From IMG/VR virus record IMGVR_UViG_3300028833_000094, positions 32,001-96,000 of that record: 64,000 nucleotides of DNA. The stretch is one strand, 5' to 3'. The notes beneath the pieces are model-generated. The model did not search any database, was not told the origin of the DNA, and worked only from the letters and a program-made list of their open reading frames with translations. The position numbers and the translations under genes were made by a program. This DNA comes from a virus (taxonomy: Duplodnaviria > Caudoviricetes). The stretch's first letter is position 1; the number at the start of each line of letters is the position of its first letter. Shown piece by piece: positions 1 through 64,000 of the stretch.

Positions 1-76
1 TCGCGGCTTCTAATAGTAGCACATTACTTTTGGTTAGTGCCGTTACACAAGCACTATAGATTTCTTCTCTTGTCAT
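1..76 (-). CDS. N-terminus of a gene running off the window, possibly a helicase/ATPase
   Basis: ATG at 76 just after the upstream stop; MTREEIYSACVTALTKSNVLLLEAA.. resembles the strand preceding a Walker A motif, but the motif itself is outside the window. Confidence 0.4.
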   Translation of the reverse strand, partial: MTREEIYSACVTALTKSNVLLLEAA

Positions 77-79
77 AAT

Positions 80-460
80 TTAATCTTCTTCTGTACCATA
101 TCTAATGCATAAGATATAATCATCAAGATGCTTTTTTAGAATATGTCCAGGTATCTTACACCCTTGTAATATTCTCAATAGCTTTCTTCCTAAAACAGAT
201 GATTCATCTTCATACCTAAAATCTTCATCAATACTTTTGGTAAATCCAAGGAATGGTAAGATGATGGAGATAGTAATATAGTCATCATCATCTATGAAGT
301 TACACTCAATTTCTACAATAGGAAGGATAGAGGTAAAAGGACTTTCAAGTATTCCACTATATCCTACATATTTGTCAATATCATGAGGATCTTTCAACTT
401 TACATAGTCTTGGTCCTTATATATTACATTGAGAAGTTTTTCAATTTTCTTTTGTTCCAT
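80..460 (-). CDS. hypothetical protein
   Basis: 126-aa ORF in the leftward gene array, A-rich leader. Confidence 0.7.
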   Translation of the reverse strand: MEQKKIEKLLNVIYKDQDYVKLKDPHDIDKYVGYSGILESPFTSILPIVEIECNFIDDDDYITISIILPFLGFTKSIDEDFRYEDESSVLGRKLLRILQGCKIPGHILKKHLDDYILCIRYGTEED

Positions 461-524
461 AATTTAACTATACCAAATTTCTGGAAGTTCTGAGTCATCA
501 TAGAATGATGACCTGCTGTAAAGA

Positions 525-758
525 TTAAGCCACATCTTCATGGGCTTCCATACTTGAGAGATAACTGTCTGCTTCCTGACTCAGGAGATAATCCAAAGCA
601 TCTTGCTCTGTCATCTCATCCTGGAGAGTCTTTGTAATCAGACAATTCAGTTCATAGATACATTCTCCAAGAGCATCCCTGTAGGGCAGAGGATGGGTAG
701 TGTTACCCATACGCTCTGTCCACTGAGATATAAGTTTTTGCAAATCGGTAATCATCAT
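525..758 (-). CDS. hypothetical protein (acidic C-terminus)
   Basis: 77-aa ORF, start overlaps stop of upstream gene (ATGA). Confidence 0.7.
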   Translation of the reverse strand: MMITDLQKLISQWTERMGNTTHPLPYRDALGECIYELNCLITKTLQDEMTEQDALDYLLSQEADSYLSSMEAHEDVA

Positions 759-1069
759 AATCCTCTGATAACATTCAATAATCTGCGCCAGATAGATGAG
801 TTACTGTGTACACCCATACCATTCTTACGGTTCTTAGATACATGCTTTGCTGAAGCAGTAAAGAAGCAGAGGGATTCAGGTTTCTTGGACAACACTGTAT
901 ACCAGTGAGCCTGTACAGCCTGAGGAGTGCGCTGATATCCTGCATCATTGAGATGCTCAGACACCATCATGAAACACCTGTGAAGATTGTAGGGAGAGTT
1001 CTTCACATAGCGGAGTAACACTTGGTCTTCTTCAAAAGACCATCTTCTTTGATTTCTTCTTCTTTCCAT
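755..1069 (-). CDS. Myb/SANT-like helix-turn-helix protein
   Basis: RRWSFEEDQVLL matches the W-[ST]-x-E-E-D-x-x-L Myb start; RTPQAVQAHW matches the third helix R-[ST]-x-x-x-x-x-x-[RH]-W. Confidence 0.6.
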   Translation of the reverse strand: MERRRNQRRWSFEEDQVLLRYVKNSPYNLHRCFMMVSEHLNDAGYQRTPQAVQAHWYTVLSKKPESLCFFTASAKHVSKNRKNGMGVHSNSSIWRRLLNVIRGL

Positions 1070-1100
1070 TTTAATTATTTAAAAAATTAAACACTAAGTT

Positions 1101-1139
1101 TAAAAGAAATCCTACCCAGTCATCACGACTGAATAGGAT
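1101..1139 (-). terminator. intrinsic terminator with GUGAU loop
   Basis: minus strand ATCCTATTCAGTC-GTGAT-GACTGGGTAGGAT-TTCTTTT. Confidence 0.7.
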
Positions 1140-1250
1140 AAGGTGTAAGAAAAAATGTATAAAGAAATATTGAACCACGATTTACAACATTTTCTTACTA
1201 AAATGCACGTATTTAAATATAACAAAAAACCCTTTACACCGCTGTGTTTC
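1101..1250 (-). ncRNA. candidate small RNA (about 150 nt) with own promoter and terminator
   Basis: TATATTTG promoter element at 1256-1263 (-), U-rich body, terminator 1101-1139, no credible ORF. Confidence 0.45.
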
Positions 1251-1376
1251 AGGTGCAAATATATATATAAAGAATTTATGATTAACTGAGTTAAGGAACG
1301 TGCTTAGACTATCTAAAAGAAAAACCCCAATGCCAGAAAGACCTGACACTGGGGAATAAAAACAAAATGACAAAGA

Positions 1377-1475
1377 CTAAAAGTCTTTTAATTTACCAAC
1401 AATGTAATTGCCGATAGCAGCACCTATGATGATGGCTGCTGCAGCGAAAAGTACTGAAAAGAGAATGATTTTCAT
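1377..1475 (-). CDS. 32-aa single-pass membrane peptide (not in ORF track)
   Basis: MKIILFSVLFAAAAIIIGAAIGNYIVGKLKDF*; ATG overlaps TGA of the upstream gene. Confidence 0.65.
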   Translation of the reverse strand: MKIILFSVLFAAAAIIIGAAIGNYIVGKLKDF

Positions 1476-1708
1476 TGCTTATAGTAGCCTATATAGTTTT
1501 CATACTTAGGATTAGATGCAGAAAAGAAGCATCTTGCCATAATCTGAGCATTGGAATGATAGGATTTCTTCTTTCTCTGAGCCTTAATCTGGTTACTGAC
1601 CAGACGTTTCATTACTGGATTAAGTTCTGTACGGAAGGCTAAGAAGCACTTACCATTAAGTTCCAATTCTTTTTGAATGTCTTGGATTGCTAAATCTTTT
1701 GCTGACAT
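1472..1708 (-). CDS. hypothetical protein
   Basis: 78-aa ORF preceded by AACCCTTTAA leader motif. Confidence 0.7.
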   Translation of the reverse strand: MSAKDLAIQDIQKELELNGKCFLAFRTELNPVMKRLVSNQIKAQRKKKSYHSNAQIMARCFFSASNPKYENYIGYYKQ

Positions 1709-1854
1709 AATGTTAAATTTTAAAGGGTTTATAATTAAGTGAACTAAAATGCTGTATGAGAGGGTCAGATAAAAAAGAAGGAGAAGGAGAAGAAAGGAAT
1801 AATAATCCCTTCTTGCTCCCGCTCCTTATCTAACCCTTTAAATAACAATAATTG

Positions 1855-1993
1855 TGGGAATCAGGAGAATCGAACTCCTGTATAAGACCTACACAGTCCC
1901 TTCAGCTCAAGAAAACTTTTAAAGAGGCAGGACTGCTGTGACCTGCATTTCATACTTTTCTTGATTCAGTGTCTTATGCCACCGAGGATTCCC
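1855..1993 (-). ncRNA. tRNA-like RNA (139 nt): acceptor stem and T-arm, with a long helix replacing D and anticodon arms
   Basis: GGGAATC/GATTCCC-A acceptor; AGGAG-TTCGATT-CTCCT T-arm; nested helices ATAAGAC/GTCTTAT, TCAAGAAAA/TTTTCTTGA, GCAGG/CCTGC. Confidence 0.7.
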
Positions 1994-2007
1994 TTATAAA
2001 AATGGAG

Positions 2008-2079
2008 TAGTCCCAATGAGAATCGAACTCATATCTACTCTTTAGGAGAGAGTTATTCTATCCATTGAACTATGAGACC
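2008..2079 (-). tRNA. trnR: tRNA-Arg(CCT)
   Basis: GGTCTCA/TGGGACT acceptor, anticodon arm ACTCT-CTCCTAA-AGAGT, T-loop TTCGATT; AGG codons are common in this phage. Confidence 0.9.
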
Positions 2080-2323
2080 ATTTGCCCCACCGCTGTAGGG
2101 CTTTACTGCAATTTGTGAAATATGAAAAACTAAACCAATCGAAATTTAAATCAAGAAATATATGGCTGAAAATAATAATAAATTGCAGTAAGATGCCTTA
2201 TCTATTTTCACAAATAGAATAGGCTGGATAATTACACATATAAATGAAAAACACTTAAAGTTAGTCCTCAGCCTACTTATCACAAGCAAGCTGATGAATT
2301 TCGATTCAAGAAAACGCCTTAAT

Positions 2324-2479
2324 CTATACTATTCTATACTCATTCAGTAATTTAGGTTTCAGTTGGTATCTATCATTTGTATTAAAGGACTCCAACTTAG
2401 AATCATCTTCATCAAAGTCCATCCATTCAGTCCATTGTTTACCTTTTGGACCCATATATTCATATCTTTTCTGTATCAT
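2324..2479 (-). CDS. 51-aa hypothetical protein (not in ORF track)
   Basis: MIQKRYEYMGPKGKQWTEWMDFDEDD..EYRIV*, overlapping the end of the upstream gene. Confidence 0.6.
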   Translation of the reverse strand: MIQKRYEYMGPKGKQWTEWMDFDEDDSKLESFNTNDRYQLKPKLLNEYRIV

Positions 2480-2738
2480 TGCTTAATACATTATAGATTC
2501 TGATTAAATCTTTCTTATGCATATCATCAAATTCAACTGGCTCATTGAAGCCTTGAATATTGAAGTAGATAATTCCTTCAGAAGGAATCTGAAAAGCACC
2601 AGTCACTATAGGCATCTGAAGAGAACTGAGTCCCATTGCCTGCTCTTCGCCTATAACTATATTACAATGCATAGGCTTTTCTTCACAAGTATCCATCAGG
2701 ATAGCAGATAACTTGTGTCTTAGTTGTTCTTTTGTCAT
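2460..2738 (-). CDS. hypothetical protein
   Basis: 92-aa ORF, leader TAACCCTTTAAGATT-ATG. Confidence 0.75.
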   Translation of the reverse strand: MTKEQLRHKLSAILMDTCEEKPMHCNIVIGEEQAMGLSSLQMPIVTGAFQIPSEGIIYFNIQGFNEPVEFDDMHKKDLIRIYNVLSNDTEKI

Positions 2739-3424
2739 AATCTTAAAGGGTTAAAGTAGAGTAAAAAGGAAGGAGGACAGCCTAAGGAGATGCTATAATA
2801 AGCATGACTGTCCTTATCCTTCCAGAGAGACTTACTCCTTGTATTTCTTAAAGTAAAAGGAAAGGCAATTGCAAGGCTAAAGTACTTTCATTAATTAATA
2901 AGGGAAGTAAGCCTTGCTTGAGCCTTTCTTGGTTATATATCATTTTCCAGTTAATTGAGAAGTTATACTTTATACCAATGTATTTTGATTCGTATAAGGA
3001 CTCTATTGAGGGGAAATAGATTTGTCTTTTTGTAATAATTCCGTAAAAGGAAAACCAAAAATGAGATTTTCAGGAAATGAAAAGCCCCAAAATACCTTAG
3101 AAATAAGTATATGATATCTATATAGTGTGTAGATAAGGTGAGTGAAAAGTGTTATAGATTATGTGAATATTGAAGATTTGAGAGTCTTGAAAATAATGGT
3201 AAAGTGAGAGGGGAGGGTATTTTGTGTCCTTTTCCTCCACTAAATCATTTAATCTATATTACAAATAGACCATAATATGTTCTTTTTGTACGATTTCAAT
3301 ATTTATCATCTTTTTCTTATTTACACCTTATTATATATATAGAGGGCTAAGTCGATTGTCCCAAGGGCAAAAAATAAAATAAACAGTGGAATTAAGACCT
3401 TGAGGTAAGTCGCAAGGACCCTGA

Positions 3425-3463
3425 GAAAAAAATATAAAGGGGGTGGACATAGCCACTCCCCTT
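3425..3463 (-). terminator. intrinsic terminator
   Basis: minus strand AAGGGGAGTGG..CCACCCCCTT followed by TATATTTTTTT. Confidence 0.7.
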
Positions 3464-3485
3464 ATTGAAGTCAATCTACAAAGAC

Positions 3486-3887
3486 TTATCCACGCTTTGC
3501 CAGATACTCTTTCTTGGCATCTTCAGACTCCCATACATCATATCTCACAATGCTGGGCTGACCTGCCTTCTTCAGTTCCTGACCAAAGATGAGATTAATC
3601 TTAATCTTGTCACCTTCGTCATAACCATTCTGGACAGCCTTACCAGCCTTCAACTCAATGCTGGAACCATCCTTAAAGGGAATTGTAAGACGCAGAGATG
3701 TAGAACCATCACTGAACTCTGCAGAAGTAACTTCTGCTTCATCACCCTGGATGTCCTTGTAATTGAACATCTCTGTTGCTTCGCAGATTTCTTCAAGGGT
3801 AAATGCATCACCTGTGGGAACCCACTCTGACTTGTTGAACACTGAGTTGTTTGCTACTGCCAGGAAACTTTTGCTAATAGTTGCCAT
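3486..3887 (-). CDS. small beta-rich protein, paralog of 4726..5088
   Basis: shared MAT..VFNK..EW..TL.E..DG..L+++IP..DG..E.D.I pattern; biased codon use suggests high expression. Confidence 0.75.
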   Translation of the reverse strand: MATISKSFLAVANNSVFNKSEWVPTGDAFTLEEICEATEMFNYKDIQGDEAEVTSAEFSDGSTSLRLTIPFKDGSSIELKAGKAVQNGYDEGDKIKINLIFGQELKKAGQPSIVRYDVWESEDAKKEYLAKRG

Positions 3888-4080
3888 AATCTTTAAACTT
3901 TAAACTGTTAATAAATAAATGTGAACTGTGTGGGGAGACTAAGTCAAAGACTATCAATCTCCACCAAAAAAGGTAAGACGTGATATTTTGTTAAAGACAA
4001 GGACTATAACTTTAACTAAAGAAAGAAAATAAATAAAAGAAAGAAAGGTATAAATAAGTCGAAAATAAAAATGAAAAAAT

Positions 4081-4120
4081 AAAAAAAGGGAAATCTAACC
4101 CCAAGGCCAGACTTCCCTTC
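4081..4120 (-). terminator. intrinsic terminator
   Basis: minus strand AAGGGAAGTCTG..TAGATTTCCCTT-TTTTT. Confidence 0.7.
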
Positions 4121-4130
4121 TTTTTCTAAG

Positions 4131-4334
4131 TTACCATACTTCTACTACCGAATGATAATATCCATTTGATATTATTCGCCAATTTTCACCTGACTGAGGA
4201 GCCCTCACATCATGCAAAGCTTCCCTTATGCCAGGAGCAAGTGTCCATAAGAAAGTTTCATTAGGAACAATCTTTGCATCTGGATATTTCTCCAGCCATT
4301 TCTCAGGAGAGAAATAATGTTCTATATACACCAT
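4131..4334 (-). CDS. hypothetical protein
   Basis: 67-aa ORF directly after upstream stop. Confidence 0.65.
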   Translation of the reverse strand: MVYIEHYFSPEKWLEKYPDAKIVPNETFLWTLAPGIREALHDVRAPQSGENWRIISNGYYHSVVEVW

Positions 4335-4335
4335 A

Positions 4336-4665
4336 TTAATCTAAAATCCAAGTTTTGTTACTGAATATATTATCTTCCCATTCATCAGACAGATGATATG
4401 TTTCCACAGTTACACTATGTAACCATCCATTAATGTTGATATCAGAGGTTATCTGAAGAGTCCTATGATTCTCATCAAGCCATTTTGGATCAGAATATCT
4501 AGCATATCTGCCCATTCTGTTATTAGCAGCCTCATCATAGATACTTTGCATCAACTGCTGAGCAGTCTCTAAATCTTCAACAAGTCTTACAAGAAATGAT
4601 GATTCACTTCCTAACTCATGCTTATGGTGGCATGTAATAACATACCATAATTTCTTTTCTTCCAT
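4336..4665 (-). CDS. hypothetical protein (probable start MEEKK at 4665)
   Basis: ATG at 4665 follows the TAACCCTTTAA leader motif. Confidence 0.7.
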   Translation of the reverse strand: MEEKKLWYVITCHHKHELGSESSFLVRLVEDLETAQQLMQSIYDEAANNRMGRYARYSDPKWLDENHRTLQITSDININGWLHSVTVETYHLSDEWEDNIFSNKTWILD

Positions 4666-4725
4666 ATTATTGTATATTAAAGGGTTAGTAAATGCCCTGC
4701 CTGTCACACAGGGCTATATAATATC

Positions 4726-5088
4726 TTAGATACACTCACCTGTTATATATCCATGAGACTTACCCATAGCCTTTTCCACACAGAATTTAACAGTCTTCAG
4801 GTCAATCTCATCATCTTCCTCAAAGTCATTCTCATAGGAGAGGTCAAACTCCCCTTCACCATCCTCCAGAGGGATAGACATCTTCAAGAAGATGCCCCCA
4901 TCCTTACGTTCTTTGGCAATTACTGTAGGATTGCCAGTTACATGAGCAAGTGCAGGGTCAATCAGCTCTGCATACTCACTGAGAGTCAGAGTCATAGACT
5001 CATCAGTTTTCCACTCACGCTTGATATACTGAGCCTTGTTGAACACTTCCTTAAGTTCAGCTACTTTCTTTGCACTAAATGTTGCCAT
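4726..5088 (-). CDS. small beta-rich acidic protein, paralog of 3486..3887
   Basis: protein motif similarity plus shared DNA words (cttgttgaacact; gttgccataat). Confidence 0.75.
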   Translation of the reverse strand: MATFSAKKVAELKEVFNKAQYIKREWKTDESMTLTLSEYAELIDPALAHVTGNPTVIAKERKDGGIFLKMSIPLEDGEGEFDLSYENDFEEDDEIDLKTVKFCVEKAMGKSHGYITGECI

Positions 5089-5213
5089 AATACAAAACCT
5101 TCACATACAACTAGGCACAATGATTTAGCCCAGAGCCTCTTAGCGGAAGGTACTGGCTTTTGGTTGTTAATATAAAGGGTTATTGTGTTTCTCAGAGTGT
5201 AGATGTTAAGGGA

Positions 5214-5330
5214 TCAGATGTCCCACTCATCAAGTGCTTCTTCTGGAGTGTATCCATGATCCATACACCAGATTACTTCTGCCTGCAGATTATATTTCTC
5301 TGCTTTAGCAATTGCTTCTTCTCTTGTCAT
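5214..5330 (-). CDS. 38-aa protein (not in ORF track) with GYTPEEALDEWDI motif
   Basis: MTREEAIAKAEKYNLQAEVIWCMDHGYTPEEALDEWDI*, starts 3 nt after upstream stop. Confidence 0.7.
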   Translation of the reverse strand: MTREEAIAKAEKYNLQAEVIWCMDHGYTPEEALDEWDI

Positions 5331-5332
5331 AG

Positions 5333-5668
5333 TTATAACCTGTTGAATTCTTCTAAGTCAAAATTACTGTAGCTCACTTTCCTAAGAGGTTTATTGAACC
5401 ACAGATGCAGCAAATACCAGTTAACCTGGGCTCTCAGTCTCTGCTTTCTGAGATAATCATCAGATACCTCAATGCCTGAGAGAGCCTGATCCATAGCATC
5501 AATATATCTGCCTTCCTCTCTTTTAGCCCTCTCTTTGATGAAGGCATAAAGATCCAACACATCACGCTTGCCTCCTTGTTTTCTGTAATCCTCAAAGGAG
5601 TGGATAAGGATGCTCTCTTCTACTTTACCTTCAAAGAGAACGTTCTGATCTAATACTTGCATAATCAA
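5333..5668 (-). CDS. hypothetical protein
   Basis: about 110-aa ORF in array. Confidence 0.7.
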   Translation of the reverse strand: MIMQVLDQNVLFEGKVEESILIHSFEDYRKQGGKRDVLDLYAFIKERAKREEGRYIDAMDQALSGIEVSDDYLRKQRLRAQVNWYLLHLWFNKPLRKVSYSNFDLEEFNRL

Positions 5669-5691
5669 TACTCTTTAATCATTGTTATATT

Positions 5692-5889
5692 CTAATCATT
5701 AATAGGAAGATGCTCCGCTCTAGTCTTAAAAACATACTTCACACCTATATTACTCCAGTACTGCTGTGCTTTACGCCCTGCAGTTTGAGCATCTTGTTTG
5801 GTTTTATAAAACTCACCTTCAAGATAATCTTCATATTCAAAGTTACCATTATTGTAGTCAAACTTGAATAATAGTCTATATACTTTCAT
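5692..5889 (-). CDS. hypothetical protein
   Basis: 65-aa ORF, tightly packed. Confidence 0.65.
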   Translation of the reverse strand: MKVYRLLFKFDYNNGNFEYEDYLEGEFYKTKQDAQTAGRKAQQYWSNIGVKYVFKTRAEHLPIND

Positions 5890-5890
5890 C

Positions 5891-6154
5891 TTAGTATTCT
5901 TTAATTATTGTTGTTTTACCTGTATCAAGAAGCTGCTGAATTCTGAGTGTAGACTCATCAGCACTGTCAGATAGACTATCAATAAGGTCAGCAACCTCAC
6001 CAATAGTAGCACAATCATTCCAATCAATCTCCATCGGAGGATTAGGTAACATACCTTCTTCAGTTGCAAGGTCTTCCTTGGTCTTACACCATGTGAATGC
6101 CAAGAAGCAAGTACTATTCTTCCTTACTTCCAATACTTCTCTAAAATCTGCCAT
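5891..6154 (-). CDS. hypothetical protein
   Basis: 87-aa ORF, tightly packed. Confidence 0.7.
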   Translation of the reverse strand: MADFREVLEVRKNSTCFLAFTWCKTKEDLATEEGMLPNPPMEIDWNDCATIGEVADLIDSLSDSADESTLRIQQLLDTGKTTIIKEY

Positions 6155-6165
6155 AATTTTACTTG

Positions 6166-6561
6166 TTATTTGAATAATCCTTTTACTATAATACCCTCTA
6201 TTTCTGCTTCTGCTTGGTCTAAATATTTGTAATACAGAGTCCTATCAGTTCTTCTGAGAGCTGCATGTTTTCTTCTCAATAATTCTCCCACAGTGTGGAA
6301 GCCATTATCTTCCTCCCATGCTACATAGTACACATTACCTATCATAGTAAGTTTAGAGCTCAGAAAGAACAATCCAGAACCTTCCTCAAGAGTGACAAAG
6401 AGTTTTATCCAACCAGGATGCCTATCTCCATAAGGAGCAATCCTAACACTCTCAACATTGTAATCTACAACCTTGTCACCAGGATATACCTTATGACCAT
6501 TACTTGCAAATGCATCAATAGCTGCATTCAAAATGTCAATTACTAATTCTTTCGTTTCCAT
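6166..6561 (-). CDS. hypothetical protein (probable start METKE)
   Basis: ORF in array; ATG just after upstream TGA. Confidence 0.7.
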   Translation of the reverse strand: METKELVIDILNAAIDAFASNGHKVYPGDKVVDYNVESVRIAPYGDRHPGWIKLFVTLEEGSGLFFLSSKLTMIGNVYYVAWEEDNGFHTVGELLRRKHAALRRTDRTLYYKYLDQAEAEIEGIIVKGLFK

Positions 6562-6566
6562 AATAT

Positions 6567-6689
6567 TCAATTGTTAAATGATTTGATTTTCCAATATTGA
6601 TTCCCATAAGCAAACCTGTAATTGTCTGCCTGCTTCCAAGAAGGAAAGCTACCTATGTAGCCCCCTTCAGAGTCATAGAGTCTATACAT
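6567..6689 (-). CDS. 40-aa hypothetical protein (not in ORF track)
   Basis: MYRLYDSEGGYIGSFPSWKQADNYRFAYGNQYWKIKSFNN*; TAATG overlap with upstream stop. Confidence 0.65.
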   Translation of the reverse strand: MYRLYDSEGGYIGSFPSWKQADNYRFAYGNQYWKIKSFNN

Positions 6690-7039
6690 TATAATTCCTC
6701 CTCAACCTGTTTCTTGATAAAGACAACCTTTGGAACTTCTATGCAGCTAGTCTTAATAAACCGTACTCTGCTAATATCAGAGGCAATAATGTCAATTGTG
6801 GAACTCTCATAATACCCAGCAGGAAATTTCTTATTACCTACTACTGGCTGGATAGTCAGCTTATAAGTGTCCTTACAATATGCTCCAAGAATAGAGCACA
6901 CCTGTTCTTCAGAAAGCCTTGTTTCAAGCAGAGTATCAATAGCTCTCTGCTGTTCATGAGTCATAGGATCCTCATAGGATACCTTAACGATGAAATACTT
7001 TCTTTCCAGTCTCTGTGAATTGAATCTTACTGTAATCAT
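6689..7039 (-). CDS. hypothetical protein
   Basis: 116-aa ORF after TAACCCTTTAA leader. Confidence 0.7.
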   Translation of the reverse strand: MITVRFNSQRLERKYFIVKVSYEDPMTHEQQRAIDTLLETRLSEEQVCSILGAYCKDTYKLTIQPVVGNKKFPAGYYESSTIDIIASDISRVRFIKTSCIEVPKVVFIKKQVEEEL

Positions 7040-7065
7040 GATTTTATTATTTTAAAGGGTTAATA

Positions 7066-7224
7066 CTATTTATTCTTTAAAGGTTTGAACTCAGTGGTTT
7101 CCCACATTTTTCTTTTAAGCTCCCAGTAAGCTCTATAACCTTCTGAGAGTGTAGAAAACTGATGCCTAGTACTAGCTGACATCTTACCAGCTTTCCAATT
7201 CTCGATAAAATTCTTGATTTTCAT
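7066..7224 (-). CDS. hypothetical protein (probable start MKIKN at 7224)
   Basis: ATG follows TAACCCTTTAA leader. Confidence 0.65.
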   Translation of the reverse strand: MKIKNFIENWKAGKMSASTRHQFSTLSEGYRAYWELKRKMWETTEFKPLKNK

Positions 7225-7292
7225 AATTCTGTTTTGTTTTAAAGGGTTATAGTGCAGCTCACTTTGTATAAGGTGGAGCTGCATGACCTTGA

Positions 7293-7454
7293 TTAGTCTT
7301 CAGAATAATCTTCTTCCTTAATCATGTAAGCATGAGTATTCTTCCACTGTGTTTCAATGTAAGACTCAGCTTCTTCTCTAGTCTCAAAAGGCATGTGGTC
7401 CTCAAACCATTTTTCTGTACCTTTCAGTCTGCTGTAAACCTGAAATAGTATCAT
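7293..7454 (-). CDS. 53-aa hypothetical protein (not in ORF track)
   Basis: MILFQVYSRLKGTEKWFEDHMPFETREEAESYIETQW..SED*, starts just after upstream stop. Confidence 0.65.
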   Translation of the reverse strand: MILFQVYSRLKGTEKWFEDHMPFETREEAESYIETQWKNTHAYMIKEEDYSED

Positions 7455-7455
7455 A

Positions 7456-7674
7456 TTACATTCTCATTATTTGAGTAATAGTGAAACTCGTATAGAGCTT
7501 CATCAATCTAACAAACTCTTCCTTAGCAGCCTGCCTATTAGGACAAGTAATCCTAATGTTTGCACTCTTACTGAAGAAGCACACTGAATATGTGCTCTTG
7601 TAATGATTCTCATCTTTACGGATGGTGATGGTAGCACTCTCGGTCTTTACCATCTTATAGCTTCTAATTTTCAT
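7456..7674 (-). CDS. hypothetical protein
   Basis: 72-aa ORF, tightly packed. Confidence 0.65.
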   Translation of the reverse strand: MKIRSYKMVKTESATITIRKDENHYKSTYSVCFFSKSANIRITCPNRQAAKEEFVRLMKLYTSFTITQIMRM

Positions 7675-7675
7675 A

Positions 7676-7870
7676 TTATTTGTTATTTAAATTGTTAGTA
7701 ATAGTTTCATCAATGAGAGCAATCATTCCAGCTCCCAAGAACAGAGTAACAACAACACCATAGATGCTATTGGAGAACAGTGCAGTAATGATAGTAGCCA
7801 TACTGCCAGATACCAGAACAGCTCCCCTGAGGAGAGCTGCCTGTAATGATTTGCTTATAATTCTTTTCAT
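7676..7870 (-). CDS. small membrane protein (2 TM)
   Basis: two hydrophobic segments. Confidence 0.65.
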   Translation of the reverse strand: MKRIISKSLQAALLRGAVLVSGSMATIITALFSNSIYGVVVTLFLGAGMIALIDETITNNLNNK

Positions 7871-7880
7871 ATTATTAAGA

Positions 7881-8261
7881 TTATTCCCAACCCATCATTC
7901 TCGCATGATTGTACCAAGCAAGCTCTTGGGCCATCCATTCTCTGTACTCTTCCTCATATTCCAGGTCATTTATCATTTGCTGGTATGCTTCAGCAGAATA
8001 ATATTCTAACATAGTTTCCATATCAAAGATAGACATACCTACTTCATTACAGAAGTCTACAGCATCTACTCTTTCACAGAAGAGTATTACATCATCAACA
8101 TCCCAGTCAGTACTGTTGTCTTGATAGATAGAAAGAACTGGAATCAGATTATTGCCCTTGACAGCATACTGCACATTGGCAGTGCATTTGTAGGGATTAC
8201 CATTGACCTGCTTAATCAAATCCAGAATAAACTGGTCATCATAATTTGTTAAATTTACCAT
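7881..8261 (-). CDS. acidic hypothetical protein
   Basis: 126-aa ORF, D/E-rich C-terminus. Confidence 0.7.
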   Translation of the reverse strand: MVNLTNYDDQFILDLIKQVNGNPYKCTANVQYAVKGNNLIPVLSIYQDNSTDWDVDDVILFCERVDAVDFCNEVGMSIFDMETMLEYYSAEAYQQMINDLEYEEEYREWMAQELAWYNHARMMGWE

Positions 8262-8278
8262 TTTCTTTATTATTTATA

Positions 8279-8536
8279 TTATAAGAATGCAGCAATCATT
8301 ATAGCCTGAATAGGTGTCCAAGCCATTAAGAATATACAAATATTAGTTACCCATTCCTTCTGATTATCAATGAAGGCAATAGGCAATAGCAGAGAGACAG
8401 CAACAATAGAGAGTATTACACTGGATACAATCTCCCTATTGTAAGGTCTTAACACACCAGCAGCAAATGCTGCAATACCCAACATTAGGGCTGTACCAAT
8501 TATGGCAAGCCCTAATACTTTCATGAATTCTTTCAT
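8279..8536 (-). CDS. small membrane protein (3 TM)
   Basis: three hydrophobic segments; TAATG overlap with upstream stop. Confidence 0.7.
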   Translation of the reverse strand: MKEFMKVLGLAIIGTALMLGIAAFAAGVLRPYNREIVSSVILSIVAVSLLLPIAFIDNQKEWVTNICIFLMAWTPIQAIMIAAFL

Positions 8537-8973
8537 TAGATACAATATTTGAGTGAATAGATAGTCTCATCATAGGCTTCCTGCATCTCAGCGAGGTAAT
8601 CCTGATAGTGTTCCCATTCCCACTCCTTAGAGGGAATATCCCATTCATTACAGGCCTCCTCAAAGGAATGCCCTAATCTCATCCAAGCCTCAATCTGAGG
8701 TCTGTAAGTGAGTGCCCAATGCTCCAGAGATTCATCATTCAGAGTCTGATAGTCAGAGACAAGCAGTCTCATCCAAATCTTATCAACATCCCAGAGTGAG
8801 ATAGAAAGAAGGGAATCTTCAGGGTCATCTACTATTCCACAGCAGTCAGCACCAACTGCTATATCATTGTTGATCATCTTCTGGATAGCTTCCAGAGCTA
8901 CTGTTGCTGGCATGTCATTCCAGCCAAGTTTCTTGACAATCAGCATAATTGCTGAGAACTCTTGTTTGTTCAT
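8536..8973 (-). CDS. acidic hypothetical protein, first gene of the leftward array
   Basis: 145-aa ORF containing GHSFEEACNEWDI, similar to the 38-aa gene at 5214..5330. Confidence 0.75.
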   Translation of the reverse strand: MNKQEFSAIMLIVKKLGWNDMPATVALEAIQKMINNDIAVGADCCGIVDDPEDSLLSISLWDVDKIWMRLLVSDYQTLNDESLEHWALTYRPQIEAWMRLGHSFEEACNEWDIPSKEWEWEHYQDYLAEMQEAYDETIYSLKYCI

Positions 8974-9183
8974 TGCTGTTATTTATTAGGGTTGTGACAG
9001 TCTTTCCTGCCTCAGTAGTTGAGTTTGTAGCATTTGTAGCATTAGTGATGCTTCAGTCTCAGTTGCTGAGGATGAGTAATTCTTTGCTATATTATTACTG
9101 AGAATCAGTCAGTCTGCAAAGACCCAGGGGGGATGAACCCCAACTGTCAAAGACAGGGGGAGGTGTGATATGTTATGACACAT

Positions 9184-9309
9184 CTTTACACATATCTCAT
9201 ATTTTTATCTATTATCTCCCACCTTTACACATACTTTGCATTTTTCCCAAGTCCCCACGCCTTTACACATACCCAATATTTTTTGGAATATCTCCCCTTT
9301 TACACACAT
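9184..9309 (+). repeat. four iteron-like direct repeats (C/T)TTTACACA(T/C)A, about 38-bp period
   Basis: copies at 9184, 9223, 9261 and about 9298, at the point where gene orientation switches. Confidence 0.7.
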
Positions 9310-9393
9310 TCTTCATTCCACTTAGAGCAATTCTTAGCTATAGAACAGTCCAATCTTTTTATAATATTTTTGTGCATTATAAATAGTAGAAGT

Positions 9394-9786
9394 ATGGGAA
9401 ATATAAAGTTGCATAACATGGAAGTAATGGAGCAAGCTAAGTATAGGGCAAGACAAATGGATACTTGGCCTTCTCCATTAGAAGAAAGAATGAAAGAGTT
9501 CTTAGACAGGCACTATGTGGAATATGAGTCTCAAAAGATATTCTATATCTATGCTGATGATGGATGGATAATAAGGTATTATATAGCTGATTTCTATATA
9601 CCAGAGAAAGAGGTTATTATAGAGGTAGATGGTAAGTTCCATGATGAACACAAGCTACATGACAAGAACAGGACTAAGGATATTCAAGAACAGTATCCTT
9701 CTATAGAGGTATTAAGGTATAGGTGGAAAGATTTGTCTGATATGGATAAAATGGATGATCTATTGTGTAGGATAAACGCTATATAA
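9394..9786 (+). CDS. DUF559/Vsr-like PD-(D/E)xK endonuclease
   Basis: YIADFY..IIEVDGKFH..DKNRT..VLRY motifs; ATG 9394 follows TATTTTTG at 9365. Confidence 0.75.
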   Translation: MGNIKLHNMEVMEQAKYRARQMDTWPSPLEERMKEFLDRHYVEYESQKIFYIYADDGWIIRYYIADFYIPEKEVIIEVDGKFHDEHKLHDKNRTKDIQEQYPSIEVLRYRWKDLSDMDKMDDLLCRINAI

Positions 9787-9838
9787 TTGATGTAAAGCAT
9801 TAAATCATAGGGATTTATACAGTTTTCTCGGCATTATT

Positions 9839-9869
9839 TTTGGTGAAATAACTTTATTTTGTACCTTTG
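9839..9869 (+). promoter_or_regulatory. Bacteroidota housekeeping-sigma promoter
   Basis: TTTG-N19-TACCTTTG. Confidence 0.75.
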
Positions 9870-9900
9870 CATCCAAGAAGTTTAACTAAAACTTGATACG

Positions 9901-10212
9901 ATGAAAGGGTTAAAGGAGTATCTTAGGAAACATGGTAGACACTTTACTGAGGAACTGGCTCATGCTGTCATGGGGAATACTTGGACCTATGATGAGATAG
10001 ATGCCATCATCCAGAAGAAGGTATACTATAATGTTTCTGGTTGTACTAAGGGGGATATAGTTTATTTCTGTAATGGAATGAATTTATATACCAAGCATGA
10101 TATTATAAAGAATGTGATTCCCATGCTTATGACAGTAGATGCCTATGAGGATATATTTACCTTATGGGCCAAAGTATATGGGGATTGCTTTGATTTTACC
10201 AAGTTTGTATAG
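9901..10212 (+). CDS. hypothetical protein, paralog of 55542..55958
   Basis: YLRKHGRHFTEELA..WTYDEID..DIVYFCN vs YLNNYGCHFNKKLC..YTKEQVD..DACYVAN. Confidence 0.75.
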   Translation: MKGLKEYLRKHGRHFTEELAHAVMGNTWTYDEIDAIIQKKVYYNVSGCTKGDIVYFCNGMNLYTKHDIIKNVIPMLMTVDAYEDIFTLWAKVYGDCFDFTKFV

Positions 10213-10261
10213 AATAATTTTCTGTTTTATAATTATTTAAGAAATTTTGTTCAAGTAAAAT

Positions 10262-10292
10262 TTTGGTATTATATTATTAGTTTGTATCTTTG
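10262..10292 (+). promoter_or_regulatory. Bacteroidota housekeeping-sigma promoter
   Basis: TTTG-N19-TATCTTTG. Confidence 0.8.
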
Positions 10293-10296
10293 CAGC

Positions 10297-10722
10297 GACC
10301 CTTGGAAGTAGTAGTTCCATGTTCAGGCTATTAAGGTCCAGTGGATATATAGAGCCTTAGAAGTCGGGTTGTAAGTGCTTATAGCACTGAGATATTCAGG
10401 ATACTCAAGCCCCGATAGGTCAAAAAATGCTTGGTTATAAGTCTGGTGTCCCGCCTAACTACTATGGGAAAGAGGCTGAGGGTAAAGTGGACATTAGGGA
10501 GTTCTAAAGCTTACGAGTTAAGTTTATACTGACCGCCCAGATGAAGTGCCAAGTTAATGAGGTTAGGAAAATCCTTTAGGGACTTCTTATACCTTTTTGA
10601 ATAGTAAAATATCTCAGGCTATGCAGCTGTTGTGAAACACCTGTGTACTTACAAATACTAGGATACAATTTAAAAAGTGTCTTCAAGATAAGAGAGGCCT
10701 AAGTGTAGGCTTCTCTTTCTTT
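10297..10722 (+). ncRNA. candidate large structured ncRNA (about 420 nt)
   Basis: between consensus promoter and terminator, no ORF of 60 aa or more, many nested helices. Confidence 0.55.
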
Positions 10723-10724
10723 AT
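10690..10724 (+). terminator. intrinsic terminator
   Basis: AGAGAGGCCTA-AGTG-TAGGCTTCTCT-TTCTTT. Confidence 0.75.
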
Positions 10725-10796
10725 TTCTTAGCATTATCCTAAGATTCATTGTACCTAAAAGATTGTTTCTTATTTTTGCAACAAAATAAGAAGAAT

Positions 10797-11405
10797 ATGA
10801 ATAAATATTTTATTGCAGCTATAGTGGTTCTCTTTGCTACCATAGGATTTATGTGGAAGCAAGTAAGGGATGCAAATGAGAAATGGAAGGTTTCTGAGGG
10901 TAATGTAAAGGCCTATGCATCCATGTTTGACAATAGCAAGAAACAGAATGCTGCTTTGCTATTGACTGTAGATCAGCTTGAATATTTCAAGGATTCTGTA
11001 CTTCAGGAGCTTGATGCTACCAGGAAGGAACTGAAGGTAAAGGATAAGGACTTAAAGGCTTTACAGCAGGTTAAGTCCAGTTTCTCCAGGACAGATACTA
11101 TTACAATAACCCAGGTGGATACTTTGTTTAAAGAACCCTCCTTGGCTATTGATACTGTATTGGGAGATGAATGGTATAAGCTTAATCTAGGACTTAAGTA
11201 TCCTTCTACGATTGCAGTAAAGCCATACTTTAAGAGTGAGAAACATATCGTAGTCTCCAGTAAGAAAGAGACTGTTAATCCTCCAAAGAAGTTCTTTCTT
11301 TTGAGATGGTTTCAGAAAAAGCATCGAGTTCTTCATATAGATGTTGTTGAGAAAAATCCTTATGTGAGTGATGAAACTAGTAGATACGTTGAGATTATCA
11401 GGTAA
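10797..11405 (+). CDS. membrane-anchored coiled-coil protein, DUF6549/spanin-like
   Basis: N-terminal TM (YFIAAIVVLFATIGFM), coiled coil, C-terminal KKFFLLRWFQKKH..VVEKNPY; promoter TATTTTTG at 10771. Confidence 0.6.
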   Translation: MNKYFIAAIVVLFATIGFMWKQVRDANEKWKVSEGNVKAYASMFDNSKKQNAALLLTVDQLEYFKDSVLQELDATRKELKVKDKDLKALQQVKSSFSRTDTITITQVDTLFKEPSLAIDTVLGDEWYKLNLGLKYPSTIAVKPYFKSEKHIVVSSKKETVNPPKKFFLLRWFQKKHRVLHIDVVEKNPYVSDETSRYVEIIR

Positions 11406-11431
11406 CGGTTTGTTTGTTTTTTGTGAATAGA

Positions 11432-12616
11432 TTATCTATTTGAATTTTCTGTTTTTGTTTTTCCTCCTGCCTGTGAAGGTGGGAGGTTTTTAATGGCTTC
11501 CACTACTGTCTCATCCAATAGCTTGGCATATACCTGTTCTGTAATCCTGGTAGAGGAGTGACCACATATTCTGGATACTATCTGCATGGGTACCCCTTCA
11601 TTTAATAATAAGGTAGCTCCTGTATGTCTTGCCCAATGTGTACTCAGGGGTTTGTCTATTCCAGATGATTGTGCTACTACCTTCAGGTACTCATTGTACT
11701 TGACATTGGATATAATGGGTAGTCTGCCATTATATTTCATCAGGATATTCCAGGCAGGGGATAGGATAGGGATGGTAAAGGGTTTATCTGTCTTCAGCCT
11801 GTGTCCAGTATAGACCTTCATATCTTTAATCTCTTGTACAGATTTTATATTAAAGTATCTCAAATCCGAATAGCTTAGACAGGTATAGGTTTGGAAAATA
11901 AACACATCTCTGACTTTCTCCAGACTTTCAGTAGGCATCTTAGAGGTTTTTATCTTATGGAATTCTTCTGGAGTCAGGCATTTCTCAAGACTCTTTATGT
12001 CCCTGCCTTTATCTATACAGATATTCTTATAGGGATTCTTAGTCATGTGACCTTCATTAATAGCATCCAAGATGACAGAATTAAGATGCCTGTGGTAATT
12101 ATGCCATTTAGTATAGAGACACATTCCCTTACTTGCCAGGTAATTGTCAAAAGCTATAAGATTTAATTCATTTACATCCTTGAATCTCTTAATACCTCCC
12201 CATTCTTTAAAGACTTTCAGAAACAAGTTGTACCTGTCTATGCTTCTTGGAGCCTTACCATATTTCCTTATATCAAATCTCTGATGACAATAATCCAGGA
12301 AATTAATATTCTTTCTCTGAATCTTTAACCTGGCTGGTATGGAGAATATATCTATATTCCCCTCATTGGTCATATCAAGGAGTATCTGCCTTACATCAGT
12401 AAGCATCTTATCCAGAGTACTGCTAATCTGAAGGATATCAGGACAATTCAGGATCTTCCCTTTCTTCCACTGGTTTATATACAGCATGATACCAGTGGCA
12501 ATGTACTTTTGCTTATAGTTATAGGTAATTCTCATCTCTACTGCAGACTTTACAGTAAGGGATGCATTCTTTCTTCTGTTGAACACAAAAGTGATTTGAG
12601 GCTGTTTGTTAATCAT
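11432..12616 (-). CDS. int: Bacteroidota-type tyrosine integrase (arm-binding, SAM-like core-binding and catalytic domains)
   Basis: N-terminal VEMRITYN..KYIATGI arm domain; RDVFIFQTYTCLSYSDL (Ser in place of first Arg, as in IntDOT-like enzymes), HWARHT, GHSS, catalytic Tyr in VYAK. Confidence 0.92.
   Translation of the reverse strand: MINKQPQITFVFNRRKNASLTVKSAVEMRITYNYKQKYIATGIMLYINQWKKGKILNCPDILQISSTLDKMLTDVRQILLDMTNEGNIDIFSIPARLKIQRKNINFLDYCHQRFDIRKYGKAPRSIDRYNLFLKVFKEWGGIKRFKDVNELNLIAFDNYLASKGMCLYTKWHNYHRHLNSVILDAINEGHMTKNPYKNICIDKGRDIKSLEKCLTPEEFHKIKTSKMPTESLEKVRDVFIFQTYTCLSYSDLRYFNIKSVQEIKDMKVYTGHRLKTDKPFTIPILSPAWNILMKYNGRLPIISNVKYNEYLKVVAQSSGIDKPLSTHWARHTGATLLLNEGVPMQIVSRICGHSSTRITEQVYAKLLDETVVEAIKNLPPSQAGGKTKTENSNR
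11463..11491 (+). terminator. intrinsic terminator with GUGA loop, overlapping the integrase 3' end
   Basis: CCTCCTGCCT-GTGA-AGGTGGGAGG-TTTTT. Confidence 0.75.
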
Positions 12617-12716
12617 ATTTAAAAAGTAAAATAGGTAGTTAACTTCTCTTTTGAAGAAGCTTAGTGTAATAAATAAAAAAGTAGGGTGTAATAAATATGT
12701 AATAAATTAAGGGCTA

Positions 12717-12751
12717 AAAAATGGATGATAGGCCTGTATTTCCTACCATCC
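12717..12751 (-). terminator. terminator after tRNA-Lys
   Basis: minus strand GGATGGTAGG-N9-CCTATCATCC-ATTTTT. Confidence 0.65.
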
Positions 12752-12764
12752 CTTGGGTTCTTAG

Positions 12765-12837
12765 TACACCCGCAGGGGTTCGAACCCTGGACACCCTGAT
12801 TAAGAGTCAGGTGCTCTACCAACTGAGCTACGGGTGC
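12765..12837 (-). tRNA. trnK: tRNA-Lys(CTT)
   Basis: GCACCCG/CGGGTGT acceptor, D-arm GCTC-AGTTGGTA-GAGC, anticodon arm CCTGA-CTCTTAA-TCAGG, T-loop TTCGAAC; GC-rich and host-like. Confidence 0.95.
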
Positions 12838-12930
12838 ATGTTGAGGGGGTATGTAATGAATTTTAGGAAGAGCTGTCATAAATATGTAATGAATTATATA
12901 AAATACGTGAAGATTGTAGGGGTTTGGTTG

Positions 12931-12938
12931 CAAAGATA
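12931..12938 (-). promoter_or_regulatory. promoter -7 element for tRNA-Lys
   Basis: TATCTTTG on the minus strand; divergent TATCTTTG at 13037-13044 on the plus strand. Confidence 0.65.
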
Positions 12939-13160
12939 GTGAATAATCCTGAGATAGGAGAAGGATGGGAACCTTAAATAATTTTAAAATTAGGATAAAA
13001 TTACAAAGAAGATTAGGTTATTTAAAGAAGATTGTTTATCTTTGTGGCGTATTTCATAACTTCATAAGTTATTGAGAAATAGGATAATAACGAAAAAGGT
13101 TAAACTATTACTTTAAGACAATTTTCATTATACTAATAATTAAATTAAAAGGATACAATC

Positions 13161-13376
13161 ATGGCAATATCAAAAAAACAGGAACAACAGTGGCAGGCTC
13201 AGGATGATGCCAGAGTCATGGCCCAGTATCAGGAGATTATCAATGACAAGGCAAGGATGGGCAGAGCCATCAAGGAAGCCAGTAAGCAAGCCTCAGACTT
13301 AAGTAAGAGGGCTAATGCAATGAAGAATGCCGCCAATGTGAAGGCAAATGGTGGCACTCTCAGGAGGAAGAAGTAA
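13161..13376 (+). CDS. small basic helical protein
   Basis: 71 aa, ends ANGGTLRRKK. Confidence 0.75.
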   Translation: MAISKKQEQQWQAQDDARVMAQYQEIINDKARMGRAIKEASKQASDLSKRANAMKNAANVKANGGTLRRKK

Positions 13377-13408
13377 TCTGGTTATTAGACTTCCATATAT
13401 AATAAGGT

Positions 13409-13837
13409 ATGTCAGTAGAAGAGAAGAACCAGGAATATGATTCAGAGCCAGTGAAATACTGTGCCAGATGTTTCTCTTTGAAGATAAAGTATGAAGAGAG
13501 CATTGATGCTGAATGCTGCGGTGACTGTGGAAGTTCTGATATATTGGAATCCTCTATAGAAGAATGGGAGAAGAAGTATGAGAGGAAGTATGGGAAGAAG
13601 TTTGTCCAGAAGCAGGAAGATCCTCAGAAGAGCTTTATCTTCAAGATGTCTCTTGACAAACTAAAGCTCAAAGTCTACGAGAGCAGTAACTGGAGAGAGA
13701 TTATCAAGGCCATCTATCCCAAGTTTCCAGGAGGCTATGGAAAAGCAGACTCCATCATACTATTCTTTGATACACTCATCAAGCAGAATAAACTGAATGA
13801 GCTGAAATTATTTTTGTATAAGCATTTTAAATATTAG
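13409..13837 (+). CDS. Zn-ribbon protein
   Basis: CARC..CGDC Cys pairs. Confidence 0.7.
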   Translation: MSVEEKNQEYDSEPVKYCARCFSLKIKYEESIDAECCGDCGSSDILESSIEEWEKKYERKYGKKFVQKQEDPQKSFIFKMSLDKLKLKVYESSNWREIIKAIYPKFPGGYGKADSIILFFDTLIKQNKLNELKLFLYKHFKY

Positions 13838-13863
13838 AATAATTAATAAAAATATTAGAAACT

Positions 13864-14223
13864 ATGGAAGAGCAGAAGTTAAAGAGCAAGGAAATTAAGA
13901 TGAATCCCAATGCAGAGGCAAAGCCTCAGCCTGCTGAGAATCAGAAACTCACTTATGAGCAGTTGAATCAGGCTTGTATGGAGCTGAGTCAGCAGAACCA
14001 GCAGATGCAGACCTATATCAAGAAACTCCATCAGCAGATGGGGCAGATGAATGCTCTCTTGGAGACAAGACGTATGGACTATCTCTTTAAGGTGATTGAG
14101 CTTCACACCAAGTATGAGAAATGGTTTGATTCTGATTTTGTCCTGAAGTGTGCTGAAGAGGTACAGGAATCCCTGACTATCCCTGAGGAAACAGAGCAGG
14201 AAGATAACAAAGAGCAAAACTGA
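13864..14223 (+). CDS. coiled-coil protein
   Basis: KLTYEQLN..LSQQNQQ..RMDYLFKV heptads. Confidence 0.75.
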   Translation: MEEQKLKSKEIKMNPNAEAKPQPAENQKLTYEQLNQACMELSQQNQQMQTYIKKLHQQMGQMNALLETRRMDYLFKVIELHTKYEKWFDSDFVLKCAEEVQESLTIPEETEQEDNKEQN

Positions 14224-14225
14224 TT

Positions 14226-14666
14226 ATGGAGAGTGAAGTTCAGACAAAGAAAGAAGGATGGAACTGGTCAAGGCATAAGCCCAATAATGTACTCAACATT
14301 GATGCCAGTTCCAGCATGGACTTCTTCAAATGGTGGTGTACCCTGATACACCCCTTTGTAGAACTGACCCCCAGGGAGATAGATGTCATAGCCTCCTTCC
14401 TCAAACAGAGGCTTGAACTTTCCCAGCAGGTTCCTCCCGAACTGGTGGACAGGCTTTTGATGAGCAATGAGACCAAGAGTAAGGTTATTGAAGACTGTCA
14501 TATTACACAGTCACACTTCTATGTGGTGATGAGTACCTTAAAGAAGAAGAAAGTAATCTCTGACAAAGGTATCAATCCCAGGCTGATTCCTAATGTAAGG
14601 AAGGATGACAACGGAGTATTCCAGTTACTGATTCTCATTAAGAATAACCAGAAGAATGACCTATGA
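14226..14666 (+). CDS. probable winged-helix DNA-binding protein
   Basis: LTPREIDVIA..ITQSHFYVVMSTLKKKKVI..INP pattern. Confidence 0.55.
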   Translation: MESEVQTKKEGWNWSRHKPNNVLNIDASSSMDFFKWWCTLIHPFVELTPREIDVIASFLKQRLELSQQVPPELVDRLLMSNETKSKVIEDCHITQSHFYVVMSTLKKKKVISDKGINPRLIPNVRKDDNGVFQLLILIKNNQKNDL

Positions 14667-14967
14667 AGAAATCATAGCTCAGGTATCAGAGTCTACGGGA
14701 GTGTCCAGGACATTAGTAGATAAGACCTATAAGGCTTATTGGAAGGCAGTCAGGGAGCATATTACATCCCTTCCCTTAAAGGAAGAACTTACAGATGAAG
14801 AGTTCCTTAATCTCAGGCCAAATGTCAATATCCCCTCTATAGGCAAGCTCTATGTCACGTTAGACAGATACCATAACCTAAAGAAGCAGTTCAAGCTTTA
14901 CTATAAGAATTATAAAGGAAAAGACAAATATAAAAAGGATAGCAATGATAAAGATAAAGAAGATTAA
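14656..14967 (+). CDS. HU/IHF-like DNA-binding protein
   Basis: MTYEEIIAQVSESTGVSRTLV..VNIPSIGKL. Confidence 0.7.
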   Translation: MTYEEIIAQVSESTGVSRTLVDKTYKAYWKAVREHITSLPLKEELTDEEFLNLRPNVNIPSIGKLYVTLDRYHNLKKQFKLYYKNYKGKDKYKKDSNDKDKED

Positions 14968-15373
14968 ACCACTGTTCACTAATTTGGTAACAACAGGTGA
15001 GAAGTATGAGCAGGATATGTATGATGCACATGGGCTGATTGAATGTAAGAAGGGAGATCTTAAGACCTATCAGATAGTAGTGGCAGTAGGACCACTGGTA
15101 AGAGACATCCAGCCTGGCGATAAGGTGATGATTGATGTGATGAACTATGCAGTCAGGAAGTATGACCCTAACTCCATTAAGAATGACATGGATATGAATA
15201 AGGTCATTGACTTCAAGTTTAACTGGGTTCAGGTAGAAGATGAGAAGGGAGAGCCGCAGGATTGCCTGTTCCTAAGTGACAGGGACATTCTGTTTTCATT
15301 TGAAGGAGAAGAAGTTCAGGGTAATAAGAATCCTATTATAACTCCAGAGAAGCCTAAAATCATTATAAGCTGA
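14945..15373 (+). CDS. GroES-like co-chaperonin
   Basis: KIKPL..VVAVGP..IQPGDKV..LSDRDIL match the GroES fold. Confidence 0.7.
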   Translation: MIKIKKIKPLFTNLVTTGEKYEQDMYDAHGLIECKKGDLKTYQIVVAVGPLVRDIQPGDKVMIDVMNYAVRKYDPNSIKNDMDMNKVIDFKFNWVQVEDEKGEPQDCLFLSDRDILFSFEGEEVQGNKNPIITPEKPKIIIS

Positions 15374-15393
15374 GTAGAAGTTGTTTTTGGGAG

Positions 15394-15427
15394 AAGAGGC
15401 CTGGGCTATTTGGCCTGGGCCTTTTTT
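15394..15427 (+). terminator. intrinsic terminator
   Basis: AGGCCTGGGC..GCCTGGGCCT-TTTTT. Confidence 0.7.
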
Positions 15428-15466
15428 AGATTTGAGAATTTTGTAGAGGTAAATTGAGAATTTTGT

Positions 15467-16024
15467 ATGAAGCTTATTAGATACGAGGATTACCAGATAA
15501 AATTAGCAGATGAGGCATTCTTGGTGAGACCTATCAGGAGACTGTTTCATCAGGACAGGAGTGAAAAAAAGGAAAACTTTTGGAGACAGATATCCTTTAT
15601 GTACTTCATGGTAAGTCCTTCCAGCAGCTACTCTTATATTCTTGACATGGAAGAAAGAGCAGCAGAGATTATCAAGCAGGAAGGATTACCTAGTGACTTT
15701 AAGCCTTCAGATTTATTGAAGGAAGCTATGGAGATATACAGGAAGCTGACTATTACTCCTTCACAGAAACTGTTGGAGTCATCTCTTATTGCAGCAGATA
15801 CTGTTTCAAAATTTCTCAGGGACCCCGACATTCTGACAGCAGAGGACAGAAATGGTAAACCCAAGTATCAGATTTCATCCATTACAGCAGCCTTGAAGAA
15901 TGTGGAAGGAATAGTCAATTCCCTTCAGACACTTCAGAAGAAGGTAGAGCAGGAACTGGAAGCAGATGAAGGAAAGGCAAGAGGTTCTCAGGAATTGACC
16001 TTAGGAGATATAGGATTGGATTAA
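15467..16024 (+). CDS. probable terminase small subunit
   Basis: helical 185-aa protein immediately upstream of TerL; assignment by position. Confidence 0.5.
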   Translation: MKLIRYEDYQIKLADEAFLVRPIRRLFHQDRSEKKENFWRQISFMYFMVSPSSSYSYILDMEERAAEIIKQEGLPSDFKPSDLLKEAMEIYRKLTITPSQKLLESSLIAADTVSKFLRDPDILTAEDRNGKPKYQISSITAALKNVEGIVNSLQTLQKKVEQELEADEGKARGSQELTLGDIGLD

Positions 16025-16061
16025 GGAGTTTCCACAAAATGAAAACATACGGTAAAGGATT

Positions 16062-18308
16062 GTGATGGATAATGTAATTTTTAATAAATGCCAGACTCCC
16101 CTGGAAGAGCTGGAGCTAGGAAAGTATCCACAGGAGGTACAGGAGAATTTCTGGGACTTTATGAATAATGTTCCCTTTATCAGATGGATGGTTTCCCCTA
16201 ACAGGCCCCTTGTATCCCAGCTTCCAAGGGATGAGTTTGGCAGGGCTATCATAGATGTTACCAAGCCTCCTATATTAGAAGGTTCAGACTATTTCAGGCA
16301 ATCAGCCTTACAATGGCAGGAGAATGAAAAATACACCAACCTTAGACCTAATGCCAATCCTAACAGTGAATATGGAAGATGGATAAGAGAGGAGAGACAG
16401 AGAGGCTGGGAAGGCTTTGTCAATCCTGATACAGGTATGTGGGTAACAGGAGACTACTACTGGATGCTGAACTATTGTCCTATGCATTTGGTAGTAAAGA
16501 GAGATGATGGCTTTGAGATGCGTACTACCAGGCATCCAGGTTTCTGGGATGGGCAGTTTCTCCTTTCTCACTATGTTCTTCAGGCGAGACAACATAAGAA
16601 ACATGCAGATGCACTGGCCAGTCGTGGTAAAGGTAAGACCTCCTTTGGTGCTGGAATGCTTTCCAAGAGATTTGAGATAGGAGAGTTTGAGAATAACAGA
16701 AGTGAGGTGCAATGTATGGTTACTGCTACGGATAGGACCAAGCTGATAGGAACTAACCAGATACTCTCCGTCTTTGTAGATAACATAGACTTCTGTGCCA
16801 AGAACACACAGTTTGCTGCAAGAAGATTAAAGAGTAGTGTACAGGAGCTTGTATGGCAGTCAGGCTACAAGAAGTCAGGAAGTGATGTAGCCTATGGCAG
16901 TAAGAACTCAGTATCAGGTATTATCACAGGTGTCAATCAGGATAAGCTGAATGGTTCGCGTGGTGTACTTTATCTGATTGAGGAGGCAGGTATTTTCAAG
17001 AATCTAAGAGAGATGTATAACATGATCAGGCCTTCAGTAGAGCAAGGTTCCTCTGTATTCGGTGAAATCTATATGTATGGTACGGCTGGTGATGACCAGA
17101 GTGACTTTACAGCCTTTGCAGAAATGTTTTATTCTCCAGACGGTTATAACCTGTATGGACTGGAAAATGTATATGACAAGGAAGGTCAGGGCAGGAAGGA
17201 GTGTGGCTTCTTCTATCCAGCCTATATGAACTATGATGATACTTGTATAGACAAGGATGGTAATTCAGATGTCAGTAAGGCACTCTTGATGCTTTGTATG
17301 GACAGGTATAAAGTGAAGTATGGTTCAACAGATATCAATACTATTACCAAGCGTATTTCACAATATCCTATTACTCCACAGGAAGCTATCATCAGGAGTC
17401 AGGGAAATATGTTCCCTATTACAGAACTGAACAACAGGCTTAATCAGATAGATAATAATCCTAATGAGTATGATGATGTCTATGTAGGAGAGCTTATACA
17501 GGAAAAAGATGGTACTATACAATTCCAGCCCACAGGTGAGCTTCCCATCAGAGACTTTCCTACTAAGGATAATAAGGTAGTGGGAGCATTGGAAATATAT
17601 GAGATGCCTCAGAAGAACAGTGAAGGAAAGGTTCCTTATGACAGATATGGATTTGGATTGGACCCCTTTGATGATGATGAATCAGGTACTATGTCATTAG
17701 GAAGTATCTTTGTCATGGACTTCTGGACAGACAGGATAGTAGCAGAGTTTACAGGAAGGCCACAATTTGCCAATGACCTGTATGAGAAAGTGAGACTGCT
17801 ATGCCTATTCTATAACATGAAGGGACTCTATGAGAATAACTTAAAAGGTATTTTCTCCTATTTCAGTATGAGGAACTGTACCTATATGTTGGCTGATACT
17901 CCAGAGTACTTAAGAGACAGACAGCTTGTCACCTCTATTGGATATGGTAATAAGGCAAAAGGTGTAAGAGCTGTTACTCCTATTATCAAGGCAGGATTCA
18001 GGATGATCAGGGACTGGCTGCTTAAACCAGTTACCAAGATAGAGCATGATGCAGAAGGTAATGAGGTAGAAGTTACCGTACCCAATCTATATAATATAAG
18101 GAATAGGGCTTTGCTCAAAGAATTGATACAATGGAATCAATATGGTAACTTCGATAGAGTGATGGCCCTTGTACAATTGATGCTCTATAGGGAAGAGAAG
18201 ATGATTCTCTATCAGGGAGATATCAAGAGTGCGGAACATGTACCAACAGGTCTTGAGGCAGATGACTATTGGAGTAAGAATTATCCAGGGAAGAAAGACC
18301 AATGGTAA
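16062..18308 (+). CDS. terL: terminase large subunit
   Basis: Walker A ASRGKGKTS, Walker B YLIEEAG, motif III YGTAG, nuclease GLDPFDDD and NFDRVMAL. Confidence 0.92.
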   Translation: MMDNVIFNKCQTPLEELELGKYPQEVQENFWDFMNNVPFIRWMVSPNRPLVSQLPRDEFGRAIIDVTKPPILEGSDYFRQSALQWQENEKYTNLRPNANPNSEYGRWIREERQRGWEGFVNPDTGMWVTGDYYWMLNYCPMHLVVKRDDGFEMRTTRHPGFWDGQFLLSHYVLQARQHKKHADALASRGKGKTSFGAGMLSKRFEIGEFENNRSEVQCMVTATDRTKLIGTNQILSVFVDNIDFCAKNTQFAARRLKSSVQELVWQSGYKKSGSDVAYGSKNSVSGIITGVNQDKLNGSRGVLYLIEEAGIFKNLREMYNMIRPSVEQGSSVFGEIYMYGTAGDDQSDFTAFAEMFYSPDGYNLYGLENVYDKEGQGRKECGFFYPAYMNYDDTCIDKDGNSDVSKALLMLCMDRYKVKYGSTDINTITKRISQYPITPQEAIIRSQGNMFPITELNNRLNQIDNNPNEYDDVYVGELIQEKDGTIQFQPTGELPIRDFPTKDNKVVGALEIYEMPQKNSEGKVPYDRYGFGLDPFDDDESGTMSLGSIFVMDFWTDRIVAEFTGRPQFANDLYEKVRLLCLFYNMKGLYENNLKGIFSYFSMRNCTYMLADTPEYLRDRQLVTSIGYGNKAKGVRAVTPIIKAGFRMIRDWLLKPVTKIEHDAEGNEVEVTVPNLYNIRNRALLKELIQWNQYGNFDRVMALVQLMLYREEKMILYQGDIKSAEHVPTGLEADDYWSKNYPGKKDQW

Positions 18309-18434
18309 TAGGAGAGTAATCATAGAATGATTACTTAAAAGACGGGACAGGCAGTAAATTTAGTTTTAGCCTACTGTAAAGAAGGGATGTTTTCTTAGCA
18401 TCCCTTTTATTGTGTCTTAACGGGAAATTAAGGA

Positions 18435-18467
18435 TTTGAGCAAAAGCCTTTCAAATCAGTACTTTTG
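18435..18467 (+). promoter_or_regulatory. promoter of capsid operon
   Basis: TTTG-N21-TACTTTTG. Confidence 0.75.
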
Positions 18468-18509
18468 CAATACGAAGGATAGTAGAATAACTAAAAGAGA
18501 AGGATAACA

Positions 18510-19703
18510 ATGGCAATGTTAGATTTTAACAACATCCTTGGTGAGCAGGAGATTGATGGCCTGTTCTCAGATACCGAGGAACCTGCTACTCAGGAGGAGT
18601 CAGCAGAATCTGACAAGGAGAAGTCAGATGGGACAGTAAATGGTGATACACAAAAGACTACTGAGGTTGTAAATCCCGATGACCTTTTTAGTGGAGACAC
18701 GATTGAGGAAGAAGAGGAGAAGACACAGCCAGAGAGCGTAGGTAGTGGAAAGAATAAAGAGGAAAAGGAAGATGCCACCGCTGGTAAGGGCAGTGACACT
18801 TCTCCAAACTTCTACTCTTCCATTGCCAATGCCTTGGCAGTGGATGGTATCTTCCCCAACTCTGATGAAGCTGCAGTAAGCAAAGTGGACTCTGCTGAGT
18901 CACTCAGTGAGTTGATTGAGGCAGAGATTAATGCCCGCTTTGATGATAAGCAGCGTAGGATTTCAAAAGCTCTTGAGAATGGTGTGGAGCCCAGTCAGAT
19001 TAGGCAGTATGAAGGAGTACTGGAACAGATTTCCAATATTACTGACAATCAGTTGACTGCAGAGAGTGAAGAAGGAGAACGTCTGAGAAGAAACCTGATT
19101 TATCAGGATTATCTCAACAAAGGCTATACTCCAGAGAAAGCTCAGAAGATGACTCAGCGCACCTTTGATTCAGGAACAGACATTGAGGATGCAAAGGATG
19201 CCCTCCAAGGCAACAGGGAATTCTTCCAGGCTCAGTATGATAAACTGTTGGAAGAGGCCCAGAAAGCAGCAGAAAAGGATAAGGCAGAGTTGCAGAAGCA
19301 AGAAGCCAATCTGAAGAAGAGCATTTTGGAAGACAAGCAACTGATGGGAGACATGGAGTTGAATCAGGATGTCAGGAAGAAAATCTATGATAACATCTCC
19401 AGGCCAGTGTACAGAGACCCAGAATCAGGTCAGTACCTGACAGCCCTTCAGAAGTATGAATCAGAGAATCATGCAGACTTTATGAAGTATGTAGGTCTCT
19501 TCTACACATTGACTGATGGCTTTAAAGACTTTAAGAGTTTTGCCAAGGCTGAAGTCAAGAAAGAAATGAGAAAAGGTCTTAGGGAGTTGGAACAGACCCT
19601 GAATGGTAGCAGGAGGACTTCAGATGGTAGTCTTAACCTGGTAGGAAGCAGGAAAGAAGATCCAGAATCATTCCTCAGCGCAGGATTTAAGCTAGCTCTC
19701 TAG
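18510..19703 (+). CDS. acidic scaffold-like protein upstream of MCP
   Basis: very acidic disordered N-terminus plus helical C-terminus; position before MCP. Confidence 0.6.
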   Translation: MAMLDFNNILGEQEIDGLFSDTEEPATQEESAESDKEKSDGTVNGDTQKTTEVVNPDDLFSGDTIEEEEEKTQPESVGSGKNKEEKEDATAGKGSDTSPNFYSSIANALAVDGIFPNSDEAAVSKVDSAESLSELIEAEINARFDDKQRRISKALENGVEPSQIRQYEGVLEQISNITDNQLTAESEEGERLRRNLIYQDYLNKGYTPEKAQKMTQRTFDSGTDIEDAKDALQGNREFFQAQYDKLLEEAQKAAEKDKAELQKQEANLKKSILEDKQLMGDMELNQDVRKKIYDNISRPVYRDPESGQYLTALQKYESENHADFMKYVGLFYTLTDGFKDFKSFAKAEVKKEMRKGLRELEQTLNGSRRTSDGSLNLVGSRKEDPESFLSAGFKLAL

Positions 19704-19756
19704 ACATTAAAAATACAAGGTAAAAAGATTGTTTTTAATGTTTAACATTTTATATA

Positions 19757-21265
19757 ATGGGTAAATTAGGTAAATTTCAGAGTTTTGAGTTCGACAGCTG
19801 GGGAAAGACCAGTAAGTTGAACCACCTTGGTGGTATTTTCAGGTTGCATCCTCAGATGGCAACAGAGATGATGGTCCAGCTTTTGGCTTTCCATAAGGGT
19901 AAGACCTTGGACACATTCCTCTCACAGTTCCCCACTAAGGAATTTGACAGTGATGATGAGTACACCTGGCAGGTGATTGGTTCTATGGTTAAGAACCTTC
20001 CCCTTGTAGAAGCTCGTACTCTTGATGGCACAGTGGTAGCTGACAATGTAAATGCAGGTGCCAATGGTGAACCTTTCTATGTAGTATTTGATGAAGACCT
20101 GTTTGCTGATGGTGCAGTGATTGTTGGTGAGCTGAATGAAATCTATCCCCTCCGCATTTTGGGTGATGGCTATCGTGAAGGTACTAACATTCGCTATAAG
20201 GTACAGCTGATGGGTGGTGTTATTGGTGGTATGCCTGGTGAGCAGCTCCAGCCTGGTAAGAGGTTCTCTAAGGAGTATGCTCCTGTTGAGCGTGAGTTCT
20301 CTCGCAAGGTTGATGATATCACCTTCTCCAGTCCTATCATGATGCGTAATGAGTTCAGCTCTATCCGTATGCAGCATAAGGTATCTGGTGCTCTCATCAA
20401 CAAGAAGATTGCCTTTGGTATTCCTGTAGAAGTTCCCAACAATAATGGCTACACTGTCAAGACCTATGACATGTGGATGCACTATGAGCAGTGGGTACTT
20501 GAGCAGCAGTGGAATGCAGCTAAGAACAAGCTGATTGCTTATGGCCGTAGCAACCGCAACAAGAATGGTGAGTATCTTGACATTGGTAAGAGTGGTGAGG
20601 TTATTCGCATGGGTGCAGGTCTGTTCCAGCAGATGGAAGTTAACAACACAGACTTCTACAACAACTTCTCTCTGAAGAAGATTGAGGATGCCCTGTACAA
20701 CCTGAGTGCAGCTAATCTTGACATGAAAGACCGTGTATTCATCCTGAAGACTGGTGAGCGTGGTGCTGCCCAGTTCCATAAGGCAGCTCTTGATACTATC
20801 AGTGGCTGGCAAGCATTCACTACCAATGCAGACCAGATTGGTATGGTACGCAAGGTGAACTCTCCCCTGCATGACAATGCTTTGAGTATTGGTGCTCAGA
20901 TTGTTGAGTTCAAGGCTCCTAATGGTGTAACTGTACGTGTAGATGTAGATCCCATGTATGATGATCCTGTACGCAACAAGATTATGCATCCTAATGGTGG
21001 TCCTGCCTATTCTTACCGTTATGACATCTTTGACATTGGTACTATGGACCAGCCTAACATCTTCAAGGTAGGTGTCAAGGGTCAGGTAGGTGACTACACT
21101 TCTTATGAGTGGGGCTTCCGCAATCCATTCACTGGCAAGATGGGCAATGAGTACATGAGCCATGATGAGGATTCTGCAACTATTCACAAGTTCACTACTA
21201 CTGGTGTATGTGTTCTTGATCCTACAAGGACAATGAGCATTATTCCTGCAGTACTTCGTGGTTAA
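19757..21265 (+). CDS. major capsid protein (crAss-type)
   Basis: 502 aa, strong high-expression codon bias (CGT/GGT), GEVIRMGAGL..LKTGERG..DPMYDD pattern, followed by terminator. Confidence 0.85.
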   Translation: MGKLGKFQSFEFDSWGKTSKLNHLGGIFRLHPQMATEMMVQLLAFHKGKTLDTFLSQFPTKEFDSDDEYTWQVIGSMVKNLPLVEARTLDGTVVADNVNAGANGEPFYVVFDEDLFADGAVIVGELNEIYPLRILGDGYREGTNIRYKVQLMGGVIGGMPGEQLQPGKRFSKEYAPVEREFSRKVDDITFSSPIMMRNEFSSIRMQHKVSGALINKKIAFGIPVEVPNNNGYTVKTYDMWMHYEQWVLEQQWNAAKNKLIAYGRSNRNKNGEYLDIGKSGEVIRMGAGLFQQMEVNNTDFYNNFSLKKIEDALYNLSAANLDMKDRVFILKTGERGAAQFHKAALDTISGWQAFTTNADQIGMVRKVNSPLHDNALSIGAQIVEFKAPNGVTVRVDVDPMYDDPVRNKIMHPNGGPAYSYRYDIFDIGTMDQPNIFKVGVKGQVGDYTSYEWGFRNPFTGKMGNEYMSHDEDSATIHKFTTTGVCVLDPTRTMSIIPAVLRG

Positions 21266-21273
21266 AAAGAGAA

Positions 21274-21317
21274 GGTAAGGAGGGGGACTTAGGTTCCTCT
21301 CCTGCCAATCTTTTTTA
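21274..21317 (+). terminator. intrinsic terminator after MCP
   Basis: AGGAGGGGGAC-TTAG-GTTCCTCTCCT..TTTTTT. Confidence 0.7.
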
Positions 21318-21362
21318 TTATGATGAAGAAACGATACAACTAATAAATAAATAGGAGAAGTA

Positions 21363-22373
21363 ATGGCAAACAAGAAGAGAGTAGAAGGAGAAGAGATGCC
21401 AAACTTTGGAAGGATTGTACTGGACACAGAGGAGCATCTCCAAGAAGTCCCCAAAAGGGCAATGGCAGAGGTAGAACCTCAGCCTACACAAAAAAGACAA
21501 GAGGCTGGTGAGCCTATCAACTGTCTGAGAAATGAACGGATTATTGTAAGATTTGTCCCCAGTCCAAGTGCTATGGTTCAGACTAAAGGACATGTACTTT
21601 GGGGAGGAATGGCAGAAGGAGCAAGAAGGAGCTTTGTAGTTCCAAGACTTCGTTCAGGACAGTATGTCAATGTTCTTACTGATAATGAGATGGCATTCCT
21701 GGAGCAGGCCATGCGTTTGGAGAAAGGAGCACTGAGTATCTATAACAAGCGTGACAACTTCTGGGATGACAATAATCCAGAGGGATGTGGAAAGGTGATA
21801 CTGTTCAAGCAGGATAACTACCTTGACCTTAGTGACCCTCTTGATTACATCAAATACAAAGTGCTGCTTGCCAATAAGGACTATATCTGTCCTTCCATGC
21901 AAGAGCTTGAGGACAGGCCTAAAGCAACCTATCAGTATGTAATCATCTCAGAGAATGCAGAGGTACAGATGAACCTTAGCAAGAATGATGCAAAGATGGA
22001 GTGCTTTATGGAATATGGAGCTATCCGCAATGACAAGGATACTCTCCGTGCTATTCTTGAGATTCTTACTGGCAGACCTGTTACAGCTCAGACCAAGCTT
22101 GATTTCCTTCAGGCAAAGGTAATGGAGTATATAGAGAGTGATTCCCGCAGGTTCCTCAGCACTATCAAGGATCCACTTCTTCCTGCAAAGGTACTTATCA
22201 AGAAAGGTGTTGAAGCAGGTATTATTACACGAAGGAATGACCTTTACTACTATGATGGTTCTCCGATGTGTGAAATGGGAGAGGATAGCACACTGACAAA
22301 TGCGGCCAAGTATATCACTAATGTGAAGAGGCAAGAGCTTAAATATACCTTAGAAGCAAGATTAAAAGATTGA
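21363..22373 (+). CDS. conserved crAss protein downstream of MCP (gene 75/gp33-like)
   Basis: synteny; FWDD..LDLSDPLDYIKYKVL motif. Confidence 0.65.
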   Translation: MANKKRVEGEEMPNFGRIVLDTEEHLQEVPKRAMAEVEPQPTQKRQEAGEPINCLRNERIIVRFVPSPSAMVQTKGHVLWGGMAEGARRSFVVPRLRSGQYVNVLTDNEMAFLEQAMRLEKGALSIYNKRDNFWDDNNPEGCGKVILFKQDNYLDLSDPLDYIKYKVLLANKDYICPSMQELEDRPKATYQYVIISENAEVQMNLSKNDAKMECFMEYGAIRNDKDTLRAILEILTGRPVTAQTKLDFLQAKVMEYIESDSRRFLSTIKDPLLPAKVLIKKGVEAGIITRRNDLYYYDGSPMCEMGEDSTLTNAAKYITNVKRQELKYTLEARLKD

Positions 22374-22436
22374 TAACAACAGGGGAAGTATAGGGGCTAT
22401 TCATTAGCCCCATACAGAACCTTAAAAATAAGTACT

Positions 22437-23471
22437 ATGACTATAACAGAGTTTTCAAACCAGTTTGATGTTCTTTATAATAACATTACTTCAAATCAGG
22501 CCCCTGGTCTGAATGAATATGAAAAAAGTGTATTCCTTACCAAGGCTCAAAATGAGATAGTGAAGAACTATTTCACTGCCAATAGTAAAGGCAATAACAT
22601 TGGGCAGGGCTTTGATGACTCTGCTAAGAGGCAGGCAGATTTCTCCTGCTTAATGAAAACAGCTCATTGTGATCTTAATAGTAATCCTGGATCATCTAGT
22701 AGGTATATATATGCTTTTACATATAATAATTTCAGTCCTGCTACTACTATAAATTCTAGTGGCTCTGTTTATGCCATCTATAATGGGGAAATAGTAGAAC
22801 CATATAATCATCCTATTCCTGCCTCTAAATATACTATAACAAGTGTAGATGCTTGGAATGATGTTATTGTTGGTACTGGAAGTGGCGTAGAAGTAGAGTT
22901 TCACGGTCTATATTCAAGGATACATTATGTAGAAGGAGGTGCTGATAATAGTATTTCAGTAAGTCAGGTTCAAATAGATGTACTTAGTGTAGACAACAGA
23001 ATTGATCCTAGAAGCAGTCTATATATATTTCCAGATAGTGTTTTTATTGTTATCAATGAAGCACTTTATACATCAGATGGTAGTATTCTCCAAGTAGTTC
23101 CACTAAGATATGATGAATATTTAAGATTAATGTCTAAGCCTTTTAAACGCCCTTTAAAGAATCAGGCATGGAGATTAATTAATTCTGGAACATCTGTTAA
23201 TGATGTGAAGAATGCCGAAATCATCACTAATCTTGGTGTTTCTATTTCTACCTATATGATTAGGTACATCAGAAAACCAGAGCCGATTATATTAGCAAAT
23301 CTTGATGGTTTGACTATTGAGGGGAAAGGAATTCCATCAGAATGTGAACTAGACTCAGTTCTTCATGAGGATATCCTTCAGAGGGCAGTAGAATTAGCTA
23401 AGGTTGCTTGGACAGCAACTGGTCAGGATAATGCACAGATGGTGCTTCAGGCAGGACAAAGGAGTGAATAA
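22437..23471 (+). CDS. tail ring protein (R4/R5-like) with inserted beta-rich domain
   Basis: MTITEFSNQFDVLYN..EYEKSVFLTKAQ..YIRKPEPIIL..LHEDILQRAV. Confidence 0.7.
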   Translation: MTITEFSNQFDVLYNNITSNQAPGLNEYEKSVFLTKAQNEIVKNYFTANSKGNNIGQGFDDSAKRQADFSCLMKTAHCDLNSNPGSSSRYIYAFTYNNFSPATTINSSGSVYAIYNGEIVEPYNHPIPASKYTITSVDAWNDVIVGTGSGVEVEFHGLYSRIHYVEGGADNSISVSQVQIDVLSVDNRIDPRSSLYIFPDSVFIVINEALYTSDGSILQVVPLRYDEYLRLMSKPFKRPLKNQAWRLINSGTSVNDVKNAEIITNLGVSISTYMIRYIRKPEPIILANLDGLTIEGKGIPSECELDSVLHEDILQRAVELAKVAWTATGQDNAQMVLQAGQRSE

Positions 23472-23517
23472 TTGCAATATAATTGCCAATTAAATAACGT
23501 AACTAAAAATACAGGAT

Positions 23518-24294
23518 ATGACAGTTAAGGAATTTAGTGATTTGTTTGATACTCTCCTTAATAGCTATGCTACTACAGCATCATTTGGAGAAGATTCTTC
23601 TAAGGCAGATGTCACTTTGGATGAGTATGAGAAGTCTGTCCTCCTGACTCAGGCTCAAGATATGATAATTAAGTCTTACTTCTATAGCAATCTTAATAGC
23701 CAAGGACAGGGTTTTGATGATAGTGAGAGAAGGCAGGTAGACTTTTCAAGTCTAATTAAGGTTGCAACTCTTACACAATCAAGTAGCCAAACTAATATCT
23801 TTGATGAGAGGGGTATCTTGTTTGATATGCCTAAAAAGACTGGAGGAAGTACTGATGTACTATTTATCCTTAATGAAAGACTCCTTGTTCCTACTGGAGA
23901 AGGGACAGCCAAAGACAGTTATGTTATTATCCCTCTGAACTATAAGGAGTATGACAGAGAGATGTCTAAAGCTTATGCTCAACCTTTGAAGAAGCAGGCA
24001 TGGAGATTATTTCAGAATACTGCTACTGGTTTTGACGTGCAGTCAGAACTGATACCTATTTGGGATGTTGTAGATTCTCAGAATAAAAGTGGCATTGTTT
24101 ATAAAATAAGATATGTCCAGCGTCCTGATCCAATTGTATTAGTAAATCTGCCCGATGGGCTTAGTATTGATGGATTTAGTACAGAGCAATCTTGTACATT
24201 GAATCCTATCCTTCATGTGGATATCCTGAATAGGGCAGTGGAACTGGCACTGACTACCAGAGGAAGAGTTAGTAATAGAAGTCAAGGAGAATAA
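23518..24294 (+). CDS. tail ring protein (R4/R5-like)
   Basis: paralog of neighbours: EYEKSVLLTQAQ..YVQRPDPIVL..LHVDILNRAV. Confidence 0.7.
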   Translation: MTVKEFSDLFDTLLNSYATTASFGEDSSKADVTLDEYEKSVLLTQAQDMIIKSYFYSNLNSQGQGFDDSERRQVDFSSLIKVATLTQSSSQTNIFDERGILFDMPKKTGGSTDVLFILNERLLVPTGEGTAKDSYVIIPLNYKEYDREMSKAYAQPLKKQAWRLFQNTATGFDVQSELIPIWDVVDSQNKSGIVYKIRYVQRPDPIVLVNLPDGLSIDGFSTEQSCTLNPILHVDILNRAVELALTTRGRVSNRSQGE

Positions 24295-24300
24295 TAGACT

Positions 24301-25032
24301 ATGACAGTATCAGAGTTTTCAGACGGATTTGATGTCCTGGTTAACAGCTACAGGAGAATCAGGAGCTTTGACAACCAGGAGGCTACTGACAGTATCGAGT
24401 TTAATGAGTATGAGAAGAGTTTCTATCTTACCAAAGCTCAAGAGGAATTTGTCAGGAGTCTCTACAATGGCAGGAATCCTTCAGGTCTGAGCTTTGAAGA
24501 AACTGAAGAACAGAGGAGACTTCTCTCCAATCTCATAGGAGAGGCACTTCTTGATAAGGAGGATAATCCTGGAATCATTGGAATGAGGTTTGCTGAGTCA
24601 GCGGTCTTTACACTTGATCCTGACCTTTGGTTTATTACCTATGAAGAGGCAACAGTAGATGCTGGTAATGGTAAATGTGGAGGTAACCTTTCTCAGGAAG
24701 TGGTTCCTGTTACTCAGGATGAATTCCATAGAATCAAGAAGAATCCTTTCAGGGGAATTAATAGGAGAAGGGCTCTAAGGCTTGACTTGTCAGATGACAG
24801 GGTTGAGATAGTCAGTAAGTATCCTATTACCAAATATTATGTAAGATATATGAAGAAACCTACTCCTATCATTCTTGTGAGATTGCCGAACAATCTTGAG
24901 ATAGAAGGAGACAGAGGGCCTTCAGAATGTATCCTCAATGATAAGCTTCATCAGGATTTACTTGACTTGGCTGTGAGGATGGCTTTAAGAAGTAAAGGTA
25001 TATCAATACCTACAAATAGAAATAATGATTGA
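24301..25032 (+). CDS. tail ring protein (R3-like)
   Basis: paralog: EYEKSFYLTKAQ..YMKKPTPIIL..LHQDLLDLAV. Confidence 0.7.
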   Translation: MTVSEFSDGFDVLVNSYRRIRSFDNQEATDSIEFNEYEKSFYLTKAQEEFVRSLYNGRNPSGLSFEETEEQRRLLSNLIGEALLDKEDNPGIIGMRFAESAVFTLDPDLWFITYEEATVDAGNGKCGGNLSQEVVPVTQDEFHRIKKNPFRGINRRRALRLDLSDDRVEIVSKYPITKYYVRYMKKPTPIILVRLPNNLEIEGDRGPSECILNDKLHQDLLDLAVRMALRSKGISIPTNRNND

Positions 25033-25094
25033 TAAAAGTCCTTTGGGCTAAGCCATAGCCACTGGACAATGTTTAACTTAAATATTTTAATGTT

Positions 25095-26072
25095 ATGGCA
25101 AACTTTAGTGTAAATCAGGTACGACAGTTTTATGTACTGAATGGTGAGTATGCAGAGACAGTAACAGCTGCTTCCAATAATGGTACTATTGGTGGCCTGA
25201 AGGAAATTAAGGGTCTTCTTGGCCCAGAAGTTATGTTCTTCTATAAGGGAGCTGATAATGAGACTGTACTTCCCAGCGACATTATTCCTCTGAAGAATAT
25301 CACTTATGCAAAGGCTTACGCTGCTGCAGATTTGGCTACTAAGATGCGCAAGGTAAAGGTTACTCTTGCAATCACTCCTACTGCTGGTCAGGATTGTGTT
25401 CTGGGTATTAACTTCAAGAACTTCTTCAGCTCAGGTGATGCTTCTCAGTATTACAAGGATGCTGCTGTTCATGTAACCAGTGCAATGGTATCAGATGTCA
25501 AGGAATTCTATAAGGCAATGGTAGCTGAGCTTAATGCTTGCTTCAGCCGTGAGGATGGTGCAACTGCTACTACTAATCCTTATCTTACCTTCAGTGCTGG
25601 TACTGCAGGTTCAGAGGATGGTATCTATATTGAGGAGAAGCCTCAGGCTTGGAAGCTTGGTACCATGAAGGCTCGCAGGATTATGTTTGATGTTCTCCCT
25701 GGCACTGTTCTTGATAATGGTGATGATGTTATCTGGGGGACTGTAGCTGAGCAGACTCCTACCACTACTGTTAACAATGGTCAGCAGATTGCAGACCTTG
25801 AGTGGTTCTGTGCAGGTGAGCGTGGTGACCAGTATAGGATGAAGGGATGGCCTAACTATGTACATACTGACTATCTGGTAGATCCTACTCAGGCTTACAA
25901 TGTATTGGAGATTCACTATGCATTCACTGATACTGGTGTAAATAGCTACCGTACTGAGAAAGAGATTACCATTGTGGCAAAGACTGCAGCTCATCTGACT
26001 AGCTTCATTACAGCCTTCAATGCTTTGGATTCTGTAGAAGCTGCTGGATTTGCAATTGAAGGTCTTTCCTAA
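25095..26072 (+). CDS. auxiliary capsid protein
   Basis: synteny, high-expression codon bias, ADLEWFCAGERGD motif. Confidence 0.65.
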   Translation: MANFSVNQVRQFYVLNGEYAETVTAASNNGTIGGLKEIKGLLGPEVMFFYKGADNETVLPSDIIPLKNITYAKAYAAADLATKMRKVKVTLAITPTAGQDCVLGINFKNFFSSGDASQYYKDAAVHVTSAMVSDVKEFYKAMVAELNACFSREDGATATTNPYLTFSAGTAGSEDGIYIEEKPQAWKLGTMKARRIMFDVLPGTVLDNGDDVIWGTVAEQTPTTTVNNGQQIADLEWFCAGERGDQYRMKGWPNYVHTDYLVDPTQAYNVLEIHYAFTDTGVNSYRTEKEITIVAKTAAHLTSFITAFNALDSVEAAGFAIEGLS

Positions 26073-26162
26073 GCTGTGGTAAAACCACAACCTACTGAGA
26101 AATTGGGGAGAGGGAGACTAATCCCTTTCCCCTTTAATTTTTAACTTAAAATAGATAGAGCT

Positions 26163-26480
26163 ATGAAATATTTGAAAGTGGTATGTTCCAATACTGCACC
26201 TAATGTAAGGGATGCTCTTTGGCTGAAGCCTACAGACGGTGGCTTTACTCTCTATGCTCTTAATGGTGGGTGGAAGCCTGTCAAGATGGAGGAAGGAGAT
26301 GATGAGCCTAAGGCTGAGTATGATGCAGCAGGAGCTGCTGAAGCAGTTAAGACAGCAGTCATTGGTTCTGTGAAAGATAAGAAGACAGCCAATACTATCA
26401 ATGGTGCCAAAGCCTATGCAAAGGATGTAGCAGATGCTGTGAAATCCTATGTGGATGAGAAATTGGCAAAGTTGGATTAA
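26163..26480 (+). CDS. small virion/fibre-like protein
   Basis: AP...ALWLKP motif and TINGAKAYA coil. Confidence 0.55.
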   Translation: MKYLKVVCSNTAPNVRDALWLKPTDGGFTLYALNGGWKPVKMEEGDDEPKAEYDAAGAAEAVKTAVIGSVKDKKTANTINGAKAYAKDVADAVKSYVDEKLAKLD

Positions 26481-26529
26481 TAAAGAAGTTGTCATATAAT
26501 GACAACATAAATAACAAAACGTAGAAGCA

Positions 26530-27183
26530 ATGAGTGTAATATTTGACCAATTAAGGGTTTCTGATGATGGCAAGAGGCTTTTCATAGATTTGCATGTCAA
26601 TCAGGCAACTTACTTTAATGACTACTATCTGAAGAGCCTTACTGTTACTACTGCTGAGTATGTACCAGAATCTGTCAGTGGAATACCTGAGGATTATATC
26701 TATAAGAAAACCTATCCAGATACTGAGGAAGGACGTGTCAAAGAAGACCATTTGCTGCTGAATGTAGGAGACTTGGCTTATGGTACTGTTCAGGCTCCTA
26801 ATACCTTTAGTGGGCCTTTGCTCTTTGTCTTTGCAGAAATCCAAATCCTTGGAAGTGTTGACCCTTGTACTCCTTGTGGTCTTGATGGAGACTATGCTGT
26901 AGCAGTTACCTTTGATACTAATCTGCTGTATCAGCGAGTGATGGATTATACCAAGCAGTTTGGAGATAATTGCACTATTCCTACTGGATTCACTGATTAC
27001 ATTCTCTTGTGGAATGCATTTAAGGCCAGTGTGGAGACAGAGCATTATGTTCCTGCTATCAAGTACTACAACATGTTGTTTGGTATTCCTCATGAGTCTC
27101 CTACAAGAGATGGAAGCCATAGTCCCTTTGGAGGGGCGGGTGCTACCAGTAAGATAATTAAACCTTGTAACTGCAATGGATGA
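26530..27183 (+). CDS. tail hub protein A-like
   Basis: synteny; ends in PCNCNG. Confidence 0.55.
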   Translation: MSVIFDQLRVSDDGKRLFIDLHVNQATYFNDYYLKSLTVTTAEYVPESVSGIPEDYIYKKTYPDTEEGRVKEDHLLLNVGDLAYGTVQAPNTFSGPLLFVFAEIQILGSVDPCTPCGLDGDYAVAVTFDTNLLYQRVMDYTKQFGDNCTIPTGFTDYILLWNAFKASVETEHYVPAIKYYNMLFGIPHESPTRDGSHSPFGGAGATSKIIKPCNCNG

Positions 27184-27568
27184 GCTGATTTATAATGGAG
27201 TAGGCTCCTACTACAATGCCTTGGAGAAGACAGGCTACATGAGCTATGCTAATATGCAGAAGCTTTTGCTGCTTATCTTCTACAGGGACTTTGTATTCCA
27301 TGACTACAGGGGATTATTGAGTAAGGAGGACTACCGTCTGATAGAGAGAGCTTTAGACTGTCTTTGGGGCAGTACGTGTTTAATACCTTATCCAGATTAT
27401 TTGAAGATGGGAAAATTACATTTAGGTGAGATGACCGAAGTAGGTCAGAGACTCAGGAATATTGAGAATACTAAGGTTGTCAAAGTTAAGACTCCTGAAG
27501 AAGATGGCACTGAAGCCTATGAGAAGGTAATCAATGACATTGAGATTCCTGAAGATTCAGGTGATTGA
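27176..27568 (+). CDS. tail hub protein B-like
   Basis: synteny; overlaps upstream gene; YYNALEKTGY..CL.GSTCLIPYP. Confidence 0.55.
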   Translation: MDELIYNGVGSYYNALEKTGYMSYANMQKLLLLIFYRDFVFHDYRGLLSKEDYRLIERALDCLWGSTCLIPYPDYLKMGKLHLGEMTEVGQRLRNIENTKVVKVKTPEEDGTEAYEKVINDIEIPEDSGD

Positions 27569-27668
27569 GCCTTACTAAGTAAGGTACTTAACTCAGTAAA
27601 TAAAATCTTTAATACGGCTCAGGAGTATACTAAAATGTTGTACTTTTGAGCCGTAATATATAATAACT

Positions 27669-28367
27669 ATGAAAGTAAGAGAGGTCGTATATATGTGCCT
27701 TGACATGCTCAAGGGTTTCAGCGATGACTTTGTATATACAGAGGATCACCTGATATTCCTCTTGAAGAAGTACAGGGCCTTTCTGATTAAGAAAGAGCAG
27801 GACAAGGAGAAAGCCTCTACTGATGTAGCTTCAGAGTTTGAGTATCAGGAGATATGTCTTGACTTGGAGAAGGTAGCAGCTATTGATGGTGAGCCTTGTA
27901 CAGGAGGTTATTATCAGCGTACTACAGCAAAGATTCCTAAGATACTGGAAGGTACTCAGCCCAGAATCTATCCTATGGATTATTTCCAGGGTATCAATGT
28001 AAGCTATATCAGCAGGGACAGGATGAGGTATGTGGGAACCAATCCTTATCTCCAGAATATCCTCTATGTAGCCTTAGGTCCAGATATGCATCTGTATCTG
28101 AACAGTAACAATCCACAGTTCTTCTATATGAAGAAACTTAGGATGAGTGCTATCTTTGAGGATTTTGATGAAGCAGTGGATTTGCTTTGTGATAATGGAG
28201 ATGATTCCACAGAAGGCTGTGATGTACTGGATTCAGAATTTCCTATCAGGGAATATCTGGTTCCTCCTTTAATTGAACTGGTAGTAAAAGAGCTTTCAGG
28301 TTTCAAGTACCAGAAGGAGGATGTACAGAATAATGCCAAGGATAATATGCCTGAGAACTCCCGATAA
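27669..28367 (+). CDS. tail ring protein (R2-like)
   Basis: synteny; promoter TACTTTTG at 27641. Confidence 0.6.
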   Translation: MKVREVVYMCLDMLKGFSDDFVYTEDHLIFLLKKYRAFLIKKEQDKEKASTDVASEFEYQEICLDLEKVAAIDGEPCTGGYYQRTTAKIPKILEGTQPRIYPMDYFQGINVSYISRDRMRYVGTNPYLQNILYVALGPDMHLYLNSNNPQFFYMKKLRMSAIFEDFDEAVDLLCDNGDDSTEGCDVLDSEFPIREYLVPPLIELVVKELSGFKYQKEDVQNNAKDNMPENSR

Positions 28368-28370
28368 GCC

Positions 28371-28910
28371 ATGCAGACACTGGAAGAGTTCAAGACAGCA
28401 CACATGCCCAAAAGGACAGGTAAGGGTAACAGAAATATCATTGTCACCAATTCATGGGGTGTGTATGACGCATATAAGCTAATCAGAAAGAATGGATGGT
28501 ACAATATTGGGAGACCTCTGAAAGAGAAAGAGTTCTATGCTATAATAAGAGGAGTCAATAAACTTCTGGCAGAGAATATCATCAATGGTGAGACTGTGAA
28601 GTTTCCTGAGAAGATGGGACTCTTAGAGTTAAGGAAATGGGAGAAAGGAGTCAGTATTGTAAATGGCAAGTTGAAGGTAAACTATCCAATAGACTGGGGA
28701 GAAACCTGGAAGCTATGGTACAATGACCCTGAGGCATTTAAGAACAAAACCTTATTAAGAGATGAGAAAAATGATATATTCTCTATAAGGTATGTCAAGA
28801 ACAATGCTACCTATGAGAACAAGCTGTTCTATCAGTTTGTGCTTAACCGTAAGATAAAGAAGCGTCTCAAAGTGAATATTAAGAATGATAAAATAGATAC
28901 ACTATGGTAA
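28371..28910 (+). CDS. crAss IHF-like protein
   Basis: IINGETVKFPEKMGLLELRK..IDWGETWKLW. Confidence 0.65.
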   Translation: MQTLEEFKTAHMPKRTGKGNRNIIVTNSWGVYDAYKLIRKNGWYNIGRPLKEKEFYAIIRGVNKLLAENIINGETVKFPEKMGLLELRKWEKGVSIVNGKLKVNYPIDWGETWKLWYNDPEAFKNKTLLRDEKNDIFSIRYVKNNATYENKLFYQFVLNRKIKKRLKVNIKNDKIDTLW

Positions 28911-29665
28911 GTGAGATTAGATATACAACAGTTAAGAGAGTATTGGATGACTTGCTTGACCATCCCCAGTTAAGGGATTTAACCTTGGAACAAGTAGTCA
29001 GGCATGTAATCCGCTTTATTGCTCTACATGGATATCCCAAACTCTACGAAGACAAGATAGAGAATGTGGAGATTCATGAGTTCAGGGGTTTGCTTCCTTG
29101 TGACCTGATAAAGATTATTCAAGTGAAAGACTTGAAGCACCATGTGTGTATGAGAGCTATGACAGATAATTTCACTCCAGGAATGAGACCTGAGATAGAG
29201 GAGAGAGGAAAGAGGAGAGAGGAGAGAGATATGCACCATCATCCATTCCATCATCCTCATCATTTCTGGCATGGAGAACCAGCCTTTAAAACTCAGGGAA
29301 GGGTTATCTATACCTCATTCCCTGAAGGAATCATTCAGATAGCCTATAAGTCTATTCCTGTAGATGAAGATGGGTATCCTAAATTGATTGATAATGAGGT
29401 ATATCTTGGTGCTTTGGAAGCCTATATCAAGAAGCAGGTATTTACCGTGAAATTTGATACAGGAAAGATTTCCTCTGGTGTACTGGATAATGCCAAGCAA
29501 GACTATGCTTTCCTTGCCAAAGAACTTCAGGCAGAATTCACTATTCCTTCTGTCAGTGAAGCAGAGGCTATGTCAAGGCAGTATCAGACATTGATTCTTA
29601 ATATGAGAAGCTTTGACAGAGGATTTAAGGATTTAGGTAATAGAGAGTATTTGAGGAGACATTAA
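28904..29665 (+). CDS. tail tubular/ring protein R1-like with His-rich loop
   Basis: LPCDL..IYTSF..G.I.IAYKSIPVDEDGYPKL; directly precedes muzzle. Confidence 0.7.
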   Translation: MVSEIRYTTVKRVLDDLLDHPQLRDLTLEQVVRHVIRFIALHGYPKLYEDKIENVEIHEFRGLLPCDLIKIIQVKDLKHHVCMRAMTDNFTPGMRPEIEERGKRREERDMHHHPFHHPHHFWHGEPAFKTQGRVIYTSFPEGIIQIAYKSIPVDEDGYPKLIDNEVYLGALEAYIKKQVFTVKFDTGKISSGVLDNAKQDYAFLAKELQAEFTIPSVSEAEAMSRQYQTLILNMRSFDRGFKDLGNREYLRRH

Positions 29666-29705
29666 AGATTCAGGATTCAGGTTTCAAGATTAAAGATTAA
29701 GGAGA

Positions 29706-32700
29706 ATGAAAAGAGTAGAATCACATATATTCCAGGGAATGCAGAGAGATGTGAGTATCTCTAAGCAGCAGCCTCAGTTTCTATGGGATGCAGTAAATAT
29801 CAGACTGACAGCCAGAGAAGGTGATACCTTGATGAGTATTACCAATGAGAAGGGTTCTGTTGAAAGTGGTATATATTGTACAGGCTCCTATATGGGACAT
29901 TGTGTCATAGGTAATAACCTTGTAGTGTTCACTACAGATGATGGATATGATTATATCTACAGAATAACAAAGATGGAAGAAGGTTTCTTCAAAAAGAAGA
30001 AACTTTATGGTGGAAGTATAGGGCAACCAAGTCTTGGTTTTGACCCATCATATCCTCTTCAAACACTGGGTGTGTATGAGAATGAACATATCCAAAAAGT
30101 ATATTGGACAGATGGAATTAATCAGCCAAGAGTTATCAATATTGTAAAAGACCTTCTTAATTCTGCTGCAACTGAATATTACAATGAAAAGTCTTTTGAT
30201 TTTGTCCCTGAGATGCAGCTTGATGATTCTATTCATGTTAAAAAACTTAGTGACAGCAGCGGAAGCTTTCCCTCAGGTGTAATTCAGTATGCTGTTACCT
30301 ATTATAATAAATATGGGCAGCAGAGTAATATCAGCTGTGTATCTCCTCTGATACCTATCTCATTTTTTGGAAGAGCTGGAAGTCCTGAAGAAAAAGTAAG
30401 TAATTCATTTAGAATTGTAATTAATAATCCTGATACTACTTTTGAATATTTAAGACTTTACTCTATATTTAGAAGTAGCCTGAACGGTACTCCTATTTGT
30501 AAGAGAGTAGAAGATGTAAAATTAGGAGATGGAGGAACCAGCGGTACTTACTATAAAATGGAAACTTCTGGAACTATTATTTCTAATTATTTCTGGGTTA
30601 CAGGCGCTTACCAGGCTACTGAAAGTAATGGAGACCCTTTTAATCAATCTGGATTTGTATATACTGAGCATGTTCCCTATGTTAATAATGGCTCTTTTTT
30701 CCATATACAAAAGGGCAGCAGTACAGAACACCTAGTAATTAAAATAAAACAACAAAATAATACATATAAATATATTACCTGGGGTGATGCTACAGAAATT
30801 TTTATATCTAAAAACTCCTTAGCTGGAGGTGCTGGTACAGCATATTATGTTGTAGGAGCTGATGGCATGAATGAGACAGGTGATTTTAGAAATGCAGCGA
30901 ATTTATTTATATCCACAGAAGAAATACAATATGTAGAGAAAAGAACTGTGGAGAATGTTACTATTACCGATAATGGTAGTATTGGAGAAAATATTGATCC
31001 ACAGGAGTTGTTTTATATTGGAGGTGATGAAATCGTTGCAGAAACTATAGAATCTAAAGATGGAACTTTGTTTTTGGGTAATATTGTACTAAAGCAAGCT
31101 CAAATAGAAAGTTTAAAGAGTAGTATTAAAAATGGTGTAACTATTACTAACAACAATACAAGACAAGTTTCCAGAGCTATTGCTTTAAATAGTAATAATT
31201 ATAAATGGGGAAGTTCTCTAAATTCAACGGGAGCTGATGATTATGCTACTAATCCTGCAGGATTTAAGTATGGGGAGCATTACAGACTTGGTGTTCAATT
31301 TCAATACAAGAATGGAAAATGGAGTGAGCCTGTATATATACCTAATATGTCTGGTAATACTGATATAGGAAGTTATATATGTAATGAAAATCCTGAATAT
31401 AATGAAAGTTCTAGTTCAAGTAGTTCTGAGGTATATAACATCCCATGTTTTAAAGGTGTTTTAAGTAGTGATATTAGGATTGCTTTACAGAGTAAAGGAT
31501 ATAAAAGAGTAAGAGGAGTTGTGGTTTTTCCTACAACTTCAGATAGACTTATTCTGGCACAGGGAATATTAAATCCTACTGTGTCTTGTGTTACTGCTCA
31601 TGATCAACATTCTCCTGATTATCAAAGTTCTTGGTTTTTCAGACCTTGGATCTCTTCAAGTTTTAATAATGATAGTAATATATTAGAAGGAGCTGTAGTT
31701 GAATGGGAACACAATACTAAGTTATTTGGTTTCAATGACAGAGGTGCAGAAATACAGGGATTGCCAGTAAACTATACCAATTGGAGTATGATGGGCAACA
31801 CTATTAATTTTGGAGGAGGGCCTTTTAGTCCTGTTTATTTTGATAATGTTAATATTGGAAATAAAAATAATCCCAAATATGTGACAGTTAGACAAGATTT
31901 AGCAGATAGTGTTTTCTATGTAGACCAACAATATGTTACTATGCATTCTCCTGAATTTGAGTTTGAGGATTCCTTGAAGAATTTAGATTTCATAGAAACA
32001 TCTCTTAGGAAACGAGGATATGTACAGTTTAATGCAAATGTTGGAGATATATTCATAGAAACATCTACTCCTCCCATCGGTAAAAGCAGCACAGGGTTTG
32101 TACGTAAAGTTATGAACTGGGGAGGAACTGGGGCTTGTAGAAGACTATGTGCTGGATTATTCTATAATGATTGGCTTGTAGATGAAAATGTCAATGACAA
32201 TAAGAATCTTTATGCTGAATTCCCACATCAAGGCTATGAGGTAGGATTTATGGTTTATCCCTGGAATAAATCAGGTTCTTTGAATAATGACTGTAACAGA
32301 CCAGCAGAAGCTGGGGTGAGAAGTGCTGTGCTAAAAAGAAAGATTATTTCTAATATGCTTTACAGTAGGCAGACTTCTTTTGTATCTAGTTCAGATATTC
32401 CCATGCCATCTACATCTACTCCGAAGTTATTTGATTTGGATCAGATAGGTCTTGTGAAATTAGGAGGTAATACAAATTATTATGGTAATATAGATACCTT
32501 ATTAGGAGCTATGGCACCTTTTGGTTCTATTATTAGTACTGGAGAAAATATATGGAAAATAAATAAGAGTGACTATAACGATATGAAAGAATATGGTTCT
32601 GGGCAATATAAGCCTACAGAAGATTATATGTCGTATAGTACTCATATTTTTAATTCCCGTAAAAATTACTTTTGGAAAGGAGTAGAAAAAGGGTTTGAGC

Positions 32701-34544
32701 ATATAGCCAGAGACGAAAATCAGTTAGTTTGGACCTATAAAATGGGTATTGAGGAGAATACTATAGGAAAAGAAAATGAAAGCCTTACCATAAGTAAGGC
32801 AAGCATCAGGATGAAATATAAATCCACTCCACATGCAGTAATGTATTTAACGAGCCCATTAACTTCTTCTAATGCTAATTCTCTTTATCTTGCAGAACTA
32901 TATAGATCGGGAAACTCTAGTACAGACTTTGGGGGAACTTCTCCTGATGCTATTCAAGCAAATATGTGGGTTCCTGCTGGCGAAGCAGTCTCATTAAATG
33001 ATACTGACAATAGTGGAAGGGTACCATTCTATTATGAATGGGGAGATACTTGGTATCAGAGATATGATTGCTTGAAAACATATCCCTTTACTCCAGAAGA
33101 TGAAAATCAGATTGTAGAGATAGGCTCTTTCATGGTAGAGACTCATGTGAATATAGATGGAAGGTATGATAGAAACAGGGGTCAAGATAGTAACTTGTAT
33201 GTGAATCCTCAGAATTTTAATCTGATAAATCCTGTATATTCACAATTGGACAATTTCTTCTCCTACAAGATAATGGATGCTGATTTTTATAAGTTGAATG
33301 CTTTTCCTGCTACTGTAGCATGGACACTCCAAAAGAATAATGCTTCAGAGATAGATGCATGGACTAATATTACATTATCTAATACATTAGACATGGATGG
33401 TACTATGGGACCAGTTACTTCTATTAATAGTAGTAATGATACGCTCTATTGCTTCCAGGAAAGAGGAGTTAGTCAGATAATGTTTAATTCCAGGGTACAG
33501 ATTCCTGCTTCTGATGGTGTACCTATTGAAATCAGCAACAGCTACAAGGTAGATGGCAGTCGTGGTATCAGTAGTACTGTAGGCTGTTATAATAAGTTTT
33601 CTATTACTAAGTCTCCTATAGGATTATATTTTATTGATGGAGTAGGAAGTACTTTATATCTCCTTCAAGGAAATCAGATGCAGAACATCAGTGATACTCA
33701 TGGTATGGGTTATTGGTTCTCTCAACAAGATACCCAGAGACGCTGGATACCAAGTGGTGGAGAAGGTGGAGTCGATAGAAGAGCTCAGGGTATGAGGGTA
33801 TGCTATGATAATGTGAATAATGACCTATATATGATTCCATATAATGGTAAAGCATTATGTTATTCAGAGCAATTGCAACAATTTGTATCTTTCTTTGACT
33901 ACTATCCCTATGCTATTTTTAATCTTGGAAATAGTGTTCATGCTATTGGTGATGATGAGAATACTGTAGGTATGTGGAATCTATTTGAAGGAGAATACAA
34001 TAAACTCATGGGAACCTTCTTCCCAAGCAGTATTACTTTTGTCAGCAATGCTGATATGCAGATGGACAAGATATTCACCAATCTTGAAACAAGGACTGAC
34101 TTCTATATGAATGGTGAATTGCAGCACATGCATTTCTTTGATACTATCAGAGTATGGAATGAATACCAGGATACTGATTGGCTAGATGAAAGTTTTATGG
34201 AGGAGCATACTACTCAACTTGAACATAAGTACTACCCGTATAGTTCATCTTCTATATCTTCGAATGTAAAGAAGAAATTTAGGATTTGGAGAATAGATAT
34301 TCCAAGGGCTAAAAAATGGGTAGCTTATACACAGGCTGAAAAACAGGCTATGATAAATAGTGGTCAGTATACTTCTAATACAGTACCAGGTGGACATCTT
34401 ATCAATATCAATGATAGGATTAGAAATACTTGGTGTAAGATTAAGCTTACCATGAATATTCCACCAACAAATAGTGAGGAACTGGAAAACTTCCACTCTC
34501 ATAATATGGAGATGCATGATATAAGTGTCATTTACTATGTTTAA
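29706..34544 (+). CDS. muzzle / tail stabilization protein
   Basis: 1612 aa; FQGMQRD..AVNIR..ITNEKG, VYWTDGINQPRVIN, GDTWYQRYDCLKT, KKKFRIWR..RIRNTW. Confidence 0.8.
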   Translation: MKRVESHIFQGMQRDVSISKQQPQFLWDAVNIRLTAREGDTLMSITNEKGSVESGIYCTGSYMGHCVIGNNLVVFTTDDGYDYIYRITKMEEGFFKKKKLYGGSIGQPSLGFDPSYPLQTLGVYENEHIQKVYWTDGINQPRVINIVKDLLNSAATEYYNEKSFDFVPEMQLDDSIHVKKLSDSSGSFPSGVIQYAVTYYNKYGQQSNISCVSPLIPISFFGRAGSPEEKVSNSFRIVINNPDTTFEYLRLYSIFRSSLNGTPICKRVEDVKLGDGGTSGTYYKMETSGTIISNYFWVTGAYQATESNGDPFNQSGFVYTEHVPYVNNGSFFHIQKGSSTEHLVIKIKQQNNTYKYITWGDATEIFISKNSLAGGAGTAYYVVGADGMNETGDFRNAANLFISTEEIQYVEKRTVENVTITDNGSIGENIDPQELFYIGGDEIVAETIESKDGTLFLGNIVLKQAQIESLKSSIKNGVTITNNNTRQVSRAIALNSNNYKWGSSLNSTGADDYATNPAGFKYGEHYRLGVQFQYKNGKWSEPVYIPNMSGNTDIGSYICNENPEYNESSSSSSSEVYNIPCFKGVLSSDIRIALQSKGYKRVRGVVVFPTTSDRLILAQGILNPTVSCVTAHDQHSPDYQSSWFFRPWISSSFNNDSNILEGAVVEWEHNTKLFGFNDRGAEIQGLPVNYTNWSMMGNTINFGGGPFSPVYFDNVNIGNKNNPKYVTVRQDLADSVFYVDQQYVTMHSPEFEFEDSLKNLDFIETSLRKRGYVQFNANVGDIFIETSTPPIGKSSTGFVRKVMNWGGTGACRRLCAGLFYNDWLVDENVNDNKNLYAEFPHQGYEVGFMVYPWNKSGSLNNDCNRPAEAGVRSAVLKRKIISNMLYSRQTSFVSSSDIPMPSTSTPKLFDLDQIGLVKLGGNTNYYGNIDTLLGAMAPFGSIISTGENIWKINKSDYNDMKEYGSGQYKPTEDYMSYSTHIFNSRKNYFWKGVEKGFEHIARDENQLVWTYKMGIEENTIGKENESLTISKASIRMKYKSTPHAVMYLTSPLTSSNANSLYLAELYRSGNSSTDFGGTSPDAIQANMWVPAGEAVSLNDTDNSGRVPFYYEWGDTWYQRYDCLKTYPFTPEDENQIVEIGSFMVETHVNIDGRYDRNRGQDSNLYVNPQNFNLINPVYSQLDNFFSYKIMDADFYKLNAFPATVAWTLQKNNASEIDAWTNITLSNTLDMDGTMGPVTSINSSNDTLYCFQERGVSQIMFNSRVQIPASDGVPIEISNSYKVDGSRGISSTVGCYNKFSITKSPIGLYFIDGVGSTLYLLQGNQMQNISDTHGMGYWFSQQDTQRRWIPSGGEGGVDRRAQGMRVCYDNVNNDLYMIPYNGKALCYSEQLQQFVSFFDYYPYAIFNLGNSVHAIGDDENTVGMWNLFEGEYNKLMGTFFPSSITFVSNADMQMDKIFTNLETRTDFYMNGELQHMHFFDTIRVWNEYQDTDWLDESFMEEHTTQLEHKYYPYSSSSISSNVKKKFRIWRIDIPRAKKWVAYTQAEKQAMINSGQYTSNTVPGGHLININDRIRNTWCKIKLTMNIPPTNSEELENFHSHNMEMHDISVIYYV

Positions 34545-34561
34545 TTATAAGATAGTATTAT

Positions 34562-35617
34562 ATGAAGTACGATCAGAAATTTATAAATAAAGAAACTGGG
34601 CATTTTACAGTCAGCAAGGCTTTGAAGGGAATTACCCTTGCATCTGTTAAACAAATAGTAGAGGAAGGGGAAACTAGAGATGAATTACTCAGTGTGGAGA
34701 ATTTCAGACAAATATCTTCTGATAAATTCTCAGCTGTTGTTGATGGTGTAGAGCATTTTTTTGATAATGCTGGAAAATGTGTGGATGCTCCTGATACTGT
34801 AGGAGATCTTGCTTTTGTATCTAGTGATATTCAGAAGAGTACTCAAAATACTGCTGATGCAGATAATACAGGTACTTCTGAAACCTTAAAAACAACAGCT
34901 ACTATTTCTTCTTTAAGTCCGAGGGATTATTTTGCACAGGAAATTATGAATGCTTTTATGAAAGGCATAAATAATCCATTCAGTCTTTCTGATGCAGATA
35001 TCTATAAGTATACTACACTATCATATAAGATTGCTCAAAGTATGATTAATGTAGCCGCTTTTAACAGAAAGGGAGACCCTCAAAGTGGTTCAACTGATTC
35101 TTCAGCAGAAGTAGTAATAGATAAAGCCACACTAAATGGTAATACTGAAAAGCTGCTAAATAATATAGTAGCAGCTCTTGATAAGACCAATGGCTCAATT
35201 GAGGTACCTGGGGAGAATGATACCACTGTCTCAGTTCCAGCGGAAAGACTTACTATTCCTGAACTAAACAAGCTGATAGAGGATTTAAAGACTCTTCAAG
35301 AGAATTATGTGAAGGATGGGAGTAATACTGTAGGACTGAAGGATTTGATTGCTGCTATTAATACAACTCTTACATCATTAAAAAATATCACATCTATTGG
35401 TTCTATTAATTCTCTTCCAGACATTGAAGGAAATATAAACTCTAGTGTTAGTGGTACAATTACAGCCACTCTTTCAAGAGGAAGCAGCTCAAGCAATCCT
35501 TTGTATGTAAGCATTCCATCAACATTAATGGATACAAGAATCAAAGCTTGGCTTAATGCTACAACCATAGTAGCAGATGGTTCTGGATGGAAACTTAATG
35601 TTCCTAGTTCAATTTAA
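34562..35617 (+). CDS. hypothetical protein between muzzle and cargo 1
   Basis: 351 aa; central LSPRDYFAQEIM..SYKIAQSM helical hairpin, S/T-rich C-terminus. Confidence 0.65.
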   Translation: MKYDQKFINKETGHFTVSKALKGITLASVKQIVEEGETRDELLSVENFRQISSDKFSAVVDGVEHFFDNAGKCVDAPDTVGDLAFVSSDIQKSTQNTADADNTGTSETLKTTATISSLSPRDYFAQEIMNAFMKGINNPFSLSDADIYKYTTLSYKIAQSMINVAAFNRKGDPQSGSTDSSAEVVIDKATLNGNTEKLLNNIVAALDKTNGSIEVPGENDTTVSVPAERLTIPELNKLIEDLKTLQENYVKDGSNTVGLKDLIAAINTTLTSLKNITSIGSINSLPDIEGNINSSVSGTITATLSRGSSSSNPLYVSIPSTLMDTRIKAWLNATTIVADGSGWKLNVPSSI

Positions 35618-35763
35618 TAGAATTTTAGGAGTTCCATAATATTTACTATATAATGTGTCTAAAGGGAGTATAAGTAATTGACTTATATTCCCTTAGTACT
35701 TTAAATATCTAGGGTTGGAAATAGTGGTAATCTTTTATTTTTGCAGAAAATAGATGCATCGAG

Positions 35764-38700
35764 ATGAAAAAAGGTAAACTGTATACAGTAACTCCGTGGA
35801 ATAAACAAGCACTAGTAAAGGCAGGGCCTTTACCTGCTAAGAATTTGTTTGATGGAGTAAATATGCCTACCCAGCAAATGAATAACAGCCGCTCTGGTAT
35901 AGGAAACTTTAGTGGGCAGCAGAGTACTTTTGGTATGAATAATACTAATTTTGGAGCTGCTGGAAACCCTTATACTCCAGGAACAACTGCTTTCAACCAT
36001 TATAATATTCAAAGTGTTGAGAACAGTGTTAGTAATGGTTCTTATTTTAAAAATCCTTTTACTAGTTTAAAGAATAATCCAACTGCTAGTTATACTGGAA
36101 ATGTTAAAGGCATAGACTTTAAGACTGACTTTAATAATCCAATTCAGAGAGGTCAATTTATACAAAATTCTGCTGAGAATGGATTAGGGAATTGGAAGAA
36201 TGCTGGAGTTAATGATAATGGAAGTGGAAGTAAAGGCAAGTCTAAAGGTATGTCTGCTGGAGCCCAGCAAGCCATAGCTCTTGGAGCCAGTGCTCTTGGC
36301 AGTATTGATACAGGTGAAAAGAGAGGAATGTGGGATACTCTTGATCCTGTACATCATCTTGCAGGAGGTAGAGAGACTGGTTTTGGAAATGCTATGGAAG
36401 ATGCAGGTGTAGCACTTACTCAGGCAGGTCTTTCTTCTGGTAACTACTATCTGGCTATAGCAGGTGCAGCTGCTAAAGTAGTTGGAGGATTATCCAATGC
36501 AGCTTTTGGCTATAAGATTGAAAATGAGAAAGCTGTTAATGATAATATCAACCGTCTTGCTAACACAAACTACAATGCTGATGATTATGATACCCTCTTA
36601 AGTCAGGATGCTGCAATGGGTGGAAGGAACCGTGTAGACCTAGGAGAAATTAAAGACGGATGGTTTAATAGTAAAGGAACTGAAAAGGCTAAACAACTTG
36701 AAGCTACACAAGATTGGGCTTTGGCTTTTGGGGATAACTCTTTTGAAAATGCAGAAAAGAATATACAACAGAGACAATTGGAAAATGCTTTGAGGTGGTA
36801 TGGCACTACTGATTTTAACAGGAATCAGAGTGCTTATGGAGGACCTTTGGATATAATAGGAAATACTGAGAATGATATGAGTGCTGTGAATTATGGATTT
36901 ATGTCTGACTATCTTACGGAGAAGAAACGTCAGAATGATTTGAAGAATAAGATGATGGGTATGACTCAGATACCTAATTTTATAAATAATGGATATGCCA
37001 TTGGTGGAGATTTGCAGACTAATGGCTCTGACTTCCCTACAGGACTTACCTATGTCAATGCAGGAGGTTCTCATGAAGAGAATCCCTATGAAGGAGTACA
37101 GATGGGAGTAGATCCTCAGGGAGTACCTAACCTTGTAGAAGAAGGAGAGACAGTATTCAATGACTATGTATATTCCACAAGGATTCCTATTGATGATATT
37201 ACTAAGGAAAGATTCCATATTGGAAAGAAAAGAGAAATGACTTATGCAGACTTATCTAAGAAGCTGGAAAAAGAAGTATCAGAAAGACCTAATGACCCGA
37301 TTTCACAGGCTGCTTTTAAAGCACAGATGGCAGATTTGGCGGAAGAACAGGAGCGTCAAAAAGCTGAGATGGAAGCAGCACAGGCAAGAGAAGCTTTTGA
37401 AGCATTAAGTCCTGAAGAGCAGACAGCTTTGATGCAACAGGCAGCTCAGCAAGAACAAATGGCTCAAGAGCAAGCTATACAAGAACAGGCAATGGCTGAA
37501 CAAGCTGCTGCAGAGCAACAGCCTGCTCCTGAAGAAATAGCTATGGCAGAACAGCAGCAACAGATGGCGCAGGGAGTCCCCACAGCTGATGCTATGGGCA
37601 CTGTGGCAACAGCTCAGCCTGTAATGGCTTGTGGAGGTAGGATTAATAAGTTTGATAAAGGAGGTATGAAGCAAAAGATATATAATCTTCTCAAACTTAA
37701 AACTAAGAGTGATTGGGATGCTTGGGTTAAAAAGAATGGGCTTGATGGGCTTAATGATTTTGAAGATTGGGATAATGCACTTCAGAATACAGAGCTTATC
37801 AATGCTATTGCCAAGGATAATCCAGCACTTAGACATGCCCTTGAGAATAAATATGACTTTGGATTGTATAAGCCAGGAGCTTCTGGAAGTGTTACCTTTG
37901 ATGATGACAGAGGTAACTGGGATGCTCAGACTGTTCAAGGATGGTGGGGAAGTACAGACCCTGCTTGGCAGGAAGTTATCAAGAATAACCCAAAGCTGAC
38001 TAAAGACACTAAACTTTCTAAGGAGGAGCTTGCTAATCTTATCAGAAGTACTGATGCCTTTAAAAAGGGCACACAGTGGCTTCAGGATTCAGAAGATAAT
38101 AGACTTAACTATCTGAAGAGGATTATCAATAATCCAGGAGCTCCAGATAGAGCTGTGGCTTATGCAAGAAAATTTATTGATGAGAATGGTTGGAAGGAAG
38201 GAGCAGCAAGGGATTATGAAACTATCTTTAACAATCCTAGTGGTAGGGCAGCTAATCCTGGAACTTATTGGAAAACTCCTATAGAAGCTGTTAGAAATAG
38301 TTTGGCAAATAACTATGTCATTAATGAAGATGGTACTGTAGAAGCACTTGAAGGAGGCCTTGATGGTCTGAAATTAGACAGTACTTATCAATGGGCAGAC
38401 CCACAGACTGATTATACTAATAACTATTATAGGAGAGCAGCTGCTGCTAATGCTAATGGGCAGAATGGGACTGCTGGGAATAATGGGAATAATAATCCTG
38501 CAGCTGGAACTGGTGATGATAGAGAAGTGGTTCCTATCCATAGAAATGAGAACTGGAGGTATGCTGGATTGCTTGCTCCTGCTGTAGGATTGGGAATGCA
38601 GGCTCTTGGTATTGGAAAACCTGATACTTCTGGACTGGAAGCTGCGGCTAATAGTGGTGGTAACTATACTACTGCAAGTTGGATGCCTATTGGAGACTAT

Positions 38701-39318
38701 ATGAGATATACTCCTCTTGACAGATTGTTTGAAGGTAACAGAATACAGGCTAATGCAAGGGCTACTGACAGAGCTTTGATGAATACTTCTGGTGGTAATA
38801 GGGGAACAGCAATGGCTGGACTCTTGGCTAATGGGTATAATACTCAGATTGCCTTAGGTACTGCTGACAGGCAGGGAGATGAGAGTAACTGGAACAAGTA
38901 TGCTCAAACTAAGACCTTTAACAGAGGTACTAATCAGTTTAATGCTGAAGCCTTTAACAGGAATTCTGAGTTTAATGCCAATGCCTATAATAATGCAGCA
39001 AGGAATAATGCTCAGATGAAACTTCATGCAGCACAGGCTAAGATGGATGCTGATGCAGGATGGTACAATGGCATCTATGGTAATATCAGTGGATTGCTTA
39101 AGGGTGTAGGAGATATAGGCAGAGAGAATGCTCAGAGAAATATGATTTCTGATATGGCTGCTACTGGATTGTTTGGTCAGATGACTCCTAATACCTATAT
39201 AGCTAATGGAATGCTGAGGTATGAGACTGATGAGGAGAGGGCCAAGAGGCTTGCCAAACAGAAGAATTCTGGAGCTAAGGGAGGTAAGATTAAGAGGAAG
39301 AAAGGATTTACTTATTAA
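35764..39318 (+). CDS. cargo (ejection) protein 1-like
   Basis: G/A/N-rich, hydrophobic Gly-rich segments, GGSHEENPYEGVQMG..VEEGE motif; promoter TATTTTTG at 35736. Confidence 0.7.
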   Translation: MKKGKLYTVTPWNKQALVKAGPLPAKNLFDGVNMPTQQMNNSRSGIGNFSGQQSTFGMNNTNFGAAGNPYTPGTTAFNHYNIQSVENSVSNGSYFKNPFTSLKNNPTASYTGNVKGIDFKTDFNNPIQRGQFIQNSAENGLGNWKNAGVNDNGSGSKGKSKGMSAGAQQAIALGASALGSIDTGEKRGMWDTLDPVHHLAGGRETGFGNAMEDAGVALTQAGLSSGNYYLAIAGAAAKVVGGLSNAAFGYKIENEKAVNDNINRLANTNYNADDYDTLLSQDAAMGGRNRVDLGEIKDGWFNSKGTEKAKQLEATQDWALAFGDNSFENAEKNIQQRQLENALRWYGTTDFNRNQSAYGGPLDIIGNTENDMSAVNYGFMSDYLTEKKRQNDLKNKMMGMTQIPNFINNGYAIGGDLQTNGSDFPTGLTYVNAGGSHEENPYEGVQMGVDPQGVPNLVEEGETVFNDYVYSTRIPIDDITKERFHIGKKREMTYADLSKKLEKEVSERPNDPISQAAFKAQMADLAEEQERQKAEMEAAQAREAFEALSPEEQTALMQQAAQQEQMAQEQAIQEQAMAEQAAAEQQPAPEEIAMAEQQQQMAQGVPTADAMGTVATAQPVMACGGRINKFDKGGMKQKIYNLLKLKTKSDWDAWVKKNGLDGLNDFEDWDNALQNTELINAIAKDNPALRHALENKYDFGLYKPGASGSVTFDDDRGNWDAQTVQGWWGSTDPAWQEVIKNNPKLTKDTKLSKEELANLIRSTDAFKKGTQWLQDSEDNRLNYLKRIINNPGAPDRAVAYARKFIDENGWKEGAARDYETIFNNPSGRAANPGTYWKTPIEAVRNSLANNYVINEDGTVEALEGGLDGLKLDSTYQWADPQTDYTNNYYRRAAAANANGQNGTAGNNGNNNPAAGTGDDREVVPIHRNENWRYAGLLAPAVGLGMQALGIGKPDTSGLEAAANSGGNYTTASWMPIGDYMRYTPLDRLFEGNRIQANARATDRALMNTSGGNRGTAMAGLLANGYNTQIALGTADRQGDESNWNKYAQTKTFNRGTNQFNAEAFNRNSEFNANAYNNAARNNAQMKLHAAQAKMDADAGWYNGIYGNISGLLKGVGDIGRENAQRNMISDMAATGLFGQMTPNTYIANGMLRYETDEERAKRLAKQKNSGAKGGKIKRKKGFTY

Positions 39319-39341
39319 GGATTAAAGAATAAAGTTGAGAT

Positions 39342-41759
39342 ATGAGTTACTTATATAATGGTTTTCCACCTCAGCAGTTGTCTTTCAGCAGGAAGAATAA
39401 AGCCTGGAGAAAGAAGTGTGTGGATTTTGGTGACAACCATAGTATCATGCATCATCATGTAGCCAGGAAGTCATGGTATGGCATGAAGATTAACTATGAC
39501 TTGCTGAATGGTATTCTTCACATGGAAGACCTGAAGGCATTGGTAAATCCTTATGGACTAAATGCTTCCTTTATACCTGATAAAATCCAACACTACAGTA
39601 TCATCAATTCCAAGTTGAATGTACTCAGGGGAGAAGAAGCTAACAGGTTGTTTGACCCAAGGGTAGTGGTGACTAATCCAAGTGCCATTACCTTGATGGA
39701 AGAAGAAAAGAACCGTCAGGTAAATATAGCTCTTCAGCAATTGATTCAGGATACTTCCCAGAGTGAGGAGGATTTCCAAAGAGAGTTAGACAGGTTGAAT
39801 ACCTATTTCAAGTATCAGTACCAGGACAAGAGGGAAGTAGAGGGAAACTATTTCCTTAACCACTACAGGAAAGAACTGGAGATAGACCAGAAATTCAACC
39901 AGGGATTTGTAGATGGCTATGCTGTAGGAGAAGAAGCCTATCAGTGTGATATTATTGGAGGAGAGCCTACTTTTGAGAAGATAAATCTCTTGGAGATGAG
40001 GGTCCTGATGAGTGGCTATTCCAACAAGATAGAAGATGCTGACATGATTATCCTGGAAGGCTATAGGAATCCTGGTTCTGTAATAGATGCCTACTATGAT
40101 GTGCTTTCAGCCAAAGATATCAAAGCCATTGAGGAAGGTTCAGGAAGTGTATATAGCAATGCATCAGACTCTATGGATAACATAGATGCAAGAGTAGGTA
40201 ACCCACTCAGGAGTCTGGTAGGACTTGACTTCCTTGGAAACCATTGGGAAGCAGGAGAAAGGGTGATGACACCTGCAGACCTATTTGCAGATGATAATAT
40301 GAGTACACTGACTCCCTATGACATGAATGGTAATGTCAGGGTATTGAAGGTATACTGGAAGTCAAGAAGAAAGATTAAGAAAGTAAAGAGCTATGACCCT
40401 GTAACAGGAGAAGAAGAATTCAATTTCTATCCTGAGACCTATTACTGTGACCCTGATAAGGGAGAAGAAGAACAGATATTCTGGGTAAATGAAGCATGGG
40501 AAGGAACTAAGATTGGTGCTGATATCTATGTAAACATGAGACCCAGGCCTGTACAGTATAACTCTATGAGTAATCCTTCAAGATGTCACTTTGGTATTGT
40601 GGGCAGTATCTATTCAACCAATGGATATGAGCCTTTCTCTATGGTGGATATCATGAAGCCCTATGCCTATCTCTATGACATTATTAATGACAGGTTGAAT
40701 AAGACCTTGGCAAAGAATGTAGGTAAGGTTATCAGGTTAGACTTTGCTAAAGTTCCTAAGGGATGGGATGCAGATAAATGGCTGTACTATATCAATGTGA
40801 ATGGTGTAGCTGTAGAGAACTCATGGAATGAAGGAGATGTAGGAGCAGCTACAGGAAGGCTTGCAGCCAGTCTGAATAATGCTTCCAGTGGTGTGATTGA
40901 TGCTTCATTAGGTAATGAGATTCAGAGTTATATCTCCATGCTAGAATGGATTAGCAATAAAATAGGAGACTTGTCAGGTATCTCCAGGCAGAGAGAAGGA
41001 CAGATTTCCAACAGGGAGACTGTAGGAGGAGTAGAAAGGGCTACCCTTCAGAGTTCACACAGTACCCAATGGCTGTTTACCTATCATGATAGTGTGAAGA
41101 AGAGAGCTTTGGAATGCTTCCTTGAAACAGCCAAGATAGCCTATAAGGGAAGGAAAATCAAGTTTGACTACATCATGAATGATGGTTTCAAGAAGACCAT
41201 TGAGATTGATGGAGATGACTTTGCAGAATGTGACTATGGTCTGGTAGTAGATTTGGGCAATGATGTACAGGAGCTTAACCAGAACCTTGGACAGCTTGCT
41301 CAGGCAGGTCTGCAGAATGATAAGATGAACTTCTCTACCCTGATAAAGATATATACTACCAAGAGTGTATCTGAGCGCATGAGACTCATTGAGGCTTATG
41401 AGGAGCAGGCAATGATGCAGCAGCAGCAACAGCAGCAAATGCAACAGCAGCAGTTTGAACAGCAGTTGCAGCAGCAGGCACAGCTTGAACAGGCTAAGGC
41501 TGAAAGAGAGTATCAGATGCATCAGGAAGATAATGAGACTAAGCTGCTTGTTGCTGAGATTAATTCTCAGGCAGAGGCCCAGAGATTTGCCATGATGAAC
41601 CATGACAATGATGAGGCCAATGCTATTGAAAGGGAAAAGATTGCTGAAAATGCAAGGCAGTTTGATGAGAAGCTTTCCCTTGATAAGAAGAAGCAGGCAG
41701 ATGATGCAAGACTTAAGGAGAAACAGATTAATGTCACTAAGCAGAAGAAATCATCATAA
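39342..41759 (+). CDS. portal protein (crAss-type)
   Basis: 805 aa; FPPQQL..W; IQHYSIINSKLNVLRGEE; WVNEAWEGTKIG; SMVDIMKPY..YD; GISRQREG..ETVGGVER; Q-rich C-terminal barrel helix. Confidence 0.85.
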   Translation: MSYLYNGFPPQQLSFSRKNKAWRKKCVDFGDNHSIMHHHVARKSWYGMKINYDLLNGILHMEDLKALVNPYGLNASFIPDKIQHYSIINSKLNVLRGEEANRLFDPRVVVTNPSAITLMEEEKNRQVNIALQQLIQDTSQSEEDFQRELDRLNTYFKYQYQDKREVEGNYFLNHYRKELEIDQKFNQGFVDGYAVGEEAYQCDIIGGEPTFEKINLLEMRVLMSGYSNKIEDADMIILEGYRNPGSVIDAYYDVLSAKDIKAIEEGSGSVYSNASDSMDNIDARVGNPLRSLVGLDFLGNHWEAGERVMTPADLFADDNMSTLTPYDMNGNVRVLKVYWKSRRKIKKVKSYDPVTGEEEFNFYPETYYCDPDKGEEEQIFWVNEAWEGTKIGADIYVNMRPRPVQYNSMSNPSRCHFGIVGSIYSTNGYEPFSMVDIMKPYAYLYDIINDRLNKTLAKNVGKVIRLDFAKVPKGWDADKWLYYINVNGVAVENSWNEGDVGAATGRLAASLNNASSGVIDASLGNEIQSYISMLEWISNKIGDLSGISRQREGQISNRETVGGVERATLQSSHSTQWLFTYHDSVKKRALECFLETAKIAYKGRKIKFDYIMNDGFKKTIEIDGDDFAECDYGLVVDLGNDVQELNQNLGQLAQAGLQNDKMNFSTLIKIYTTKSVSERMRLIEAYEEQAMMQQQQQQQMQQQQFEQQLQQQAQLEQAKAEREYQMHQEDNETKLLVAEINSQAEAQRFAMMNHDNDEANAIEREKIAENARQFDEKLSLDKKKQADDARLKEKQINVTKQKKSS

Positions 41760-41797
41760 AAATGATGAAATAAATAACGGTACAAAAATATAGAGAT

Positions 41798-43624
41798 ATG
41801 CCATACAGGAGAAGTAATTATGACTTTGTCATTGATGCATCTTACCAGCCATTTAGCTTTCAAGAGATGCTGCAGCCTTTTGTAATGTATAAAGATGCTT
41901 ATGAGAAGGATGAAGCAGCCTATATTGACTTACAGAAGAATGCAGATAAATTTAAGTATCTTTCTAGGACTCTTCCTGAGGGAAGTAAGGCAAGGCAGAT
42001 ATATGAAGGCTATGCCAATCAGCTTAGCAATGATGCCAAAGACTTTATGTCTAATGGAAAGTCCATGTCTAATGCAAGAAGCCTGCTTGACTTGAAGAGG
42101 AGATATCAGGGGGAGATTGGAAGGCTTTATGATATAGATTCAATTAGGAGGAATCAGATTAAAGAGCAGAATGATCTTAGACTTAAAGATCCTACAAGGC
42201 TTTTCTCAAGGAGAGCTGATATGACATCATTTGATGACTATCTGGATAATCCTGATTTAGGGTATGAATCTTATAGTGGTGCAATGCTTGCTCAGCAAGT
42301 TGGAACTGCAGCCAGTGCTATTGCTAAGAGTCTAAGGGACTATGGTAATGGTAAACCCTTAGATGGTTTTACAAAGACTTGGTTACAGCAACATGGTTAT
42401 ACTGCTGCTGAAGTAGCTCAAGCCATACAAAATCCTGCTTCAGATAAGACTGGAGTACTTAATTCCATAGTAGAGCAAGCTGTTCAGAGTTCAAAGATTC
42501 CTGAATGGGCAGATGCTGCAACCTTGAAACAAGCTTATGCTTATGCTAGCCAAGGCTTATGGAATGCAGTTGGTCAGACACAAGTAAGTCAATATACTGA
42601 TGAAGCAGCTAAACTTGCAGCACAAGAAGCTTCTCAGATGAGAATGGCCGATTATAATCATAATCTAAGAATGGCAGAGCAAGAGCAAGCAGCTAAAATA
42701 GCTCAACAACAATTGCAACAGCAGGGAGGAGGGCTTGCTATTAATCCTGTAAATATTTATAGCCAGAAAGAAGTAGATGAAGCAAATGCAAATATGAGGA
42801 ATTTTGCCAAGTATTTTGATGTTGATGCTAATGGCCGTGTAAAGATGAATAAGAAAGGCTTTGATGAGTATAATAGGAATGCTGCTCCAAGGGTAAGCAC
42901 AGCTGCATCAGGTGGAGGTACGGCAAGACTTATGAATGCTGAAACACAATTGAATACTGAAAATAAGTATCAACCCACTGAGTTTAAAAAGTTTATTGAC
43001 AGTATTGGAGGCAGTAAATACTTTATAAACGGTAAAATGCAGCCAGGTAATTTAGGAAATCTTTGGGCACAATACAATAAAGATAATACATCTTCAAAGT
43101 ATGATGCTACTAAGAGCACTGAGTTTGACTATACTGTGTCAAGTTCTCAACAGAAAGACATGAAATCTGCTATTCAAATTGCTGCAAGAGGAACTAAACT
43201 CCAAGAGGTGGACTTTGATAGAAAGACTAATAGTTTCAAACCAGCTGGAAAGGCTATTAAGATGGATGAGCTGAATAGTGATGATGTTACAGTGGTTTCA
43301 ACTAGATTCTCTCCTTACGGCAGTACTGTTATGATTAAAGGTAAAAATGGAGAAGTGCATAGATACTTGATGCCAGAAGGTATTAATCCTACCAATGAAC
43401 ATAACAGAGATACAGCTATGCAGAAAGCATTACAATGGCAGAATGTGGTAACTTCAGGTAAGTATAAGGATACCAAGGGCAATGAAGTACAGGCTTCACC
43501 TGAAGAAATTGCTTATGCTCAAAGCATGTATAAGCAGTCACTGCAGGAAGCTTACCTATATCATTCTCAATTAGGTTTGACAAATAAGACAAAAGAACAG
43601 GAGTATAACCCATACGGATATTAA
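41798..43624 (+). CDS. cargo protein 2-like
   Basis: 608 aa helical; YQPFSFQEMLQP N-terminus; position. Confidence 0.55.
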   Translation: MPYRRSNYDFVIDASYQPFSFQEMLQPFVMYKDAYEKDEAAYIDLQKNADKFKYLSRTLPEGSKARQIYEGYANQLSNDAKDFMSNGKSMSNARSLLDLKRRYQGEIGRLYDIDSIRRNQIKEQNDLRLKDPTRLFSRRADMTSFDDYLDNPDLGYESYSGAMLAQQVGTAASAIAKSLRDYGNGKPLDGFTKTWLQQHGYTAAEVAQAIQNPASDKTGVLNSIVEQAVQSSKIPEWADAATLKQAYAYASQGLWNAVGQTQVSQYTDEAAKLAAQEASQMRMADYNHNLRMAEQEQAAKIAQQQLQQQGGGLAINPVNIYSQKEVDEANANMRNFAKYFDVDANGRVKMNKKGFDEYNRNAAPRVSTAASGGGTARLMNAETQLNTENKYQPTEFKKFIDSIGGSKYFINGKMQPGNLGNLWAQYNKDNTSSKYDATKSTEFDYTVSSSQQKDMKSAIQIAARGTKLQEVDFDRKTNSFKPAGKAIKMDELNSDDVTVVSTRFSPYGSTVMIKGKNGEVHRYLMPEGINPTNEHNRDTAMQKALQWQNVVTSGKYKDTKGNEVQASPEEIAYAQSMYKQSLQEAYLYHSQLGLTNKTKEQEYNPYGY

Positions 43625-43628
43625 TGCT

Positions 43629-46600
43629 ATGTCAAAAACAGCTAAACAAAAACCAGTTGATATAACTAAAACTGGTCCTATGACTTTTAGGCAGCTTCAG
43701 GATGCAAATGATAATACATTGTCAAGTTTGAGTCCAGAGTTCTTACAGTTTAGTCAGGGAATAGATCAAGCGTATGCTCCTGTATCTTTATACGATGCAG
43801 GAAGTCATGCTCAACAGGATATAATGTCCCCATTATCCCAACAGCAAACTTATAGTGGTAATCAAGATTATTGGGGCAGAAGTCATTATGACAATTCTTC
43901 AGCTACTGAGGCTCAATTCTCTCGGCTTGGAGATATTAGGGCTGAAAATCAACCTTGGTATTCTAAACTCCTAAATGGTATAGGAAAGGCTGGAGTATTA
44001 GCAGGTACTACTGCATTGGAGACAGCTGGATTACTCTATGGTGCTGGACATTCTTTACTTGAGACTGCTGGTGTAATTGAGGATGATAATAAATCATGGG
44101 TTCAGAATCTGTGGGACAATCCTATAACAAATGCTCTACAGAAAGTAACGGAAGCATCTGAAGAACTGATGCCTAACTACTATACCCAGGATGAGATTGA
44201 GAACCCATTTGGTAATATCTTTACAGCTAACTTCCTCGGAGATAAACTGCTGAAGAACCTTGGCTTTATGGTTGGTGCTTTCTATGGAGGTATTCCAGCT
44301 TCTACCCTTATTGGTAAAGTTGGTACTGCTGCAGTAAAAGGGGCAAGGGCTGCATCTCTAGCTGAAAGAGCAGGCATGGCTGCAAGAGTAGGAGAACTTA
44401 CTGCTAAGTATGGAGATGATGTTGCAGGTCTTGAAAGAGCTTTAGCTAGGGAAGGATTAACAGAAGCTGAGAGAGGTAAAAGGATTCTTGAAGGCTTTGA
44501 TAAAGTAAGAAATGCTGCCCAGACTACAAGGGCTACTACCCAGACTATTGGTTCTTTAGGAAGTGCTATTAATGAAGGTGCTATTGAAGCATTGAATAAT
44601 AGTAAGGACTGGGCTAAGATGGCTACTCGGCAAGAGAATGAAAGATATCAGACTGAATTGCAGGAAGAACTTGCTAAGATAGAAAATGCTCTTGGTGGTA
44701 CCGAGATGGAAGAATCTGTCAAGACAGCCAAAAGGATGGAGCTTGCTGAAAAGCATACTAAACAGCTTGAAGAAATTGAGAAGGGTAGGGCAAAGATGGG
44801 AAATGCAGACTTGCTGTTAAATATTCCTGTCTTGATGGCATCTAACATGTATCAGTTAGGAAAGCTCTATACCAGGGGATTTGATTCTACCAGAAGGCAA
44901 ATGGGTAGTTTGTTTAATGGGCACAGGATTTCTGGAGACTTAGCTAAAGGTACTCTCAAGAGTGATAAGACTTGGAAGGGTGCAGTTGGGACAGCTTTGT
45001 TAAAGAGCAATACTGAAGGTTTGGAAGAATATCTCCAAAGAGCTGCTAGTGATGGTGCTGGAAATGCTGTCAATGAAAGCATCCAAAGATTTTTTGATGC
45101 GGGACAAAATGGAGAAGCTAAAACTGATGTAGATGATTATATTGCAGGGTTTGGTAAAGCAATTGCTACCAACTTAGGAGACCCTAATGCTTGGGAAGAG
45201 TATATGATTGGTGCTCTTTCTTCTATGATAGGTATGCCTGTATTTGGTTCCCAGACAAAGAATGCCTATATGAAGTTAGGTCCTGTAGGTTTTGCTGGAG
45301 GTATTGTAGGAAACTACAACGATTACATGGATGCTAAAAAACATGAAAATGAAGTAGCACAATATCTTAATGGGAGGGTAAAAGATCCAAAATTTAAAGC
45401 TCTTTATGATAATCTGAAGAAACAGCAAGACTATGATAAGTGGTTGCAGGAAGAAATAGCAAAAGGAGATAAATCTAAATATAAAGATTTAGAACTTGAA
45501 TCCTTCTATAAGGATTTGAATGCTGCTGCTTCATCAGGACACTTGGAGGAATTTAAGCAGCTTGTAGGGTATAATACCGATTATACTGATGAGGAGCTTG
45601 AAGATATAGTTAAGCAGACTTCTACTGAGATTACTCCAGAACAACAGAAGAAACAAGATGAAGATAGAAAGGCATATCTTGAAGGTCAGATAGCTGAGTT
45701 TAATAAATTAGACAGAGCTTTGACTCCTGAAGAAAGTAAGGTATATGATGAGCTTGAAGAAGTCAATAAGAGGATAGAAGAGGATAATTATCAAAAGAAG
45801 TTAGAAGGCCCATTTATTGATAGGAATGGCCAGATGAATGTTACCAATCCTGGTAAGATGAGGGAGATTCTTGATAGGAATAGACAGAATCTTCTCCAGG
45901 GTATTGATGACTATTTGAAGATTAGGAATGATATTGATATTGAGACTGATGGCAGACTTGATGATGAGCAGATAGAACTTCTTACCCAGATGAAAGGTAA
46001 GGTTCTTAGCTATGAAAGAAGAAGTGCTGAGATGGCCGAGGATTTAATAGATAATCTCAAAGATGTAAAGGCCGCTCAAGAAATTGCAAAAGAGAGAATC
46101 AAGGCAGATTTGGAATCTGCTCAAAAGAAATATAATGAAGCAAAAGAACATTGGGAAAAAGTAAAAAATGGTAAGCATAGTCAAGAACATAAGAATGATG
46201 TAGAGAAGAAACTTCTTGCTGCCGAAAAGAAACTTAATAAAGCTAAGGTTGCTGATAGAAGTGTAGATAATGTATTGAAGTTGCTTCAGATGCTGACGGA
46301 AGAAAAAGACACTTCTGCCAGGGAGAGGATTGCTGAAGCTAGGGGGTATGGTGAAGGTTCTCTCTATAGTTTGTCTGAAGCCCTGGCTGTTGGACAAAAG
46401 AGAAAAATAAATTCTGATGAAGCCCAGGCAATATTGGCAAATCCTCAGAATGCAATGGCACTTGTTAGTATTCTGAATAGTAGAAACTCTGGTTTGGATG
46501 AGGAAGTTAAGGATAAAGCAATTCAAGAAGCCGTTGATTTATCTATTCTTGCCAATCAAAAGATGGCCTATAATAAAAAGGTAAGAGAATTCTTAGGTGA

Positions 46601-49600
46601 CCCCAGTTTAATCAATGATGCCTATAAGCAAGCACAAGATAAAATTTCTCAAAAAGAAAAAGACAATAAATCTGATGAGCTCTCGTTGAATATCAAGAAT
46701 GCCAACAATATGGTTGATCTTGACAGAATTTTAAGAGAAGCTTATAATATAAATCCTGAAATAGCTCAGGCTGCTTTAGATAAAGCAAAGCAGACTGCAG
46801 ATGAAGATACTAAGAAATTTATTGATGATTATGAGAAGGCAGTAGACTTCTATGGTAATGTAGCAAGACAGTCCCAAAAACTTGCTCCAGAGATAGCTGC
46901 TGGTGTGCAAGGAACTGCCGAGTCTGAATGGGAGAATGCTTTGCAGGAAGGGGTAGATGTGCAGAATAAGTTTATTAATGGTATGAATGAAGCTGCAGAA
47001 GAATTGGAGAAGAGTGGTGTACCAGGAGCCAAAGAGACAGCCGATGGTATCAGGCAAGTTCTGTCCACACTTAATGCAGCTAAAACTTCTACTGCTACTA
47101 ATAAAAACACAAGGAAATCAACTAAGAAGGGTAATGATGTAGAAGAAGGTGAAGCATCTGAAAAGGAAAAGAAAGGATTTGATGCTCTAAGAGAACGTCT
47201 TGCAGCAAAGAAGGCTAAAGAATCAGAAGAAAATAATAAGAAAGAAGGTACTACTGATACTAAAGACTCTCTTCAGAAAGCTGTAGAGCAAGAGGTCAAA
47301 GACAGTAAACAGAAGAATGGTTCTTATAAGGTAGATGATTTAAAGAAACTATCTAAAGAGCTTCAGGATAGGATTCAGAAGTTTAATGAAGAGAATCCTG
47401 GCAGTGAGTTTTTGGTAGATTTTGAACAACTACTTCAGAATCTTACTGATGAAGATATTGCCAATGATGACGGTAATTTTGCAGATGATGATATAGAAGA
47501 AGACGATACAGATCTTGGAGATGACAATGATGGAAGTGACAGAGCTGAGAAGATGCATGAAAACCTCAGGGTTACTTTCAAGAGTGACAATCCGACAGCC
47601 TATAGACTTTCTGACGGTGATAACTGGTTAGACTATAGAATTCCTTATGAGCCTACTGTAGAAGAGTTAATGGAGAATAATCCTAAACTTACTGAAAGAC
47701 AGGCTCAGGAATTGAAGGAAAGAATAGAAACTGTCCGTAATTTATTACTACAATATAAGGCCTATCAGTTTGTAGATAATAACTATCTTGGCTATGTAGC
47801 AAAAGCTATGGATGGAGAACCTGTAACTGTTCATCTATTAAGAAGCACCGATGATGTCCTTAATAAAGATAAGACTCATCCTATTACTTTCTTGGCTATC
47901 GAATGGAATGACAAAGTTAGGAAGGCTATAGTTGAAAATGGTTTTAATGGTAAGGAAAAAGAATTTAAGGAGAAAGTTAATCCTGTAACTATTAATGGTA
48001 AACAGTACCATATAGTAGGGGTAATGTCCATAAATGGACAGGTAGCACCTGAAGTATCCCAGGCTTTTGCAAGTCTTCAGGGAGCACTTAATCAGGAACT
48101 GAATTCCCAGATAGAAGAGGCTAAAGCTGATAACCAGCCATTTGTTGTAAGTGAAAAAACTACTGTCATTAATAAGATTAATACAGGTAGGCTTGATAAG
48201 AGGAATGATAAGGATGATGACAGGGAAAAGGTAGGACTTTATGAATTTATGACTTCCCAGCAAGGAGACAACTCAAGGACTGTTTCTTCTGAGTGGAGTG
48301 CAGGTATGGACTTTTATTTTGGTACTGTAGTAAATGGTTTGCTTAATGCTGTCGAAGATGAGAAAATCCAAGACCAGATAGAAGAACCAAACTCTACATG
48401 GATGAAGAGAAACAATGGTGCCATAGTAATGTTTATTCCTAAGGCTGATGGTATGCTTTATCCTGTACGAGTAACCAGAAGGACTGTTGCTGACTGGTTA
48501 GAAGCTAATGTTGATGGTAGTCATACTGGAAGACAGCTGCTTAATGCTGTATTAGATGGTAGTGTTAAGAATGAATATCTTGAGAATATCATCAGTTATC
48601 TGAAGAATATTTATGATGAAGATGCTACTATATCCGATAAGATGACTGCCAAGATGATGCTTCAGAAGTATTTCATCTTTAATAGCAGAAAGGATGGTAG
48701 AAATTCTATTCATTTCAATGGTGGAGATATTACCCTCCAGTTTAATGGTAAGGAGTATGATGTAAATAGAGATACTTTTGAAGAATTTGTTACGGCATTC
48801 TTTGATGCCCTTGCTGAAGAGGGCAGAAAGTTTACCCTTCCTGCAACTAGTATTGAGGAAGTAAATGGAAGGGATGTCATAACATCTGGTGTATTTGAAA
48901 TAGGATTAAGAGGTTTCTATAATTTCAATGCCAATTTCACTGTCGTTCCTATTGATGGTACAGGAAACCCTGTAGTTGTAGAAGGTACCTCAAATAATGA
49001 TGACCACTTTACAGGTGGTAATAATATGAATGATAATGAGCGTAAGTATGATTTTGGAGATGGTATGAAAAAATACTATGTTACTCCAGATTCTACTGGA
49101 ACCTTTATTAAAGTTACAGATGAAAGTGGCAAACCAGTATCTACAGACATTCTTAATCTTATCAATTTGATGGAAGCTGCACAAAAAGGAGGACTACCTA
49201 GCTATAAAGAAAGTCAGATTAATGAGAGATATAAACGATCTCCTAAAGTCAGGGATTTTGTTCTTAAAGGGGTCAAAGGATATAATGATATATTCATAAT
49301 TGATGGTGAAGAAAAGTGGATTTATAGAATAGGTGATTCAAGACCTGTTAAGCGTGATAGCGAGGAGGGTCAAAAGTTAATAAATGAAATCAATAGTGCA
49401 ATCGGAACATTTACTGCGGAAAATGCTATTAAGATACAAGAATTGAAGAAAGAAGGTGCTTTACAAACAGAATCTTCTACAGAACAGAAACCTACAAAGA
49501 AAGATGCGGAAGATGCCTTGAGAAATGTAGGAAAGCAAATGAAAGATGCTATGGAGACTTCTGGAGATATAGAAGTAATGGAGTCACTACTTGAATTAGG

Positions 49601-50045
49601 ACAAGTTGCTATTGACCAGGCAAGAGAAGCAGGAGTTGGAGAAGGTATTATTAAAAACATTGAGGGTATCCATAAGGGTCTCCAAGTTAAATACAATAAC
49701 TATAAGAAGGCAGCTGATAAAGCTAAAGAAGGTGCTAATACTGGAGAACAGGAGACTCCTAAGATGTTTGATGGGAAAACTATTGATGACTTAGATGCAA
49801 AGAATGGAGGTTTGGAAGCACTTCTTGTAACTAATAAGAAGAGTCCTATTATTAAAGGTACTAAAGAAAAGAACGGAAGGTCTGCAAGAATGGGAGTATG
49901 GGAAGCTCTTCAAAGTGCAGAATCAATAGGTAAGCCTATAGATAAAGATGATATAGCAAGGAGGATACAAGCTATATTAGATGCAGATAAGAGCCAGAAA
50001 GAGCAGATGCTTGCAGATTTAGTTCATGATATTACTTGTGGGTAA
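43629..50045 (+). CDS. very large cargo/virion protein
   Basis: 2138 aa; N-terminal Gly/Ala hydrophobic segments (RAENQPW..GIGKAG; EGLEEYLQ), long coiled coils; no RNAP DxDxD motif seen. Confidence 0.65.
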   Translation: MSKTAKQKPVDITKTGPMTFRQLQDANDNTLSSLSPEFLQFSQGIDQAYAPVSLYDAGSHAQQDIMSPLSQQQTYSGNQDYWGRSHYDNSSATEAQFSRLGDIRAENQPWYSKLLNGIGKAGVLAGTTALETAGLLYGAGHSLLETAGVIEDDNKSWVQNLWDNPITNALQKVTEASEELMPNYYTQDEIENPFGNIFTANFLGDKLLKNLGFMVGAFYGGIPASTLIGKVGTAAVKGARAASLAERAGMAARVGELTAKYGDDVAGLERALAREGLTEAERGKRILEGFDKVRNAAQTTRATTQTIGSLGSAINEGAIEALNNSKDWAKMATRQENERYQTELQEELAKIENALGGTEMEESVKTAKRMELAEKHTKQLEEIEKGRAKMGNADLLLNIPVLMASNMYQLGKLYTRGFDSTRRQMGSLFNGHRISGDLAKGTLKSDKTWKGAVGTALLKSNTEGLEEYLQRAASDGAGNAVNESIQRFFDAGQNGEAKTDVDDYIAGFGKAIATNLGDPNAWEEYMIGALSSMIGMPVFGSQTKNAYMKLGPVGFAGGIVGNYNDYMDAKKHENEVAQYLNGRVKDPKFKALYDNLKKQQDYDKWLQEEIAKGDKSKYKDLELESFYKDLNAAASSGHLEEFKQLVGYNTDYTDEELEDIVKQTSTEITPEQQKKQDEDRKAYLEGQIAEFNKLDRALTPEESKVYDELEEVNKRIEEDNYQKKLEGPFIDRNGQMNVTNPGKMREILDRNRQNLLQGIDDYLKIRNDIDIETDGRLDDEQIELLTQMKGKVLSYERRSAEMAEDLIDNLKDVKAAQEIAKERIKADLESAQKKYNEAKEHWEKVKNGKHSQEHKNDVEKKLLAAEKKLNKAKVADRSVDNVLKLLQMLTEEKDTSARERIAEARGYGEGSLYSLSEALAVGQKRKINSDEAQAILANPQNAMALVSILNSRNSGLDEEVKDKAIQEAVDLSILANQKMAYNKKVREFLGDPSLINDAYKQAQDKISQKEKDNKSDELSLNIKNANNMVDLDRILREAYNINPEIAQAALDKAKQTADEDTKKFIDDYEKAVDFYGNVARQSQKLAPEIAAGVQGTAESEWENALQEGVDVQNKFINGMNEAAEELEKSGVPGAKETADGIRQVLSTLNAAKTSTATNKNTRKSTKKGNDVEEGEASEKEKKGFDALRERLAAKKAKESEENNKKEGTTDTKDSLQKAVEQEVKDSKQKNGSYKVDDLKKLSKELQDRIQKFNEENPGSEFLVDFEQLLQNLTDEDIANDDGNFADDDIEEDDTDLGDDNDGSDRAEKMHENLRVTFKSDNPTAYRLSDGDNWLDYRIPYEPTVEELMENNPKLTERQAQELKERIETVRNLLLQYKAYQFVDNNYLGYVAKAMDGEPVTVHLLRSTDDVLNKDKTHPITFLAIEWNDKVRKAIVENGFNGKEKEFKEKVNPVTINGKQYHIVGVMSINGQVAPEVSQAFASLQGALNQELNSQIEEAKADNQPFVVSEKTTVINKINTGRLDKRNDKDDDREKVGLYEFMTSQQGDNSRTVSSEWSAGMDFYFGTVVNGLLNAVEDEKIQDQIEEPNSTWMKRNNGAIVMFIPKADGMLYPVRVTRRTVADWLEANVDGSHTGRQLLNAVLDGSVKNEYLENIISYLKNIYDEDATISDKMTAKMMLQKYFIFNSRKDGRNSIHFNGGDITLQFNGKEYDVNRDTFEEFVTAFFDALAEEGRKFTLPATSIEEVNGRDVITSGVFEIGLRGFYNFNANFTVVPIDGTGNPVVVEGTSNNDDHFTGGNNMNDNERKYDFGDGMKKYYVTPDSTGTFIKVTDESGKPVSTDILNLINLMEAAQKGGLPSYKESQINERYKRSPKVRDFVLKGVKGYNDIFIIDGEEKWIYRIGDSRPVKRDSEEGQKLINEINSAIGTFTAENAIKIQELKKEGALQTESSTEQKPTKKDAEDALRNVGKQMKDAMETSGDIEVMESLLELGQVAIDQAREAGVGEGIIKNIEGIHKGLQVKYNNYKKAADKAKEGANTGEQETPKMFDGKTIDDLDAKNGGLEALLVTNKKSPIIKGTKEKNGRSARMGVWEALQSAESIGKPIDKDDIARRIQAILDADKSQKEQMLADLVHDITCG

Positions 50046-50077
50046 AAAGAAAGGTGAGTCGTTTGGCTCACCTTTTT
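50044..50077. terminator. bidirectional terminator between convergent genes
   Basis: AAAGGTGAGTC-GTTT-GGCTCACCTTT, A-rich on the left and T-rich on the right. Confidence 0.8.
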
Positions 50078-50098
50078 AATTAATTCTAAATCTAAGTA

Positions 50099-51706
50099 TT
50101 ACTTATGCTTCCATTTTCTAGCATTTAATGCAAAGGTGGCCATCTTCTTTTGAGCAGGAGTTCCATGAGCTTTAAACCAAGAAGTAGAATGTCCTGTTCT
50201 CTTTTTTAAAGCAGTGAATTTTCCTCTATTTTCAGGCTTTATATGGATACCTCCTCCTTTGGAGAAGGGGTTGCCTGTAAGTAATCCTATGGTACTGAGG
50301 AAGGAATCTTCTTCTTGAGGATATGGATTGGTGAGATTCAGGATTCTATTAAAAGTAGAAAGCCTGTTCATTCTCTCTTGCCTATCTATTTCCTCTGGAC
50401 TGTATGGGGATATAACTACTGGCTCTTGAACTTCTGGCTCTTCAACAACTACAGGTTGCTGATAGGTATCAGGGGTAGCAAAGAAAACTTCTGGATTGAA
50501 GGGAGTGAATGGGATAGGGGATTCTAGGAATTCCTGGGATATACTGGGATTTATGGGGGCTATGGGAGTAGTGGGAGGGGTAGAAGGCTTAGCAGAAGCT
50601 ATAGGCTGATTGTTAAATCTCACTGTTCCCATACCAGCCCTGCTTCTCATGCCATTGATATAATTCTGCATGTGCTGTCTCTGGGCAGCTTTCCATTGAG
50701 GACTCTTCGGGTCATACTTCACTTTGTCTGTAACATAGTAAAGATAGCCTTTACCAGCAGTTTCTGGATTACCTAAGATAGTAGCATATTCATCAATATT
50801 CTTAGCTCCTAATGCAGACTTAAACTTGGAATTCATCATCTTCCATTTATCCTGCATATAGTCCTCTACAGTATTGTATTTAATGTTCTTACCTCCTCTC
50901 TGCATACCACCAAAGTTATTCTTTTCTCTGGCAGCATTGCTTTTTCCTCCAGCACTTTCAAGGTCATCCTGTGCTGTGAAGAACCCAGAAAGTCTTGCAG
51001 AATCTGCATCGCTTAATCCTTTATTCTTAAGAAAGTTATACCACCTGTTCTGATGTTGCTGATACCATCCTGATGTAACTTTCTTCTTTGGACCACCTTT
51101 AACAAACTTATTACCATATATAGTAACATTAGGCAGAACTCCTCCCCAAGGAATACCATCATAAATAGGTAGGCTACCATCAGCTTCTCGGAGCTGTACC
51201 CCATTATCTTCAGCATTCTCCAAATACCATTTCCTATCATCCATACTGACAGGTCCTCTATAACCATCGGGAGACATAGTAAAGACTTTATAGTCTGGAG
51301 ACCATGTTCCACCTGTTAGTCCTTTAGGATTGGTTTTGGGATTTCTTACTCCTGAGTAAATACTACCATCATTTCCAATACTCTTTGAACTAAATGTAGG
51401 ATGATATACTGTTTTAAACTCATCAGAGAAATGTGCAGTAGGATCACCATTCAGCATTTTCCAGGCTTCTTCGGGATACTTATTAAAGAAAGCTTCATAG
51501 TCATAGGTATTGTCTTCATCAGGCTTAATACCCATGTATTCTGATATCTGTTTCTTCCAGCCATTATAGCTCCAATCAGTATCTCCACCTTCAGCAAATT
51601 CATTGTATTCTCTCTTAATATCTTGAAGATTAGTAATACCATTCTTGACAGCTACTCTCATCATAGCTGCCTTCTCAGTCAAAGATAAATTATCCCAATT
51701 ACCCAT
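50099..51706 (-). CDS. modular virion-associated protein with GH73/glucosaminidase-like domain
   Basis: AQDDLESAGG..NNFGGM..Y..VEDY lysozyme-fold motif; C-terminal GGGIHIKPENRGKF..FALNARKWKH; FxxGG repeats; promoter TACTTTTG at 51725-51732 (-). Confidence 0.6.
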   Translation of the reverse strand: MGNWDNLSLTEKAAMMRVAVKNGITNLQDIKREYNEFAEGGDTDWSYNGWKKQISEYMGIKPDEDNTYDYEAFFNKYPEEAWKMLNGDPTAHFSDEFKTVYHPTFSSKSIGNDGSIYSGVRNPKTNPKGLTGGTWSPDYKVFTMSPDGYRGPVSMDDRKWYLENAEDNGVQLREADGSLPIYDGIPWGGVLPNVTIYGNKFVKGGPKKKVTSGWYQQHQNRWYNFLKNKGLSDADSARLSGFFTAQDDLESAGGKSNAAREKNNFGGMQRGGKNIKYNTVEDYMQDKWKMMNSKFKSALGAKNIDEYATILGNPETAGKGYLYYVTDKVKYDPKSPQWKAAQRQHMQNYINGMRSRAGMGTVRFNNQPIASAKPSTPPTTPIAPINPSISQEFLESPIPFTPFNPEVFFATPDTYQQPVVVEEPEVQEPVVISPYSPEEIDRQERMNRLSTFNRILNLTNPYPQEEDSFLSTIGLLTGNPFSKGGGIHIKPENRGKFTALKKRTGHSTSWFKAHGTPAQKKMATFALNARKWKHK

Positions 51707-51859
51707 AGTTAATCTCTTTTGCTGCAAAAGTAAAAAATTCCCGTGATAGTACCAAAACCTTACGGGATTTCTTATTCATTTAGAAAGTATTTATTAGGGA
51801 TTCAGTTAAAAGGATACAGGATATTTGGTTATCCAGTACCTTTGTGCTGGAGATAAGAT

Positions 51860-52066
51860 ATGGTGTTCATAATTCTCTATATGATAGGAGTGCTGGTTGC
51901 ATGGGTACAACTGCAGTACTGGTTTAAGGACAGGATACTTCTCAATGAAGACTTTCAAGTCCTTACAGCCCTGAGTTTCCTGTCCTGGCTGGTATATCCT
52001 ATATATCTGATAGCTTATTTAATGGATTACTTAGACAGTAGCGAAGATGACAGTAAACGCGATTGA
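51860..52066 (+). CDS. small 2-TM membrane protein
   Basis: hydrophobic segments; promoter TACCTTTG at 51837. Confidence 0.65.
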   Translation: MVFIILYMIGVLVAWVQLQYWFKDRILLNEDFQVLTALSFLSWLVYPIYLIAYLMDYLDSSEDDSKRD

Positions 52067-52433
52067 GCAAGGAATTTCTCAAAAATGGAAAGATAGATTC
52101 CAGTACGGAGCAGCTGGGTTTTTGATAATTACGGCAGTTACATTGGCCTTTGTCTCCTTTATTATCACCCTGACAGTAGGAGCAGGAGTGATAGCATGGG
52201 GAGGTCTGTCAATGGGAACTGCCTTAACGTTGATAGGTGGTGGAATGTACTTCCATAATCAACTGGTCACTTTTGAAACCAATGCCAACAGGAAGATGGA
52301 AGAAGTGACAACTCATGTAGAAAAGGAGATTAGAAGGATGAATCAGAAGCCCAGCAGGTATTCAAGAATGTCTCCTGAAATGCCAGAGAAAGATTACTTT
52401 GACCCAGAAGAGCAAGACTTAGATGGACAGTAA
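52047..52433 (+). CDS. probable holin
   Basis: two TM helices, charged C-terminus, overlaps amidase start. Confidence 0.6.
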   Translation: MTVNAIEQGISQKWKDRFQYGAAGFLIITAVTLAFVSFIITLTVGAGVIAWGGLSMGTALTLIGGGMYFHNQLVTFETNANRKMEEVTTHVEKEIRRMNQKPSRYSRMSPEMPEKDYFDPEEQDLDGQ

Positions 52434-53073
52434 AAGCAATTTCATTATTATATTAGGTACAGCTCACAGGATGAGAGAGCCAGGGAAACAGTCTCCTGAT
52501 GGCAGGTTAAAGGAGTGTATCTATTCAAGGGAAATTGCTTCAGAAGTAGCAGCTAAGCTCAGAGCTTATGGTTATAAGGTGGAGGTAGACTATATGCCAT
52601 TGGACTTACCAAAGACTATGCAGTCACCTAACTATAAGCAGGAGCGGAGTAATGAGCTGGCTATGAGAGTTAACTATGTAAATGAGGTATGTAGGCAGCA
52701 TGGAGCTAAGAATGTGCTGTATGTGAGTATTCATGTTAATGCCATAGGTAATGATGGTAAGTGGCACAATGCCTGTGGGTGGCAGGTGAATGTCAGTAAC
52801 AATGCCTCACAGAACAGTAAGAGACTTGCAGAATGTTTCTTTGATGCAGCCTCAGCTCATGGTTTGAAGACAAGGAAGCCTACAGCAACTCAGAAATATT
52901 GGCCTCAAAGTCTTTATGTATTGAACAATACCAAATGTCCTGCTGTCCTTACAGAGAATCTATTCCAGGATAATAAGCAGGATACAGAATATCTTTTGTC
53001 AGATGTAGGGAAGCATCAGATAGAGAGAATCCATGTAGAAGGAATTATTAGTTATCTAAATAATAGGGTGTAA
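52423..53073 (+). CDS. N-acetylmuramoyl-L-alanine amidase (Amidase_3) endolysin
   Basis: IILGTAH..GKQSPDG..E; VSIHVNA; PAVLTEN Zn and catalytic motifs. Confidence 0.88.
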   Translation: MDSKSNFIIILGTAHRMREPGKQSPDGRLKECIYSREIASEVAAKLRAYGYKVEVDYMPLDLPKTMQSPNYKQERSNELAMRVNYVNEVCRQHGAKNVLYVSIHVNAIGNDGKWHNACGWQVNVSNNASQNSKRLAECFFDAASAHGLKTRKPTATQKYWPQSLYVLNNTKCPAVLTENLFQDNKQDTEYLLSDVGKHQIERIHVEGIISYLNNRV

Positions 53074-53171
53074 TTGTTGTTTTTTTGAAAGTTAGTTAGT
53101 AATGTGGTGATTGATTAGTTTTTCATTAATTGATTAAATTTTCATTAGTTAGAAATTAGATTAAACATTGT

Positions 53172-53202
53172 AAAAGGGAGGCTGTGAAGTTTCCCTTTTT
53201 TA
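53172..53202 (+). terminator. intrinsic terminator with GUGA loop
   Basis: AAAAGGGAGGCT-GTGA-AGTTTCCCTTTT-TT. Confidence 0.75.
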
Positions 53203-53290
53203 TTTAGCTGCGATATAATCGCAACATACTCTATGTATTATCCTGTTAACTTGCTGAGAGCTAGCAGGTTTTTTGTATTTATTGGCATTG

Positions 53291-53322
53291 TTTGAGGAGC
53301 CTTTTATTTGTGCCTATCTTTG
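53291..53322 (+). promoter_or_regulatory. promoter of the CCC-protein cassette
   Basis: TTTG-N20-TATCTTTG. Confidence 0.75.
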
Positions 53323-53405
53323 CAATGTTCTTGCAAGGATAATGCTGTAGTTAAACTGCAGCCTACTGACAAATTAATTTTTTAACCGATTAAAATTTTA
53401 GAACA

Positions 53406-54386
53406 ATGGCACAAAATGAAGGTGTTTATGTTTTCCCAGATGCAATGGCAAAAGCTTCTGGTATTGATCCTGGTCTGCTTGCACTGTTGAACCAGAATGG
53501 TGGTTTTGGTGGTAATGGCAACTGGATTTGGATTCTCTTCCTCTGGTTCCTTTATGGTAACAATGGTTGGGGAAATAATGGTTTTGGCAGTAACAATGGT
53601 ACTGGTTATCTTGCCAATCAGATTTCTAACTCAGAAGGTCGTGATTTACTGTTGCAGGCTATTAATGGCAGAGCTGATGCTGCTGCTCAGTTGGCAAGTA
53701 TTACTAACACATCTGTAGAGACTGTGAAGAATGGTATCTTCTCTCTACAGAATTCCATCAACCAGGTAGGTAATCAGGTAGGTCTCTCTGGAATGCAGAC
53801 TATCAATGCTATCCAGGCTGGTGATGCTGCCCTTGGAAGACAGTTGTGTGAGTGCTGCTGCAATATGAGGTATGACCTTTCTCAGCAGACCAATGCTTTA
53901 CAGGCTCAGGCAGCTAATAACTTTGCTGCTTCACAACTCCAGGCTGCTCAGAATCAAGCTGCTACACAGCTTCAGATGGCTCAGATTGAAAGTGCAGACC
54001 AGCTTGCTGTATGTCAGCAGACTAATGCCCTCTCTTCTCAGGCTGCCAATAACACCAATAATATCCTTGGTGCTATTCAGGCCCAGAATGCTATGATTAC
54101 CAAGGAATTCTGTGACCTTAAGGAGCGTGAACTCCAGAATAAGATTGATACACAGGGTGACATCATTACCCAGTTGAGGAATCAGATTTCCAATGACCAT
54201 CAGACTCTGCAATTCAATGCTGCCTTCCATGCACTGGATGATAAGGTAGATGCTATTGCTGCCAAGCAGCCAAATACTGTACCAGTAACTTGGCCTAATC
54301 TTGTGGCAGTGAACAACACTCCTTATGTTGGTGGTGGATTCAATCCTTGGGGATATGCATCAGGTGGTACTAGCTATTGGGGATAA
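53406..54386 (+). CDS. Gly/Asn-rich, Trp-rich hydrophobic segment plus Q/A/N coiled-coil protein with CECCC
   Basis: GGFGGNGNWIWILFLWFLYGNNGWG; LCECCC; heptads; high-expression codon bias. Confidence 0.8.
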   Translation: MAQNEGVYVFPDAMAKASGIDPGLLALLNQNGGFGGNGNWIWILFLWFLYGNNGWGNNGFGSNNGTGYLANQISNSEGRDLLLQAINGRADAAAQLASITNTSVETVKNGIFSLQNSINQVGNQVGLSGMQTINAIQAGDAALGRQLCECCCNMRYDLSQQTNALQAQAANNFAASQLQAAQNQAATQLQMAQIESADQLAVCQQTNALSSQAANNTNNILGAIQAQNAMITKEFCDLKERELQNKIDTQGDIITQLRNQISNDHQTLQFNAAFHALDDKVDAIAAKQPNTVPVTWPNLVAVNNTPYVGGGFNPWGYASGGTSYWG

Positions 54387-54403
54387 TTAAAAGGTTTTGA
54401 GCA

Positions 54404-54739
54404 ATGGCAAGATTTCCATATCAGTATGCCAATATCAATGGCATCCCATGTATCAAAACCCAATCTGTAGCAGTATCAGACACAGCTGTTACCTTTAAGT
54501 TTGCTCCTGACTTTGACGGAAGACCTTTCAGAGGATTGATTCTGGTCTATATCTCTGAGGCTATTCCTGAAGGAACTACAACCACTCTGCCTATACAGTT
54601 CTCTATGGCTGGTATCACCAGTACACTGACTGCAGCAGGTGGAGCCAATGTAACAGTAGCAGACTTACCTGGAACAGGAATCTATCTGGTTTACTTTGAC
54701 AGGTGGGCAGATACATTACAGTTAATGAGTAATATCTAG
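54404..54739 (+). CDS. small beta-sandwich protein
   Basis: alternating beta pattern; GIYLVYFD C-terminus. Confidence 0.75.
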   Translation: MARFPYQYANINGIPCIKTQSVAVSDTAVTFKFAPDFDGRPFRGLILVYISEAIPEGTTTTLPIQFSMAGITSTLTAAGGANVTVADLPGTGIYLVYFDRWADTLQLMSNI

Positions 54740-54764
54740 TGAGTAATTTTTAAAGTTAATAACC

Positions 54765-55253
54765 ATGTTTTCAAATTTAAGCAAAGGCAGTGTCTTGTAT
54801 GGACTTGAGACTAAGGGAGAGATAAAACTGTTTACAGCCCCTATAGAAAGTGTGAGCCTGCCTTATCCCAAACAGAGAAGCAATATTTTCGGACAGATGC
54901 CAGAAATGGTAGTGGATATAGTTGCCACAGTGAATGGTGAAAGGAAAGAGTTCAAGCAAGTGCCTAGTAACAGTGCTATTGCTGACTTTGGTAATGATAC
55001 TTTTGTATTGGCTGATGGCAGAGATTCTCTCAATGGTCATGTGAATTCCATGCTACAGAACAGTAGAAATATTGTGAATAGTGTGGAGAAGCACAAGGCA
55101 TTGATTTCCCAGTATGAAGATGTACTTGGCTATCTCAATCCTGGACAGGCTAATGACAGTGCTGTAAAGGAACTGAGAGGTCAGGTAGAAGATATGAAGA
55201 CTCAAATGGCAGAGATGCTGTCTTTGCTTAAAGAGAAGACATCCAGTAAATAG
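54765..55253 (+). CDS. beta-domain plus coiled-coil protein
   Basis: MFSNLSKGSVLY.. with C-terminal heptads. Confidence 0.75.
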   Translation: MFSNLSKGSVLYGLETKGEIKLFTAPIESVSLPYPKQRSNIFGQMPEMVVDIVATVNGERKEFKQVPSNSAIADFGNDTFVLADGRDSLNGHVNSMLQNSRNIVNSVEKHKALISQYEDVLGYLNPGQANDSAVKELRGQVEDMKTQMAEMLSLLKEKTSSK

Positions 55254-55262
55254 TTCAAGATT

Positions 55263-55487
55263 ATGATGGTAATTAAATTTAGAAGCAGTGAGGAACATGA
55301 GGACCTGCTGAAGAAAGTGAAGAAGATGAAGAAATTCACTGAGGATTTGGAGGAATGCCTTGAAGAGGCTATGGAGGATGATTTTGAGTATCGTGGTGGC
55401 AGTTATCGCAAGGAATATGATGAGGATGACATGAAGCACTATGAGAGGATGAATGGTCGCTATGGCTATCGTAAGGGCAGAATGTAA
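55263..55487 (+). CDS. small charged protein with R/G/Y-rich tail
   Basis: YRGGSYR..GRYGYRKGRM. Confidence 0.7.
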   Translation: MMVIKFRSSEEHEDLLKKVKKMKKFTEDLEECLEEAMEDDFEYRGGSYRKEYDEDDMKHYERMNGRYGYRKGRM

Positions 55488-55541
55488 TTAATCAGGGTGG
55501 GGTGGATAGTATCCACCTCATCCATTTAAAACCTTATAGCT

Positions 55542-55958
55542 ATGTATTTCAGAAACACTGGTAGTTATGATGAGATTCCTGAAGGAATGAAGCTGTACCT
55601 TAATAACTATGGCTGTCATTTCAACAAGAAGCTCTGTATGGAGGCAGTAAGCAGGATGTACACAGAGGAGAATGGTAAGAAGAAGAAACTGAAGCCTTAT
55701 ACAAAGGAACAGGTGGATGACTTGCTTTCTTCCTATGACATAGAGCTGAAACATAATAAGATGTATGATGCTTGTTATGTTGCCAATATGTGTGCAAATG
55801 ATTTCCTTGAGAAGTCTGTACCTGATGAGAAGCATCTGGCTATGTATGTAAAGGACTTACTGGATGATCCTGATGCTGAAGAAGGATTTGTGTTTAACAG
55901 ATTCTATGCTGATACTATGTTTATGAACAATCCTATTGATTGGGAGGAAATGGTTTAA
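55542..55958 (+). CDS. helical protein, paralog of 9901..10212
   Basis: YGCHFNKKLC..YVANM..DDPD..F.RFYAD..IDWEEM. Confidence 0.75.
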   Translation: MYFRNTGSYDEIPEGMKLYLNNYGCHFNKKLCMEAVSRMYTEENGKKKKLKPYTKEQVDDLLSSYDIELKHNKMYDACYVANMCANDFLEKSVPDEKHLAMYVKDLLDDPDAEEGFVFNRFYADTMFMNNPIDWEEMV

Positions 55959-55989
55959 GTAGTCACATAGTGACTACCTACTGTAAATT

Positions 55990-56382
55990 ATGGTTAGACA
56001 GCAATTTAGTGTGGAGTCCTATTGGGAAGTGATAGTATACTATAATATAAACTTCAGATTTCTGGACTCCATCACTAAAGAGCTGAAAGAGATGGGTGTA
56101 ACTGCAGCATCTATCAAGGAAGTCTTTGCCATGTTATATCATAGGAGGGCAAAGGCAGTAACCTATAGTAATATAGAGAAGCACATCAGTATAGTCTTAT
56201 TCAATACACATACTTCCAGGAGAGACTATATCAATTCCATTGTACATGAAGCAGAGCATGTAAAGCAAGCTATGCTGAATGCCTATGATGTAGAGGATAG
56301 GGGAGAACCACCAGCCTATACCATTGGGTATTTAGTATCCCAGATGTTTAGGGTATTTAATAAGCTTCTTTATTGTAGTTAA
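55990..56382 (+). CDS. HExxH metallopeptidase-like protein
   Basis: IVHEAEH followed by EPPAYTIG. Confidence 0.6.
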   Translation: MVRQQFSVESYWEVIVYYNINFRFLDSITKELKEMGVTAASIKEVFAMLYHRRAKAVTYSNIEKHISIVLFNTHTSRRDYINSIVHEAEHVKQAMLNAYDVEDRGEPPAYTIGYLVSQMFRVFNKLLYCS

Positions 56383-56452
56383 GGGATTTCTTTAAAAGCC
56401 CTGTAATTCCGTAATTAGTCTCTACTTTTGTAGAGGTTAAATTTTTATTACT

Positions 56453-59400
56453 ATGGGCTATATTAAGAAATTAAAGAACAATGAGCTTGTAGGAGGAACC
56501 GATAAGACTACTGTCTATCCAGTTACTTCTACTGAAGCTGTATTTGAAGAAATTACCGAAGGTAGTGAGAGTAATTTCAAAAGCCAAAAGTTCCTTAACA
56601 ATAATATTACTGGAGATAGAATCAATAAAGAGACTATCACAGACTATAATATTGCTAAAGGTACTCTCAGTGAAGAAAAGCTTAATACTGAGCTTAAGAC
56701 TAAAATTCAGCAAGGCGCAGATTCTTCATGGACTCCTAAGGGGGATTATAATGCAGAAACACTTTATAATGCCAATGATTTAGCGTATGATAATAATACT
56801 CTTTCATCCTATCTTTCCCTTAAGGCAGATAATGTTGGGCATTCTGTAGAGGATACTGAATGGTGGATGAAGGTTCTTAATGGAAGTTACATCCATCAGA
56901 TTGAAGCAGATGCAGAAGCTGAAATTGATGCAGCATTAGAAGATACTAGAGCAGCTACTACTTTAGCTAATAATGCAGCAGAAAATGCCAATACTGTTTC
57001 AGAGCAAGTGGCATCTGATGTTGAAGATGCTATTGAAAGTCTAGGACAGCAGATTAGTGAGCTAATTGAAGACCAAGGAACCAGTGCTACTACAATTGTT
57101 ACAGAACCTACTGATACAGACGGTGTTAAGCCAGTACAAAATTATGTTATAGGCCGTGCTCTTAAAAAATCAGAAGATTATCTGACTAATGATTTGAAAA
57201 CTCTTGCTGTAGGAGTTAACTATAGCGCAAAAGAACCTGTAATCACTTCTAGTAAACAAATTCTAAGGATTACCCAGGATGTACGATTCTTAAATTTAAC
57301 TGATACAGTTAAACAAGGAGAATTAAGAACTTATAATAATGCTACATATCAAGCTCAAGAAGATGTGAAAGAATTCGCAGATACATCTTTGACAGGAGCT
57401 TCTGTTGCAGAACCAGTATATGCTCTCGGCAGTCCCACTAAATTATCTCTTAATATTGAAAGAGGAAATTGCAATATTGAGGCATCCTTTACTAATGGGA
57501 CTGAAATAGTAGGAAATAAAGTAGATATTACTCCAGCTACAGGCTACACTCCAACTATTATTGCTACGGCTGTATATGATGCATTAACTGCCCTTGGGGA
57601 TACTGGATGGACTTTTACAGATAAAGGTAATGGTTCTATTACTGCAGAATATCCTGCAACTGATGGGTATTCTGACTATAATATTATCTTTAGTGAATCT
57701 TCTGGTATTACAAGTACTTCTACAGTATCTGTTACAGATAGCTCAACAAAAATTACGATGGCTTTCTCTGTAGGTGTTGGAAATATCGGTGCAACATTTA
57801 ACGGTATTACTTACAATATTTCAGTAGGAGCTTCTACTACGAGTTCTCAGATAGCATCTTCTATAGCAGAAGCTTTTGAAGATGTAGAAGGTTGGAATAT
57901 TGAAAATAGTGGAAATGTAGTTTCTGCAATATGCTTAGAGGCTGGGAACAATTCTTCCACTGAATTTAAACTTACAGACGGTGTACTGGGAGTAACTTAT
58001 ACTTTAAGCAAACCTTGGACTGGAAGTAATAATATTAGCCACTATGATGGTTCTGACTGGTATATTGACACTCTTGCTACTTATTCTTCCAGCATTGTTT
58101 TTTTAAGCAATGATACTATTGATGAAGCATGGCTCATTGAAAATATCACAGAATCAGATTCTTTAGCAAAAGAAATCATTGAGGATGAATATACCGTATC
58201 CTGTGCTTTTAGCAAACAAAAAGAAGACTACGAAAAAAAGATAATAGATGATGAGTACGTTATAGCAAAAGCCATTGGAGACCATGAAGCAAGGCTTAAT
58301 GAACTTGTAGGTGATGGAGGCACTTCAATCTATAATGGTAGTGTTTCCGATACAAATTCAGATGCTATCAGTATTTTTGGTTCTTCCTACGGAGCTGCTC
58401 TGTCTAACTATGTTAACCCTACAAGCAAACATTGGGTTAATATATTGAATCTCTTTTCTGATTACACTATACAAAACCTTTCTATGGATGGAACAAGCAA
58501 TGCCCACCATATCATAAGGCTTAGAAAAGGACAAAGTGTTATGCTAAAGTCAGCAAGGTTTGCCCTTCTTGTTGACAACGAAAATCTAAAAGGAAGCATA
58601 GAACAATATTTCAAGAGTTTTATATACCTTTCCAAAGTAGTCAAATCATTTGGAGTCCAGCCTATTATTGGAACATCTCATAATAGTTATTCCTATAATC
58701 AAGACGGACATTATTACTCCTCACTCCTTAGAGAATGGTGTAAAGAAAACCATACATTATTCATGGATGCAAGTGAGTATTGTATGATTAATGGTATGAA
58801 TACTGGGGCACACCCAAATGTAAGGCAGACTGCATCGACAGCCTATGCTTATATGGATGCCTTGGCGGGAATAGAAAGCCCAAGACAGTCTATGAAAATA
58901 TACAAGGTTAGAAGTGGTGTAGATACTTCCAGCTTGGATAACCTAATATTTGATGATAATTATGAAAGGGCAAGAAGATTTGTTCCCGCTTCCACATCAA
59001 CTACCTTCAATAATATTGCATTGATAAGTGTCATTCTTCCTGCTACTTCAAATTATTTGGACAAGGTGCGACTTAATCTCACTTGCAGCACTTCTGTCAA
59101 TGTGTATTGTATGGACTCTGATACACCTCCATATCCAGAACTCACGGACTATACTAGATTTCATATCAACGATTCTTGTAATGTAGCAGAGGGAGACAGG
59201 TATAGTTATAATGGGACTATATTTACCGTTGTTTCTGTTGATACAGAGGATCACTATGGAGAATATTGTGATTTGTATTGCCTTCCCCTTGTTTCCGCAG
59301 AAGATGTTGACGGTACTTTGGTAAAAGAATCAGGAAGTAGTAGTAGTTCTTCGTCAAATATCAATTTCAATGGCCATGCTAAAGCCTCCTTGAATTCCGC

Positions 59401-60097
59401 TTCCGTGATTGAACAAGAAACAGGAGGACATTGGGCTGCTCTTGCAAATGATGGAAAAGACAGGTATAATGTATCTCCTATGACGGAAGTGTTTTATGAT
59501 AAAGTGCATTTTTTGGTGGTATCAGAAGACAGTTTTACAATAAAAAGCGTGTTTGTAGAATGGGGAGCTTCAAGAGAAAAGGAATGTGTAAGACAGCTTT
59601 TACCTGATTTTACATCAAATCTTCTTAATTCCAATACGGAATTAATCACCGAATCCACTTTTGGTTCTGGTGGTACTGTCCTTTCTTCGTGGACTGATGA
59701 AGATAATCAGCCTATAACTTCTGTTGCCGGCTCTTCATTGCCGAATGGATGTTCTTCATACATTCCCCTTACAAGTACTGGCTCAATGAATTGTATTGTA
59801 GATAATAGTAAATTAAGGCAGGGCCATCTCGTCATAGAGATTCTTGCCCGTAATAATATTCCTACAATCACTACAGAAAGTTGGGACTGGAATCTGTTAA
59901 AACTTACACTGTCTTCACCAAGAGCAAAAACTCCATATACGGTTTATAGCAGACCTATTGGTGTGTCTTGGAGAATTGTAAGAATACCTCTCGAAACAAT
60001 CTATAGGCCAAGCGACGGTAAACAAGATATGGTTATTAAGATTAGTTCTGAGTTTGACAATATGCAAATTGCGAAAGTATCTTTGAAATATATTTAA
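56453..60097 (+). CDS. tail fibre/spike with probable SGNH esterase domain
   Basis: TTVYPVTSTEAV anchor; KGDY..Y..D..W carbohydrate-binding-like repeat; ISIFGSSY, NLSMDG, AHPN SGNH blocks; promoter TACTTTTG at 56423. Confidence 0.65.
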   Translation: MGYIKKLKNNELVGGTDKTTVYPVTSTEAVFEEITEGSESNFKSQKFLNNNITGDRINKETITDYNIAKGTLSEEKLNTELKTKIQQGADSSWTPKGDYNAETLYNANDLAYDNNTLSSYLSLKADNVGHSVEDTEWWMKVLNGSYIHQIEADAEAEIDAALEDTRAATTLANNAAENANTVSEQVASDVEDAIESLGQQISELIEDQGTSATTIVTEPTDTDGVKPVQNYVIGRALKKSEDYLTNDLKTLAVGVNYSAKEPVITSSKQILRITQDVRFLNLTDTVKQGELRTYNNATYQAQEDVKEFADTSLTGASVAEPVYALGSPTKLSLNIERGNCNIEASFTNGTEIVGNKVDITPATGYTPTIIATAVYDALTALGDTGWTFTDKGNGSITAEYPATDGYSDYNIIFSESSGITSTSTVSVTDSSTKITMAFSVGVGNIGATFNGITYNISVGASTTSSQIASSIAEAFEDVEGWNIENSGNVVSAICLEAGNNSSTEFKLTDGVLGVTYTLSKPWTGSNNISHYDGSDWYIDTLATYSSSIVFLSNDTIDEAWLIENITESDSLAKEIIEDEYTVSCAFSKQKEDYEKKIIDDEYVIAKAIGDHEARLNELVGDGGTSIYNGSVSDTNSDAISIFGSSYGAALSNYVNPTSKHWVNILNLFSDYTIQNLSMDGTSNAHHIIRLRKGQSVMLKSARFALLVDNENLKGSIEQYFKSFIYLSKVVKSFGVQPIIGTSHNSYSYNQDGHYYSSLLREWCKENHTLFMDASEYCMINGMNTGAHPNVRQTASTAYAYMDALAGIESPRQSMKIYKVRSGVDTSSLDNLIFDDNYERARRFVPASTSTTFNNIALISVILPATSNYLDKVRLNLTCSTSVNVYCMDSDTPPYPELTDYTRFHINDSCNVAEGDRYSYNGTIFTVVSVDTEDHYGEYCDLYCLPLVSAEDVDGTLVKESGSSSSSSSNINFNGHAKASLNSASVIEQETGGHWAALANDGKDRYNVSPMTEVFYDKVHFLVVSEDSFTIKSVFVEWGASREKECVRQLLPDFTSNLLNSNTELITESTFGSGGTVLSSWTDEDNQPITSVAGSSLPNGCSSYIPLTSTGSMNCIVDNSKLRQGHLVIEILARNNIPTITTESWDWNLLKLTLSSPRAKTPYTVYSRPIGVSWRIVRIPLETIYRPSDGKQDMVIKISSEFDNMQIAKVSLKYI

Positions 60098-60121
60098 ACT
60101 GAATTTTAAATTTTATAAATT

Positions 60122-60955
60122 ATGAAACATATAAAATATTTTGAAACGAAAGCAGATAGGGATGCTACTATCTTAACTGGTCCTTTTTTGGCTTATACCA
60201 AAGAAACAAATAGTCTGGAGATTGAGGACGTTACCCCCATAAATATTCTAGACCAGCCAAATTTGATGGCAAAAATGTATGAATGGGGATGGGCCGAGAA
60301 TCCGAACTATATGACTATAAAGGAATGTGCTGCGGTAACTGATTCACAGTTTTCATCTAAAAAAGGAGCACTTAAAGTCAACTCTGGCTTTGCTAATATT
60401 GCTGAAGACTTTTCTGCATTTAAATATTTTACATCTGTTACAACTATACCCTCATATATGTTCTATGGTTGTAAGTTTACTGCTTTTGCTGTTCCTGATT
60501 CCATAACTAATATAAAAAATTTTGGACTTGTCGGCAGTTGGATTGTTGGAGTCCTGGATTTGTCAAATACCAAAATCCAAGTACTTACTGCTTTATATTA
60601 CAGCCATTCATCACTATCTACGGCTCAGATCAAAGCATCTGGTAATGCTTATTTGACTGCAGTTAAACTTCCTTCTTCATGTAATACTTTGGGAGCAGAA
60701 TCGGCTTATTTATGGTCAATGATCACTCCCCGTACCCCAGAACTTACTTGGGTAACATTACCATATAATGGTGTTGTTGAAACAAAATCCAATGTGACAT
60801 TGCCTTCAATAAGATACTATGTTCCAGATAATTTGGTAGATGTATATAAGGTAGACAGTACAACTGGTTGGACCAAATGGAATACTGTTGCAAATTATAT
60901 TTTCCCATTAAGTCAATGGCAGACAGATGTAGATAATGGTATAATTAGTTTATAA
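60122..60955 (+). CDS. BspA-type leucine-rich-repeat protein
   Basis: ECAAVT..FKYFTSVTTIPSYMFYGC..VPDSITNI..YVPDNLVDVYK..W. Confidence 0.7.
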   Translation: MKHIKYFETKADRDATILTGPFLAYTKETNSLEIEDVTPINILDQPNLMAKMYEWGWAENPNYMTIKECAAVTDSQFSSKKGALKVNSGFANIAEDFSAFKYFTSVTTIPSYMFYGCKFTAFAVPDSITNIKNFGLVGSWIVGVLDLSNTKIQVLTALYYSHSSLSTAQIKASGNAYLTAVKLPSSCNTLGAESAYLWSMITPRTPELTWVTLPYNGVVETKSNVTLPSIRYYVPDNLVDVYKVDSTTGWTKWNTVANYIFPLSQWQTDVDNGIISL

Positions 60956-60963
60956 GTTCAGTT

Positions 60964-61305
60964 ATGGCAACATACCGAAATAAGAATGATGATATCATAT
61001 TCTATGGTGGAGAGTTCAAGCTGAAAGTCAGTATGGACACTATAGATGGGTATGATATGTCTGATGATGGTATTGAGTTTAGTTGTACTTTCTCTACAGG
61101 TAACGGTGATTATACTCTTACTAAATCTGAAATGATTCCTGTAGAGGATGATCCTACTACTTATATAGCTCCTCTAGATAGCACTATATTAGGCAGGGGA
61201 ACTCTTACTGTCAAATATGAAGTAGATATCCCAGATACTGACTTTACTGATGATAATCACAGGCATGAGGTAGTGGAGATTCCAACTAAAATCAAGATTA
61301 AATGA
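60964..61305 (+). CDS. Ig/BppU-like beta protein, tail associated
   Basis: acidic all-beta; LDSTILGRG..PDTDF.D..R.EV. Confidence 0.55.
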   Translation: MATYRNKNDDIIFYGGEFKLKVSMDTIDGYDMSDDGIEFSCTFSTGNGDYTLTKSEMIPVEDDPTTYIAPLDSTILGRGTLTVKYEVDIPDTDFTDDNHRHEVVEIPTKIKIK

Positions 61306-61619
61306 GTTGTATAACTACAAAAGTAACAAGAGCCTCCGAGCCTTGTGATGTTCAAGTCAGCAAGACTGAAGGTATAGGAGTAGTGGTGACGGCTGTTATT
61401 TCAGCCGTCACTGCTGCTGTTACTTTTGTTTCCTCTCTTATAGTCAAGGCTACTAGTGTTCCAGGAGTGAATACTGAGGTAGCCTTAGAGGAGAGAGTGA
61501 ATGTAGAGGTAGGCATCATCTGCACTGTCAAGCTCTCTGAGGAATTAGAGATGTGGTGGTGTGATGGATGGAAAGCATTGTGGAACAATAATCTGAAGAT
61601 ATTATGGCGAGAGGAATAA
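61302..61619 (+). CDS. hypothetical tail-associated protein
   Basis: overlapping start and stop with neighbours; V/T-rich. Confidence 0.6.
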   Translation: MSCITTKVTRASEPCDVQVSKTEGIGVVVTAVISAVTAAVTFVSSLIVKATSVPGVNTEVALEERVNVEVGIICTVKLSEELEMWWCDGWKALWNNNLKILWREE

Positions 61620-61786
61620 GTATAGGGGATGTAACTAACACCTTGGATACCTTTAATGGCAAAGAAAAGATTCCTGTGTCTTCTGGGGAAACAGACCCTC
61701 AGGTAGTGACTACAGGAAAGCTAAAGGAATATATCAATGATGATGCTGAAATTCCTATAGATGTATTAGCAAGAATATTAACTTAA
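61604..61786 (+). CDS. hypothetical tail-associated protein
   Basis: 60 aa, overlapping upstream gene. Confidence 0.6.
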   Translation: MARGISIGDVTNTLDTFNGKEKIPVSSGETDPQVVTTGKLKEYINDDAEIPIDVLARILT

Positions 61787-61801
61787 TAAAATAGATAGAT
61801 T

Positions 61802-62506
61802 ATGGGACATTATTTAGGACCAACAGGTTTAGGATACCTTTGGGGCAAAATTAAAGATTATGCAAAAATTATTACTACTAGTGGCACTACTAAGGTTGTT
61901 ATCGGGGATAATGAGGTAACTATTCCTTCTGGAATATCCCCTTATACCAGTAATCCAGCAATGAATGGAAGTGCTTCAGCAGGTAGCTCTGATTTATTCT
62001 CAAGAGGAGACCATGTTCACCCTACTGATACTTCAAGAGCTGCTGCAAGTACAGCTGTAACAGGAGTGGCTTATGACATTACCAATAACAAAATCACTAA
62101 GACTATTAATGGTAATACTACTGATGTAGTTACTGCTGCCTCCATTGTAAGTGGTGGAGGAGGTGTACTAAGCTCTTCTGTGGGTGTAGCAAGTGGTGTT
62201 TGTCCTTTGGACTCCAGTGGTAAGGTTCCTTCTGATAAACTTCCTGGCTATGTGGATGATGTTGTAGAAGCATATCCTATTAGTGGAGCTACTGAATTGG
62301 CACAAGGATGGCTCAGCTTAACTGCTGGTGGTTCCGCATTAAGTCCTGAAACTGGAAAGATTTATGTGCTCATGGCTGCTTCTACAAACTATGCTGCTAA
62401 TACTGAATTTAGATGGGGAGGAAGCACTTATGTACAGCTTAATGACAGTGGCTGTAGTGAGATGAGTACTGATGAGATGGATATTGCAACAAATGATTGG
62501 GCATAA
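61802..62506 (+). CDS. tail/head fibre protein
   Basis: YLGPTGLGYLWGKIK anchor; SRGDHVHP; GVCPLDSSGKVPSDKLPGYVDDVVE; ETGKIY..FRWGGSTY. Confidence 0.75.
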   Translation: MGHYLGPTGLGYLWGKIKDYAKIITTSGTTKVVIGDNEVTIPSGISPYTSNPAMNGSASAGSSDLFSRGDHVHPTDTSRAAASTAVTGVAYDITNNKITKTINGNTTDVVTAASIVSGGGGVLSSSVGVASGVCPLDSSGKVPSDKLPGYVDDVVEAYPISGATELAQGWLSLTAGGSALSPETGKIYVLMAASTNYAANTEFRWGGSTYVQLNDSGCSEMSTDEMDIATNDWA

Positions 62507-62508
62507 CT

Positions 62509-62850
62509 ATGGCTAAATTTATAGGACCAACAGATTTAACTTATCTGTGGACTAAGATTAAAAACTATATAGCAAATAGTTCTCCAGTGACTTCAGTTAA
62601 TAATCAGACTGGAGATGTTACTATTGCTACAGGAGAAGCTAATGTGATAGAGAATGTATCTTTTAATGGGACTGCTGCAACTGTTACTAATAAAATAGCA
62701 GCTATTACAGCTACTATTCCTACAGTTCCTTCTAATATAGTCACTGGCTTAAATAGTTCTGGAGTTGCTGCAGCATATACTATTAAAGTAGTAGACTCAT
62801 TACCTGGCACAACTGACCCTTCAACCATTTATCTTGTAACAGGCTCATGA
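62509..62850 (+). CDS. short fibre protein
   Basis: FIGPTDLTYLWTKIK anchor like previous gene; VTSVNNQTGDV; LPGTTDPSTIYLV. Confidence 0.7.
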   Translation: MAKFIGPTDLTYLWTKIKNYIANSSPVTSVNNQTGDVTIATGEANVIENVSFNGTAATVTNKIAAITATIPTVPSNIVTGLNSSGVAAAYTIKVVDSLPGTTDPSTIYLVTGS

Positions 62851-63551
62851 TTAATATTGCAGGTAATGACATAATAGATATAGCCGTGGGTAGCACTCCT
62901 ATTGAGAAGGCTTACATAGGCTCTACGCTTGTGTGGGAGAAAAATGCTGCTACCGTAGAAGATGCTGATGGGAATCTTTACTATATTAAGAATTATATAG
63001 AAACATGTGTAGGAACAAAGTATTGTAGCATTGGAATAAAAACAAATGAAACAGATTACTTTGAAACTAAAATTTATCTCCCATCCACAGCAAGAAATTA
63101 TCCTTGTGGCGGATATAGTAGTAACAATAGTAATGACTATGGTCTAAAATGCTATAGTAGTTCTTTAAGATTTGCCTATGATACTGGTACTATTTATTAC
63201 TCTAAATCGTATGGCAACCAAACGTTTACTTTCAAAGAAGAATACAATCCAGATAATTCTACTATGTATTTTTATATATATAATAGTAGTGGGGCACAAG
63301 TATTTAGTTCCTCTACAGCCAAAAGAAGTGGAACAACATCAAAAGAATTCTTAATCGGAGATTATAATGGATCTAGTTATGGTTCAGAAGATGGAACTAA
63401 ATTTTATTATTTTAAATTTTGGAGAAATCAAACACTTGTAAGAGATATGATTCCTGTACAAAGTGTAGATACGGGAGAATACGGATTCTTTGATAAAGTG
63501 AATTTAAAAATATATTATAGTAGTGGTTCAAGTTCTTTTACTGGGGGATAA
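62847..63551 (+). CDS. receptor-binding/lectin-like fibre tip protein
   Basis: KAYIGSTLVW N-terminus; Y/S/N-rich beta sandwich ending LVRDMIPV..GEYGFFDKV. Confidence 0.6.
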   Translation: MINIAGNDIIDIAVGSTPIEKAYIGSTLVWEKNAATVEDADGNLYYIKNYIETCVGTKYCSIGIKTNETDYFETKIYLPSTARNYPCGGYSSNNSNDYGLKCYSSSLRFAYDTGTIYYSKSYGNQTFTFKEEYNPDNSTMYFYIYNSSGAQVFSSSTAKRSGTTSKEFLIGDYNGSSYGSEDGTKFYYFKFWRNQTLVRDMIPVQSVDTGEYGFFDKVNLKIYYSSGSSSFTGG

Positions 63552-63604
63552 TTAAAATATAATTTTTGCTTCCATAAGTTAGTAAATATATAGTTTATTC
63601 AGTT

Positions 63605-63637
63605 AGGGGGTGTTGTGAAAACACCTCCTTTCTTTTT
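63605..63637 (+). terminator. intrinsic terminator with GUGAA loop
   Basis: AGGGGGTGTT-GTGAA-AACACCTCCT-TTCTTTTT. Confidence 0.75.
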
Positions 63638-63752
63638 AGGTAATGTATTATTCCTATAATATACTGATTCTCAAATACTTCTATATTATACTGGTAATGT
63701 TTCACCTTCTTGTAGAATATTCATACCTTTGTACAGTTAAATTATTAAAGCC

Positions 63753-64000
63753 ATGACTAATATAGAAGAATTAAAAAAGAAGCAGCCTGAATACAAGGAG
63801 AGTCTTCAGGAAGTGATTGATTTTATCAACAGCAAGGAATACTTTGACCTTCCCCAGAGGGAAAAGAATCTGGTAAGTCAGTATAGGATGGGACTTGAGA
63901 TGTCTATTAATGCATTGAGTAACCTTACCTATGGAGATATGTTTACCTTTGATGCAGGAACTAACATGATATTGCCTTTCCTGCTAAGTGGTATGACAAG
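63753..64000 (+). CDS. partial gene, crAss001_48-like helical hairpin
   Basis: MTNIEELK..IDFINSKEYFDLPQREKNLV..; promoter TACCTTTG at 63724; runs off window. Confidence 0.55.
   Translation, partial: MTNIEELKKKQPEYKESLQEVIDFINSKEYFDLPQREKNLVSQYRMGLEMSINALSNLTYGDMFTFDAGTNMILPFLLSGMT

Follow-up and report, generated by a model that had tools for sequence, protein, structure and literature searches.

A mobile six-gene operon of Bacteroidales phages and its possible late role at the cell envelope

Six consecutive genes form one autonomous, horizontally mobile operon of Bacteroidales phages, described here from a 64,000-nucleotide stretch (the window) of a Caudoviricetes genome record (IMGVR_UViG_3300028833_000094, positions 32,001 to 96,000). 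Among the viruses of the human and animal gut, crAss-like and other phages of Bacteroidales dominate, and the majority of their genes are functionally uncharacterised. The block is very common, is kept together in different phage families and, by the proxy of codon use, is strongly expressed, yet it matches no described system. Our tentative interpretation is that it serves as a late accessory of lysis or egress acting at the cell envelope, a reading that we consider possible while giving it clearly less than an even chance.

ORF calling in the window confirmed all six ORFs, which are tightly spaced on the + strand between 53406 and 56382 (Table 1). Two upstream terminator hairpins and a Bacteroides-type promoter delimit the operon on its 5' side and a terminator on its 3' side, in agreement with the first-pass annotation, which had credited the block with its own promoter and an upstream terminator. 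The promoter pattern TTTG/TAnnTTTG has 6 matches in the window (1.5 expected), and a match of like type at 18435 lies ahead of the capsid operon. The placement between lysis and fibre genes, also proposed at the outset, holds on the upstream side, where an Amidase_3 endolysin is found; the downstream neighbour is a 1214-aa protein whose sole match is phrog_20680, of unknown function. The products of g1, g2, g3, g5 and g6 each fall within a catalogued PHROG family; these five families and DUF7841, the Pfam family of g5, are all annotated as "unknown function", as had been surmised, and neither DUF7841 nor DUF6549 is mentioned in the literature that we searched.

Table 1. Features of the operon and of its lysis-related context, in coordinates of the window
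Feature	Position	Strand	Remarks
DUF6549-like bitopic coiled-coil protein (context)	10749..11405	+	elsewhere adjoins holin/endolysin and cassette
Two small membrane proteins and Amidase_3 endolysin (upstream context)	51860..53073	+	membrane proteins holin-like by position only; PF01520 3.5e-20, phrog_435 endolysin
Intrinsic-terminator-like hairpin 1	53172..53199	+	12-bp stem and T-run; -15.4 kcal/mol, z -3.8; ends holin/endolysin unit
Terminator-like hairpin 2	53248..53270	+	9-bp stem and T-run; -10 kcal/mol, z -1.8
Putative Bacteroides-type promoter, -33 TTTG / -7 TAtcTTTG	53291..53322	+	pattern match; predicted function
g1	53406..54386	+	326 aa; phrog_16490
g2	54404..54739	+	111 aa, beta-rich; phrog_31654
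g3	54765..55253	+	162 aa; phrog_28898
g4	55263..55487	+	74 aa
g5	55542..55958	+	138 aa, helical; Pfam DUF7841 (PF25223); phrog_38431
g6	55990..56382	+	130 aa, predicted minimal zincin HEAEH + E106; optional member; phrog_1365
Terminator-like hairpin closing the operon	56415..56440	+	z -3.0

Gene order was colinear in all 50 IMG/VR loci having enough sequence (g1 identity 30-86%), with g5 present in 50/50, g3 and g6 in 47/50 each, and ORFs of the same size in the slots of g2 and g4. The carriers comprise members of three Crassvirales families as well as unrelated phages of Bacteroides and Parabacteroides (non-crAss carriers of 47-151 kb), and the distribution is patchy. Alleles of g2, g3 and g6 are exchanged between loci in a mosaic fashion, and the genes directly flanking the block are of many kinds (tail ring and hub, portal, capsid, integrase, methylase, TnpB, antirepressor). 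An HTH_17 protein and a small multi-pass membrane protein are linked to the block in ~25 loci, and an HTH regulator often precedes it. No cassette match was found in crAss001, none to the whole block in a megablast search of phage records, and none in bacterial or prophage sequence in one scan of genome contigs. The survey bears out the earlier idea of a coherent module recurring in unrelated gut phages: the genes do co-occur, and they do not resolve to known unrelated functions. It also refutes a chance adjacency of unrelated ORFs. No member has a characterised homologue, and nothing was found that favours small ORFs being juxtaposed accidentally or miscalled; this explanation is extremely improbable given the colinearity of 50/50 loci at such divergence of g1, the existence of PHROG families for the genes, the size of the g1 family (628 clusters at 50% identity and >6,300 at 90%), the confident fold of g3 and the invariant catalytic residues of g6.

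All elements of g1 that had been recognised by eye (a GN-rich region, a Trp/Phe peptide, a Q/A/N helix, CECCC and a G/Y/W tail) could be located. The N-terminal tail of 45 residues is conserved in the alignment, and a G/N-rich stretch at 29-75 encloses WIWILFLWFLY; the hydrophobic segment (~49-60) is short (~13 residues) and of aromatic/Gly-zipper type. The AF2 model comprises a helical bundle (67-138) and then a 147-residue A/Q/N-rich helix (141-287). Cys residues occupy positions 148, 150, 151, 152 (CECCC), 203 and 236, of which the CCC triplet (150-152) is invariant in the alignment, and the C-terminal part carries a conserved KQPNTVPV motif and a G/P/W/Y-rich tail (288-326). The heptad core has low hydrophobicity (43% at the best register), and the charges flanking the hydrophobic segment are ambiguous on topology. 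Of the two properties suggested earlier, insertion of g1 into a membrane is plausible from its sequence and the long helix is indeed very long; it is from such features that we infer membrane insertion, topology, oligomer state and Cys cross-linking. The VIA wide search reported generic coiled coils only (reovirus sigma1, Z 7.6-8.2; UspA1, Z ~8), and matches at Z ~8 are generic for long helices. With g1, Foldseek against pdb and BFVD yielded no match of E below 0.004, and its ESM Atlas search, as well as PDB sequence searches with the single sequences of g1, g5 and g6, yielded nothing usable. As to the trimeric structure, fusion-protein-like or amyloid-like, that the first-pass annotation had raised, the fold searches brought up nothing beyond generic coiled coils. 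None of the cassette motif peptides was present in the supplement of a crAss metaproteome paper, whose two phages may not carry the block.

g2, initially called a beta-sandwich, is beta-rich by sequence and occurs in several divergent allele types, many of which start with M-x-C-C in the alignment; a g2 homologue was recognised in cr1_1 (hhalign 96%). A lead to the T9SS C-terminal domain (E 0.088) was reproduced in 0/25 homologues and was rejected. The expected combination of beta and helical structure in g3 was recovered in its AF2 model (pLDDT 84.5) as an SH3-like/KOW-like barrel (1-85) followed by two long helices (86-160). VIA matched g3 to domain I of EF-P/eIF5A (Z 6.3-7.2), the barrel fold being generic, and Foldseek against pdb and the ESM Atlas search reported nothing usable. 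g4 combines an acidic helix with the anticipated basic R/G/Y-rich tail; in other phages it is fused to g5, in either order, and on this pattern g4 and g5 behave as a single unit. The PADLOC match of g4 to SspG (15.6 bits) is compositional. g5, helical as foreseen, is a member of DUF7841 (93.4 bits, 1.4e-26, profile positions 2-113 of 114; gathering threshold 25.2 bits) and, of the six genes, the one most consistently present.

The HExxH motif noted earlier in g6 is genuine: H86, E87, H90 and E106 are invariant among 23 homologues (19-60% identity), so that g6 displays the combination by which zincins are recognised, i.e. HExxH and a third-ligand Glu on a following helix, conserved family-wide. 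By these residues it is very probably an active, gluzincin-like zincin. Small zincins of the MPTase-PolyVal (PF18818), SprT-like and IrrE/M78 families share with g6 the HExxH with downstream Glu, the size of ~130 aa and a beta-rich N-terminal half, but the matches to them are weak and all far under curated cut-offs. Assignment to MPTase-PolyVal itself was rejected (14.9 bits vs a gathering threshold of 27.5 bits); 3/23 members of the g6 family match it (best E 8.5e-4), and g6 stands alone, unlike MPTase-PolyVal, which is a domain of polyvalent proteins. The g6 profile search returned unnamed proteins only, and PDB profile searches with g6 and g2 gave nothing usable. cr1_1, cr4_1 and PD691P3 have cassettes that lack g6, which, judged by this distribution, is dispensable; the processing protease originally envisaged is therefore upheld as a very probable zincin but not in a central role. 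No signal peptide or membrane segment was predicted in g2-g6. The cassette proteins gave nothing better than E 0.001 against PADLOC and no match in NCBIfam, and, barring DUF7841 for g5 and the zincin features of g6, neither sequence nor fold comparison linked any of the six to a known system.

Measured against the capsid genes, codon adaptation reaches 0.785 in g1 (rank 3/37 genes), as the capsid-like bias first noted had implied, 0.784 in g5 and 0.771 in g4, as compared with 0.658 for the endolysin and 0.493 for a holin-like gene of the same genome; capsid-like values for g1, g4 and g5 were seen in two genomes. By this proxy, g1 would be an abundant, strongly expressed protein. In-frame TAG codons (1-8 per locus) occur in cassette genes of 17/66 loci, and TAG recoding is a hallmark of the late genes for structure and lysis of crAss-like phages (10.1101/2021.08.26.457843; PMC9523058). 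Such TAG codons, carried by recoded phages, and the promoter of capsid-operon type place the cassette genes in the late class.

The late, TAG-recoded class and capsid-like codon use would also suit a virion accessory. In this reading g1 would be either a coiled-coil fibre, whisker or needle of the particle, with a role like that of T4 fibritin or the phi29 head fibre, or an ejection protein that inserts into the membrane; g2-g5 would serve as tip or assembly factors and g6 as a maturation peptidase. The block frequently neighbours large fibre-like genes as well as genes for the tail ring and hub, the portal and the capsid, mosaicism of g2, g3 and g6 is typical of host-contact genes, and the depositors' HHpred-style labels read "spike" or "viral fiber". 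The coiled coils of reovirus sigma1 and UspA1 point the same way, but at a Z that is generic for long helices, and no solved virion protein was matched by fold or sequence. Moreover, a Gly-zipper/aromatic hydrophobic segment would be odd in an external fibre, a block that moves among crAss-type and unrelated phages would need its attachment sites rematched each time, and an HTH regulator of its own often stands ahead of it. We regard this alternative as rather unlikely. Like trimeric fibres (T4 fibritin, phi29 gp8.5, reovirus sigma1) and class I fusion proteins, g1 has a long heptad-like helix, an N-terminal Gly-flanked hydrophobic peptide, high predicted expression and a dispensable accessory character; unlike them, it shows generic helix matches only, has no receptor-binding or foldon-like domain and possesses a heptad core of low hydrophobicity, and, in contrast to the setting of class I fusion proteins, the cassette phages have no viral membrane.

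The mobility of the block brings up another explanation, namely a moron-type, self-contained operon that would remodel the envelope or cytoplasm of the infected cell (superinfection exclusion, receptor masking, counter-defence) via a membrane-tethered g1 scaffold carrying the peptidase. Its own promoter and terminators are consistent with this, as are the variable insertion sites with integrase, methylase, TnpB and antirepressor neighbours, the patchy spread over three Crassvirales families and other phages, the allele mosaicism, the linked HTH_17 and multi-pass membrane proteins and the weak likeness of g6 to zincins of injected polyvalent proteins. However, the late class and very high codon adaptation would be unusual for early-acting exclusion or anti-defence genes, PADLOC and NCBIfam offered no match, and the peptidase is dispensable in several lineages; we consider such a role doubtful.

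At least nine distinct gene arrangements place the block inside or directly beside a holin/endolysin/DUF6549 cluster (this window: holin-like genes, Amidase_3, cassette; cr273_1: cassette, one gene, endolysin; L025, L034 and L041: cassette, DUF6549, one gene, Amidase_2; L015: cassette, M15 peptidase; L071: fibre, Amidase_2, cassette further on; cr1_1: holin, DUF6549-like, g5g4 fusion, g1, g2, g3, one gene, transpeptidase-fold protein; cr4_1: endolysin, holin, g5g4 fusion, g1, g2, g3; cr116_1: holin, L,D-carboxypeptidase, HTH, cassette; PD691P3: g1-like, g3-like, g4g5 fusion, holin, endolysin, DUF6549; BF503P2: DUF7841, holin). Lysis genes normally reside at the tail/lysis junction anyway, so this linkage may be positional only. 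Nonetheless, the repeated linkage in independent arrangements, the coherence of the unit, its late class and a g1 anatomy like that of bitopic lysis proteins together lead us to prefer the lysis/egress reading. We speculate that abundant g1 would be held in the inner membrane by its short aromatic/Gly-zipper segment and project from it as a Q/N/A-rich coiled-coil stalk of ~22 nm, whose chains the invariant CCC cluster could staple together through disulfides or metal; at the tip, the conserved beta-strand motif and the aromatic/Gly tail might contact the wall or the outer membrane. The soluble partners of g1 would be g2, g3 and the unit of g4 with g5, and g6 would be an optional peptidase trimming a partner or an envelope protein. 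That the six proteins touch one another, and that they act in lysis at all, is our inference. That the cassette is an undescribed envelope machine specific to Bacteroidales phages, in which a Cys-stapled inner-membrane stalk with soluble cofactors and an optional zincin controls or executes an exit step beyond the holin-endolysin-spanin scheme (for instance, breach of the outer membrane or capsule, or lysis timing during the persistent infections that crAss-like phages typically establish), is conceivable but improbable.

Several observations weaken a lysis role. The genes flanking the block are, as noted, of many kinds. The codon adaptation of g1, g4 and g5 exceeds that of the endolysin and the holin-like gene, a pattern more in keeping with a stoichiometric structural protein than with a lysis factor; no signal peptide or membrane segment is predicted in five of the six proteins, and to our knowledge no lysis system requires such a set of five soluble proteins; and the hydrophobic segment of g1 has only ~13 residues, with a topology that the charges do not fix. 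Cassette-free phages such as crAss001 evidently lyse.

The i-spanin Rz is a bitopic lysis protein that needs intermolecular disulfides, and the T4 holin T is likewise bitopic. With spanins (lambda Rz/Rz1, T1 gp11) the cassette has in common late expression and holin/endolysin linkage, and g1 resembles Rz in its putative membrane anchor and long coiled coil with conserved Cys, whose length would be enough to cross the periplasm. g1 is, however, twice the size of Rz, its hydrophobic 13-mer is short and follows the conserved 45-residue tail, and the five soluble partners have no counterpart among spanins. A regex scan of the three + strand frames found no o-spanin lipobox ORF in 35/36 cassettes (the single match, in L060, looks like chance), and a canonical two-component spanin was rejected for want of a conserved lipobox partner ORF. 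A unimolecular spanin of the T1 gp11 type was rejected as well, since g1 has neither a lipobox nor a C-terminal membrane segment, its hydrophobic segment being N-proximal and its tail G/Y/W-rich. A separate spanin-like DUF6549 gene co-occurs with g1, which is therefore not its replacement. As to holins, g1 adjoins the endolysin here, but with 326 aa it is larger than holins (~60-220 aa) and has an uncharged tail, the holin position is held by other small membrane proteins, and no Pfam holin family was matched. T4 holin T with its antiholins RI and RIII follows a lysis-timing logic and parallels g1 in its short N-terminal tail, one membrane segment (putative in g1), large C-terminal part and regulation by small soluble or periplasmic partners (proposed for g1); it differs in that there is no sequence or fold similarity, that g1 has a long helix where holin T has a globular C-terminal domain, and that conventional small holin-like genes are already present.

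If the lysis/egress reading is true, the cassette would extend the holin/endolysin/spanin scheme of a major bacterial phylum by one component and might have a bearing on why crAss-like phages live alongside host populations that they do not clear; should it instead be an appendage of the virion or a module for exclusion, it would represent a portable host-interaction device. The question is directly testable in cultivable carriers, which include C3_41T2LP on Bacteroides uniformis MB20-41 and PD691P3 and its relatives on Parabacteroides distasonis.

The cassette lies in a complete 116,467-base crAss-like virus record and consists of six consecutive ORFs (g1-g6) with intergenic gaps of only 9-54 bases, preceded directly by the genes for an Amidase_3 endolysin and two small membrane proteins. 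All the sequence features that the first-pass annotation had named were found in it. The promoter pattern upstream of g1 has 6 matches in the window against 1.5 expected, one of them immediately 5' of the capsid operon. A search of the cassette region against Rfam found no known RNA.

Features of the cassette and of other loci in the window
Feature	Position	Strand	Length	Remark
DUF6549-like gene: TAnnTTTG promoter match	10262-10292
DUF6549-like bitopic coiled-coil gene	10749-11405	+		beside integrase
Terminase	16062-18308
Capsid	19757-21265
325-aa protein	25095-26072	+	325 aa
Portal	39342-41759
542-aa gene	50099-51727	-	542 aa	between 2138-aa protein gene and lysis genes
542-aa gene: Bacteroides-type promoter match	51725-51756
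Terminator, hairpin + T-run	53172-53199			between lysis genes and cassette
Terminator, hairpin + T-run	53248-53270			between lysis genes and cassette
Bacteroides promoter match, -33 TTTG / -7 TAnnTTTG	53291-53322			3' of both terminators, before g1
Cassette g1-g6	53406-56382	+
g1		+	326 aa	ORF
g1 near-repeat, copy 1	53883-53921			residues 160-172
g1 near-repeat, copy 2	54015-54053			residues 204-216
g2		+	111 aa	ORF
g3		+	162 aa	ORF
g4		+	74 aa	ORF
g5		+	138 aa	ORF
g6		+	130 aa	ORF
Terminator	56415-56440			closes cassette

Relatives of g1 number more than 6,300 at the 90% cluster level and form 628 clusters at 50%. Of 63 IMG/VR loci fetched by g1 (g1 identity 30-86%, contigs of 30-212 kb), 50 extend for 3 kb or more beyond the g1 start. 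Gene order is identical in all 50, with g5 detected in 50 and g3 and g6 in 47 each. ORFs of ~112 and ~72 aa always fill the g2 and g4 slots, including loci in which tblastn with the alleles of the window finds nothing. The cassette occurs in Suoliviridae (cr273_1, cr52_1, cr4_1, cr1_1), Steigviridae (cr116_1) and Intestiviridae (cr271_1), as well as in the non-Crassvirales Bacteroides phage C3_41T2LP (74 kb), csAssE-Sib (151 kb) and Dulem virus 40, and in reduced form in Parabacteroides phages of ~47 kb, which bears out the earlier suggestion that such clusters recur in unrelated gut phages. Its proposed position outside the crAss core also holds, because the cultured crAss001-type phages gave no cassette matches; a role as a core component is thereby ruled out. 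The alleles are mosaic (identity to the window for g1-g6: 86/86/50/65/78/60% in locus L005 and 73/35/65/68/67/53% in L011), and the direct neighbours are highly variable (HTH_17, tail ring and hub, portal, capsid, integrase, methylase, TnpB, lysis enzymes). The six-gene block is a conserved, mobile unit. Its autonomy and mosaicism, together with a linked HTH regulator, favour a moron-type module (envelope, exclusion or counter-defence), a reading that we consider rather unlikely; known defence systems were ruled out by a search of PADLOC models.

The g1 product gave nothing beyond generic coiled-coil matches in any sequence or fold library searched. The alignment of 46 homologues reveals a conserved N-terminal tail (FP...G.DP..LLA..NGGFGG) and a hydrophobic 13-mer (mean Kyte-Doolittle 2.0), Trp/Phe-rich or Gly-zipper-like, with G/N-rich spacers on both sides, followed by the conserved blocks NND.GR.LLMQAINGN and VGNQ.G.S..QVINAIQSGN. 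Further on come an invariant CCC and a variable Q/N/A-rich helix, and the protein closes with the conserved strand KQPNTVPV.YP and a G/Y tail whose last residues are FW or CGC. The AlphaFold model (pLDDT 69) comprises a helical bundle (67-138) and a single helix (141-287). Two copies of a near-repeat, QQTNAL(Q/S).QAANN, lie 44 residues apart, and compared with most homologues the stretch between them is an insertion; thus, stalk length differs among phages.

The g2 protein is beta-rich, with several allele types and a frequent M-x-C-C start, and no relatives were detected outside the cassette. The confidently predicted fold of g3 (pLDDT 84.5) combines a small SH3-like/KOW-like barrel with two long helices; the top structural matches, domain I of EF-P/eIF5A (Z 6.3-7.2, ~60 residues), reflect a common fold, uninformative on function. 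The g4 product has an acidic helix and an R/G/Y-rich tail, and g5 is a clear member of DUF7841. In Parabacteroides phage PD691P3 (L068:4281-6387) DUF7841 is preceded in the same protein by a His/acid-rich, possibly g4-like extension, and in cr1_1 (L072:4955-5698) and cr4_1 (L073:5126-5752) the order is reversed, with an acidic segment plus R/G/Y tail on its C-terminal side. Fusions that differ in order between phage groups are an argument for g4 and g5 acting as one physical unit. The HExxH protein noticed earlier, g6, retains H86, E87, H90 and E106 in 23/23 aligned homologues and matches the MPTase-PolyVal, SprT and IrrE models only weakly; it is very probably an active minimal zincin outside any named family. 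It is not part of the cassette core, since cr1_1, cr4_1 and PD691P3 lack it.

In-frame TAG codons occur in cassette genes of 17/66 loci (L001, L002, L018, L030, L032, L036, L038, L051-L053, L055, L057, L058, L061-L063, L066), with up to eight in g1, and TAG is therefore a sense codon in these phages; the window's own cassette has none. TAG-to-Gln recoding in crAss-like phages affects only the structural and lysis genes of the late class (10.1101/2021.08.26.457843; PMC9523058). As the first-pass annotation had suggested, g1 has capsid-like codon usage (adaptation to capsid genes 0.785, third of 37 genes; g5, 0.784; g4, 0.771; endolysin, 0.658; holin-like gene, 0.493), and in L025 g4 (0.753) and g1 (0.672) are likewise the highest. 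Because of the recoding class and the codon adaptation, the operon is of the late class, with g1, g4 and g5 probably abundant. The codon-use data favour a virion fibre or ejection accessory, although we give this reading a low probability. The top adaptation in the window (0.831) belongs to the 325-aa protein, which found no PHROG match and is probably a major virion component.

In many layouts unrelated to one another, the cassette adjoins the lysis cluster or lies within it, beside at least five endolysin types; in 19-23 of 71 loci, a lower bound, a lysis gene could be recognised in the flanking sequence fetched. Besides the window, linkage is seen in cr273_1, L071, cr4_1 and cr116_1; in L025, L034 and L041 the cassette is followed by DUF6549, one gene, PG_binding_1+Amidase_2, a scaffold-sized gene and capsid; in L015 it adjoins an M15 peptidase; in PD691P3 and BF503P2 DUF7841 lies immediately 5' of Phage_holin_4_1, then endolysin and DUF6549; and in cr1_1 the g5g4 fusion, g1, g2 and g3 are flanked by holin and DUF6549-like genes and a transpeptidase-fold protein. 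Such evidence amounts to guilt by association and is weakened because lysis genes usually lie at the tail/lysis junction, also a common insertion site. A canonical spanin is ruled out: 35/36 cassettes have no lipobox ORF in any plus-strand frame, g1 does not have the unimolecular-spanin layout, and a separate spanin-like DUF6549 gene co-occurs. We tentatively favour, while regarding it as short of probable, an accessory to lysis or egress that is late and acts on the envelope, in which a membrane-anchored, Cys-stapled coiled-coil stalk would form the core. Extremely common in gut viromes and available in cultivable carriers, the cassette corresponds to no system described so far and is thus worth experiment.

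The window's DUF6549-like protein is homologous to the product of the cr1_1 gene beside the holin (E 6e-14) and to that of the post-endolysin gene of Parabacteroides phages; its gene lies 41 kb from the holin/endolysin genes. The protein is a candidate for the spanin equivalent in phages of Bacteroidales; its family is not mentioned in the literature searched. The 542-aa gene, which found no PHROG match, has a homologue directly 3' of the cassette in L005 and short opposite-strand matches 5' of it in L004, L033 and L048. Finally, a two-gene pair (e.g. L016:5189-5832, L025:5177-5853), encoding a ~125-aa multi-pass membrane protein with the motif FKFC.(W/Y)HR and a ~95-aa HTH_17 (excisionase/MerR-like) protein, may serve the operon as a dedicated regulator or as a holin-like partner; it lies directly 5' of the cassette in ~25 loci, 3' in a few, and in the source genome ~8 kb 3' of it (G000:C1:96310-97164, 310-1164 bases beyond the window end).
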